This document shows, in pieces, positions 1 through 37,855 of a stretch of 37,855 nt of DNA. Location of the stretch: the NCBI GenBank assembly GCA_964462555.1, contig CAYWXY010000005.1, forward strand, positions 1 to 37,855, read 5' to 3'. The stretch's first letter is position 1, and each line of letters starts with the position of its first letter. Both the position numbers and the translations under genes were made by a program. Origin of the DNA: an uncultured Pseudomonadota bacterium. GTDB taxonomy: Bacteria > UBA10199 > GCA-002796325 > CAYWXY01. Below the pieces are notes generated by a model that searched no databases, had not been told where the DNA came from, and worked only from the letters and a program-made list of their open reading frames with translations.

Positions 1-1
1 A

Positions 2-271
2 GATCAGGTGGTTGAGTTGGCGCTTGATGATATGAATCGACATTGTCCGAAGGTTAAAGATGCGACGCTTAAACATGCTCAAGTGATTAAGGAGCGACGG
101 GCAACGGTTTTAATATCGCCGTCGTTGGAAAATGAACGGCCTGACATTGTGACGCAGTGGCCGAACCTCTTTTTGGCGGGAGATTGGGTCGATACGGGTT
201 TGCCGGCAACGGTGGAAAGTGCCGTCAAGAGTGGTTTTCAGGCCGCTGATTGTGTGGCGAAGGGACGATGA
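2..271 (+). CDS. hpnE: 3' end of squalene/phytoene desaturase-family FAD oxidoreductase, HpnE-like (truncated by window start)
   Basis: Frame is open from the window edge. C-terminal motifs ERRAT and NLFLAGDWVDTGLPATVESAVKSG match the HpnE/amine-oxidase fold C-terminus. An hpnO homolog lies in the same window. Confidence 0.65.
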   Translation, partial: DQVVELALDDMNRHCPKVKDATLKHAQVIKERRATVLISPSLENERPDIVTQWPNLFLAGDWVDTGLPATVESAVKSGFQAADCVAKGR

Positions 272-310
272 AATAGTTCTAAAAGACGGTTTAGGTTGTC
301 TAAATAATAA

Positions 311-356
311 ACCGACACCCTAACCGTTTACCGATACGGGCATCGACACCGAAACC
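311..356. repeat. Half copy of hexamer-periodic palindromic repeat (core CGATGCTCGTATCG, reverse orientation)
   Basis: CCGATACGGGCATCG is the reverse complement, with 1 mismatch, of the core at 1281-1295. It is flanked by ACCGAN-like hexamers. Confidence 0.6.
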
Positions 357-382
357 ATATAACAAATGTCCAGAGGTGTATT

Positions 383-1249
383 ATGAAGAGATGTGCGATT
401 ATTTTAGTGGTCATGATAAGTATAACAAGTTGCAGTATGCGGCGAATGGCCACAACGATGACGGCGGGAATCGTGGGCGATGGTATGAAGGCGGTCGAAT
501 CAGAACAGGATCTCTGGATTGCCAAGCAGAGTATTATTCCATTGGTCAAGGTTCTCGAAGTATTGAATGAGGGGGATCCGGGTAATCCGGAGTTTTTGGG
601 GTTGATGGCCAAGGTTTATGGAAATGTTGCCTTCGGTTTCTTCGAGCCCAAATATTTGGCCGGAAAGGATAAAGAGGTTTGGCGCGGGCGTGTTGAGCGA
701 TTTTATCAAAAGGGTTATCAGGCGGGGACGGTTTCATTGGAAGATCGTTTTGGCAAGGGGGTTAGTGGTCCCGTTATGGATTTTGAATCGGCGATTTCCG
801 GTGCGAAAGAAAAGGATCTCTCTGTTCTTTTTTGGACGGCCTTTGACCTGGGGAACTGGGTCAATCTTTATCGCGGCGATGTGACAAAGGTGGCGTTACT
901 TCCGAAGGTAACGGCGATGGTCGATCGTGTGGTCGCCGTTGATCCGTCGTTTGGGTTTGGTTCGGCCAAGGCCTTTCAGGCGGCGATGTTGGCTTCTCGA
1001 CCGAAGATGCTTGGTGGAAATCCGGAGAAGGCGCGTGGCATCTTTGAAGAGGCGATTGCAATGACCGATGGAAAGTATTTGATGAGCAAGGTGATGTTTG
1101 CCGAGTGGTATGCGATTCCGATGAAGGATGCGGCACTCAAAAAACGATTGCTGACAGAGGTTATTGATGCTGACCCGATGGCGCTTCCCGAGCAGGTCCT
1201 TGCGAATAAGTTAGCTCAGGAACGAGCACGTCTGTTGTTAGGTCGATAA
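383..1249 (+). CDS. tatT: TRAP transporter TatT (TPAT T-component) TPR lipoprotein
   Basis: Lipoprotein signal (MKRCAIILVVMISITSC), helical TPR-like body, motifs LFWTA, PKMLGGNPEKAR and C-terminal LANKLAQERA typical of TatT. GAGG RBS. Confidence 0.8.
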   Translation: MKRCAIILVVMISITSCSMRRMATTMTAGIVGDGMKAVESEQDLWIAKQSIIPLVKVLEVLNEGDPGNPEFLGLMAKVYGNVAFGFFEPKYLAGKDKEVWRGRVERFYQKGYQAGTVSLEDRFGKGVSGPVMDFESAISGAKEKDLSVLFWTAFDLGNWVNLYRGDVTKVALLPKVTAMVDRVVAVDPSFGFGSAKAFQAAMLASRPKMLGGNPEKARGIFEEAIAMTDGKYLMSKVMFAEWYAIPMKDAALKKRLLTEVIDADPMALPEQVLANKLAQERARLLLGR

Positions 1250-1265
1250 TTTAATATTATACATT

Positions 1266-1371
1266 TGTCGGTTGGGGTGGCGATGCTCGTATCGGTAATC
1301 GGTTTGGGTATCGGCCTATTATTTACGCAACCCAAACCGACAGACGATACGAGCTTCGAAACCGATACCGA
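1266..1371. repeat. Full palindromic copy of hexamer-periodic repeat
   Basis: Arms CGATGCTCGTATCG (1281-1294) and CGATACGAGCTTCG (1345-1358). Shares TTACGCAACCCAAACCG with the copy at 34799-34890. Lies between convergent genes. Confidence 0.75.
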
Positions 1372-1387
1372 GATAGCATTGCAGTTG

Positions 1388-2773
1388 CTATTGATTTCTA
1401 AGAAACTCCACATCTACCCACTTCGGATATTGAGCCTCATAAATTTCATATGGGTATGTCAGGGGGACACCAACGGTGTGGATAAATGGAGTGTCTTTGA
1501 CAAACTCTTTGAGATAAAAGGTCAGGATCTTGACCTTATCCAAAAACCTCTGCTTTTCCTTCCACTTTTCGGGTTGATCGGGAAATTCGTCCTTAAGAAT
1601 CAAGATCTCTCCATAAAGCGTATCTTCCGCTATTATCTGCAGAATCATTCGTGCCAGAAGTGTGAGGGGGCGTCGCTTGAGAATGGATGAATAGATTCCA
1701 TAATTCCACTTGAGGTAGTCTCTGGCCTTCTGGAAGTCCTTTTCTTTTCGGGCAAGGGATGATGTGGTGGTGATTGCCTTGGAAAGGTCGAGGAGTTTCA
1801 TAAGGCCTGGAGCCAGGGGTTGCCACGACATCATCATGATGCGTGTTTGGGAGTCGATATCAGAACCAATTTCATCGTTATAGCGATCGAGTGTCATCTG
1901 GATATAATCTTTTTCCGGCATCGTTTTGTAGCGCGACCATTTGATCTTTTTGAGTCGTTCGATTATTTCCGGCTGTAACACGGATCGAGCCGCTTGGGCG
2001 ATATCAATCAACTCATAATAGGGCTCATTTCGGAGCTCCTTCATTAGTGCGTCTCTCTTTTTGAGATCCTCGGGTTCTTTTGACCATGTTAGGATCGAAA
2101 ATTTCCAGGCCATGAGATCGGGGTCATTCGGGTATTTTTCAAGTCCCTCTTCGATAATAGCTAGTTTATCCTTACTCTCCTTCTGTGTGATCGTATAGAT
2201 GGTGTAATCGACCGGTTTCTTTTCATATTTATTCTTGAACCAACTAGTGACAATCTCTTTGGTCTTTTCTGGGATATCGACATCGATATTTTTGTGATCC
2301 CCCTTGGGAAAATAGGCGGCGATCATCTTGTCGATAAATTGGTCGGCCATTTCTTTGTTGTTGGATTTATAGATCGAAAATTCCTCGTTCTTCTCCTTAA
2401 AGAGTTCGCGGTGGAAGTTGTGGACAACTTCAACAATGGGTCCGGGTTGTTCAGTACCGTAGCTTGCAAGTTTAAAGTAATACTCGGCGACTTTTGATTT
2501 TTTGAAACTCTTGGTGAGCTTTTCGAAGGCGGTTTTGGCGTTGGCGTACTCTTCTGTCCTTAGATAGAAGAGCCCCTCGAGATAGGGGAAGAATTTTGAA
2601 GGTTTTTTGATCGATTGGAGTTCGTCGAGCGTGAGCTCCTCTCCATAATTGATTCGTCCCTGTGCGAGTTCTCGTTCCTGAATGGAGACGCCACGGCTGC
2701 AGCTCAGAAGGGTTGTCAGCCCAAGGAAAAGAATTGTGACGATAGTGATTCGTTTAATTACTAGATGACTCAT
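1388..2773 (-). CDS. Hypothetical TPR-containing lipoprotein (~461 aa)
   Basis: Start reassigned to ATG at 2773, which has an AGGAGGAG RBS upstream. Hydrophobic leader ends LLSC. TPR-like segment YLEGLFYLRTEEYANAKTAFEKL. Confidence 0.7.
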   Translation of the reverse strand: MSHLVIKRITIVTILFLGLTTLLSCSRGVSIQERELAQGRINYGEELTLDELQSIKKPSKFFPYLEGLFYLRTEEYANAKTAFEKLTKSFKKSKVAEYYFKLASYGTEQPGPIVEVVHNFHRELFKEKNEEFSIYKSNNKEMADQFIDKMIAAYFPKGDHKNIDVDIPEKTKEIVTSWFKNKYEKKPVDYTIYTITQKESKDKLAIIEEGLEKYPNDPDLMAWKFSILTWSKEPEDLKKRDALMKELRNEPYYELIDIAQAARSVLQPEIIERLKKIKWSRYKTMPEKDYIQMTLDRYNDEIGSDIDSQTRIMMMSWQPLAPGLMKLLDLSKAITTTSSLARKEKDFQKARDYLKWNYGIYSSILKRRPLTLLARMILQIIAEDTLYGEILILKDEFPDQPEKWKEKQRFLDKVKILTFYLKEFVKDTPFIHTVGVPLTYPYEIYEAQYPKWVDVEFLRNQ

Positions 2774-2833
2774 AGAGCTCCTCCTTGTCGAGGCGCCCAT
2801 ACTACCATATCGCACACCGGGCGTGCGATAGAT

Positions 2834-4435
2834 TTATTTGATGAAATTGTGATTCTTTTCGACCCAGATTCCTTCCTTGAGGCCATGTCGAGTTACCTCG
2901 AGGTCGTGAAATACAAAATATTCAATGTCTCCACGGGAAAAATATTCTTTTAGTTCCTGAATAGAATGGATGGGGGTGTCATTGATTTTAAATAAAATGC
3001 TAGTCTTGCGTTTTTGGGAATAAATTCTGGTGTCTACATAGGTCAGTATGAGTCCGCCCGTTCCTTTTGGAAATCCGAAAGTCTCTTTGTAATCTGAAGA
3101 GGCCTCGATAACGGTCATGTCATAAGGGGTTTCATATGTTGGATATTGTTTAATTACCTTTGATTGAATTATAATGTTGATCGTCTGGATCTGACCATTT
3201 TTGTATATTGTAAACTCAATTGTTTCTCCAGGTGTTTTTTGAGATACATGATCATTAAGGTGGACGACTTTTTCAGCCGGTGGCACCATTTGTCCATCGT
3301 AAGAAAGAATGACTGAGCCGCGAGTAAGTTTACTTTTTTCCAAAATACTTCCTTTGAGCAGCATCGTGACAAACAGGCCATGTGTATACTTTTTGATACC
3401 CATGGCGCGTAATTCAGCCTTACCCAAGTGGGTCAAGGTGCCATTTACACCAATTACCAACGGAAGGTATCCGTGGACGGCTTCTCCTTTTTCCCTGATC
3501 TGACGATAACTATTCAAAACATATTCAATGGGTATGTTGAAATTTTCGGTAGCGGTGTCTCCGGAATTAACAATGGCAATAATTTTTCCACTTTGATCAA
3601 AGACGGGAGATCCACTGTTTCCGGGGAGTGCTGATGAGTCATCTTGAATCTTTCGTGTAAAGCCGGGCTCCTGGTATTTTTCCGTTGCATTGACAGTGCC
3701 CGCCGTTTGAGTGATGCCATCTCCGCTTTGGTTTCCAACAATCATGACTGGATCATTGGGATGGAGGGATTTGCTATCTTGAGCGACAACCAGCGGATTA
3801 AGGTTTTTGTCGGATATGAAACTGACAACACCGACATCATAATAATGATCAACACCCTGAACCTTTGCGGGGATATTAACGGTTTTTGTTCCTTCCTTTG
3901 TGGAAATTGAATACATGTCGTACTCTTCCTCTAGTATGTTGTCGATGACATGTGCGTTGGTAATACACCAATAACGGTAGGTTCCATTGCCCAAATCTTC
4001 TCTTTCAATGATCCATGTAGTTCCATTCGATTCATCCATTCCTCGAGGGCCGCTACCTAAAAGGGGGAAAATGCTGTCGAGATATGGTGCAACGATTTTG
4101 TTCCATCCGTTGTCTTGTTTTTCTTTCCCGATCTCGATTGTGATTTCCTTGGATTTCGTCTGTTGAATATTACCATCGAGCTTCCCGTCGGTCTGGTCGA
4201 GTTCGATGGCCTTCTGGTAGATGGAGCGAATGACTTGATATTCGTGTCTAAAGAGTGGACTCATCTTGAAGGTGGGCTGCTCTTTATATGCAAAGAGATC
4301 CTGTTGGGTCAGGACCGTGTCGATGCCGGATGTGGCAAAGGTCTCTTGATTAGTTACCTCTTGGTTGGCCACTTCGCGAAGGATCTGGTAATATTCCTTG
4401 ATCTTGTGACTCGATATTTTGATTGTCTCTGGCAT
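2834..4435 (-). CDS. HtrA/DegP-like S1C serine protease with PDZ domain(s), no signal peptide
   Basis: Catalytic motifs ITNAHVI (His), YDVGVV (Asp) and PGNSGSP (Ser), followed by a PDZ-like region (GYL...GLFV...GSVILSYDG). Start at ATG 4435 with GGGAGA RBS. Hydrophilic N-terminus. Confidence 0.85.
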   Translation of the reverse strand: MPETIKISSHKIKEYYQILREVANQEVTNQETFATSGIDTVLTQQDLFAYKEQPTFKMSPLFRHEYQVIRSIYQKAIELDQTDGKLDGNIQQTKSKEITIEIGKEKQDNGWNKIVAPYLDSIFPLLGSGPRGMDESNGTTWIIEREDLGNGTYRYWCITNAHVIDNILEEEYDMYSISTKEGTKTVNIPAKVQGVDHYYDVGVVSFISDKNLNPLVVAQDSKSLHPNDPVMIVGNQSGDGITQTAGTVNATEKYQEPGFTRKIQDDSSALPGNSGSPVFDQSGKIIAIVNSGDTATENFNIPIEYVLNSYRQIREKGEAVHGYLPLVIGVNGTLTHLGKAELRAMGIKKYTHGLFVTMLLKGSILEKSKLTRGSVILSYDGQMVPPAEKVVHLNDHVSQKTPGETIEFTIYKNGQIQTINIIIQSKVIKQYPTYETPYDMTVIEASSDYKETFGFPKGTGGLILTYVDTRIYSQKRKTSILFKINDTPIHSIQELKEYFSRGDIEYFVFHDLEVTRHGLKEGIWVEKNHNFIK

Positions 4436-4465
4436 CGGGTTCTCCCGTCTGCCCGCGCACACCTG

Positions 4466-4492
4466 TCTTCGGCGGCCAGCGATAAATGTTGC
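4466..4492 (-). promoter_or_regulatory. Putative alternative-sigma (sigma28-like) promoter GCAACATT-N-GCCGAAGA
   Basis: Minus strand reads GCAACATTTATCGCTGGCCGCCGAAGA, with the same spacing as copies at 13963, 16351 and 16418. About 30 nt upstream of the protease start. Confidence 0.55.
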
Positions 4493-4509
4493 GTGGAAAA
4501 TTAGAAAGA

Positions 4510-4522
4510 TAAGTTATTGATA
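4510..4522. promoter_or_regulatory. IHF-consensus site
   Basis: TAAGTTATTGATA is an exact reverse-complement match to WATCAANNNNTTR, in an AT-rich divergent promoter region. Confidence 0.45.
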
Positions 4523-4572
4523 TTGTTATGAGTTGGTACTATAAGTGGCCCTGAAATGGTGAAAAAGGGGGA

Positions 4573-5571
4573 ATGATGAGACGGACACTGTCCTTAATTG
4601 TTGCATTATTAATCGTTGTGGTTGGCTCGAATGCCTTTGCGGGGGCGATCAAGATGGCCCTTATCGCGCCGGAGGGGTCGACCTGGATTAATGTCATGAA
4701 GGAAATGAGCGCTGAGCTCAAGTCGAAGACTGGTGGTCGTTGGCAGCTTCAGCTCTATCCGGGTGGCGTGTCGGGTGATGAAAAGGTGGTCATCAAGAAG
4801 ATGAAGATCGGCCAGCTCGATGCGGCTGGTTTTACGGGTGTCGGTCTGGGTGAAATTTACCCGGCGGTTCGTGTTCTGGAACTTCCCTTTCTCTTCAATA
4901 ATTCGAAAGAGGTCGATTACGTCGTTGGTAAACTGCTCCCTGATCTGAAGTCTGGTTTTATAGGTAAGGGTTTTCAGTTTCTCGGTTGGGCAGAGTCGGG
5001 TTTCGTTCATATCTTTTCGAACAAGGCGATCAAAAAACTTGGCGATATGAAGGGTGTCAAGATGTGGATGTGGCAGGGGGATCCTCTGGCCGAGAAGATG
5101 TTCGAGACGTTCAAGATTGTTCCAGTGCCGTTGCCGGTTCCGGATGTCTTGATGGCGCTTCAAACCAAGATGATCGATGCTGTCTATGCTCCGCCGCTGG
5201 CCGCGATTGCGATGCAGTGGTTTTCCAAAACGCGTTATATGAGTGATGCTAAGATGGTGAATGCCATCGGTGCGATTTTGATCACGAATCGAGCCTACAA
5301 CAAGATGACGCCAGCCGATAAGACAGTGTTGAAACAGCTATCGGAAAAATATACGAAGAAGTTGGTCCAGTTAACACGGAAGGATAATGAAAAATCTCTA
5401 GAGACACTTAAGGCCGCGGGAATTCAATTTGTGCCGATGGATGCTGCCAATCTCAAGGTCATCGAGGAAAAGAGTAAGACGGTCTGGACGGCGATGGTTG
5501 GAAAGCTTTATCCCCAGGCGCTTCTAGGTAAGGTCGTGAAATATCTTGCCGAATATCGCGGGAAAAATTAA
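4573..5571 (+). CDS. dctP: TRAP transporter substrate-binding protein DctP (TatP type)
   Basis: Signal peptide ending AFA. Motifs IKMALIAPEGSTW, YPGGVSGDE, LELPFLF and ALQTKMIDA. First gene of a P-Q-M operon. Confidence 0.9.
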   Translation: MMRRTLSLIVALLIVVVGSNAFAGAIKMALIAPEGSTWINVMKEMSAELKSKTGGRWQLQLYPGGVSGDEKVVIKKMKIGQLDAAGFTGVGLGEIYPAVRVLELPFLFNNSKEVDYVVGKLLPDLKSGFIGKGFQFLGWAESGFVHIFSNKAIKKLGDMKGVKMWMWQGDPLAEKMFETFKIVPVPLPVPDVLMALQTKMIDAVYAPPLAAIAMQWFSKTRYMSDAKMVNAIGAILITNRAYNKMTPADKTVLKQLSEKYTKKLVQLTRKDNEKSLETLKAAGIQFVPMDAANLKVIEEKSKTVWTAMVGKLYPQALLGKVVKYLAEYRGKN

Positions 5572-5574
5572 CGC

Positions 5575-6066
5575 ATGAATCTGTTGCTCAGAATTGAAAA
5601 GGCGATTGTTCGATTGAATAAGGTGGTGATGGTGTTGTCGCTTGCCACCATGATCATCCTCGGTTTTCTCCAGATTATTCTTAGAAATTTTTTCGATAGT
5701 GGTTTTTCTTGGGCCGATATTGTGGTTCGCAGTCTCGTTCTTTGGGTCGGTTTTACGGGTGCTGTTATCGCAACATCGTCAGGCCATCATATTGCGATCG
5801 GCGCGCTTCTCCGGTTTTTGCCTGAAGGGTGGAAACGTCGTGTCCATGTCGTGATTTCTCTGATTGTTTCGGTCATTTGTATCTTTCTAACGATTGCATC
5901 GGTTAAGTTTATCGGTTTTGAGATTGAGAGTGGGGCGGTTCTCTTTGGTTCCGTGCCACTTTGGGTTTCGGAATTGATTATTCCGATGACATTTGCCTTC
6001 CTGGCGTATCAATTTTTTGTCCACGCATTTTTGGAGCCAAAGGGTCTTGAAGAGGAGGGTGCATGA
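5575..6066 (+). CDS. dctQ: TRAP transporter small permease DctQ
   Basis: Four TM helices. Motifs QIILRN, LVLWVGFTGA and GHHI. Overlaps the dctM start. Confidence 0.9.
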   Translation: MNLLLRIEKAIVRLNKVVMVLSLATMIILGFLQIILRNFFDSGFSWADIVVRSLVLWVGFTGAVIATSSGHHIAIGALLRFLPEGWKRRVHVVISLIVSVICIFLTIASVKFIGFEIESGAVLFGSVPLWVSELIIPMTFAFLAYQFFVHAFLEPKGLEEEGA

Positions 6067-7331
6067 CACTCCTCTGGGTTGTTGCCCTTATTGCGATTGC
6101 CCTTTTGGGTGCGCCGCTCTTTTCCGTTTTCGGCGCGATCGGTCTATTAGCCTTTCATGCAGCAGATATCGACATGGTCGCCGTCATTATTGAGATGCAA
6201 CGAATGGCAGAGGCGCCAACGCTTGCGGCGATACCGCTCTTTACGTTTGCAGGCTATCTCTTGGCAGAGTCGAAGGCCCCCGAGCGCTTTATCCAGCTCT
6301 ATCGTTCCTGTTTTGGTTGGGTCCCGGGCGGTCTTGCGATTGTGACATTGGTGGCTTGTGCGTTTTTCACGGCCTTTACCGGCGCATCGGGCGTGACGAT
6401 TGTTGCGCTGGGCGGACTCCTCTATCCACTGTTACTTAAGGAAAAATATCCGGAACGATTTTCGCTGGGGCTGGTGACCGCCGGCGGAAGTCTCGGCGTT
6501 TTGTTTCTTCCAAGCCTGCCACTCATCCTTTATGGTCTTGTGGCATCGGTCAGTATCGACAAACTCTTTCTTGCCGGAATTGTTCCCGGCCTCCTAATCG
6601 TTTTACTGCTGTCGCTTTATTCTGCCTATGTTGGCCGGCATACGCATGCCGAACGTGAACCCTTTGCCTGGTCGAATGTTTTTTCGTCGATTAAGGGGGC
6701 TATCTGGGAAATTCCGCTACCGCTGATTATCCTTGTCGGCATTTATGGCGGCTTTGTGACGGTAACCGAGGCGGCCGTGATTATGGTTGTCTATGTCTTG
6801 ATCGTTGAGGTTTTGATCACTAAGGATATTCCTTTTGGTAAAAATCTGATGAAAGTAGCCGTTGACTCGATGCAAGTGGTGGGCGGCATCTTGATTATCC
6901 TGGGTGTGGCGCTTGGCGTAACAAGTTATCTGATCGATCAACAGGTGCCGATGAAGCTCTTCGAGTTTGTTCGGCAGTTTGTCTCCAACAAATATCTTTT
7001 CTTGATGATCCTAAATGTCTTTCTCTTGGTTGTTGGTTGTCTCATGGATATTTTTTCGGCAACGATCGTTGTGGTGCCGCTCATTGTTCCGGTTGCAATG
7101 GAGTTTGGGATCAACCCGATTCACTTGGGCATCATTTTTCTGACGAATCTGGAGATCGGTTATTCAACGCCGCCGGTCGGTCTCAACCTCTTCATTTCGA
7201 GCTTCCGGTTTCGGAAGCCGATCACTACATTATATAGTGCATCGGTGCCATTTCTGATTATTCGCCTTATCGCCTTGATATTAATCACTTATTTACCATT
7301 CCTAAGCCTTGCCCTCGTCAACCTCTTCTAA
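6063..7331 (+). CDS. dctM: TRAP transporter large permease DctM
   Basis: Highly hydrophobic 422 aa protein. Motifs AIPLFTFAG, GSLGVLFLPS and EIGYSTPPVGLNLF. Confidence 0.93.
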   Translation: MTLLWVVALIAIALLGAPLFSVFGAIGLLAFHAADIDMVAVIIEMQRMAEAPTLAAIPLFTFAGYLLAESKAPERFIQLYRSCFGWVPGGLAIVTLVACAFFTAFTGASGVTIVALGGLLYPLLLKEKYPERFSLGLVTAGGSLGVLFLPSLPLILYGLVASVSIDKLFLAGIVPGLLIVLLLSLYSAYVGRHTHAEREPFAWSNVFSSIKGAIWEIPLPLIILVGIYGGFVTVTEAAVIMVVYVLIVEVLITKDIPFGKNLMKVAVDSMQVVGGILIILGVALGVTSYLIDQQVPMKLFEFVRQFVSNKYLFLMILNVFLLVVGCLMDIFSATIVVVPLIVPVAMEFGINPIHLGIIFLTNLEIGYSTPPVGLNLFISSFRFRKPITTLYSASVPFLIIRLIALILITYLPFLSLALVNLF

Positions 7332-7369
7332 GCACCGGGTGCTTAAGAGGGTACAAGCACCCGGTGCTT
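7330..7369. repeat. REP-like inverted pair of 15-nt palindromes
   Basis: AAGCACCGGGTGCTT (7330-7344) and AAGCACCCGGTGCTT (7355-7369) are exact reverse complements, and each is itself palindromic. Confidence 0.75.
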
Positions 7370-7378
7370 ACGACGGCT

Positions 7379-7391
7379 TAACATGTTGATA
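7379..7391. promoter_or_regulatory. IHF-consensus site
   Basis: TAACATGTTGATA matches YAANNNNTTGATW exactly. Confidence 0.45.
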
Positions 7392-7434
7392 TTATTTGCT
7401 TAATTAAAAAAGTGAAGAAAGTGTTTCCGGGGAC

Positions 7435-7463
7435 GCAACTTCAGGGTGCTAACCTACCGATAA
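7435..7463 (+). promoter_or_regulatory. Putative sigma28-like promoter GCAACTTC-N-ACCGATAA
   Basis: Same upstream box as the other copies. The downstream box is 1 mismatch from GCCGATAA. The spacer is 2 nt longer than in the other four copies. Confidence 0.5.
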
Positions 7464-7469
7464 TATAAA

Positions 7470-7552
7470 CAGAAATAGGCTCTCACTTACTAATGAGGGC
7501 TGACTTACCCCCTTCGGAAGGTCCGTTGCAATTGTGCGACGGACCTTTTTTT
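7470..7552 (+). ncRNA. Candidate small regulatory RNA (~80 nt)
   Basis: Promoter motif directly upstream, 7-bp hairpin GCTCTCA/TGAGGGC (7479-7500), unpaired C-rich linker, then a strong terminator. No ORF. The 5' end is estimated. Confidence 0.45.
7518..7552 (+). terminator. Rho-independent terminator
   Basis: 13-bp stem AAGGTCCGTTGCA/TGCGACGGACCTT (one G-U pair), ATTG loop, T-run on the + strand only. Confidence 0.85.
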
Positions 7553-7557
7553 ATCCT

Positions 7558-7607
7558 ACCTGGTAAAACCTGGTAAAACCTTACCTGGTAACTTGTTCAC
7601 CAGGTAA
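7558..7607. repeat. Cluster of ACCTGGTAA repeats
   Basis: Direct copies at 7558, 7568 and 7583, plus ACCAGGTAA at 7599 (reverse complement TTACCTGGT). Confidence 0.65.
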
Positions 7608-7718
7608 CAAAGCTTTAATTACAATTAGTTAGCAACTAACTGATATAAGCACCAGACTTTGAAAAGTCAGTGATTATTCCAGACTCGCAATGACTGTCTT
7701 GTTTGTCTCGTTCTGCAG

Positions 7719-8948
7719 TTAGAATGAGTAGACGAGGTTGGTGAAGATGACGCTGGCGCCGGAGGTGCCGTTTGTTACGTAGCGTGTTCTCAGGTTTTCA
7801 TATTGAAGACCGACGTAGAACGGTTTCCAGGGTTTGAACTTAACGTTGGCAAAGATGATCTGGTTGCGATCAACGTTACCGGCGGCAATCTTGGATGTTT
7901 GACCATCATCGATACCAAAACCAACATTGGTTTCAAACCACTTGCACCATTCACTAGATATCTGTCCCCAACCGGCGAGATTCTTGGCGTCGGTTGTTGT
8001 TCCAGCGTAGGTCAGAAAATTTCCCATGTTTTGACCATAATGAATTTCACCACTCAGTTTGAAAAACTTGTGAAACGGAATATTTAGACTCCCTGCAAAG
8101 CCGTAGACCTTGCGATACGATGCACCGTTTCGTCGATCGGTACCTGCAGCACCCGAAGCTGCAATAATGAAGTCACCATATTTCATCTTACGATTGTATT
8201 GGAGAAGCAACTCGCCATACGGGTAGCCGGAATCGACGCCGCCGTTCCAGAGATCATCGGTATTTCCAGGGTTGTCAATGCTGGCCGCAATTTTGAAATT
8301 ATTAACATCGCCCTTTAAGGCTTTGTATTCGAATCGGAGTTGCGGACGGCGGAAACCCATGTTTCCCTGAAACCAGACGTTATTTCCGAGACTGAGCGAA
8401 CGTGTATTAAGTGGTGAAAAAATATCCCAGTTTTGTCCGGCAAGGACGAGCCAGCGATCCCCCCAAATTGACATCGAAAGGAGACGAATACGCGGCATGG
8501 GTGATGTTCCATACGTGGTGCTATTGAGAATGTTAACAAAATCCATTTCAAAGACGCCACCCATCCACGTGTTTGTTCCCACTTGCGTACCGGTCCATTT
8601 GAGACCGATGCGGCTGTTTTGTGGTGTGGCACTGAACCATGCGTTGTCCGTTCCGAAGACGGCCTTGTTGGCAACGCGTGACTGTGCAGCAGAGGAGTTG
8701 ATGCCGCCATAAAGCTGGGTCTTGTGTGTGCCATAGAAAAACTGGGCGGCGACGAAGCCGTAGAAATCGAGCGGATACTTTGTGCCGATGGCGCTCTGCT
8801 TCTCTTCTTTAACCTCGGTCTTAAGTTCTTCGACCTGTTGTTCGAGTGCTTGGATTCGTTCATCGACATCGCTCTTGGCCCAGCTGCTTGCTGGGATGAC
8901 AAGGGCGATAGCAACGAGCAGCGTCAGCAGGATGTTCAATTTTTTCAT
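7719..8948 (-). CDS. DcaP-like trimeric outer-membrane porin with N-terminal coiled coil
   Basis: Start at ATG 8948 (AAGGAG RBS). Signal peptide ending SWA. Coiled coil ERIQALEQQVEELK. Motifs NSRIGL, PRIR, LAGQNW and RRPQLRF. C-terminal YSF. Confidence 0.75.
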   Translation of the reverse strand: MKKLNILLTLLVAIALVIPASSWAKSDVDERIQALEQQVEELKTEVKEEKQSAIGTKYPLDFYGFVAAQFFYGTHKTQLYGGINSSAAQSRVANKAVFGTDNAWFSATPQNSRIGLKWTGTQVGTNTWMGGVFEMDFVNILNSTTYGTSPMPRIRLLSMSIWGDRWLVLAGQNWDIFSPLNTRSLSLGNNVWFQGNMGFRRPQLRFEYKALKGDVNNFKIAASIDNPGNTDDLWNGGVDSGYPYGELLLQYNRKMKYGDFIIAASGAAGTDRRNGASYRKVYGFAGSLNIPFHKFFKLSGEIHYGQNMGNFLTYAGTTTDAKNLAGWGQISSEWCKWFETNVGFGIDDGQTSKIAAGNVDRNQIIFANVKFKPWKPFYVGLQYENLRTRYVTNGTSGASVIFTNLVYSF

Positions 8949-9136
8949 TAATCTCTCCTTTATTGTGGTTAGTGTTGGGGGTGGTGTAACAAGGTTGGGG
9001 GGGCTCAGCAAGGAGAATCCAGAAAATTATAACTCTCTAATATGAGTAGTGAATTTTGGCGCTCAATCAATCTCCAACTGTCGATCTTCTCGAGTTGGAT
9101 CTTGTCTTTTGATAAGGCTGTGATAGCCTGATTTTC

Positions 9137-9847
9137 ATGAGAAAGTTGTTTTTCCAAATCGTGGTTTTGGTCCTAGTTGTGGTGCCATTTGTTGGAATTG
9201 CGGAGGAGAAGGAATCGATCTACTTTGTTAAAGAACGTGAAAAGATGATCAAGTATCTTCGTGCCGCCGGAATCAACGACCAATTTGTTATTGATGCGAT
9301 GAGTCGGGTGCGCCGTCAGGAGTTTGTTCCTAAACCAAAGGATGCCTACGAAGAAAGAAGTTTCAAGTTAGGTTCGTGGGCCGTCGCGGCTTCTCCTTAT
9401 GTAACGGCGATGCGGCTCAATTCACTTCGACTGAGACCTGGCGAAAAGGTTCTGGAGATTGGAACCGAGACTGGTTACCAGGCGGCGTTGATGTCGAAGA
9501 TCGGTGGCAATGTCTACTCGATTGAACTCGACCCAAAGCGTGCGGCCGAGGCCAAGAAGGTTTTGGAGAAGCTTGGGTATAATAAGATTCACCTTCGTGC
9601 GGGCGACGGTTTTGACGGTTGGCAAGAGGCGGCGCCCTTTGATGCGATTATTTTCGCCTGTACACCGGATGACTTTCCCCCGCGTCTCGTCGAACAGCTG
9701 AAAGAGGGGGGACGAATGATTCTCTCTCTTGGAAAACTTTATGGTCCTCAGACACTCATTTTTGCCTATAAGGAAAATGGCGAAATAAAGACTCGCCCTC
9801 TCGCCGATATTAAGGCGCCCCCCATGCGCGGTAAGATCGCGAAGTAG
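9137..9847 (+). CDS. pcm: Protein-L-isoaspartate O-methyltransferase homolog with signal peptide and degenerate motifs
   Basis: Motifs RRQEFVP, KVLEIGTETGYQAA, GDGFDGWQEAAPFDAII and LVEQLKEGGRM. N-terminal hydrophobic leader. Confidence 0.8.
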   Translation: MRKLFFQIVVLVLVVVPFVGIAEEKESIYFVKEREKMIKYLRAAGINDQFVIDAMSRVRRQEFVPKPKDAYEERSFKLGSWAVAASPYVTAMRLNSLRLRPGEKVLEIGTETGYQAALMSKIGGNVYSIELDPKRAAEAKKVLEKLGYNKIHLRAGDGFDGWQEAAPFDAIIFACTPDDFPPRLVEQLKEGGRMILSLGKLYGPQTLIFAYKENGEIKTRPLADIKAPPMRGKIAK

Positions 9848-9943
9848 TTTCTTCTTAGAAACACTATACTTACAAGCCAGAATATCTCACTTGATTATTA
9901 TCCGACATTATATTATACCACCGGCCTGACAGCGGGAGGTTAT

Positions 9944-12442
9944 ATGAAGCTCGGTTTTGAAGCCACTTCACCAATTGGTAAGCTCTATCACGATATCAAA
10001 CAAAAATGGATCGATTCGGGAAGGTCGGAGACCGATTTTTTCAAAGAGATCGACCAGGGGTGTGTCGGCAATATCGATCTTTATCCCACGGCGACGAATC
10101 AGAAGGGAGTTGTCGATCAGTGTGAGGTCTTCGAGATTGGCTATCGTTTCAAGGATCTTCACTCCGTCTTGGCCAAACATGGTTATCGACTACCATTTGG
10201 ATTTAATGATTATGACCCGAAGACGACGATTGATGCCAAACTTCAAAAAGAGCTTCAAAAGGTGGCGGCAAGTTTCAAGGCGCAGGTGATCGCCGATGGA
10301 ATGAAAGAGGGGTCCAAGGAGTACCGCTTTGCTGTGGCAAAAAAGATTTTCGGTTGGGCGGATAAACATCTCGATTTTAAACAGGATTGTAGAACCGAGT
10401 TTGTTGATTGGAAGGCTCTTGCTCAGTCGTGTGGCCGATGTACCGAAATTGCGAGCATTGTCTACTTTCTCTGCCAAGAGGCGGGACTCGATCCTACATT
10501 CATGTTAGTTGACAACCATGAACCAACCGTAAAGAACTATAATGCCTACTCTGCCTTTTCATGGGATCTGAATCGCCCAACGCTTGAAACTCATGTCTTT
10601 GTTGCTATTCCATATCCGACGAAAGATAAGCTCTTTCACCTTGATACAACGGGTAGTGTTAAATTTGGGCACTTTTTTTCAGAGGCAAAAAAGATGACAC
10701 CGAGTCAGTTTGCACTTATGTCGTATCGAAACCACATGATTCACTCTCATCAGAACTATGGAGAGGGTGAGCCGTTTGACCATGCAGCACTTGAGAGGAT
10801 GCTAGACTTGGAGCCAACAGAGGTTTTTGTCCCATTCCAGAAGGCACTTTATGAGTTGAATAACTATTTGTCGTCTGATGCTGTCGGGGACATCTCAGCC
10901 GCCAGTATAGAAAAGGTCTTTGGTCATCCAACACTTGATGGTGCTCCCAATCATCGTTTAGCAGTCGACATCCTCTTGGTCGTTTTGGCCTTCTTTGGTC
11001 AAAGTTCGGCAGCTCTTAATCAAGCGTTTAAACAATTGCACACGGATCTTCATACGCTGGAGTTGGAAAATTCTAAGGCGGCCACGGCATATTCCCTCTA
11101 TGCAGCCGAATTGGTTGTGAGAATATCAGCGATCTTGGCTGAAAATATTGCCATGTCTCAAGAGGTGAAGGAAGGGCTCTCGCAGCTTCATCAGATGGCA
11201 CTGCACTTTTTATCGCCGGCCATTCGTTGGAATCCGAAAGAGATGAGGGCTCATTGCTATATCAATCATCTCAACATTTCTCCCAAAGAGCTGCACGAAT
11301 TTTATTCTGAGCTAAGTGAAGAAGAGCCCAATAATCAACTGGCCAGGTATTTTAAAATTATGAATGGATTAGTGCATGCAGGGAATCTCAATGAGGAAGA
11401 GGCTGCTCCGGTTATAGAGGAGATTGAAGGTGATATTGCTAAACTCAAAGATCCAAATGCAGCGCATGTTTCGTTTATTAATGCACAGATCAATTTTTTC
11501 AAAAAGAATTTGGATGCGGTGAAGGTCCATTTAGATGCGATCAAGGATCAGGAGTTTGGTTCGGTCTCTGCAGGTTACCACGCCTTGATGTTTTTCTATT
11601 GCATAGCTACAGAGAACTATTCTTTGGCCAAAGAGACAGTTAACAAATTGTTCGATGAAGAGCCCCATAATGGGCGACTCTTTTTTGCGCGTTTTATGAT
11701 GCACAACCTTCGGGAGATTCGACTGAATCTTGGGAGCGTTGGGGCTGCGGGTAATGTTGGCGAAAGTGGTCAGATGGATCTCTTTGTCTGGATGGCTGAT
11801 CGGATTGCGGAGAAAGAAGATCTTGAGTCTCAAGTAGTCGTCATCTATTCGCTTCTCTATCTCATAAGTCTGGACCCCTCTTCGGAACATAAGCATCAGG
11901 AGAATATCTATAAAAAGATTTCGGGCAAGATGACGGAAGAAGCCCGGATGGCCGTCAATTATCTTCTCTTCAGACTCTCTCACAATATGTTCGAAAAAGA
12001 GATTAAGATTGATGACACGTCGGTGTCAGATGCACACTTCTACCTCGAAGAGAGCGCTAAAATTTTGGGTGAGCGGGAAAAGTATCCCGGTTACATCCAA
12101 CTTTGTCTCCAGGCTTTTCGTACCGCTATTGAGGCGAGTGATGCGGCACTCGCCAAAGAGATGATCGCTATTCTTGCTCACGCGGAGGGTATAGCGACGC
12201 TCTTTTACGACCATGTCATGAAACAGGTTACTGAACCCCTCTTTGGAGATGACAATCTGACCACGAAAGAGATTCAAAGAGTCATTCTTTTTTCACGCGC
12301 CATATTGTCAGAGAAAGGCGCCGCCTCTAAGGAGCTTCTTAATCTCAAGGGATTTGCGGGTGTCATGGAGGGGGCGATCGAAAAAGTCGATAAGGCCTTC
12401 CATTCAAAGTGGAAGCAAATCATCATTGAATTGAGAAAGTAG
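9944..12442 (+). CDS. Transglutaminase-like (Cys-His-Asp) domain protein with long helical/TPR-like C-terminus
   Basis: GRCTEIASIVYFLCQEAGL, THVFVAI and FHLDTT match the spacing of a transglutaminase-like core. GGGAGG RBS. No signal peptide. Confidence 0.65.
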   Translation: MKLGFEATSPIGKLYHDIKQKWIDSGRSETDFFKEIDQGCVGNIDLYPTATNQKGVVDQCEVFEIGYRFKDLHSVLAKHGYRLPFGFNDYDPKTTIDAKLQKELQKVAASFKAQVIADGMKEGSKEYRFAVAKKIFGWADKHLDFKQDCRTEFVDWKALAQSCGRCTEIASIVYFLCQEAGLDPTFMLVDNHEPTVKNYNAYSAFSWDLNRPTLETHVFVAIPYPTKDKLFHLDTTGSVKFGHFFSEAKKMTPSQFALMSYRNHMIHSHQNYGEGEPFDHAALERMLDLEPTEVFVPFQKALYELNNYLSSDAVGDISAASIEKVFGHPTLDGAPNHRLAVDILLVVLAFFGQSSAALNQAFKQLHTDLHTLELENSKAATAYSLYAAELVVRISAILAENIAMSQEVKEGLSQLHQMALHFLSPAIRWNPKEMRAHCYINHLNISPKELHEFYSELSEEEPNNQLARYFKIMNGLVHAGNLNEEEAAPVIEEIEGDIAKLKDPNAAHVSFINAQINFFKKNLDAVKVHLDAIKDQEFGSVSAGYHALMFFYCIATENYSLAKETVNKLFDEEPHNGRLFFARFMMHNLREIRLNLGSVGAAGNVGESGQMDLFVWMADRIAEKEDLESQVVVIYSLLYLISLDPSSEHKHQENIYKKISGKMTEEARMAVNYLLFRLSHNMFEKEIKIDDTSVSDAHFYLEESAKILGEREKYPGYIQLCLQAFRTAIEASDAALAKEMIAILAHAEGIATLFYDHVMKQVTEPLFGDDNLTTKEIQRVILFSRAILSEKGAASKELLNLKGFAGVMEGAIEKVDKAFHSKWKQIIIELRK

Positions 12443-12472
12443 ACAAAGGGGTCTGACCCCGGTGTCTACTTT
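12436..12472. terminator. Hairpin between convergent genes (probable bidirectional terminator) containing a GGGGTCTGACCCC palindrome
   Basis: Arms AAAGTAGACA/TGTCTACTTT enclose GGGGTC-T-GACCCC. Confidence 0.6.
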
Positions 12473-13845
12473 TAGGCGCGGAGAGCTTGTTTGGCGAGGG
12501 TTTTGCCAACCTTCCAGGCGCCACCCGGAAACTTGTGGCAGAGCTTCATGACATCCTCAAAGGCATTCAGAAAATAATCGACATCCTCTTTCGTAATAAC
12601 AAGTGGTGGTAGAAGCTTCACGACGGTTGTGTTGTGACCGGCGACCTGTGTCAAGATACGATGATCGGAAAGCAGAGGGACAACAACCATCTGTCCGAAG
12701 AGTCCGTTGTTGATCTTGTGGATCATGTTCCAACCGACTTTGAGCATTTTCGATGTCGGTTGCATAAATTCGACGCCGATCATGAGACCTTTGCCCCGAA
12801 CGTCCCCCATCATTTCATAACGACTTTGAAGTTCTTTGAGGCCTGCCAGAATCTCATCCCCGCGAAGACGTGCGTTTTCGATCAGGTTTTCCTCTTCGAG
12901 GATCTCAATCGATGCCAAACCTGCTGTCATCGCCAGGGTGTTTCGTCCAAAGGTGTTGGAGTGGACGACACAACGCTCCATTCCATCATATACCTTATTA
13001 TATACATCTTTGTTATAGCAGATGACGCCGATCGGGATAAAACCGCCCGATAGGGCCTTGGCGACGGTGACGATATCGGGCTTTAGACCAAAATGTTCAT
13101 GGGCAAACCAGTGACCGGTTCGGCCCATGCCCGATTGAACTTCATCGGAGATCGTGAGCACGTCATGTTCTTTGCAAAGCTGTTCGGCCTTTTCAAGAAA
13201 ACCGGCCGGGGGGATGTTGACCCCTTTTCCCTGGATCGGTTCATAGATGAAGGCGGCAACGTTGCCACGTTTTAGCTCTGTTTCTAGTGATGCGATGTCG
13301 CCCATTTTGATCGGAATACAATCGGGGAGTAGCGGTGTGAAGCCTCGGCGGAATTCCTTGCCGCCATTACATGAGAGCGAGCCATTCGTCAGGCCGTGAA
13401 AGGCATGGTCGAGATAGAGGATCTTTGATCGACCGGTGGCACACTTGGCGAACTTGAGTGCCCCTTCAACGGCCTCAGTGCCGGAGTTGGTAAAGAAAAC
13501 GGTATCGAGTCCGCTGTGGAGCTTTTCTAAAAGTTTTTCGGCCAAGAGGCCTGCGAGAAGTGGTGCGTCCATCTGAATCATATTTGGATAGTCGGCATCG
13601 ATGGTCTCTTTGAGGGTCTCCTTCATCTTGGGGTGATTCCGGCCGATATTAAAGACGCCGTAACCAGAAAGAAAATCAAGATACCGATTGTCATCAGCGT
13701 CATAGAGATAGGGGCCTTTGGCACGGACATAGTTCTTGTCGAATCCAATGGTTCTAAGGACCTTGACCAGTTGTGGGTTGACATATTTTGCGAAGAGGTC
13801 GTGTTGTCGTCCCGAATTTTCGTCCAAAATCTTATTAATGTCCAT
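12472..13845 (-). CDS. hpnO: Class III PLP aminotransferase, HpnO-like (aminobacteriohopanetriol synthesis)
   Basis: Motifs YLDFLSGYGVFNIGRNHP, NSGTEAVEGA, DEVQSGMGRTG and AKALSGG. HpnO-type termini (VKVLRTIGFD; RCVVHSNTF; WKVGKTL). Confidence 0.75.
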   Translation of the reverse strand: MDINKILDENSGRQHDLFAKYVNPQLVKVLRTIGFDKNYVRAKGPYLYDADDNRYLDFLSGYGVFNIGRNHPKMKETLKETIDADYPNMIQMDAPLLAGLLAEKLLEKLHSGLDTVFFTNSGTEAVEGALKFAKCATGRSKILYLDHAFHGLTNGSLSCNGGKEFRRGFTPLLPDCIPIKMGDIASLETELKRGNVAAFIYEPIQGKGVNIPPAGFLEKAEQLCKEHDVLTISDEVQSGMGRTGHWFAHEHFGLKPDIVTVAKALSGGFIPIGVICYNKDVYNKVYDGMERCVVHSNTFGRNTLAMTAGLASIEILEEENLIENARLRGDEILAGLKELQSRYEMMGDVRGKGLMIGVEFMQPTSKMLKVGWNMIHKINNGLFGQMVVVPLLSDHRILTQVAGHNTTVVKLLPPLVITKEDVDYFLNAFEDVMKLCHKFPGGAWKVGKTLAKQALRA

Positions 13846-13962
13846 AGCTTACTCCTTCTACCGTTCCCATAGTCCTTTATTTTCCGTTTGGCAAGCCCCG
13901 ATTTCCCCCGTGCTATGCGGTTTACAGGAGGAAACAGGGGGAAACGAATTGTTAGAAAATGC

Positions 13963-13989
13963 GCAACTTTTTGAGAATGCGATCGATAA
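13963..13989 (+). promoter_or_regulatory. Putative sigma28-like promoter GCAACTTT-N-ATCGATAA
   Basis: GCAACTTTTTGAGAATGCGATCGATAA, 50 nt upstream of the 14040 start. Confidence 0.55.
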
Positions 13990-14039
13990 GCTATCAAATG
14001 GGGGAGGCAATTCTATGATTGAAGTAAAGGAGCATCTAT

Positions 14040-16301
14040 ATGACCGACCCAAAGATCCAAAGCCTCTCATCCAAAGTTTGCCAAACCTTGACGAGCAATG
14101 CGGAGAGCCAGAAGGAATGTCAAGGTCTCGCTGGCCTGCACCTTGGTGACTCAGATCGCACTTTTTGTAAGCCACCCGAGAATAAAACATCCTCAGATCT
14201 GATTCGTTGTTTCCGGAATAATATGGATAGCTGGGCATCGACTTACGATATTTCGGTGGGCGATGGTGACGAGGTGATCCGTATTCCCAATCGTGTTTAT
14301 TGGAAATTCTTTGATACGGTTAAGGGTAGTGTCCCACGGCTTCCAGATCTGAACAAGGTCTATGATGAGGTTGTCGTTCTCTATTTTAAGCAGCAGTTCA
14401 TTGTGAAGACATATGCCAATCTCGCCGAGATTGGATTTAAGAACACACCCCTAACGGCCAAGACAAGGGAGGCCGGTGACGGGGATGAGGCTGAGATAAC
14501 GGTCCATCGGGTCGAAGAGAAGGCCGTCGTCATGTGGAAGACGCTGCAGGATATAATTGCCAAGAATGCGAATAAAGAAGAAGAGAATAAGGTTTATGTC
14601 ACGTGGCCAGGGCCTGACAAAGATAAGCCCATAACTGTCCTACTCTCAAAGATTACAAGCGATATGAGTTATGCTGAGATGGTTGAGATGTCGAAGGCCC
14701 AGTTTCTCTTTATGAAGAGAGCGGTTATTAAAATAGTTGAGAGCGAGGAGAAGGAGGCGCGAGCCGCCGGGAATGTTGCTTTAGCGAATGATTTCAAGGG
14801 AAGGGCTGAAGAACTGAAGAGTCAATCATTTGAATTTCCTTATAGTGAGGCTGAACTGGCTGAAAGACTGCACATGGGTATCCAGGAAGTGGCCGATGCC
14901 TACTTTTATATCATCCAAGACAATATGCCGCTCAAGAATCCAGAGAAGAGCAGTGTGGAAAAGAAGGCCCTAGTCCTTGATGTCTCTGGCGAAAAGTACA
15001 GTGTGGGTAAAGAGACAAAACTTTTGGCAAAGAGCTATTGGGTGACGGGTGGGAAGCCGACGAGTCTTGATGAGGTGAAGGCCGTGGGCGATGCTGTTAT
15101 AAATTTGACGCGACGGACAGGGATGAAGAATAAGGTAAAGGTTCCCCCCGAAATTGGAGACAAGCCCAAGACTCTCTCCGGAAGCATTTCTGGCGAATAC
15201 AGTACCGCTGGTTCAATGGCGCCAAACCTATTTGCCGACTTGAAAATTGCGATGGTTGGGAATCCTAAGGAAGGTTTTTTTCTTCAAGGAAGAATTTCGG
15301 CCCTATATCTTGATCAACATCCTGGAACGGTTCATCCCGATGGTCCGGTTTCAACGGCTGATGATGTAGCGAACCCCAAGGAGTCGCTCCAGATTATCTA
15401 TGCATATCTCATGGGACAATATGTTTTTGATAACAAGGTCAGGCTTCACGGTAAGGCCGGCGTTGTTGATCCGCGAAATCGAACGACACCGGGAATCGCC
15501 TTTGATCGTTTGCACCAGGGAAATGGTGAAGGGCAATATCAGGTTGGTCGAATTACGGGAGCTACTCTGGGTGTCGATATTCCCCTTCAATCAGACGCCG
15601 AGAAGCCAATTTCGATCGGCGTAGAGACAAGCTTGGGCGCTAGCGGAAATCCCATGATCTATAAGGAGAATGTTCCGGGTGATGAAAAGCCGAATACGTA
15701 TTGGTTTGATAAGGATATGGGCGGGGGTCGATTTGTAAACACGGGTCGTGTGCGACTCTTTAAGAATCCCCACGATGAATATGATAGCTGGCTCGAGTCG
15801 ATGAATTTGTCGTTGGGTTGGGAGGTTAAAAGAGGCAGAGGCGATGAGCCAACAAAGAGCAAATTTGGAATTATTGGGGAGGGACTGTTTAATGTAATTC
15901 CGGAGAAGCAATTGCTTCAGGTGGGTGCCGGTTTTTACTTCGATTATGGAGATGAGATTCTGGATGGTGGCGTTAGCGGACTTGTTGGTCTGAACCCCTG
16001 GAAGTGGCTCAAGCTTAAACAGTATGTCACGTATGGATCGAGTGGCCGTACGTATAATTTTGGTCGCGTCGACGGGCCCAAGGGACCATTTGATCATTCG
16101 GTTTCTGTTAAAATCAAAAGTCTTTCCTGGGCGACGCAGGCAACGATCGGCCCCTTCGAGGGTATACCGGTTCTCGATAGTTTCGAATTCTTTCTCCAAT
16201 ATATGGGTGAAAAAGGGATGGAGGCCGAAGAGGGACACTCTTCTGCCCTCAGAGGAAAGGCCGTTAATAGCTTTGGAGTGGGCGCCACAGCGACATTTTA
16301 G
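14040..16301 (+). CDS. Leaderless protein: 4-Cys N-terminal domain + helical region + C-terminal porin-like beta-barrel (paralog A)
   Basis: AAGGAG RBS with an in-frame TAA at 14025. The C-terminal half has alternating amphipathic strands and ends FGVGATATF. Clear homology to 16495-18701. Confidence 0.75.
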   Translation: MTDPKIQSLSSKVCQTLTSNAESQKECQGLAGLHLGDSDRTFCKPPENKTSSDLIRCFRNNMDSWASTYDISVGDGDEVIRIPNRVYWKFFDTVKGSVPRLPDLNKVYDEVVVLYFKQQFIVKTYANLAEIGFKNTPLTAKTREAGDGDEAEITVHRVEEKAVVMWKTLQDIIAKNANKEEENKVYVTWPGPDKDKPITVLLSKITSDMSYAEMVEMSKAQFLFMKRAVIKIVESEEKEARAAGNVALANDFKGRAEELKSQSFEFPYSEAELAERLHMGIQEVADAYFYIIQDNMPLKNPEKSSVEKKALVLDVSGEKYSVGKETKLLAKSYWVTGGKPTSLDEVKAVGDAVINLTRRTGMKNKVKVPPEIGDKPKTLSGSISGEYSTAGSMAPNLFADLKIAMVGNPKEGFFLQGRISALYLDQHPGTVHPDGPVSTADDVANPKESLQIIYAYLMGQYVFDNKVRLHGKAGVVDPRNRTTPGIAFDRLHQGNGEGQYQVGRITGATLGVDIPLQSDAEKPISIGVETSLGASGNPMIYKENVPGDEKPNTYWFDKDMGGGRFVNTGRVRLFKNPHDEYDSWLESMNLSLGWEVKRGRGDEPTKSKFGIIGEGLFNVIPEKQLLQVGAGFYFDYGDEILDGGVSGLVGLNPWKWLKLKQYVTYGSSGRTYNFGRVDGPKGPFDHSVSVKIKSLSWATQATIGPFEGIPVLDSFEFFLQYMGEKGMEAEEGHSSALRGKAVNSFGVGATATF

Positions 16302-16350
16302 TTAATAAATTCAACTAGTTATAGTTTTTTGTCATTTATTGAAAAAAATA

Positions 16351-16377
16351 GCAACTTTTTTGGAAGAGAAGCGACAA
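16351..16377 (+). promoter_or_regulatory. Putative sigma28-like promoter (distal) GCAACTTT-N-AGCGACAA
   Basis: GCAACTTTTTTGGAAGAGAAGCGACAA, same spacing as the other copies. Confidence 0.45.
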
Positions 16378-16417
16378 CGGAGCAGATGATCAAGAGGTCC
16401 AAAACGAAAAAAAGTTA

Positions 16418-16444
16418 GCAACTTTTCCGGGTGAGGGCCGACAG
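16418..16444 (+). promoter_or_regulatory. Putative sigma28-like promoter (proximal) GCAACTTT-N-GCCGACAG
   Basis: GCAACTTTTCCGGGTGAGGGCCGACAG, 50 nt upstream of the 16495 start. This is the same distance as for paralog A. Confidence 0.55.
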
Positions 16445-16494
16445 AACAGTGTGGGGAGCGAAACGATAAACATCTTTCAAAAAGGAGTTCATGT

Positions 16495-18701
16495 ATGACC
16501 GACCCCAAAATCCAAAATGTTAGCGCTCAGATCTGTCAATCAATGACAAGTGGTAAGACTGCTGTACAGGAGCAATGTCAGGAGAGAGCGGAAAGAGCGT
16601 TGAATGATACGGGTAGAACCTTTTGCACAGCCGCCGATAATGAGACTGACGCGAAGATGGTTCAATGTTTTCAAAAGGAAACCGATAGTTGGGTAGGAAC
16701 GACCAATGTGACAGAGCCCGATGGATCTGGCGGAAGAGTCACGATTGCTTCGTTCTCAAACGATGTCCTCTGGAAATATATGTCATTTATTAATCGGAAG
16801 GTTCCACGTCTTCCCGATATTAATCAGGTCTATGAGGATGTCATCGGCAAATTTGTTGAGGATAGATCGGTTTTATATGCCTATACCGATTTGGCGAAGA
16901 TGGGGCTTGATGGTACCGCGTTGACGGTTAAGGAGAATGGCACATCGAAGAGTGTCACTGATCCGCAAGAGCAGGCCGTTTTTATGTGGGCCCGCCTCCA
17001 AAGTGTCATTAAGAAAAACGAGAATCCCGAAACAAAAGACGAGGACAAGGTTACGGTTAAATGGAGCTATGAAGTAGACGGTGAGCCGGTGGATACAGAG
17101 GTTACACTTGGTCGGATCACTGGTGATATGGATTACAAAGAGATCACCGATATGTCCAAGGCCTATATTGTTTATATGCAAAAAGAGATCATCGGACTTT
17201 TGACAGCTGGAAAGGAGCGGCACGATGCAGCCGGTGAGACGGCTGACGCTCAAGGCTTACAGACCAAGATCACAGCCCTTTCTAATTGGGATTACAAGTT
17301 CCCTTACACTGAAGCTGAGATGGTCGAGATGCTCGAGCCAAAATTGGAAGAGATTCGTTTGGCCTATTACTACATGATGCAGTCTAAGATGCCGAATGAA
17401 GAGGGCTCGGATAAACAAAAACAGCTGACCATCGATCCAAAGGGTACTAAATATGGTGAGGATGAGAAGGATCTTGCCAAGAGTTATGTTGTAACAGGTG
17501 GCAAGCCGAAATCACTCAGAGATATGATGGACGCTAATGCCGCTCTGCATACTCTGATTCGCACTACTGCTAAAGATGGTGGTGTTGAAGTTCCAGCCGA
17601 GCCAGGCGAAGGTAGAAAAGTTGTTTCTGGTGAACTCGGTGCCGAGATTGGAAGCGCTGGTTCGCTGGCATCGAATATCTTTGGTGATTTAAACATCGCT
17701 ATTCTTGAGAAGAATGGTTGGACGCTGGGTGCCAGAATTACGGCCCTCTATCTCGATCCGCACGCTGGTTATGTCCATCCAGAAGGTCCCGTCTCAGATG
17801 CCGATGATATTAGCAATCCTGACCCATCGCTTCAGATCCTTTATATGTATCTGAATGCGTCTTATACATTTAAAAAGAGCGGTATCAAGCTTTACGGTAA
17901 GCCGGCACGATGGACAACCGAAACCGGACAACACCATGGATGGCCTTTGATAGACTTCACCATGGAAATGGTGAGGGTGGTCAGATCATCGGACGTGACA
18001 CGGGTGTTCGAGTTGGTGTCGATATTCCGCTGGGTGGCAGTAAGGGTAAGAACCATATCGCGGTTGAGGCCTCGGTTGGTGCGCATGGAAATCCGATGTT
18101 AGCACCGAAGGCCTACATGTTTGATGAAGACAAGGGTAAAGGACAGTTCGTTCATACCGGACTCGTGAAAGTTTATAAGCCAGCACCGAAGGATGGATTT
18201 GATCATATCGTTGACGCCTACAATGCCAAGTTGGGTTGGGTCGTTACCGGTGATGGTATCTATCATGTAAATGGTATTCTTGAGGGTAAATTCAACGTCA
18301 TTCCAAAGAGCCGTATCCTTCAGATCGGTGCGGGTGTCCATCTCGGTTATGGTGATGGCTCCTTTGATTGGGGTGTGGGTGGTATTACGACCATTAATCC
18401 TCTTAAGTGGTTGGAGTTCCATGGTTTGGTTGCCTACGGGACGAGTTATCAAACGCTTAATATGGGTACGGTGGATACACCCAATGGTCCTCAGGATCTC
18501 TCGATCAATAGTGGTGAAAAGGTATTGAGTTTTGGCCTACAGGGCTACGTCAAACCACTTCATATGTTCAAGGGTTTTGAAACCCTGAAACTGGGTATTG
18601 TTTATGAGGCTATCGGTGGTCAAAAGGCCGAAGAGCATAAGGCGTCAGCGACAGACGAATTCACACACGGTGTCATGGGTGTTGTTGGATACGAATTCTA
18701 A
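16495..18701 (+). pseudogene. Paralog B of 14040-16301, split by a 1-nt deletion near 17901 (pseudogene or assembly error; ~735 aa if restored)
   Basis: ORFs 16495-18102 and 17910-18701 align consecutively to paralog A. A has GGT AAG GCC GGC, while B has GGTAAG-CCGGC. Ends VMGVVGYEF. Confidence 0.8.
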
Positions 18702-18752
18702 TCTTCGGCGCTGAAAAAGGATAATTAACTCTTTAACAAAGGGGTTTAGGAC

Positions 18753-21449
18753 ATGAAAAATACAATCTGGAACGTAACAACGAAAACAGTCATCGGTTTG
18801 ATCATTGCAGTCTTCGCGGCAGCATGTTCCGACGGTGGCCATGCAAATGTAACGGCCGTCACGCCGGACATTGCTCCTCCAGCGATCACATTTGGGATCG
18901 GCCTAGAGGGTGCAGAGAAGCCGACAGATACAGCAGTCAGTATTGATGCTGGTCAATCCGTCGTTCTCTATTGGGAAGTTATTGGTGCCCCGGCTGGAGA
19001 TGAGGCTGACAAGGCTTCTGAAAAGGCGGATGATGCCGAGGCGTCAGAGGATGGCCCAGTTATTGCCATCTCGATCGACTCGAAAGAGCTCGGTTATCAT
19101 AAGACTGATTTGAAAGCGTCGGATAGCCTGGTTGTTCCAAATGTAACCGTCGATGCCAGTTTTATTTTAACGGCCGTCATTGAGGGTGCGGTTCCCGCAT
19201 CAGAGACGGTTCGTGCGTCGATCAAGGTTGCCGGGTTTAAGGTTGTTGAGACACTTGAATTGACGGCCTATCCTGAAAAGATTGTTCGTGGTGGATCTTC
19301 AGAGCTTTGCTGGACGATTTCACCGGCCGATGCAGGCTATGAAGTGACCGATGAGAATGGTAACATTGTTGCGATTCCGACACATGAGGCGACAGAGGCA
19401 GAGGTTGAAGAAGAAGCCGCGGAAGCGCTTGAAGGCGAAGAGGAAACCGAAGAGATGATTGCTTCGGGCAAGGCCTCTTACGCAGGAGAAGAGGGTGAAG
19501 AAGAAGAGGTTGAAGAGAACACCGAAGAAGATGCCGAAGAGGCAGAAGCTCCTTCAACCTCCAAAGGATGTGTTGTTGTGACACCAGAGGTAACCACAAC
19601 TTATTTCATTGATGCCGAAGATGGAAGCACTGATAATGTGACCATCGAGGTGATGGATGAAGTGACGATTACATCTTTTAACGCCACGCCGGAAACAATT
19701 TCAGGCGAGACGGAAGTTAGGCTTAGCTGGAAAGTTGATCCTGCCGAAGCAATCGTGACCATCAGTCCGAAGCTGGATGGTCAGGAATTTGAGTCCGAAG
19801 GGGAAACAACCGTAACAATTAGTGAAGAGACGACCTTTACGATCAGTGCTGTGTTGCCTGGTTGTGAAGAGTGCGCCGATCAGAAGACCTTTACGGTTGT
19901 CCTCGAGCAGAGGGGTGAGTTAGCCGTTGATATTACAGCGTCGACACAGGTTATCTTTGCCGGTGAAGAAGCAGAAATTACCTGGCAGGTTGTTGACCGT
20001 ACAAATGGTACAAATGTTTCGAATGCCAACATGATTGTTCGTGGTGGCAGTTTTGGTCTCGAGGGTGAGACGCGTGAATCAAGTGGTACGATGATTCTTC
20101 GTCCAACCGAGACGACCGAGTATACATTAGAGGCTTCAGCTGGTAGCGGCATTATTGTTCCTGAGAAGCTTAAGATTATTGTTCGGAACTGGGATGGCCC
20201 GAGTGCAGCGAATGTTAGCGTTGATAGTGAAGCAGAGAAGACACAGCTCGTGACATCTGTTGCCGCGTCGACGGTCTCTACGGACATTATGTATGCTGGC
20301 TTTGCTGGCAAACTCGACAGCGATGGTCAGATCAAGTTGGCCAAGGGTTCCGGTTCATACTGGAGCACGCTTGAGATTAATTTTCTCAGTGCCTTCAAGG
20401 GATTCAATGATGGTTATGGTGCGATGAATAATAATTATCTGAATGAAGTCGACTATCCGGTCAATGCGATTGCAGTTGATTTGGAAGATGAGAAGACACT
20501 TTATGTTGCAACGTCAGGTGGTGTTGTGAAGTCGACTGATGGTGGCGCTTCGTGGTCGCTCTTTCTCCGTCCCTTTATGTGGGCGAAGGATAGCAACTAT
20601 ACCGGTTCGCATGCGAGTTGTGCGGGAACCGAGCAGAAAGGTTGGAAGGATTGGACGATCAACGCCCTTCAGCAGGTCTGTGATATCGTGATTGCAAAAG
20701 ATGGTACGATTGTTGTGGCCTCAGATCACAAGGTTGCAGTGGCTGCTAAGGATGCGGAAGATTGGACCGATCCCGTTGCGGATGCTCCGGTCTACGGCAT
20801 TGTCAATCATGATCTTGAATTAGCAGAACTTGACGAGGGTAAAGAGACCCTGTTCGTGGGTACCTCCGAAGGTATCTATGTTAGCACTGATATGGGTGCT
20901 TCGTACGAAGCGATTGGTGGTGCTGGTGCACCAGACACAGATGTCTATACCGTTAAGGTTGACACGGCAGCTGGTAAACTTTATGCCGGTACGCCTGAGA
21001 TGGTTTATACCTGCACGCTGAGTGCTGATGGTTGTTCGGCCTGGTCAAACCAGATTGTCAGTGGCGGCGTATTCAGTATCGCTCTTGATCCGATTCAAGC
21101 CGGTAGCGTTTTTGCCGCGACGGCACAGGGTGTTTATTACAGTGCCGACGGCGACAGTTGGAAAGATGTGACTGCTGAGCCGATGGCGACGGGTGTGACG
21201 GTTCGCAGCATTGCCTCAACAATGGTTGATGATGGTGCCAAGGGAAGTGTCTACATCGCAACGTCAGATGGTGTTTTTGTGACGACGTCTGAGATTCTTA
21301 CGGACAAGAAGGATTGCAAGAATCCTCCCTGTCCGAAGCCAACGGATGATGCTCCTGAAGAAGATCCGGAAGAGACACCGGACGAGGAGAATCCACTTGA
21401 AGATGGTGAAGAAGATGGCGCAGCAACAGTGAATGGTAATCTCTTGTAA
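18753..21449 (+). CDS. Large acidic surface lipoprotein with Ig-like repeats and C-terminal Asp-box (BNR) beta-propeller
   Basis: Lipobox FAAAC. Repeated A.P..I..G....L.W units. Glu-rich insert. Asp-boxes VKSTDGGASW, YVSTDMGASY and YYSADGDSW. Confidence 0.75.
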   Translation: MKNTIWNVTTKTVIGLIIAVFAAACSDGGHANVTAVTPDIAPPAITFGIGLEGAEKPTDTAVSIDAGQSVVLYWEVIGAPAGDEADKASEKADDAEASEDGPVIAISIDSKELGYHKTDLKASDSLVVPNVTVDASFILTAVIEGAVPASETVRASIKVAGFKVVETLELTAYPEKIVRGGSSELCWTISPADAGYEVTDENGNIVAIPTHEATEAEVEEEAAEALEGEEETEEMIASGKASYAGEEGEEEEVEENTEEDAEEAEAPSTSKGCVVVTPEVTTTYFIDAEDGSTDNVTIEVMDEVTITSFNATPETISGETEVRLSWKVDPAEAIVTISPKLDGQEFESEGETTVTISEETTFTISAVLPGCEECADQKTFTVVLEQRGELAVDITASTQVIFAGEEAEITWQVVDRTNGTNVSNANMIVRGGSFGLEGETRESSGTMILRPTETTEYTLEASAGSGIIVPEKLKIIVRNWDGPSAANVSVDSEAEKTQLVTSVAASTVSTDIMYAGFAGKLDSDGQIKLAKGSGSYWSTLEINFLSAFKGFNDGYGAMNNNYLNEVDYPVNAIAVDLEDEKTLYVATSGGVVKSTDGGASWSLFLRPFMWAKDSNYTGSHASCAGTEQKGWKDWTINALQQVCDIVIAKDGTIVVASDHKVAVAAKDAEDWTDPVADAPVYGIVNHDLELAELDEGKETLFVGTSEGIYVSTDMGASYEAIGGAGAPDTDVYTVKVDTAAGKLYAGTPEMVYTCTLSADGCSAWSNQIVSGGVFSIALDPIQAGSVFAATAQGVYYSADGDSWKDVTAEPMATGVTVRSIASTMVDDGAKGSVYIATSDGVFVTTSEILTDKKDCKNPPCPKPTDDAPEEDPEETPDEENPLEDGEEDGAATVNGNLL

Positions 21450-21472
21450 AATCTATATTAGCGAGCATATTG

Positions 21473-21509
21473 AAAGACCACAGGTATAACAACCTGTGGT
21501 CTTTTTTTT
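21473..21509 (+). terminator. Rho-independent terminator
   Basis: Perfect 13-bp stem AAAGACCACAGGT/ACCTGTGGTCTTT, 6-nt loop, T-run. Confidence 0.9.
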
Positions 21510-21514
21510 CTTAA

Positions 21515-21554
21515 GGTTTCGGTTACGATGCTCGTATCGTCAGTCGGTTTCGGT
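21515..21554. repeat. Half copy of hexamer-periodic repeat
   Basis: CGATGCTCGTATCGTCAGTCG (from 21526) is identical to the sequence from 34813. Confidence 0.7.
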
Positions 21555-21642
21555 CATTGCGAGTGAGTTTGGCGAACGAAGCAATCCCGTGGGCTACCCC
21601 GTGGGTCTGTTCCCTGGATTGCTTCGCGTTGCTCGCAATGAC
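21553..21642. repeat. REP-like palindromic element GTCATTGCGAG...GAAGCAATC...GATTGCTTCG...CTCGCAATGAC
   Basis: 11-bp terminal inverted repeats plus an internal CGAAGCAATCC/GGATTGCTTCG pair. A right-end remnant CTCGCAATGAC also occurs at 7684-7694. Confidence 0.8.
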
Positions 21643-21814
21643 ACAAAAAGGTAAAAAAACACTCAGCTGTAGGTCTTTATAACATATTGTTATTATTTGG
21701 ATATCGTATATTTACCTAAATGGCGGGTAAAAAGAGACCCGTTTTCTTCGTATTTTCTCAATTTACGATTTTCAATATCTTTAGTTAAATCAGTGGGTTA
21801 TTGGGTTTGTGACT

Positions 21815-21831
21815 TTGGCACGCTTTATGCT
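21815..21831 (+). promoter_or_regulatory. Sigma54 (-24/-12) promoter
   Basis: TTGGCACGCTTTATGCT with exact GG-N10-GC spacing. A near-IHF site AATCAGTGGGTTA lies at 21788-21800. Confidence 0.75.
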
Positions 21832-21876
21832 CTTTTATTAATGAAATTTGGGTAGAGATCTATTATATAGAGAGGC

Positions 21877-22251
21877 ATGAATGTTCTTAAAAAAATAGTT
21901 TTTTCAGTAGGTTTGCTAACCTTGGCCGCCTTTATGGTGGCTGGCTCATCTGGGCCAAAAGACGTCGGCCCCCAGTTTAAGGGGCATGAAAAGATGGCGA
22001 TTGAGCTTAAGAATGTCTGGCTTCAGGCGATGGCCACGGGAAACCTGGGAGAATGGGTGTCGTGCATGGTCAAGTTTGAGGGTCAGGTTGACTCATCCCA
22101 GATCGATCAGCTTAAGGTGGCCGGAATGAAGGTGCGAACCCGTCTCAACACGATCGTGACGGGAAAGATTCGGGTTGAGAATCTGCCCTTTGTAACGGAG
22201 ATCGAGAGTGTTCAAGCCGTTGAGGGTGGTAAAAAGCTGTCGTTTAAATAG
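21877..22251 (+). CDS. Secreted stand-alone subtilase propeptide-like protein
   Basis: Signal-like N-terminus and GAGG RBS. The C-terminal ~60 aa align by eye with the prodomain of the downstream S8 protease. Confidence 0.65.
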   Translation: MNVLKKIVFSVGLLTLAAFMVAGSSGPKDVGPQFKGHEKMAIELKNVWLQAMATGNLGEWVSCMVKFEGQVDSSQIDQLKVAGMKVRTRLNTIVTGKIRVENLPFVTEIESVQAVEGGKKLSFK

Positions 22252-22300
22252 TTATAAGTTGTAAGTCGTAAGTTTTAGGATTGGATAGAAGGGGGAACTT

Positions 22301-24436
22301 ATGGGGATCAAACGGATTACTATTATTGTTGTCTTGCTTCTGATTTCGTCAGGGGTCTATGCCCAGACCAAGATTGATCCAGCCTTTAATTTTATCGAGC
22401 GTTCAGGGTCGGCGCCTGCCATGGTCAGTTCGACTGCCCAGATGATGGGGATCAAGACCGTTCGCGGGGGTCTCCTTGTTGGCGCGCTTCTACGCGTTAA
22501 TAATATTGATCTCGTTAGCGAGGCAATTGAGGAGCTGGGTGGTGAGGTCAATTCAAAACTTAAGACGGTTATTACGGCCAACATTCCGGTTGAGGCGGTA
22601 AATCTTTTGGCGGCAATGGATGAGGTTCTTTACATTGAAGCATCGAAAAAGGTTCGACCGCTGATGAACTTTGCGCGTGACGTGGCCAATGTCGATGTTG
22701 TTCAGAGTGGCGGCGGTGGCCTGTCTCAGGCCTATAATGGTAGTGGTGTTGTTGTGGGTATCGTCGATGCAGGTGTCGACTGTACGCATCCCGATTTTGC
22801 TGATCGGATCATTGCTTATTGGGATATGGATAGTGATACCAAGTTTACGGCCGATCAGATTTCTGCTGGTACGGAATGTTATGCCGCGCTCACAAGTAGC
22901 TCTTACCATGGTACGCATGTGGCGGGTATCGCGGCGGGTGCTGATTCGACATATACCGGTGTGGCTCCACAGGCCTCGATTGCGGTTTCTCAGGTTTCTT
23001 CTTCGGGTGCGAGCGATACCGATGTGATCGATGGTATCGAATATGTTTTTGAGGTGGCGCAGGCGCGTTTAGAGCCGGCGGTGGCAAATGTATCGCTTGG
23101 CACGTCGCGCGGACCCCATGATGGGACGTCGACGTTTGAGACGGGTATCACCGAGGTTGTCGATGGCAAGCAGGGTCGTGCCGTTGTATGTGCCGGTGGT
23201 AACGAAAATGTGAATCCAAATGATGATGTGGACGCCGGAAATGTCCTGGGTGGATTGCATGCTGATGTTAACGTTTCTGGAACGGACGTGGGTTATGAGT
23301 CGATGACACGTTCGTCAAGCGTTACATATATGATCTATGATATTTGGCTCGATGCGGGCAGTGATTGCAGTGTGAAACTTGTGGCCTATGATTTGACACG
23401 AACTCAGGTTGCAACGACCGGTGCGGTGGCGGCGGGCGGCGAAGGTGAAAAGGAAGAAGATAATCTTTATATCGGAATCGATTTCACCGACGATGAAAAT
23501 GCCAATAATGGAAAGCAACATGCGATGGCCTTAATGCAGATCAGCGGAACGCCGGCAACATATGATTCAACCTCGCTGACATATGATCTGGTCTTTATCG
23601 ATGACGGTAGCGGTTGTCAGGGGGATGCCTGGATCTATCAGGATTTTATTGCCTATAATGTGTTCACAAAGGATCTCGCTGGGACGGCAAGTCCGGGTGC
23701 GGACTACACATATGTTGCGGGTGATAGTGACCGGATGATTACGATTCCAGGGACATCGGGTGGATGTATCACAGTTGCCTCCTTTTCGGCGCGTGATCAA
23801 TATACGAGTAAGGATGGGACGGAAGATCAGAATGTTTATGACACATCGATGGGTGGCACGGGGACGCAGGCGTCGGACATCTCACTCTTTAGTAGTATGG
23901 GGCCGGCCGTTGGGACCAGCTATACATCGGTTCGTCAAAAACCCGATATTGCAGCGCCGGGAGAACCAATTATCTCCACAATGTCACAGAATATATCGTC
24001 ATCGACGCTCGCACAGCTGGGTGGGGATGCGGTGATCGCGACGGATGATGCGCATCTCAAGCTCGAGGGAACGTCGATGTCGGCCCCATTTGTGACCGGT
24101 GTCGTGGCGCTCCTGATGGAGAAAAATCATATTCTTTCTTACTCCGCGGCCAAGACGGCCTTGACGTCGACGGCTGAGACCGATGCCTTTACTGGTTCCA
24201 GTATGCCCGACTATGAGTGGGGATATGGAAAGGTTGATGCATTGGCGGCGATTAATTCGATCGAAGCCGATGATACGGACCCCGATAATCCGGATGATGC
24301 CGCAGCAACATCGAAAAAGGGTTGTTCACTGATGGCCTATTCGTCAGTTGAAGACCTGAGTGGTTTCTGGATTGTTTTGGGATTGATGTTCGGAGTCTTT
24401 CTGGTCGGAAGAGTTTATCTGAGAGTTAAGGCCTAG
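22301..24436 (+). CDS. S8 family (subtilisin-like) serine protease with prodomain, internal insertion domain and C-terminal Cys-TM-basic sorting tail
   Basis: Signal peptide. Catalytic motifs VGIVDAG (Asp), HGTHVAGIAAG (His), AGGNE (oxyanion Asn) and GTSMSAP (Ser). Tail KKGCSL...FWIVLGLMFGVFLVGRVYLRVKA. Confidence 0.92.
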   Translation: MGIKRITIIVVLLLISSGVYAQTKIDPAFNFIERSGSAPAMVSSTAQMMGIKTVRGGLLVGALLRVNNIDLVSEAIEELGGEVNSKLKTVITANIPVEAVNLLAAMDEVLYIEASKKVRPLMNFARDVANVDVVQSGGGGLSQAYNGSGVVVGIVDAGVDCTHPDFADRIIAYWDMDSDTKFTADQISAGTECYAALTSSSYHGTHVAGIAAGADSTYTGVAPQASIAVSQVSSSGASDTDVIDGIEYVFEVAQARLEPAVANVSLGTSRGPHDGTSTFETGITEVVDGKQGRAVVCAGGNENVNPNDDVDAGNVLGGLHADVNVSGTDVGYESMTRSSSVTYMIYDIWLDAGSDCSVKLVAYDLTRTQVATTGAVAAGGEGEKEEDNLYIGIDFTDDENANNGKQHAMALMQISGTPATYDSTSLTYDLVFIDDGSGCQGDAWIYQDFIAYNVFTKDLAGTASPGADYTYVAGDSDRMITIPGTSGGCITVASFSARDQYTSKDGTEDQNVYDTSMGGTGTQASDISLFSSMGPAVGTSYTSVRQKPDIAAPGEPIISTMSQNISSSTLAQLGGDAVIATDDAHLKLEGTSMSAPFVTGVVALLMEKNHILSYSAAKTALTSTAETDAFTGSSMPDYEWGYGKVDALAAINSIEADDTDPDNPDDAAATSKKGCSLMAYSSVEDLSGFWIVLGLMFGVFLVGRVYLRVKA

Positions 24437-24452
24437 TACAAAAAAACGTCAT

Positions 24453-24980
24453 TTATCTTCCCATCTGTTGACGACCAATCTTAAAAAGGCGGCGAATCTC
24501 CGTCATGTCTTTATCATAGATACCACTTTCAAAATCGGGAAAGCACCAGGGCATCGGTTGCCACGTCCCCTTGCTATACATCGAAATAAAATCGACCCAG
24601 CAGCCTTTAGCAATAGCGACCTTGTGTCCGCCAAATTTTCCGGAGGCAAGGACGACCTTGAAGTAGTCGACATATCCCGGGTCAAGATTGATTTGACGCT
24701 TATCATTTTCCCGAAAACGATCTTCGACCTTTGAACACCAAATCTTGGCCTTGTAGATGAGTTCTGGGGGTTGAAGGTTCTCAAAAGAAATAAAGGCGCG
24801 TTTCAGGGGGTGCCCCATTTCACCGCCATAGAAGTTGGTATGGTCGAATGGGTACCACTGGCTTTGATAGTCAGTGGGGCCGAAATATTCTTTCAGGTGG
24901 TGGAGGGTGTTTTCCATGAGATCGTCATTGGCTGTTAAGATGCCGACGATATATTTGACCGGTGCTGTTCCGTTTGTCAT
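24453..24980 (-). CDS. DUF4416 family protein
   Basis: Motifs FDHTNFYGGEMG, RQINLDPGY, VVLASGK and PWCFPDF. Confidence 0.75.
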   Translation of the reverse strand: MTNGTAPVKYIVGILTANDDLMENTLHHLKEYFGPTDYQSQWYPFDHTNFYGGEMGHPLKRAFISFENLQPPELIYKAKIWCSKVEDRFRENDKRQINLDPGYVDYFKVVLASGKFGGHKVAIAKGCWVDFISMYSKGTWQPMPWCFPDFESGIYDKDMTEIRRLFKIGRQQMGR

Positions 24981-25882
24981 TTAAAGCCCCTTAAGCGACG
25001 CTCATCCAGGACCTCAAAGGCCTCCCGAATGATCCGACGATCAATATTAAAGGTCTTCCCGAGGGCTAAATCAAGCCCTTTTTTGATCCGCTCCTGCTTG
25101 CGGCCGTCGTGCGTTGTCGTCCGAAGAAAATTGTTTCGTGAATAGATGTAGCCTCTTTCTGTTGCAACGGTGATCGAGAGATTGTGAAGGCTTGTCCAAT
25201 TAAAGGAGTCGCGCCAGAAATCCAAAAAATCATCGGCAGAGATGGGGTCGTTCTTAAAGAAATATCGAATAGTCGGCTTATCGTTTGTGATCGTGGCGAT
25301 CGTATATGTCGGGACATTCATATTTTCTTCAAACGGCAGGTTTTTTTCATAGGCTCTTTTTTGTGCCAGATCTTTAAAGTAGTGGAGTTGATGGTCGGGT
25401 ATTGGAATGGTTCCTTTGCGTCCGATGATGATCGTTGTGTGGTTAAGATCGTATGTCGTTGGGGTATCAGTCATGAGAACCGGGTCATCGATCATGAAGC
25501 CGGGGTCGATCAAATAGTTCTTCTGGTCAAGAATGACAATCGATGCGCAGTGGGTGTTGGGAGCAAGGGGGCGGTCGGCCATGACGGGGTACGTTTCAAA
25601 ACCGACCTGCCTTAAGATGGACTGGAGAAAATAGGTCATCGAAAAACAGGTGCCACCGGTTCCGAGTCTTAGGTGTTCTTCAAGCAAGACCTCGGGGAGT
25701 CGAATATCTGGGTGCTCCGCGTTTGATTGATAGAGTCGGATCATCTTGGTCAAGTTTTCATAGGGGATCCTCTGAAAAGAGCGGCCAATAGCGCGAAGGG
25801 ATTCCAGCGAGGGCGATAAATCGTGGAGGTTATTGACCTCAAAGAAGCGTTTGACGACCTCGGGATGGAGGAAAGTGAGCAT
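24977..25882 (-). CDS. Arylamine N-acetyltransferase family protein
   Basis: Motifs IPYENL, GGTCF (Cys), THC (His) and YLIDPGF (Asp). Confidence 0.8.
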   Translation of the reverse strand: MLTFLHPEVVKRFFEVNNLHDLSPSLESLRAIGRSFQRIPYENLTKMIRLYQSNAEHPDIRLPEVLLEEHLRLGTGGTCFSMTYFLQSILRQVGFETYPVMADRPLAPNTHCASIVILDQKNYLIDPGFMIDDPVLMTDTPTTYDLNHTTIIIGRKGTIPIPDHQLHYFKDLAQKRAYEKNLPFEENMNVPTYTIATITNDKPTIRYFFKNDPISADDFLDFWRDSFNWTSLHNLSITVATERGYIYSRNNFLRTTTHDGRKQERIKKGLDLALGKTFNIDRRIIREAFEVLDERRLRGFK

Positions 25883-25903
25883 AAATCCCTTATATCAGTT
25901 CCT

Positions 25904-25946
25904 TTCAATCCCGGAATGAAAAAAGGTATTTCATTCCGGGATTGAA
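25904..25946. repeat. Perfect 18-bp inverted repeat between divergent genes
   Basis: TTCAATCCCGGAATGAAA-N7-TTTCATTCCGGGATTGAA. Confidence 0.85.
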
Positions 25947-25964
25947 TTCGGTAACGTCTTGGTC

Positions 25965-26414
25965 ATGAAACAGATTCAGATTGCGGTGATTGGGGCCTCT
26001 CGGGCCAAGGATGATCACTATTCGTTAGCTGAGGAGCTGGGCCGGGGGATTGCGGCAAATGGCTGGATTCTCTTAAATGGCGGTCTTTCGGGTGTGATGG
26101 AGGCTTCGGCAAAGGGGGCCTTTGAGGCTGGTGGAACGGTCGTCGGGATTCTCCCCACGGCCAACGCGGCGGATGCCAACCCTTATGTCTCCATTCCCAT
26201 CGTGACCAATATGGGGCACGCTCGAAATGTCGTTCTCGTTCAGTCGGCCGATGTTTGTGTGGCCGTCGGCGGTAAAGAGGGGACCCTTTCTGAGATTGCC
26301 ATTGCGCTTAAAATTGGCAAGGTGGTTATTGGGCTCGATAGTTGGGATGTTCCCGGTGTCCAATCGGTTCAATCGGTTGACGAAGTCCTTCAGATTCTCA
26401 AGGAGCAAGTATGA
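25965..26414 (+). CDS. TIGR00725 family / LOG-like Rossmann-fold protein
   Basis: Motifs IAVIG, GGLSGVMEASAKGA, VGILP, MGHARN and GTLSEIAIA. The ATG at 25965 is preferred over the TTG at 25959. Confidence 0.85.
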   Translation: MKQIQIAVIGASRAKDDHYSLAEELGRGIAANGWILLNGGLSGVMEASAKGAFEAGGTVVGILPTANAADANPYVSIPIVTNMGHARNVVLVQSADVCVAVGGKEGTLSEIAIALKIGKVVIGLDSWDVPGVQSVQSVDEVLQILKEQV

Positions 26415-28552
26415 AATATCTGGTCATTGTTTTCTCTATTCTCTCACTTATCATGTCCGCCAATGTTTCTATTGCTAAACCAAAGTCGGGTATTTCTCCG
26501 TCGGCGGTTGTGCAGTTGATTATTGATGGTGATTTTAAGCAGGCGGGAAAGGTTGCCACCAAGCTTGAGAAACGTCTGAAAAATATGGATGTGTCGAAGG
26601 CCAGCTTTGTTGTTGGCTATGTGAAATATCAGTTGGGAAAATATTCTGAAGCGGCGACCTATTTGGCTCAGGCATCAGAAAGTTTGCCGCTTGTTAAAGA
26701 CTATGTTGATCATTTTTTGGGGCTCAGTTGTTTAAAGAGTAATCAGGGTCAATGTGCTGTCGAGGCGTTTACTGATATTCGAAAGAACTTTAAGGAAAGT
26801 CCATGGTTCCGTTCGGCGGGATGGTATTTGGCGCAGTCGCTCTCCAAGGTGAAGAAATATGACGAGGCTTTGGCGGCTCTTAAGGATGTTGAGCCGGGTG
26901 GTCCTCAAATGCCAACTTTTTCGGAGATCGATCTTTTTAAGGCGGAGGTGATGGAGAAAAAGGGGAATGCGGCCAAGGCAGCAGCTCTATATAAGGCGGT
27001 CTATTTTAATGCCGAATCGAAATGGACAATGGATGCGGCCTTATCGAAGTTGGAGAACATGTCGACGCCCGTTGCAAAGGAAGCCCTGAATTTTATTAAG
27101 ACGGAGCCGGCGAAAATTCAGTTGGCCGAGCAGATGATCCGTCAATATCGCTATGTGGATGGAATGGCCCTCATTGAAGAGCTTTACCGGGCCAAGCCCG
27201 ATCGTCACTCTAAAGAGGTTTTAGCAAACGCCTATTTTAAGACCCGGAACTATCCGAAAGCCAAGGCGCTATACGAAGAGCTGGTTCGTTCAGCAAAGGG
27301 TGGGGCCGGCCCCTACTATATGAAGCTTGCGAAATCGGCAGCGAGGTCGAACGATTTTGAAACGGCAATTAATGTTTATAAAAAATTACTTAAGGGCTCC
27401 AAGAAGTCGGATACGTATCGTTATAAGCTCGGTTTTCTATACATGGATGCAAATCAGTATGAAAAGGCGGTGAAGGTTTTTGGAGATTTGTTAAAGGCCA
27501 AGTATCGCGGTCGTTGGCGGAAAAAGATTCTCTGGAATATGGCCTGGTCACTCTATAAATTGGAAAGATATGAAGAGGCCATTGACTATTTTCGCCAGTA
27601 TGAGCAGGGCGGTTTTGGGAGGGGTGAGACTTTTCGTGCACAATATTGGACGGCCCAGGCCTTTGAAAAACAGGGACTTCAAGATCAGGCCCTAGTTCTC
27701 TTCACACAGCTCGTAACGAAAGACCGCTTTGGTTATTATGGCTTTATTGCGGCTCGTGCCATGGGTGGGGATGAAAAAATTCCGAACAGTTGGAAGATTT
27801 TTTCGAGTGACCCACTTCCGAGGGATACGGGGGAGGCAATGTTGCCGCTGGGGCTGGATCGTGCCAAGCTTCTATCGGACCTAGGACTCAGAGAGCTGGC
27901 GGCGATGGAGATCAATCGTTTTAACCAGGGTCAGCTTGGTGGTGAACTAACCGTGATTTCGTTTATGCGCTTCGCTCGCAAGAATAACGCCTGGCGTGCG
28001 GCTCACGTCGCGTCGATCGGACGATTTAAGGACCTTCTCTATCAATATCCCAATCAGCATGGACTTCGCTTTTTTGTCTGGGAAAATTGGTATCCGGAGG
28101 CCTTTGGTGAATTTGTAGAGCTCTATGCCAAGCAATCTGGTGTGGATCCAAGATTGGCCTATTCGATCATGCGGGAGGAATCTCGTTTTCAGGTCGATGT
28201 GGTTTCAAAGGCTGATGCTATTGGTCTGATGCAGATTATTCCACCAACGGCTCGGCATTTGGCGAATGAACTTGCAATATCTGACTTTGATGTTCGGTCT
28301 CTCTATCAGCCCGAGATCAATATTAAATTAGGAGTAAAGTACCTCAGTGACTTAAGTGAAATGTTTGAGGGGAACAAGATATATGTGATCCCGAGTTACA
28401 ATGCGGGTGAAGACGCGGTTGGTCGTTGGGTTAAGGCTTCGGATGCCTCGAACCCCGAGGAATTTATCGAAGAGATTCCCTATGACGAGACCAATGGGTA
28501 TATTAAGCGTGTCTTGAAGAGTTATTGGATCTATCAGCAGCTCTATCGTTAG
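26411..28552 (+). CDS. Soluble lytic murein transglycosylase (Slt70-like) with TPR repeats
   Basis: Signal peptide, TPR array, SLT motifs IMREESRF, AIGLMQIIP, SYNAG and EEIPYDET. Confidence 0.9.
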   Translation: MKYLVIVFSILSLIMSANVSIAKPKSGISPSAVVQLIIDGDFKQAGKVATKLEKRLKNMDVSKASFVVGYVKYQLGKYSEAATYLAQASESLPLVKDYVDHFLGLSCLKSNQGQCAVEAFTDIRKNFKESPWFRSAGWYLAQSLSKVKKYDEALAALKDVEPGGPQMPTFSEIDLFKAEVMEKKGNAAKAAALYKAVYFNAESKWTMDAALSKLENMSTPVAKEALNFIKTEPAKIQLAEQMIRQYRYVDGMALIEELYRAKPDRHSKEVLANAYFKTRNYPKAKALYEELVRSAKGGAGPYYMKLAKSAARSNDFETAINVYKKLLKGSKKSDTYRYKLGFLYMDANQYEKAVKVFGDLLKAKYRGRWRKKILWNMAWSLYKLERYEEAIDYFRQYEQGGFGRGETFRAQYWTAQAFEKQGLQDQALVLFTQLVTKDRFGYYGFIAARAMGGDEKIPNSWKIFSSDPLPRDTGEAMLPLGLDRAKLLSDLGLRELAAMEINRFNQGQLGGELTVISFMRFARKNNAWRAAHVASIGRFKDLLYQYPNQHGLRFFVWENWYPEAFGEFVELYAKQSGVDPRLAYSIMREESRFQVDVVSKADAIGLMQIIPPTARHLANELAISDFDVRSLYQPEINIKLGVKYLSDLSEMFEGNKIYVIPSYNAGEDAVGRWVKASDASNPEEFIEEIPYDETNGYIKRVLKSYWIYQQLYR

Positions 28553-28558
28553 CCAAAA

Positions 28559-29224
28559 TTATAATTCATCATGATAATCGAGTTTGTCTATTGGGACAAT
28601 CACGCTGGTCGCAATGTTGTCTAGGTGGGCAGCAATTCGCTTGAAAAAGCGGAAAAGAAGGGCGATGGCCACGTTGTCTTTCTTGTCCGTTTTTTCCATC
28701 ATTTCCCATGCAATTCGGTCGCACTCTTTTTCACTTTCATAGGCCTTTTCACGTGTGATCTGGGCATGTTTGGCATCGGTATTGTCAAAGGCGATCTTTG
28801 TTTCATCAAACCACTTGAGAATGTCGCCGCGCATTATTTTAAGAGTCTCGAAATAGTTATCCTTTTCAAAATCGTGATATCTCTCGGCCACCTCCATGAT
28901 ATTTTTAGCGTAATCTCCAAGGCGTTCGGCATCTTTTACAAGGCTCATAAGAAGGAGGCAGGGGAGGGTGTCTTTCGAACCCTTCACGGTAATGTGCAGG
29001 ACGATATCTCGGCGAATCGATTGTTGTAGGGCGTTGATCCGACCATCCCATTTGACGAGTTCCCGAGACTCCGCATTAAGGTCGTCTGAGGGTGAAAAGA
29101 CATTGTTCGTTGCCTTTTCAAACATCTCTTTTGCGATGATCATCATGTCGTCGAACTTGGAAAAGATGTTCTTTAATCCTGAATCACCTTTCCAAAAATT
29201 GATCAGTTGTTGAAATATCATCAT
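28559..29224 (-). CDS. PhoU-domain phosphate uptake regulator
   Basis: Two PhoU-like helical repeats (KDAERLGDYAKNI; KRIAAHLDNIA). Directly downstream of the Na/Pi cotransporter. The start may be the second ATG (29221). Confidence 0.8.
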   Translation of the reverse strand: MMIFQQLINFWKGDSGLKNIFSKFDDMMIIAKEMFEKATNNVFSPSDDLNAESRELVKWDGRINALQQSIRRDIVLHITVKGSKDTLPCLLLMSLVKDAERLGDYAKNIMEVAERYHDFEKDNYFETLKIMRGDILKWFDETKIAFDNTDAKHAQITREKAYESEKECDRIAWEMMEKTDKKDNVAIALLFRFFKRIAAHLDNIATSVIVPIDKLDYHDEL

Positions 29225-29234
29225 TAACTCCTTT

Positions 29235-30374
29235 CTACTTGAAGAGAGCCTTCGTAATAAAAATTAGAAGTAAAGGAACGCCAAAAAAGGCAGCACCGAT
29301 AAAAATAAAAGCCACTTTCTTGTTCTTAACCGACGTTGCGGCGAGCCACCTGGCCATTCGAAGCGGAATTTTCCGAATAGCTGGGATTGGATAGAAAACA
29401 ACAGCGCCAGAGATATTGAAGAGCATGTGGACGAAAGCGATCGTAAGACCCGCCTTGTTCCCGGCCAGGGCCGCAATGAGTGCCGTGATTGTTGTCCCGA
29501 TGTTGGCACCGATGGTTAGCGGAAAGGCATGTTCAAGCGTGATGATGCCGGCACCCAGGAGTGGAACCAGGAGAGATGTTGTGATGGAGCTGGATTGAAT
29601 GACTGCCGTCACTGCTATGCCAATTAGGATCGTCAAGAGGGCGTGCGTGGAAAAAACTTTATGCAGAACCGACTCCAACTTTGATGCCACCAATCCCCGC
29701 ATGATCTTAACCATGTATGTTAAGGCGATAAAGATGAAGATAAATGCGATGACAATGGAGAGGATGCCCGTTACAACGTCGGACAAGTGTGCCTGATCGA
29801 GCATGATGTGGTGTATCTCGTTGACGATCGGTTTAATAATAACCTTGATGGGACTACCAAATCCGCTGGCACTCGATCCATAAAATAAATCGGCCAATAA
29901 TCCGGCACTTTTTGCCAGCCAGCCGGTGGCCATCTCTAGAGGAAGAAAGAGGGCGACGGCTAAGAGATTAAAAAAATCGTGGACTGTGGCGCCCGCAAAT
30001 GCCCGTTCAAACTCATCGTTTCTGGAGATGTGACCCACAGAGACGAGGGCATTGGTGACAGTCGTTCCAATATTGGCGCCCATAATAATGGGGACAGCAC
30101 TGGCAATGCTTAGTGCGCCACCGGAGACCATAGCAACAACCATTGAGGTTGTTGCCGATGAGCTTTGAATAATGGATGTTGCCAAGAGTCCGATCAGTAG
30201 GCCGGTGAAGGGATTGGATGTTGTCTTGATTAGGCTCTCCGCAAAACCTTTGCCGAGGAGTTTGAACGATCCACCCATCAGTGAGATGGCGACGAGAAAT
30301 AGATAAAGGAGTCCGATGAAGAAAAGAATCCTGACGAGCTTTTTAAGAACGTGTAATCCCCGATTCGATTCCAT
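29235..30374 (-). CDS. Na/Pi cotransporter (NptA/SLC34 family)
   Basis: Two QSSS motifs, each followed by GANIGTT. Confidence 0.9.
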   Translation of the reverse strand: MESNRGLHVLKKLVRILFFIGLLYLFLVAISLMGGSFKLLGKGFAESLIKTTSNPFTGLLIGLLATSIIQSSSATTSMVVAMVSGGALSIASAVPIIMGANIGTTVTNALVSVGHISRNDEFERAFAGATVHDFFNLLAVALFLPLEMATGWLAKSAGLLADLFYGSSASGFGSPIKVIIKPIVNEIHHIMLDQAHLSDVVTGILSIVIAFIFIFIALTYMVKIMRGLVASKLESVLHKVFSTHALLTILIGIAVTAVIQSSSITTSLLVPLLGAGIITLEHAFPLTIGANIGTTITALIAALAGNKAGLTIAFVHMLFNISGAVVFYPIPAIRKIPLRMARWLAATSVKNKKVAFIFIGAAFFGVPLLLIFITKALFK

Positions 30375-30391
30375 TTAGATTCCCCTGATTG

Positions 30392-31195
30392 TTAACAGCC
30401 AGCTGTGCATTCGCAGGTTGGAACCGTGCTAACAGTAAAGGTTGTGTCTGTTTCTGACGCTGAGCTTGCTGGGACTGCCAACGTTGCTGTGCCTCCAGTA
30501 CAGGAATAGGTTTCTCCGGTGTAGGTCACGGTGGCGGCGACGCTCGTCAGCGTTGAGTTGATCGTTGTTCCGCTCAGGGCTGACGTTGGTGCCCAATCGG
30601 CAAATGTGATTGTTCCCGCCGAGGCGTCCGTCAGTGTCACATTGACGTCGGTTCCATCATAATTACTTCCGGTGACGTCGGCGGCAGTCACTGTGATTCC
30701 TCCTCCAGTACTATCAATGGTTACAGAACCACTTAATGATCCGGCAATGGTGTCACCACTAGCACTGCCAATTTCAATAGCGGCGTAAGTTCCACCGGCG
30801 GGTACTGTGATCGAAGTGATCGTGCTTGTATGGTCGAGTGGAACAGTGGGAGAAACTGTCAGGGTTCCACCCGTCTCTGAGGCTCCGGTCAATGTGTGGT
30901 CGTCGGTACCGGTGATTGTTGCCTGATCGTCACCGCCCTCAAAGGCGGTCGCGTAGGTAATGGTGAAGTTGAGTGAACCATCTGTTGTTCCGCTCTCTTC
31001 AAATTGTTCGATGGCATCGCCGAGTGCGCCGCTGGACGCTGCGCCATGTGCGAGAAGGGCCGCATAGAGTGCTCCCGCCATGATCTGCTGGGCCTCGGTG
31101 TAGTGGTCGCCGGTTCCGCCGCCACCACCACCACCGCCGCAGGAGAGTGTGGTCGTGAGTGTTAATGCTATGAGTAGTGCTAGAGTCTTTTTCAT
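30392..31195 (-). CDS. Hypothetical Thr/Gly/Ser-rich lipoprotein
   Basis: Lipobox TLSC followed by Gly8. AGGAG RBS. Beta-rich composition with C-terminal cysteines. Confidence 0.7.
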   Translation of the reverse strand: MKKTLALLIALTLTTTLSCGGGGGGGGTGDHYTEAQQIMAGALYAALLAHGAASSGALGDAIEQFEESGTTDGSLNFTITYATAFEGGDDQATITGTDDHTLTGASETGGTLTVSPTVPLDHTSTITSITVPAGGTYAAIEIGSASGDTIAGSLSGSVTIDSTGGGITVTAADVTGSNYDGTDVNVTLTDASAGTITFADWAPTSALSGTTINSTLTSVAATVTYTGETYSCTGGTATLAVPASSASETDTTFTVSTVPTCECTAGC

Positions 31196-31205
31196 AAATT
31201 TCTCC

Positions 31206-31976
31206 TTATCTGCCGATAATATATTTGTGTGGATCGACCTTTTCCCTGAGTATTGTTAGGTGTTCGGCATCTGGTTCTTCGGTTGTCTCCAGGTTTTTCT
31301 TCACTAGGACATCAAATCCGGTATTGTCTTTGACCTCTTCAATCGTGATCCCCGGGTGGAGCATCTCGACTTCCATTTGACGATCGGGATTATCAAAACC
31401 CATAACGCAAAGATTCGTGATGATTTTATATGGGCCGGAACCCTCCGGCAAGCCAGCGTCATACCTGGATTTGCCGCCGTTCAGGTATCCTGGCGATGTA
31501 ATAAAATCAACCTTTTCAACGAGACGTCTCTTTTCGTGCGGTGTCAGGATGATCATTCGCCAACAGTTGGTTGCTAGATCGTTGGCGCCACCGGAGCCGG
31601 GAAGGCGAACCTTGGGGTGATGGTAATCGTCACCAATCATTGTGGAATTGAGGTTTCCATATTTATCGATCTGTGCGCCACCCAGAAACGCGTAGTCGAC
31701 CATTCCACGTGCGGCGAGTGACATTGTTTCTGTCATTGATGAGGCCATGAGACCACGCCAGTGTGTTCGGGAATCACCAACCGAGACCGGCATCGTCGGA
31801 AGCTCAGGTGCGATGCCACCGGCTTCGAAGAGGGTCAGTAGCTCGGGTGATGTGGTCTTTTGGGCCAGCATGGTGGCGGCGCAGGGGGCCCCTGTGCCAA
31901 CGACCACAGACGAACCATTTTCAAGGTAGCGGGCTGCTACCGTAATCATTAATTCCATTGGATTATAATCAGCCAT
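31206..31976 (-). CDS. Family I CoA-transferase beta subunit (glutaconate CoA-transferase GctB-like)
   Basis: Motifs VGTG, LFEAGG (catalytic Glu position), FLGGAQIDKYGNLN, RLPGSGGA and VDFITSPG. Confidence 0.85.
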   Translation of the reverse strand: MADYNPMELMITVAARYLENGSSVVVGTGAPCAATMLAQKTTSPELLTLFEAGGIAPELPTMPVSVGDSRTHWRGLMASSMTETMSLAARGMVDYAFLGGAQIDKYGNLNSTMIGDDYHHPKVRLPGSGGANDLATNCWRMIILTPHEKRRLVEKVDFITSPGYLNGGKSRYDAGLPEGSGPYKIITNLCVMGFDNPDRQMEVEMLHPGITIEEVKDNTGFDVLVKKNLETTEEPDAEHLTILREKVDPHKYIIGR

Positions 31977-32001
31977 AACATTCCTCCAGCTTCAGCCATT
32001 T

Positions 32002-32991
32002 CTAGTCGTTTGTTCCGATCATTAATTCTTGGCGACGGAGTTCCTGCATGCGAACGATACCCCCACGCTTTTTGATATACTCACCAAAATCTGCGACGCC
32101 CAAAATATTGTCGTGAATAAATGTTTTAAAGGCCTCTGGATCCTTTTCGATCGTCAGCCATTCTCTGAGATGTTCTTCATCGGAGAAATATTCGTAAGGC
32201 ATGTTCCCCGGGTAACTACCAAAAGGAACCTCGACGACGGCATCAGCACAGTGGTACGGGATCATTACCTGGTGCGGGTCGTTTCGGAATTTGTCGGTAT
32301 GGACCAAACGTTCGCAGCTGATGATCGTATGTTTGGCCGCACGCGCTAGATCCTCATCCGCGATTGAAACGCCACGGATGACGGCGTTACCGTAGATGTC
32401 GGCTTCATGCACGTGAATGATAGCAACTTCAGGGTAGAGTGCCGGGAAGGTGGCGAACTTTTTCTTTGTGTAGGGGCACTCAATGGTATGACTTGCGCTA
32501 TGTTGAAAAGAATCGGCGCCGAGGCTCTGGCGTCCGATGATAAATGGAACGCCGAGGGCTGCTGCCTTGAAACGCCAAGCCATTCCGGCGTTGGTCCATT
32601 CGCAAAACTGGACTTTTCCGCTCTCCATATATTTTCGTGCGTTTTTTGAGACACCACGCGCCTCAAGACCGATGACGTAGGCAATATCACAGCGATCAAA
32701 ACATTCACCGGCTGCCAAAATTTGAAAGTCGTGAGTCGCGGTATGTCCAGAAAGACCGAGTTTCTTTTTCCCCTGTCTTAAAATTTCGTGCATGATGGCC
32801 ACTGGAACGCGAACGCCACCAAAACCACCGATGGCAATGTAGGTGCCGTCGGGGATGAATTTCGAGACAGCGTCTTTTACGGACATCGTTTTGTCGATCA
32901 GTGCGCGACTCTTTTTCTTGAAATGTGCCCGCGCTTTATCTGGATCGGGATCCATAAAGAGTGGGCCCTCACCTTTTTTGATTGTCTTCAT
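32002..32991 (-). CDS. Family I CoA-transferase alpha subunit (GctA-like)
   Basis: Motifs IAIGGF, AAALGVPF, CPYT, IHVHEADIYGN and VVEVPFGSYP. Confidence 0.85.
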   Translation of the reverse strand: MKTIKKGEGPLFMDPDPDKARAHFKKKSRALIDKTMSVKDAVSKFIPDGTYIAIGGFGGVRVPVAIMHEILRQGKKKLGLSGHTATHDFQILAAGECFDRCDIAYVIGLEARGVSKNARKYMESGKVQFCEWTNAGMAWRFKAAALGVPFIIGRQSLGADSFQHSASHTIECPYTKKKFATFPALYPEVAIIHVHEADIYGNAVIRGVSIADEDLARAAKHTIISCERLVHTDKFRNDPHQVMIPYHCADAVVEVPFGSYPGNMPYEYFSDEEHLREWLTIEKDPEAFKTFIHDNILGVADFGEYIKKRGGIVRMQELRRQELMIGTND

Positions 32992-33050
32992 AGATGAATT
33001 CCTCCTGAACGTCGATTTTTATAGGGGAATATGGTGGAAGACAAGGGCAA

Positions 33051-33081
33051 AATACTAAAATAGCCGGCGCTTGAGGCCGGC
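33051..33081 (-). terminator. Probable Rho-independent terminator of the 33115-33744 gene
   Basis: Minus strand GCCGGC-N7-GCCGGC followed by TATTTTAGTATT. Confidence 0.55.
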
Positions 33082-33114
33082 AGCTAGATCGTCAGGATTG
33101 TTGTTTCGGCAAGG

Positions 33115-33744
33115 TTACCATCCCCAGAAATGGGTTTCATACTGGGGGCGTTCGAGCCCTTGGCTATCATTGGGAATATTTTTTTGTGAGGGCTTGGCAC
33201 TGTTTAGACGATCGGATAACTCACGATCTTTAATTGTAAAGACCATGGTATCCGTGGCCGATTCGGGTAGCTTGGCCACCTCCGAAAGTGGCTTGGCTCC
33301 ACGAAGCACTTCGCGGCGGAACTCTTCCAGCGCAGTTCTCGGGAGTGAAGCCTCCACGGCACTGAGTGCGATATCGAGTTCCAGCATCGAAATGCGGATA
33401 CTGGCCTGTTCTTGCTGGTTCATTTCGTCGACCTCGTTCCAATTTTTATTCACCAGTGTCGTGATCGGTGAGTAGAGTTGATTGTGTGAGACGCCGGCCC
33501 GCTTGCTTCTCTGCCAGAGGACGTCTGAACTTGAGAGTTTCTTTAGGAAGTCCTTAAATGTGAGAGATCCGGCCGTGGTGTCGACATATTGTTTGAACCA
33601 TTGGCTGAGCGTGGCATCTGACTCCATGAAGTTGTTGACCGGCTGGTATTTAGCGCTGGTGAGACGATTGTTTCTCTGTGCCTCAGCGATGGCTCCGGTG
33701 AATGCGATGATTCCTATGATGGCGATTGTGATTAGCTTTTTCAT
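33115..33744 (-). CDS. Hypothetical secreted protein (209 aa)
   Basis: Signal peptide ending AEA, GAGGAGG RBS and a sigma54 promoter upstream. No recognisable family. Confidence 0.75.
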   Translation of the reverse strand: MKKLITIAIIGIIAFTGAIAEAQRNNRLTSAKYQPVNNFMESDATLSQWFKQYVDTTAGSLTFKDFLKKLSSSDVLWQRSKRAGVSHNQLYSPITTLVNKNWNEVDEMNQQEQASIRISMLELDIALSAVEASLPRTALEEFRREVLRGAKPLSEVAKLPESATDTMVFTIKDRELSDRLNSAKPSQKNIPNDSQGLERPQYETHFWGW

Positions 33745-33771
33745 GACCGACCCTCCTCGCCCATTAGTAAG

Positions 33772-33788
33772 AGCAAGGGTCGTGCCAA
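33772..33788 (-). promoter_or_regulatory. Sigma54 promoter
   Basis: Minus strand TTGGCACGACCCTTGCT, near-perfect consensus with GG-N10-GC. Confidence 0.85.
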
Positions 33789-33899
33789 ATATGCGTCAAA
33801 AAAAGAGATAATTAGCGCTTATTTTCTAATGGGTTAAGGGTGGTTCGGATGTTATCGGACATTGCCATATCAATAAAATGATAATTGGTCTCTCTCTGT

Positions 33900-33913
33900 G
33901 TCAATTTGTTGAC
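33900..33913. promoter_or_regulatory. Candidate enhancer-binding-protein site (palindrome)
   Basis: GTCAA-TTTG-TTGAC about 115-130 nt upstream of the sigma54 -24 box. Confidence 0.35.
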
Positions 33914-33914
33914 G

Positions 33915-34061
33915 TTACTTATAGAGGATTTCGATGAAGCAATGGGTGTGTGTCGAGAAACATTTTAGGATGAGTTTAACGTAACTACAGAGGCCAAATA
34001 GGGAAATGACGGTTATCGGGTGAAGCAGAATGTCTTTTGTTGTGATTGATCCTCGTATCAT
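33915..34061 (-). CDS. Small protein, 48 aa, not in the ORF track: MIRGSITTKDILLHPITVISLFGLCSYVKLILKCFSTHTHCFIEILYK
   Basis: Hand translation. GAGGTG RBS 5 nt before the ATG, with its own sigma54 promoter immediately upstream. Confidence 0.7.
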   Translation of the reverse strand: MIRGSITTKDILLHPITVISLFGLCSYVKLILKCFSTHTHCFIEILYK

Positions 34062-34083
34062 GTTGTCACCTCACTTATTAGTT

Positions 34084-34101
34084 TTGCATAACCTGTGCCA
34101 A
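34084..34101 (-). promoter_or_regulatory. Sigma54 promoter
   Basis: Minus strand TTGGCACAGGTTATGCAA with GG-N10-GC. A near-IHF site lies at 34147-34159. Confidence 0.75.
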
Positions 34102-34239
34102 AAACAGGGAAAAGTATAAAAATTAGGATTTGAATTTATCTAATGATATTAAATAGTTATGCTTTTTTCAGCGGAGTTCACAATGAGAGGTCGAAAAAAG
34201 TGGGAAGACGACTACCCAATTTGGGGGGAATGAGGGACG

Positions 34240-34713
34240 CTACTTGTATTCGATGTCTAGAATCTCGAGCTCCCGGAGACCCTTTGGTGTCTTGACTTTG
34301 ACGGTGTCGCCAATTTCTTTTCCAATGAGGGCGCGGGCGATTGGGGATTCGATCGAGATTTTTCCTGCGTTGATATCCGATTCGGAGGTTCCGACGATCT
34401 GATATGTTCTCTCTTCTCCGCTATCGATGTCGTCGAGTTTGACAGTAGCGCCAAAGACGACTTTGTCGTGATCGAGCGTTGCCGGGTCGATGACTTGGGC
34501 CAGTGAGAGGTCATTTTCGATCCGTTTCATTTCATCGTTGAGCTGGGCCTGGTGTTCCTTTGCGGCATCGTAGTCGGCGTTTTCACTCAGATCGCCGTGG
34601 CCACGGGCGACTTCAATGGCCTCGATCGATTTCGGGCGCTCAACCGATTTGAGATGTTTTAGACGTTCCTGAAGCCTTCTAAAGCCAGCGGGTGTCATTG
34701 GAACCTTACTCAT
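34240..34713 (-). CDS. greA: Transcription elongation factor GreA
   Basis: Motifs HGDLSENADYDAAK, VVFGATV and ISIESPIARALIGK. AGGAGG RBS before ATG 34713. Confidence 0.95.
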   Translation of the reverse strand: MSKVPMTPAGFRRLQERLKHLKSVERPKSIEAIEVARGHGDLSENADYDAAKEHQAQLNDEMKRIENDLSLAQVIDPATLDHDKVVFGATVKLDDIDSGEERTYQIVGTSESDINAGKISIESPIARALIGKEIGDTVKVKTPKGLRELEILDIEYK

Positions 34714-34724
34714 CAAAACCTCCT

Positions 34725-34760
34725 AAAAAGAGATGCAGCCCCTTTCGGCGGCTGCTCCCC
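34725..34760 (-). terminator. Terminator-like hairpin in greA 5' leader (candidate attenuator)
   Basis: Minus strand GCAGCC-G-CC-GAAA-GG-GGCTGC-ATCTC-TTTTT directly followed by the greA RBS. Confidence 0.55.
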
Positions 34761-34798
34761 AAACCATATGGGAATGGGGCTTGAGGGTCAATATAAAA

Positions 34799-34890
34799 TT
34801 CGGTGGCGGTTTCGATGCTCGTATCGTCAGTCGTTATATGGTTACGCAACCCAAACCGTGGCCGAAACGAGCATCGATACCTAAACCGAA
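34799..34890. repeat. Full palindromic copy of hexamer-periodic repeat
   Basis: Arms CGATGCTCGTATCG (34813-34826) and CGAAACGAGCATCG (34863-34876). Confidence 0.75.
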
Positions 34891-34948
34891 AGACGAATAT
34901 ATTTGTACAAATATAGAGTATATGTTTAAAAAAGTCGGAGGAGGATTT

Positions 34949-35581
34949 ATGGGTGTTCAGGACGTGTATTTAAAACAGATGTTGCTCGGTCAGATGATGA
35001 ACTACATCTACCTGGTGGGTGATCCAGCGACGAAGCAGGCTGCAGTGATCGATGCTGGGTGGGAGAGTCAGAAAATTCGGGATGCGGCATCGTCAGCGGG
35101 GTTTACGATTACGCATATTTTGCTTACGCATACCCATTTTGATCATGCGAATGATGTTCGTGTTTTGAGTGATCTTGTGGGTGCCAAGATTGTTGTTCAC
35201 GAGAGCGAAGCTCGGGCGCTTCAGGATATTCCAAATGTTGTGACGGTTAAGGATGGTGACCACGTTCAGGTTGGGAATCTCGATTTCGAGGTTTTGCATA
35301 CGCCAGGGCATACGCCGGGATCGATCTGTTTCAAGACGGGGGATCTTCTCTTTGCAGGGGACACCCTTTTTATAGGGGCCATTGGTCGAACCGATCTCGA
35401 GGGGGGCGACAGTGAGAAGATGTTTCAGTCTTTGGCGCGTCTTCGTGAGCTTCCAGATAAAACGATGGTCTATCCCGGTCACGAATATGGGCCGGCACCG
35501 GCGTCTACGATTGGTGAACAAAAGCAGAGCAATCCATATCTTCGATGCACGTCGGTTTCAGATTTTCTAAGGATAGCCTAG
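34949..35581 (+). CDS. MBL-fold metallo-hydrolase (glyoxalase II-like)
   Basis: Motifs THTHFDHAN, HTPGHTPG, GDTLF and YPGH. Start at ATG 34949 after GGAGGAGG. Confidence 0.9.
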   Translation: MGVQDVYLKQMLLGQMMNYIYLVGDPATKQAAVIDAGWESQKIRDAASSAGFTITHILLTHTHFDHANDVRVLSDLVGAKIVVHESEARALQDIPNVVTVKDGDHVQVGNLDFEVLHTPGHTPGSICFKTGDLLFAGDTLFIGAIGRTDLEGGDSEKMFQSLARLRELPDKTMVYPGHEYGPAPASTIGEQKQSNPYLRCTSVSDFLRIA

Positions 35582-35585
35582 CCGT

Positions 35586-35710
35586 AAATTCCAATGTCCA
35601 AATAACAAATCACAAACAAATTCCAATTTTCAAATGTTCAAAACTGCGAGGTTTTGGTTATTGTGATTTGTACATTGTTTGTAATTTGGAGCTTGTGATT
35701 TGTAATTTTG
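35586..35710. repeat. Heptamer-periodic imperfect inverted repeat element
   Basis: Left arm of ~7-nt AAAT(C/A/T)(A/C)C-like units, right arm of complementary (G)TGATTT/GTAATTT units. Lies between convergent genes. Confidence 0.75.
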
Positions 35711-35712
35711 GT

Positions 35713-36636
35713 TTAGCCGTTCAGGTATTTTTCGGCATTCATTCCAGTAATGATTCCCTGAGCGACAGAGATGGCGGGGTTTTGCAGTTCGCCCGAAAGG
35801 ACGTCGCCACAGGCGTAAACGCCCGGTTTCGACGTTGAAAAGTCTGAATTGACCGGGATTCGTTCGGTCTTTTCGTCGATGTCTATCAAGCCCTTGGCAA
35901 ACGCGGTACAAGGTTCCAGGTTATATGTATAGATGAAGGCGGAACGTGTTTTGATTTCGCGTTCGGAACCCGCGCTTAGAATGTTTAATGCGTGAAGCTC
36001 ACCGTCGCCGCTCAATTTTTTGATGCTGCTACTAAAGAGCATTTCCACCCTGCGGTTGGCCTCGAGTTCGTGAAAGATCTTTTCCGGGATGTCGAGTTTC
36101 GAACTCGGGATGATGAATGTGATCTTTTCCGAGAATTTGGAGAGATAGAGGGCGGCGTTGGCGGCCTCCTGGGACTTACCAATAATGGCCGCCGATTGAT
36201 GTTTCAGTGTTGGGGCGTCATTGTAGACCGAATAGTAAGCACCCCTGCCGACGAGATCTTGCTCGCCTGCCAGGAAGTGTTCGTCCTTGGAGACGCCTGA
36301 GGCAATAATAACGACAGGAGCTTCATAGCTTTCCCCGTTGTCACTGCAAACTTCATACGTTCGTTGTTCGGTTGCCTTGATTTCGGTTACCTTGAAATCG
36401 TGAAAGACGGCGCTGAATTGTTCGGCCTGTTTTTTGATCTGACCGATCAAATCTTTTCCCGAAATCTCTTCCGAAATACCTGGAAACTGGGGGATCCGCT
36501 TGACGCGCGCCCAGTAGCCGGGGTCATTGGGTTTGGTGAGAGAAATAACCTTAAAGCCGACTTGGGCCGCCTGAAGCGTGGCAGATGCACCCGAAAGTCC
36601 GGCGCCGATCACAATAATGTCACGTTGCTTTGTCAT
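35713..36636 (-). CDS. Thioredoxin reductase-like FAD oxidoreductase lacking the CxxC redox motif
   Basis: Motifs IIVIGAGLSGASA, VIIASG and TSKPGVYACGD. GRGAYYSVYND stands where TrxB has GRGVSxCxxCD. Confidence 0.8.
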   Translation of the reverse strand: MTKQRDIIVIGAGLSGASATLQAAQVGFKVISLTKPNDPGYWARVKRIPQFPGISEEISGKDLIGQIKKQAEQFSAVFHDFKVTEIKATEQRTYEVCSDNGESYEAPVVIIASGVSKDEHFLAGEQDLVGRGAYYSVYNDAPTLKHQSAAIIGKSQEAANAALYLSKFSEKITFIIPSSKLDIPEKIFHELEANRRVEMLFSSSIKKLSGDGELHALNILSAGSEREIKTRSAFIYTYNLEPCTAFAKGLIDIDEKTERIPVNSDFSTSKPGVYACGDVLSGELQNPAISVAQGIITGMNAEKYLNG

Positions 36637-36648
36637 AAGATGCTCCTA

Positions 36649-37233
36649 TTAAAGAAGTGAGAACTGGACGCTCTCTTCGTCTGCAGGATTTTTGACCTCC
36701 CAATCGACTGGTGCCCGTGATTTTCCCTGGTCGAATTTCGAGAGATAGAAAAGTTCTTTGTGTTTGGCACCATATTCGAAGACATCCTTTGTGATGCGGA
36801 CATCGTCGAGACAATATTTTTCGAGCTTATCCCATTCGCCGTTGCGATGATATTTGATGGCATCAAGGCCGTGGCCACTCTTTTGTGTTCCGAGCGTTGC
36901 CTGAGCGACACTGTTGAGGCTTACGCGGTGTCCCAGGACCTTGACCAGTTCATCCATTACATCGAGGACCGGGATATCCTTGGGGTCCATCTTGAGGTAG
37001 GGCTTGAGGACTGGGATATCAAAACGCTTGATGTTGAAGCCGACGAGGAGCGGTTTTTTCGTCAGAAGCTCTTCCAGTTCCGGGATCGCCTCTTCGCGGT
37101 AGATCCGATAGACGTCTTCCTGATAGAGGTAGGTCCCAATGACGGTAATCCCAAGCTTTTCGGGTTTTCGCCCCTCAACCTCGTCAAAGGTATGTTTGGT
37201 TTCCAGGTCTAAAACGATGATATTTGGTTTCAT
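36649..37233 (-). CDS. RNase H-like (DEDD, YprB-like) exonuclease domain protein
   Basis: Motifs VLDLET, VGFNIKRFD, SLNSVAQATLG and YCLDDVRIT. Confidence 0.8.
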   Translation of the reverse strand: MKPNIIVLDLETKHTFDEVEGRKPEKLGITVIGTYLYQEDVYRIYREEAIPELEELLTKKPLLVGFNIKRFDIPVLKPYLKMDPKDIPVLDVMDELVKVLGHRVSLNSVAQATLGTQKSGHGLDAIKYHRNGEWDKLEKYCLDDVRITKDVFEYGAKHKELFYLSKFDQGKSRAPVDWEVKNPADEESVQFSLL

Positions 37234-37295
37234 AATCCTCGATTCCTAGCACCAAGGTGCCCCCCTTTGCAATCTCTTATTTAGACGTAAGATGG

Positions 37296-37396
37296 CGTCA
37301 TCCTCCGGCGTCGACCGGAGGATCCAGGATGAATATGTGAGATCCCCGCCTTTCGGCCAAAGGCTGATCAGTCCTTCGGCTGACGCGGGAATGACG
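37296..37396. repeat. Composite REP-like palindromic element
   Basis: CGTCAT...ATGACG ends. Internal hairpins TCCTCCGG/CCGGAGGA and ATCCCCGC...GCGGGAAT. Confidence 0.7.
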
Positions 37397-37455
37397 AATC
37401 TTTTTGGCTGTCTTTGTTTCTTGTGGTAGCTTATTCCCGTGCGGAAGGAGGGGAG

Positions 37456-37855
37456 ATGCTCAACCGACTCTTTAAACTCAGTGAAAATAAGACAACCGTT
37501 GGGACCGAGGTGATGGCGGGGAGTACGACGTTCATGACGATGGCTTACATCATCTTTGTTCAGCCGCAGGTCCTCAGTGCAGCGGGGATGGATATTGGCT
37601 CGGTCATGATGGCGACCTGTATTGCGTCGGCGGTTGGTTGTGTCCTGATGGGACTTTTGGCAAACTATCCGATCGGTTTGGCTCCTGGGATGGGCGAGAA
37701 TTTCTTCTTTGCATATACAATCGTTGTGGCGATGGGTGTTCCCTGGGAAAAGGCCCTCGGAATGGTCTTCTTGTCGGGTGCGTTATTCGCGATCCTGTCG
37801 ATCTTTAAGGTTCGCCAGATGGTGATCAATGCGGTTCCGAATGGACTGAAGCAGG
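37456..37855 (+). CDS. NCS2/AzgA-family purine permease (truncated by window end)
   Basis: Hand translation MLNRLFKLSENKTTVGTEVMAGSTTFMTMAYIIFVQP...LAPGMGENFFF. AAGGAGG RBS. No stop before the window end. Confidence 0.9.
   Translation, partial: MLNRLFKLSENKTTVGTEVMAGSTTFMTMAYIIFVQPQVLSAAGMDIGSVMMATCIASAVGCVLMGLLANYPIGLAPGMGENFFFAYTIVVAMGVPWEKALGMVFLSGALFAILSIFKVRQMVINAVPNGLKQ

Follow-up and report, generated by a model that had tools for sequence, protein, structure and literature searches.

A motif of the form GCAAC(T/A)TT...CGA recurs between genes in a 37,855-nt stretch of DNA from an uncultured Pseudomonadota bacterium (GCA_964462555.1, CAYWXY010000005.1:1-37855; hereafter the window), raising the question of what reads it and what the genes behind it have in common. 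The first-pass annotation had proposed a divergent sigma-28-family factor driving envelope proteins that lack signal peptides and would be type III-like secreted effectors, perhaps in a predator or a host-associated bacterium.

Motif copies in the window and the genes behind them

All five copies claimed in that annotation were recovered, at the coordinates and spacings given there. An exact-pattern scan of the window with GCAACWTT-N12-16-CGA returned matches at 4492-4469 (-), 13963, 16351 and 16418 (+), four observed against 0.20 expected, a count reached in 0 of 100 shuffles. The first G of each of these copies stands 21 nt away from the CGA box, counted to its C. The fifth copy has a wider interval of 23 nt, between the G at 7435 and the corresponding C at 7458. 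The quoted downstream boxes, GCCGAAGA, ACCGATAA, ATCGATAA, AGCGACAA and GCCGACAG, were confirmed in the sequence for all five copies, and each copy is directed into a gene or a candidate sRNA.

Scored with a weight matrix derived from this genome, the putative promoter copies at 13963..13990 (+, 30.1 bits), 16351..16378 (+, 29.2 bits, the upstream half of a tandem pair) and 16418..16445 (+, 30.7 bits, start codon 51 nt downstream) are strong, at 29-31 bits. The copy at 4466..4492 (-), GCAACATTT-N10-GCCGAAGA, is a weaker match of 15.3 bits, under the 16-bit cut-off. The copy at 7435..7464 (+), GCAACTTCAGGG...ACCGATAAT, scores below 12 bits because the matrix seed demanded [AT][AT]T after GCAAC, where this copy has TTC. 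It was rescued by comparison, its core and spacing being identical in the ortholog from genome G031, and it belongs to the same +2-spacing subclass as the promoter ahead of the sigma operon described below.

The first gene behind the 4492 copy (2834..4435, -) encodes a 533-aa protein with trypsin-like peptidase and PDZ domains, an HtrA-like architecture; its start was assigned to the ATG at 4435, with GGGAGAA ahead of it. Behind the 13963 copy lies the gene for P0001, a leaderless orphan protein of 753 aa (14040..16301, +), with AAGGAG 6 nt ahead of the ATG. The tandem copies at 16351 and 16418 target its tandem paralog (16495..18701, +; 40% identity over 482 aa), the reading frame of which is split in two near 17880-17910, by either a frameshift or an assembly error. 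P0001 and its paralog are both orphans with beta-rich C-terminal parts ending in Phe, and their language-model look-alikes, weakly recognized and under the tool's mark, are outer-membrane beta-barrel families. The proposal that the downstream proteins are extracytoplasmic yet without signal peptides could be followed only in part: a hydrophobic leader is absent from all three N-termini, and an extracytoplasmic type is suggested by the HtrA-like architecture of the peptidase and, weakly, by the look-alikes of P0001 and its paralog.

The 7435 copy precedes a candidate small RNA of about 85 nt (7470..7555, +; ends inferred), ORF-less and terminator-ended. Its predicted fold comprises a 5' hairpin, a C-rich single-stranded stretch and a 15-bp terminator hairpin followed by a T-run, with a z score of -5.14 and 0 of 200 shuffles equally stable. 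A terminator scan supports the 3' end, an ortholog with compensatory stem changes was found in one same-order genome, and a search of Rfam returned no family.

A genome-wide promoter motif and its regulon

On sequence grounds, the repeated motif is a promoter type found across the genome. Alignment of 71 strict seeds gave the consensus aAAAAa..ta GCAACTTTT N10 tGcCGATAAta, including an upstream A-tract. A two-block weight matrix with a cut-off of >16 bits, biased by its seed regex, detected about 155 sites in the 2.5-Mb genome compared with 2 in a reversed-sequence control; by spacing, there were 111 sites at the main distance, 27 at +1 and 17 at +2, with 1, 1 and 0 in the reversed controls. 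Crude ORF calls, which together take up 92% of the genome, leave 122 of 158 sites outside (binomial p 3e-103); for 109 of these 122, a start codon on the same strand is found within 300 nt. Measured from the -10 box, the start codon lies at a median of 39 nt (quartiles 27-58). The enrichment that the first-pass annotation expected is thus strong, intergenic and orientation-specific. A dispersed repeat was ruled out, as the flanks are unconserved and, among the 122 downstream proteins, the only families are 12 with 2-3 members each.

Conservation in the -10 box extends across eight positions, (G)CCGATAA, where CGA is followed by T (84%), A (98%) and A (80%). The sigma-28 promoter consensus is TAAAGTTT-N11-GCCGATAA, with TAAAG(TTT) at -35. 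The genome-wide consensus tGcCGATAAta fits GCCGATAA, upholding the likeness to the FliA/WhiG -10 box noticed earlier, and the upstream box differs from TAAA as had also been observed, being GCAAC at -35 in the same register as in sigma-28 promoters. Two conserved blocks with a variable spacer could also form a bipartite operator, bound by a transcription factor or another DNA-binding protein, but we hold this to be most improbable: the motif is asymmetric and strictly oriented, its second box matches a known -10 element exactly and keeps a narrow distance to the start codon (the quartiles given above), the spacer tolerates +1 and +2 and not -1 or -2, and the terminator-ended small RNA is preceded by the motif as well.

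Pfam-less proteins account for 89 of 119 first genes behind the motif, compared with 17 in a background set of 50 genes drawn from the opening 20 kb of each of four contigs (Fisher p 1.4e-6). This bears out the predicted enrichment of orphans, and the predicted depletion of leader-like N-termini was also found (about 13%, compared with 33% of background genes). The regulon is not purely leaderless, given that 13%. Its proteins are longer (median 455 aa versus 300 aa), poorer in cysteine (0.7% versus 1.3%) and enriched in Pro at their N-termini. First genes include SctU (C3:13985), two FHA/YscD-like proteins, an SLT protein and a Chlamydia-PMP-repeat protein, along with OmpA, Omp85-like, PAP2 and regulator genes. 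Description of the regulon as one of envelope proteins is too restrictive, since apparatus genes and regulators also belong to it, together with ordinary signal-peptide proteins and one or more small RNAs. The Pfam-less, leaderless proteins behind the motif would be good candidates for T3SS effectors.

These data bear on whether the motif is simply the general housekeeping promoter of the lineage, read by RpoD and defining no special regulon. The motif is frequent (about 155 sites in 2.5 Mb) and phylum-wide, GATAAT within its -10 box resembles TATAAT, and its upstream A-tract is UP element-like. We nevertheless find such a role very unlikely, as the motif carries far more information than housekeeping promoters do, GCAAC does not resemble TTGACA, and RpoD of this genome has a canonical region 4.2, with the helix TRERIRQIE. 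The first genes are strongly skewed to orphans and T3SS parts, and the 119 annotated ones include no ribosomal or core-machinery genes, save at weak sites (DEAD helicase, NrdR, QueG). In the regions of the 50 background genes, which include dnaA, rnpA, yidC and groEL, there is one motif site only.

An altered sigma-28-like factor in a type III secretion cluster

Only five sigma-70-family matches were found in the genome: RpoD, an RpoH-like protein, one FliA/WhiG-like protein, one ECF and one fragment. The FliA/WhiG homolog with an altered region 4.2 that the first-pass annotation anticipated is thus represented by exactly one gene. Its best NCBIfam matches are WhiG (NF004935, 1e-37) and FliA_WhiG (TIGR02479, 9.5e-37, profile positions 1-219 of 224), the latter at 126.9 bits, under the curated cut-off of 189.6, and its closest solved relatives in the PDB are WhiG and FliA chains. 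The -35 recognition helix reads KSWTSR, compared with ESRVSQ in solved sigma-28 proteins, and LSKSW(T/V)SRLH is kept in 54 of 54 aligned close homologs. In E. coli numbering, the region 4.2 changes are K208 to E, E218 to K, R220 to W, V221 to T and Q223 to R, while region 2.4/3.0 retains D81, R84 and R91. K208 and R220 are described as -35 contacts in the E. coli sigma-28 complex, and R94, R95 and R98 are reported there as -10 contacts (10.1101/2020.01.02.893370). The latter three, as listed in that account, are not retained in this sigma, which counts against its reading the -10 box in the same way.

The distribution of motif and sigma was surveyed in a sample of 61 genomes of the bacterium's phylum, which the data suggest is the UBA10199 / 'Deltaproteobacteria' group; the literature retrieved under 'UBA10199' yielded no cultured member or described biology. 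The sigma and the strict motif both occur in 61 of 61 genomes, the latter in 1-52 copies each, compared with 2 in total in the reversed control. Four genomes low in strict copies contain 49-88 matches to GCAAC-N14-19-CGATA, against 5-16 in the control. SctV was detected in 60 of 61 genomes (55 over the cut-off) and flagellin in 9, being absent from the other 52. Synteny at the sigma locus extends to a FliG-like gene (53 of 56 loci), p169 (41 of 56) and SctJ (36 of 56), and in 18 of 45 relatives the sigma gene has a motif on its own strand no more than 3 kb upstream, in every case with the +2 spacing. Helix and motif show no covariation, both being near-invariant and the T/V variant not tracking motif counts. 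The 9.2-Mb outgroup genome G061 encodes a 43%-identical sigma with the same helix and a different region 3.0, and the motif is not enriched there (0 strict and 2 relaxed matches), which counts against the pairing of this sigma with the motif.

ECF promoters pair an AAC-type box at -35 with a CG-type box at -10, and their cognate sigma is usually autoregulated. A group 4 (ECF) sigma with an envelope-stress-type regulon would account for the ECF-like shape of the motif, with GCAAC at -35, CG at the start of the -10 box and 16 nt between them, and for the envelope proteins in the regulon (OmpA, Omp85-like, proteases); a single complete ECF gene (C14) is present, alongside a contig-end fragment (C109). 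We consider this quite unlikely, since the eight-position -10 box (G)CCGATAA is the sigma-28 box and not a short CGT-type box, and homologs of the complete C14 ECF (E<=1e-10) are confined to 25 of the 61 phylum genomes, with none in the 6 from the same order, each of which has 9-30 strict motif copies. The motif sites on C14, at 6061, 12183 and 19221, do not lie directly upstream of the ECF gene (start near 16618), whereas the operon holding the sigma-28-like gene is headed by the motif.

That gene lies within a non-flagellar T3SS cluster on contig C41, behind motif copy C41:14831(-), in the order SctJ, motif, p139, p125, sigma, p169, FliG-like, SctL, SctN, FliJ-like, ORF, FliM-like, SctQ, FliO, SctR, ORF, SctT. 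SctV scores 784.7 bits, over its cut-off of 692.25, with FlhA under its own; SctU, at 358.6 bits, narrowly exceeds its cut-off of 358; SctR is over its cut-off, as are both SctN and FliI; and SctT, SctJ, SctL and SctQ are best matches with scores under their cut-offs. Judged from these matches, the genome encodes the core export apparatus of an injectisome (SctV, U, R, T, N, L, Q, J), and the type III export machinery that had been predicted is present. Searches of this 90%-complete genome found no flagellin (PF00669) or rod (PF00460) genes and no FlgM match (PF04316, E<=1). Three genes carry secretin domains, one of them GspD inside a T2SS cluster. The SctV gene follows secA without a motif directly upstream, which counts against the explanation proposed below.

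Just upstream of the sigma gene, p125 encodes a fast-evolving, partly disordered protein of 125 aa that is predicted to bind sigma. The modelled complex has an ipSAE of 0.68, compared with 0.02 for the best control; the mark used is cleared by 116 of 157 solved complexes, compared with 2 of 215 mismatched pairs. Across the three runs at least 62% of contacts agree, and partner pLDDT is 52 or higher. The sigma side is similar to solved sigma-28/FlgM complexes, a likeness that may account for part of this pass. A search for FlgM likeness of p125 in Pfam and PDB sequences found none.

Proposed mechanism and relation to known systems

The motif is probably the promoter of a sigma-28 (FliA/WhiG)-family alternative sigma encoded in the T3SS cluster. 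Each sequence-based check called for in the first-pass annotation turned out in its favour, and the predatory or host-associated way of life that it envisaged may apply as well. In the most likely pathway, this altered flagellar-type sigma would read the motif, keeping the sigma-28 -10 specificity (GCCGATAA) and register, with its region 4.2 helix remodelled to accept GCAAC(TTT) at -35 in place of TAAAG(TTT). It would drive about 155 promoters, including those of T3SS apparatus operons and of its own operon, implying positive autoregulation, as well as at least one small RNA and around a hundred unrelated, mostly orphan, long, cysteine-poor and Sec-leaderless proteins, which would be the best candidates for T3SS substrates. 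By analogy with FlgM, p125 may hold sigma inactive until exported via the T3SS.

A further possibility, which we advance tentatively and consider rather doubtful, is that the flagellar checkpoint was kept and re-wired in the injectisome, such that secretion itself triggers effector synthesis upon export of the anti-sigma p125. A sigma-28 descendant with a new -35 specificity, in a T3SS cluster retaining FliG-, FliM-, FliO- and FliJ-like genes, would then be held by a fast-evolving, FlgM-like, T3SS-exported anti-sigma. The promoter would give a direct read-out of the full secretome in an uncultured phylum that probably depends on hosts or prey, including leaderless proteins with outer-membrane-barrel-like C-terminal parts that might insert into the target-cell membrane.

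Such a high-information promoter offers a sequence-only handle on a T3SS-tied regulon in an uncultured phylum, and the roughly 90 Pfam-less proteins behind it form a candidate list for new effector folds. The sigma may be a natural example of a sigma-28 in which -35 specificity was re-set at the -35-contact residues with -10 reading kept. With regard to the origin of injectisomes from flagella, a flagellar sigma, and possibly a secreted anti-sigma, seem to have accompanied the export machinery.

Canonical sigma-28 factors govern late flagellar genes for flagellin, motility and chemotaxis, and FlgM, their anti-sigma factor, leaves the cell through the type III apparatus. The FliA/FlgM system of flagellar class 3 control in E. 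coli and Salmonella (6PMI/6PMJ, 1RP3) is similar in that the present sigma most resembles FliA/WhiG, the -10 box GCCGATAA and inter-box register are shared, type III export genes surround the sigma gene, and sigma has a predicted binding partner in p125, a small and partly disordered protein encoded next to it. It differs from the present system, where the -35 box is GCAAC and region 4.2 is remodelled at K208 and R220, flagellin, rod and FlgM genes were not found in the 90%-complete genome, the export machine scores as SctV/SctU/SctJ and not FlhA/FliF, and the regulon is about ten times larger and mostly orphan. In Bdellovibrio bacteriovorus, FliA is described as a global attack-phase regulator, with a sigma-28-type motif, TTAAG-N16-CCGATA, in 92 of 140 attack-phase promoters and, beyond the flagellum, targets that include proteases, surface proteins, many uncharacterised proteins and small RNAs (PMC3627812). 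The CCGATA-type box and the broad non-flagellar regulon with small RNAs are common to both; according to that report Bdellovibrio retains the canonical -35 box and a flagellum, whereas here the -35 box is re-specified, flagellin is absent in 52 of 61 phylum genomes, and sigma is tied to an injectisome-like T3SS. Chlamydia trachomatis, non-flagellated and with a developmental cycle, is likewise described as retaining sigma-28 alongside a non-flagellar T3SS (PMC12282069); the present system differs from the one described there in its roughly 155 promoters, new -35 box and motif before the sigma's own operon. For Bordetella, BtrS/BtrA is presented as an ECF sigma with a T3SS-secreted anti-sigma (PMC10732220), which shares the concept of an injectisome-exported anti-sigma switching on its own regulon; BtrS is an ECF sigma, unlike the factor described here, for which export of the candidate anti-sigma is proposed purely by inference.

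The motif in the window, the genome and the phylum

Pattern searching and direct reading of the sequence confirmed the five copies of a two-box motif, composed of a GCAAC -35-type box and a CGATAA -10-type box, that the first-pass annotation had placed in the window at 4492 (-), 7435, 13963, 16351 and 16418 (+). The spacing it described was also correct, with the first G lying 23 nt from CGA in the 7435 copy versus 21 nt in the other four, as was its claim that every copy points into a gene or candidate small RNA. The 4492 copy (4492-4469, -) faces the trypsin/PDZ gene with start ATG at 4435; the 13963 copy (+) faces a 753-aa gene at 14040-16301; the 16351 and 16418 copies (+) lie in tandem before a gene starting at 16495; and the 7435 copy (+) precedes a short transcript that has a strong terminator and no ORF. 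The pattern GCAACWTT-N12-16-CGA occurs four times in the window (4492-4469 (-), 13963, 16351 and 16418 (+)), against 0.20 expected, and none of 100 shuffles reached four.

The genome assembly (2.51 Mb in 227 contigs, 90% complete) contains about a hundred near-identical sites matching a loose regular expression. The consensus derived from 71 strict seeds is aAAAAa..ta GCAACTTTT N10 tGcCGATAAta, with flanks that show no conservation. A two-block weight matrix at >16 bits identified 111 sites at the main (commonest) spacing, 27 at +1, 17 at +2, 9 at +3 (3 with duplicates removed) and 1 at -1; for the reversed, uncomplemented control the corresponding numbers were 1, 1, 0, 0 and 2. The credible set comprises about 155 sites with spacing 0 to +2. 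The matrix is biased by its seed, which demanded [AT][AT]T after GCAAC, and for this reason the 7435 copy (TTC, spacing +2) scores <12 bits and the 4492 copy only 15.3 bits.

Placement was analyzed against a crude set of ORFs, called greedily by length with a 60-aa minimum and spanning 92% of the genome. Outside these ORFs lie 122 of 158 motif sites (binomial p = 3e-103), and most of the 36 sites inside fall at the very 5' edge of an ORF called too long or in a short ORF, many of the latter being <165 aa and often on the opposite strand. A same-strand start codon follows within 150 nt for 102 of the 122 intergenic sites and within 300 nt for 109, and with these calls the start codon of an intergenic site lies a median of 39 nt (quartiles 27-58) beyond the -10 box. 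The intergenic excess, together with a reversed control near zero, bears out the expectation of an orientation-specific enrichment upstream of genes. Among the 122 first downstream proteins, grouping by paralogy gave just 12 sets, each with 2-3 members, and the motif is therefore not borne by a duplicated gene family or mobile repeat. A dispersed repeat or MITE was considered and ruled out by the unconserved flanks and the few, small paralog groups downstream.

In a sample of 61 genomes of the same phylum, strict GCAACWTT-N13-CGATAA was present in all 61, at 1-52 copies each, versus 2 in total for the reversed control. The four genomes with 1-6 strict copies gave 49-88 matches to relaxed GCAAC-N14-19-CGATA, versus 5-16 in the control. 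The strict motif was absent from two Thermoleophilia genomes, which carry ordinary WhiG-like sigmas, and from a genome labelled Rickettsiales. We have very little doubt that the motif is a genuine, phylum-wide promoter class. The titles and listings retrieved by literature searches with the motif strings and the phylum name contained no account of this promoter or of the group's biology.

Products of the regulon

Pfam was scanned at E≤1e-5 with 119 of the 122 first downstream genes, here called the regulon, and 89 of the 119 had no match, versus 17 of a background of 50 genes that lie in the first 20 kb of contigs C1, C2, C4 and C6 (Fisher p = 1.4e-6). Two window genes outside the Pfam batches are also without a family. 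Recognizable members include SctU, two FHA/YscD-like proteins, a lytic transglycosylase, a Chlamydia-PMP-repeat protein, DUF4116, HEAT and thioredoxin repeat proteins, trypsin-like and subtilisin-like peptidases, a Met-zincin, OmpA-domain and Omp85-like proteins, histidine-kinase-like ATPases, a GGDEF protein, a DnaJ-PilZ protein and a sigma-54 activator. Very long proteins (1,000-1,994 aa) are common among the orphans.

Set against the other 1,934 called proteins of ≥100 aa, regulon products less often have leader-like N-termini (about 13% vs 33%; Fisher p = 4e-6), are longer (median 455 aa vs 300 aa), and contain half the cysteine (0.7% vs 1.3%), with N-termini enriched in Pro and depleted in Leu, Phe, Trp and Glu. 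The Pfam-less excess and the scarcity of leader-like N-termini agree with the enrichment for leaderless orphan genes that the first-pass annotation had anticipated. Judged from these sequence features, the leader, length, cysteine and N-terminal profile is what would be expected of a set rich in type III substrates. It is plausible, with the chances evenly balanced, that most of the leaderless orphan products are type III secretion system (T3SS) substrates.

A GCGGGC element lies 10-18 nt past the -10 box in 15-18 regulon leaders, for example at C41:2264(+), C174:3604(-), C206:981(+) and C3:34372(+). In many minimum-energy folds it pairs at or just past the start codon, enclosing the ribosome-binding site, and these leaders have a mean fold z of -1.24 versus -0.08 for 30 other regulon leaders. 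The structure could serve to lock translation or to stabilise the 5' end.

Among the window genes, P0003 (2834-4435, -) encodes a trypsin-like peptidase that carries a PDZ domain and is extended at its N-terminus by 140 leaderless residues. P0001, the 753-aa orphan at 14040-16301, shares 40% identity over 482 aa with a tandem paralog, which is read in two frames (16495-17904 and 17865-18653) with a break near 17880-17910 and two TAA codons in the read-through match; the split is a frameshift or an assembly error. In both proteins a beta-rich region is followed by a final aromatic residue, as in the ordinary signal-peptide OMP-like gene at 7719-9011, and their language-model look-alikes, which fall below the recognition mark of the tool, point to the outer-membrane barrel families YgjJ, Treponema Tpr and DUF5777. 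P0001 matched itself alone in a 5.8-billion protein set and nothing in the 60 other phylum genomes, the sole matches being to P0001 itself and to the paralog's two pieces. Single-sequence AlphaFold2 gave an unusable model (mean pLDDT 31.5). The following genes (18753-21449, 21877-22251 and 22301-24436) have ordinary leaders and may lie outside the regulon. Divergent from the 4492 promoter lies an ordinary TRAP transporter operon (DctP, DctQ, DctM; 4573-7331), with an ordinary TAXI/TAtT-type component nearby at 383-1249.

The candidate small RNA behind the 7435 copy spans 7470-7555 (+), with a T-run at about 7553, and folds into a 5' hairpin, a C-rich single-stranded stretch and a 15-bp terminator hairpin (z -5.14, equalled by 0 of 200 shuffles). 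G031, a genome of the same order, keeps the +2-spaced promoter, the C-rich stretch and the terminator, the last with compensatory changes (L140:1501-1609). Among 19 other relatives, 18 gave no match at the sensitivity of the search, and the match in G021 covered the promoter part of the query only. Rfam returned no family in the window at the gathering threshold, the candidate small RNA included, and 7-mers complementary to the C-rich stretch were not in excess in regulon leaders (10/120 vs 130/1829). Direct repeats (cctggtaaaac cctggtaaaac c ttacctggtaac) lie at 7560-7600, just past the terminator.

The sigma factor and its type III secretion cluster

Five sigma-70-family matches were found in the genome: RpoD (613 aa, with the canonical TRERIRQIE helix), an RpoH-like protein, a FliA/WhiG-like protein of 287 aa (here, sigma), an ECF sigma of 190 aa and, at a contig end, a fragment of 44 aa. 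Homologs of the C14 ECF sigma occur in 25 of the 61 phylum genomes and in none of six same-order genomes, while sigma is present in all 61 (E≤1e-30). Its close homologs, at 52-70% identity, lie on MAG contigs labelled 'Deltaproteobacteria bacterium', 'UBA10199', 'Myxococcota' and others. The best models for sigma are WhiG and FliA (1e-37), yet it scores 126.9 bits against a curated cut-off of 189.6; WhiG and FliA are also its nearest solved relatives.

The -10 box of the motif is a sigma-28 box. E. coli sigma-28 promoters have the register TAAAGTTT-N11-GCCGATAA, and the -35 box of the motif, GCAACTTT, aligns with the positions of TAAAGTTT. The first-pass annotation had suggested a search for FliA/WhiG homologs with an altered region 4.2, and sigma is one such protein, changed at the positions of K208 and R220. 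Alignment with E. coli FliA (6PMI) revealed the substitutions K208->E, E218->K, R220->W, V221->T and Q223->R in region 4.2, retention of D81, R84 and R91 in region 2.4/3.0, and changes at R94, R95 and R98. The E. coli sigma-28 initiation complex is described as touching the -35 element through K208 and R220, with R95 and R98 among the arginines contacting the -10 element (10.1101/2020.01.02.893370). The loss of R94, R95 and R98 is a point against a fully canonical reading of the -10 box by sigma.

The region 4.2 helix LSKSW(T/V)SRLH is present in 54 of 54 aligned close homologs, and the same position reads ISQMHVSRLI in two distant Thermoleophilia sequences. No covariation of helix and motif was observed: six genomes with KSWVSR have the usual strict motif counts (9-34). 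G061, a 9.2-Mb genome labelled Schekmanbacteria (source of locus L059), encodes a 43%-identical sigma with the same helix and lacks motif enrichment (0 strict and 2 relaxed matches in 9.2 Mb), which is evidence against a simple helix-to-motif link. Its sigma departs from that of the window's genome in region 3.0 too, and the -10 box of its promoter may be different. The G061 sigma gene adjoins SctJ-like and FliG-like genes.

T3SS/flagellar export genes, predicted to accompany such a factor, are present, and the sigma gene lies inside their cluster on contig C41. The order on the minus strand is SctJ, a +2-spaced motif at 14831, p139 (which has no NCBIfam family), p125, sigma, p169, FliG-like, SctL, SctN, FliJ-like, an unassigned ORF, FliM-like, SctQ/FliN, FliO, SctR, an unassigned ORF and SctT. 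SctV, on C26, scores above the SctV cut-off and below the FlhA cut-off, and SctU, on C3, is downstream of another +2-spaced motif. No flagellin, rod or FlgM families were found in the 90%-complete genome. Across the phylum sample, SctV was detected in 60 of 61 genomes (55 above cut-off) and flagellin in 9. Within the 3-kb flanks that bound these counts, relatives' loci keep sigma (56/56), the FliG-like gene (53/56), p169 (41/56), SctJ (36/56) and p139 (20/56). A same-strand motif precedes the sigma gene in 18 of 45 loci, with +2 spacing every time, which fits a conserved promoter letting sigma feed its own operon. We infer that the motif is most likely read by this divergent sigma-28-like factor of the T3SS cluster.

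The cluster (G000:C41:3641-16016, L128) places FliG-, FliM-, FliO and FliJ-like genes next to SctJ/L/N/Q/R/T, and no flagellin or rod genes were detected in its genome; by gene content the cluster may represent an early-branching or intermediate injectisome type. A promoter subclass with +2 spacing, in which the spacer begins G-rich (GCAACTT[CT]nGGG), is found ahead of the sigma operon (C41:14831(-)), SctU (C3:13985(+)) and the small RNA (7435(+)), and could represent a tier of the regulon that is earlier or tuned differently.

The ORF p125, which immediately precedes the sigma gene, was conserved by BLAST in 0 of 56 loci. Eight relatives have 111-143-aa ORFs with a polar N-terminal half at its place, and in most of these the C-terminal half is weakly alignable. 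Complex prediction placed the C-terminal half of p125 (77-119) across sigma regions 2, 3 and 4, with a median score of 0.68, where the highest of 3 controls scored 0.02; the runs shared ≥62% of contacts, and partner pLDDT was ≥52. Of 157 solved complexes, 116 attain this mark, as do 2 of 215 mismatched pairs, counts that hold only roughly here because our own alignments went into the prediction; part of the pass may also be likeness, since the sigma side resembles solved sigma-28/FlgM complexes. No FlgM Pfam match or PDB sequence relative of p125 was found. The modelling supports binding of p125 to sigma, and by analogy with FlgM, p125 would be exported by the T3SS. The bolder reading of p125 as a secreted anti-sigma is tentative and, on balance, rather doubtful.

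Elements of this system have counterparts elsewhere. Bdellovibrio FliA is described as regulating the attack phase globally, and TTAAG-N16-CCGATA occurs in 92 of 140 promoters of a set that spans proteases, surface proteins, unknowns and small RNAs (PMC3627812). Chlamydia trachomatis is reported to keep sigma-28 without flagella, for hctB and tsp only (PMC12282069), and the Bordetella anti-sigma BtrA, whose partner is an ECF sigma, to be exported via the injectisome (PMC10732220). The present system unites the themes of Bdellovibrio, Chlamydia and Bordetella, and adds a re-specified -35 box.

Follow-up and report, generated by a model that had tools for sequence, protein, structure and literature searches.

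Two neighbouring tandem genes from an uncultured marine bacterium encode paralogs, here called A and B, that start without a recognisable Sec leader, carry four conserved cysteines near the N-terminus and are predicted to end in an outer-membrane-type β-barrel. We tentatively favour, with somewhat less than even confidence, the explanation that these are envelope proteins built from two parts, members of a very rare family, which leave the cytoplasm by Sec-independent type III export and insert their barrels into the cell's own outer membrane. A and B would pass the inner membrane unfolded, via the type III export gate encoded on contig C41 of the genome and not via Sec, in a manner resembling the export of late flagellar substrates under sigma-28. 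The cysteine region would then be oxidised in the periplasm (the genome encodes DsbA homologues), and the BAM machinery would insert the barrel, most simply in the cell's own outer membrane. We know of no outer-membrane barrel that uses a type III gate, and the key step is to our knowledge without precedent. Pore-like proteins without an export signal behind promoters linked to a type III secretion system thus hint at a new route of membrane pore placement.

The features of the locus are collected in Table 1. Both proteins begin with MTDPKIQ behind an AAGGAG ribosome-binding site, as a sequence-only reading had stated. That reading had also placed an in-frame stop ahead of A. This stop is a TAA that overlaps the ribosome-binding site, and a longer N-terminus for A can be excluded because of these two elements. 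No in-frame start lies upstream of B.

Table 1. Features of the A/B locus in the window (the whole stretch of 37,855 nucleotides that was analysed)
Feature	Position	Strand	Remarks
Predicted sigma-28-type promoter of A	13963..13989	+	GCAACTTT, 13 nt, CGATAA; from motif pattern, spacing and phylum-wide occurrence
In-frame TAA (14025-14027) and overlapping AAGGAG ribosome-binding site (14027-14032)	14025..14032	+	excludes a longer N-terminus of A
Paralog A	14040..16301	+	753 aa, single unbroken ORF
A, leaderless four-Cys region	14040..14243	+	residues 1-68 (C14, C27, C43, C57)
A, middle domain	14244..15155	+	residues 69-372, modelled as mostly helical with β-hairpins (model 1)
A, predicted C-terminal β-barrel domain	15156..16298	+	residues 373-753, about 16 strands (two AlphaFold models)
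Distal promoter-motif copy upstream of B	16351..16377	+	GCAACTTT, 13 nt, CGACAA; from sequence
Proximal promoter-motif copy of B	16418..16444	+	GCAACTTT, 13 nt, CGACAG; from sequence
Paralog B, first reading frame	16495..17901	+	residues 1-469, homologous to A
B, frameshift site	17899..17901	+	AA in the window, AAA in intact copies
Paralog B, second reading frame	17901..18701	+	remaining barrel, ends ...VVGYEF before the stop codon

B had been taken for a single open protein, and its frameshift in the window was overlooked. The first frame stays open, out of register, to position 18102, and homology to A stops at codon 469. The part encoded in the second frame matches the C-terminal part of an intact B of 735 aa (P0007) that is present in other assemblies. 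An extra A after position 17898 restores the frame in contigs from two of four sequencing runs; contigs from the remaining two end at 17900, and no contig among the four runs bridges the frameshifted form. BLASTP gives A and B an identity of 40% in the N-terminal 472 residues and of 44% in the C-terminal 265, and these alignments contain all the shared motifs that had been listed (VPRLPD, FPYxEAE, LAKSYxVTGGKP, ALYLD..., RNRTTP and AFDRLHxGNGEG).

The N-terminus of these proteins does not resemble a signal peptide. Maximal Kyte-Doolittle means over 15 residues of the first 70 are 0.07 for A and 0.13 for B, and over 19 residues of the whole protein they reach about 1.0 in both. No hydrophobic stretch occurs in the first 70 residues in any of the four family lineages, where 15-residue means never exceed 0.9. 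A cleavable N-terminal Sec signal peptide was thus found in neither A nor B, a call based on a hydropathy heuristic and on the impossibility of a longer ORF, and here the earlier claim holds. The four cysteines recognised previously (14/27/43/57 in A, 14/28/44/58 in B) are the sole cysteines of either protein, and they are invariant across the four lineages together with D3, Q24, R40, F42, F58 and W65.

The family itself is exceptionally small. A and B match no Pfam or NCBIfam family, a search of 1.84 billion representative sequences returned only two distant relatives, and none of the remaining 92 genomes in the phylum has a match. Both relatives are leaderless and carry the four cysteines, so the question whether homologues ever have leaders is answered by zero of four lineages; the leaderless state is kept across 21-45% identity.

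The middle domain had been described as a helical region of about 300 residues. Model 1 (pLDDT 65-90 over residues 100-370) upholds this for most of the domain but adds three β-hairpins. It has no Atlas match and no PDB sequence match, and a known fold could not be assigned.

Residues 373-753 of A close into a barrel of about 16 long strands in two separate AlphaFold runs. All 50 matches listed by Foldseek against the PDB are outer-membrane barrels (best E-value 1.6e-6). With VIA-align, model 1 superimposes on OprB (4gf4; Z 16.5, rmsd 4.0, 257 residues aligned) and CdiB (6wil; Z 16.4), and model 2 on PgaA (4y25; Z 16.4) and OprB (Z 15.8). An Atlas feature search returned YgjJ, TprD and DUF5777 as look-alikes with scores of 0.91-0.92. 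The transmembrane barrel that had been proposed for the C-terminal half therefore survives the AlphaFold and Foldseek check as a predicted antiparallel barrel that is closed and turns a hydrophobic face to the lipid, in models of low confidence (pLDDT 25-58 in both, from inputs of 4-5 sequences with alignment rows common to the two).

These pLDDT values, an Atlas recognition score of 2213 that falls below the usual threshold of 2300, and the cytoplasmic look of many genes under the same type of promoter would fit a different protein altogether, namely a cytoplasmic or otherwise soluble β-rich protein that binds metal through its four cysteines, the barrel being an artefact of weak models. We regard this as unlikely, albeit first among the alternatives, in view of two separate runs that give the same barrel, which covers whole solved barrels at Z of about 16, and of the sequence itself. 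In most barrel strands of A hydrophobic and polar faces alternate. The C-terminal half is rich in glycine in all four lineages (12.5-15.5%; 13.9% in A), and each lineage ends in an aromatic residue (A ...GATATF, B ...VVGYEF, P0004 ...WENIGF, P0003 ...LTVSAW), including the terminal F that had been noted for A and B. The proteins thus have the aromatic end of a β-signal; they follow its full consensus, which places a Gly at a defined position, only loosely. Neither A nor B matches PF01103 or a POTRA profile, which argues against Omp85/TpsB membership, since the same profile finds seven other places in the genome. The structural match of A to CdiB and FhaC is also no better than that to porins.

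How such proteins could be exported is suggested by their promoters. A motif had been noticed 50 nt upstream of both genes; the box indeed begins 77 nt ahead of each ATG and ends exactly 50 nt before it, and B has a further, distal copy. The motif is genuine: GCAACTTT-N13-CGATAA occurs 63 times in the genome, compared with a mean of 0.63 and a maximum of 3 for 30 permuted patterns. A spacer of 13 nt is by far the commonest, with 50 copies; spacers of 14 and 15 nt have 10 and 11. Of the 63 copies, 49 precede an ORF on the same strand by 20-300 nt and 6 fall inside ORFs. Across the phylum the motif was found in 92 of 93 genomes, whereas the pattern read backwards gave 0-1 matches. Many genomic copies of the -10 box read GCCGATAA, which is the sigma-28 consensus -10 element given in the part of the source available to us (PMC12784957). 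At A the -10 box is TCGATAAG; those of the two B copies, GCCGACAG and AGCGACAA, are weaker. A sigma-28 -35 element (TAAA or TCTAAAG) is absent from these promoters, whose upstream box is GCAACTTT. By motif pattern and occurrence, the A and B promoters, predicted to be of sigma-28 type, belong to a phylum-wide regulon.

In this genome the regulon is poor in Sec signals: a hydrophobic N-terminus is encoded by 4 of the 48 ORFs downstream of the motif and by 714 of the 1986 others (Fisher p = 2e-5). No Pfam family was assigned to 34 of 46 regulon ORFs, and OmpA, Chlam_PMP and subtilase domains occur on leaderless members. Many members look cytoplasmic, among them a DnaJ-PilZ protein, a glycosyltransferase and a QueG-like protein. 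Proline is enriched across the regulon (7.8% versus 4.5%), and proline-rich N-termini are common among the other members. Type III substrates carry an export signal in their N-terminal 20-30 residues, and the extreme N-terminus of A and B had been put forward as a possible secretion signal. The MTDPKIQ start is unlike the proline-rich N-termini; M1 and D3 are conserved in the family, and proline enrichment is not marked in A or B.

Leaderless proteins are not the only products of the regulon: normal leaders or lipoprotein signals are present in four of its ORFs. In addition, secA adjoins the FHIPEP gene on contig C26. Both observations would suit a reading of A and B as conventional outer-membrane proteins whose signal, be it cryptic, non-hydrophobic or internal, directs them to Sec or some other known route, their promoter then reflecting mere co-regulation of envelope genes. 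We consider this second-ranked alternative unlikely given the uniformly low N-terminal hydropathy of every family member and the persistence of the leaderless state through the family's divergence. Textbook leaders are moreover found on the genome's other barrel proteins and secretins (8 of 9 Omp85 or secretin ORFs, examined as a control).

The link to type III secretion comes from a cluster on contig C41 that encodes, in order, YscJ/FliF, a sigma factor, FliG, FliH/SctL, an ATPase, YscO, FliK/HpaP, FliM, FliN, FliO, FliP, FliQ and FliR. The sigma factor matches WhiG/FliA best (127-130 bits), at a score under the family cut-off (127 vs 189.6 bits), and we infer that it reads the promoter type found at A and B. 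Together with the sigma-28-type promoter, this factor ties the paralogs to the secretion apparatus by co-regulation; the link does not prove that A and B are substrates of it. Of the 93 genomes analysed from the phylum, 91 contain FHIPEP, and its gene here adjoins that of a YscD-like FHA protein. Export of A and B independently of this cluster, by another leaderless route such as type I or type VI secretion, vesicles or lysis, has no direct support and appears very improbable: RTX-type repeats and family matches of any kind are absent from both proteins, and the connection of promoter, sigma factor and cluster indicates type III secretion.

Searches of the genome found no flagellin, rod or hook genes and no FlgM-like anti-sigma factor. 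Needle or translocon genes were likewise not found, in a search without positive control, and the three secretins all score below the cut-off for type III secretins. Since the genome is a metagenome bin, 90% complete in 227 contigs, genes reported here as not found may be unassembled.

The earlier proposal of Sec-independent export is a reasonable inference because of the barrel model, the lack of leaders in all four lineages, the leader-bearing Omp85 proteins and secretins, the Sec-poor regulon and the sigma factor in the type III cluster. The same evidence would also apply to the destination proposed with it, in which type III delivery brings the leaderless barrels to another cell. The recipient's machinery would insert them there (BAM if it is bacterial prey, mitochondrial TOM/SAM if it is a eukaryotic host), and its periplasmic or intermembrane-space oxidation system would lock the four-Cys region. 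The patchy, lineage-specific distribution of the family is like that of effector cargo. In the portions of the sources available to us, a needle-less type III-like system of Myxococcus xanthus is required for prey lysis (PMC10849154; PMC12075869), and bacterial barrels, namely Neisseria PorB and Acinetobacter and Chlamydia OmpA, reach and enter host mitochondria (PMC12757748; PMC2759283; PMC12890168). If true, A and B would be the first injected β-barrel effectors, carried by a type III system that derives from the flagellum, is not itself flagellar and occurs throughout the phylum. We rate this third-ranked alternative as rather improbable. Besides the results for needle, translocon and secretin genes, the cases of barrel delivery in the accessible part of the review go by vesicles, not injectisomes (PMC12757748), and the terminal F is shared with five of six Omp85 matches in the same genome, which fits self-insertion. 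It is simpler to suppose that the barrels go into the outer membrane of the producing cell itself.

Compared with solved barrels that we take to be sixteen-stranded, namely OprB (4gf4), general porins (1e54, OmpU/OmpT), PgaA (4y25) and the TpsB/Omp85 barrels CdiB (6wil) and FhaC (4ql0), the modelled residues 373-753 cover the whole length of each (Z 14-16.5, rmsd about 4 Å over 250-285 residues). The A domain shares their alternating-face strands, glycine richness and aromatic end. Unlike them, A has no detectable sequence relation to these barrels, no signal peptide, and an N-terminal extension of 370 aa with four cysteines whose fold was not assigned. In having a barrel behind a non-barrel N-terminal domain, A and B recall Treponema Tpr/MOSP proteins (TprD scores 0.91 in the Atlas search), but they match neither MOSP_N nor MOSP_C in Pfam, and Tpr proteins carry signal peptides.

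Late flagellar substrates depend on sigma-28. The FliA late regulon is similar to the one described here in its -10 element, which matches the consensus GCCGATAA in the part of the source consulted (PMC12784957), in a FliA/WhiG-like factor encoded among FliG/H/I/M/N/O/P/Q/R-like genes, and in products mostly without Sec signals. It differs in that no flagellin, rod, hook or FlgM was found here, the -35 box is GCAACTTT instead of TCTAAAG, and the cargo comprises 48 mostly unknown proteins and not filament parts.

The porins that enter mitochondria are likewise bacterial barrels that use conserved insertion machinery in a foreign membrane (PMC12757748, available portion); they are, however, Sec-exported outer-membrane residents that travel in vesicles and are not leaderless, and the same part of that review distinguishes them from injectisome effectors (PMC12757748). 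The closest parallel to the apparatus is the T3SS* of M. xanthus, described in the accessible part of its report as a set of type III basal-body genes that lacks recognisable genes for needle or translocon, in a cell without flagella (PMC10849154). The gene set here is similar, a predicted basal body for which no needle or translocon genes were found. Unlike T3SS*, it is phylum-wide (FHIPEP in 91 of 93 genomes), includes a sigma-28-like factor of its own and has a defined promoter.

Paralogs A and B, the tandem genes for two putative barrel proteins, come from a metagenome bin of 2.51 Mb in 227 contigs that is 90% complete; the window corresponds to the entire contig C5. Universal primer patterns gave no 16S rRNA. 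AAGGAG lies 7 nt upstream of the start of A, where the in-frame TAA at 14025 leaves no room for a longer N-terminus of this protein. B begins behind the same ribosome-binding site, without an in-frame start further upstream. On the ribosome-binding sites and the stop before A, our analysis agrees with the sequence-only reading in which the pair was first described. The same is true for the four cysteines of each protein, which are its only ones and occupy positions 14/27/43/57 in A and 14/28/44/58 in B, for the phenylalanine at both C-termini, and for the shared motifs quoted there, all of which are present. Identity between A and B is 40% in the first 472 residues and 44% in the last 265. Position 14503 is T in the window and C in the contigs of all four metagenome runs; this difference fits a Val-to-Ala change between A of the window and P0005, a cluster member.

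Coordinates of the genes discussed (plain numbers, positions in the window; C-numbers, other contigs of the same genome; L-numbers, loci).
Feature	Position	Strand	Locus	Description
Paralog A	14040–16301	+		intact, 753 codons
Paralog B	start 16495			frame interrupted
832-aa ORF	9944–12442	+		leaderless, no Pfam or NCBIfam family
898-aa probable lipoprotein	18753–21449	+		leader end ...AAACS, long acidic Glu-rich stretches
C41 cluster	C41:1–16382		L073	YscJ/FliF (349 aa), sigma factor, FliG, FliH/SctL, ATPase, YscO, FliK/HpaP, FliM, FliN, FliO, FliP, FliQ, FliR
C10 protein	C10:27097–28425	+	L021	443 aa, leaderless regulon protein, OmpA-family peptidoglycan-binding domain
C63 protein	C63:2418–3362	-	L044	315 aa, leaderless, same promoter box upstream
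C55 ORF	C55:7165–9525	+		786 aa, weak partial Omp85 match (31 bits), no leader, no aromatic C-terminus

The start, the cysteines and the terminal Phe of B stand as first described, but its single open frame does not, because a frame change at 17899–17901 had been missed. Past this point the first frame is out of register until it stops at 18102, and another frame carries the homology to A on to 18701. On the window contig, NCBI calls B as two pieces of 535 and 194 aa. An intact B of 735 aa from other assemblies (P0007) falls in the same 90% cluster and reads ...KLYGKAGTMDNRNRTTP... over the break point. We examined the frame in Logan contigs from four seawater or marine metagenome runs (X1–X4) of two studies. 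In X1 and X3, which are possibly one data set filed twice, one extra adenine behind 17898 restores the frame; the contigs from X2 and X4 end at 17900. At a depth of only about 3–6, no contig from the four runs spans the site in the form present in the window. Since contigs of two runs restore the frame and none spans the site in the window's form, the frameshift is either a slip of the assembly or a minor allele, located at a short run of adenines, and not a property of the gene. A programmed frameshift can be ruled out: GGT AAG CCG contains no slippery heptamer, and intact DNA exists.

A and B form a rare and conserved leaderless family. The highest 15-residue hydropathy mean within the first 70 residues is 0.07 for A and 0.13 for B, and the highest 19-residue mean anywhere in either protein is about 1.0, leader calls being made by a hydropathy heuristic only. 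Among 1.84 billion representative proteins, the only relatives found besides A and B themselves were P0004 (786 aa, E = 1e-7) and P0003 (717 aa, E = 4.5e-8), both of them distant, so that the family has only four lineages. Both relatives keep all four cysteines, start without a hydrophobic stretch, are Gly-rich in the C-terminal half and have W or F as the last residue. Whether homologs ever carry leaders had been posed as a check on the sequence-only reading; neither of the two relatives found does. A word-indexed search with A alone and then with the family alignment returned the query itself only, the family alignment matched none of the other 92 genomes of the phylum, and A matched none of 40 relatives. 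An alignment of the N-termini (A3) found no relative among genome and metagenome contigs, and P0007 found no match among metagenome contigs; in both searches, records close to the window's own genome may be left out. Pfam and NCBIfam scans of A and B gave no family. As a control for Sec leaders in the same genome, we considered nine ORFs with Omp85 or secretin domains, eight of which carry textbook signal peptides; five of the six Omp85 matches end in F. This control indicates that the ordinary outer-membrane proteins of the organism use Sec leaders and that A and B are exceptions. The only control ORF that deviates is the one on C55.

The C-terminal half had been proposed to fold into a transmembrane barrel, and structure prediction points in the same direction. 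A PDB sequence profile search gave no match at E up to 1. The whole-protein model of A, built from 5 alignment rows, has a mean pLDDT of 55: residues 100–370 (pLDDT 65–90) are mainly helical with three hairpins, and residues 373–753 (pLDDT 25–58) form about 16 long strands. A second model of the C-terminal half alone again contains 16 strand elements (pLDDT 48); as it shares its alignment rows with the first model, the two do not count as independent. With Foldseek against the PDB, outer-membrane barrels account for 50 of the 50 matches listed (best OmpU, 1.6e-6). VIA-align against 48,161 chains matched the first model to OprB (Z 16.5, rmsd 4.0, 257 aligned) and CdiB (Z 16.4), and the second to PgaA (Z 16.4) and OprB (Z 15.8), with the whole barrel domain covered each time. 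Hydrophobic and polar faces alternate in most strands of this half, and the Gly content of A is 13.9% here versus 5.1% in the N-terminal half. Feature look-alikes in the Atlas are the YgjJ, TprD and DUF5777 barrels at 0.91–0.92, which is weak evidence by the tool's own notes; residues 1–372 gave no usable match in the same search. From these weak models, residues 373–753 are likely, though not proven, to be an outer-membrane-type barrel.

Each of the two genes is preceded by a genuine sigma-28-type promoter. The promoter box is bipartite, GCAACTTT-N13-CGATAA, with one copy before A and two before B. The copy of A and the proximal copy of B start 77 nt and end 50 nt before the ATG, which bears out the spacing of 50 nt reported earlier. 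The genome contains 63 copies with spacers of 11–14 nt, whereas 30 controls with permuted boxes average 0.63 copies and never exceed 3. The spacer length is sharply defined, being 13 nt in 50 copies, 14 nt in 10 and 15 nt in 11. Of the 63 copies, 49 lie 20–300 nt (mostly 36–102) before the start of an ORF on the same strand, and 6 lie inside ORFs. Across the phylum the box occurs in 92 of 93 genomes with 2–68 copies each, compared with 0–1 for the box read backwards. On the -10 side, many copies read GCCGATAA, which an excerpt of a structural paper (PMC12784957) gives as the common sigma-28 -10 consensus; the -35-side box differs from the TCTAAAG stated in the same excerpt. No sigma-70-like promoter precedes A or B on the + strand. 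The region holds 7 sigma-70-like sites versus 6.8 expected, including one on the + strand at 18733 that precedes the next gene. On the + strand near A and B we found no terminator, and RNA data are not listed among the 8 runs.

That next gene, coding for the probable lipoprotein, follows B at a distance of 52 nt; no terminator intervenes, and it might be co-transcribed with B. Its product matches the F510_1955 glycosylhydrolase family weakly (67.9 bits, below cut-off). The 832-aa ORF, for which we found no promoter box, lies about 1.6 kb upstream of A, separated from it by an aminotransferase gene in the opposite orientation.

Sec signals are scarce in the regulon behind the box, and a matching sigma factor is encoded within a non-flagellar set of type III genes in the same genome. 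Hydrophobic N-termini occur in 4 of 48 box ORFs versus 714 of 1986 others (depleted, Fisher p = 2e-5), and Pro makes up 7.8% of the first 30 residues versus 4.5% (enriched, p = 2e-5). Of the 46 box ORFs outside the window, 34 match no Pfam family at an E-value threshold of 1e-4. Some of the 12 with a match are leaderless and contain an OmpA peptidoglycan-binding domain, Chlam_PMP repeats or a subtilase domain, all of which normally work outside the cytoplasm. The best FliA/WhiG-like sigma factor of the genome (127–130 bits, below the family cut-off) is encoded in the C41 cluster, a type III secretion cluster that contains flagellar-type components and a short YscJ/FliF. The FHIPEP gate protein is found on contig C26 near a YscD-like FHA protein, and DsbA-family genes are present. 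With positive controls detected, we found no flagellin, rod or hook proteins in this 90%-complete bin. FlgM was not found, either. Since the bin is incomplete, genes not found may be unassembled. The needle family PF09392 had 0 matches in the genome and 0 in the control genomes, too, which makes this result uninformative. Among the 93 genomes of the phylum, 91 encode FHIPEP and only 11 encode rod or hook proteins. Together with the box in 92 genomes, these counts suggest that the core traits of this little-known phylum include a non-flagellar type III system that has a sigma-28-type regulon of its own.

Three small ORFs without family (125, 139 and 169 aa) flank the C41 sigma factor, and one of them could be an anti-sigma factor. 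The 48 box ORFs (L018–L063) are mostly large and include a DnaJ-PilZ protein as well as a further two that are FHA/YscD-like. Many of the 48 have N-termini rich in Pro, Lys, Arg and Gly, such as MGGPKIPKRL..., MAGPGGPKPV... and MPPVKNGKSIV.... They may represent a repertoire of secreted proteins, and the C10 protein should act in a periplasm. The C63 protein combines four invariant N-terminal cysteines with an acidic and Gly-Lys linker and a Gly-rich, strand-like C-terminal half that ends in GVTF. Together with three homologues (66–99% identity), it shares the start MSTIG.IC, the four N-terminal cysteines, the leaderless state and a Gly-rich, strand-like half with the GVTF end. A four-Cys module common to other regulon proteins was rejected, as an HMM of the A/B N-terminus had no other significant match in the genome. 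Homology of this N-terminus to proteins on C63 and C9 is unsupported (hhalign probabilities of 0.2% and 1.3%). Because the profile comparison is insignificant, the likeness of the C63 protein to A and B is a matter of design pattern.

We infer that the C41 sigma factor would read the promoter box, and that the products of the regulon, including A and B, would be substrates of the type III export gate. After export, the barrels of A and B would be inserted by BAM. In textbook accounts, outer-membrane biogenesis begins with Sec. A conserved leaderless barrel family would suggest that barrel proteins can enter the periplasm by a second route, and the case for this route is that the family is tied to a regulon of the sigma-28 type and to a type III export machine that nearly every genome of the phylum has. 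Such a family would also indicate the first natural set of cargo for a needle-less type III system. Even with conventional export, there would be a new protein family, a phylum-wide promoter and a regulon of about 50 genes mostly without assigned function.

The simplest destination of the barrels would be the outer membrane of the cell itself. According to the sequence-only reading, they may instead be delivered into another cell. A full-text search for outer-membrane barrels that lack a signal and are tied to type III secretion gave a sole match, a paper on Perforin-2. Delivery into another cell finds a loose parallel in Myxococcus, which requires a needle-less type III-like system for prey lysis as described in an excerpt of PMC10849154. 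For barrel proteins that reach host mitochondria, an excerpt of the review PMC12757748 describes delivery by vesicles and treats the proteins as distinct from injectisome effectors.
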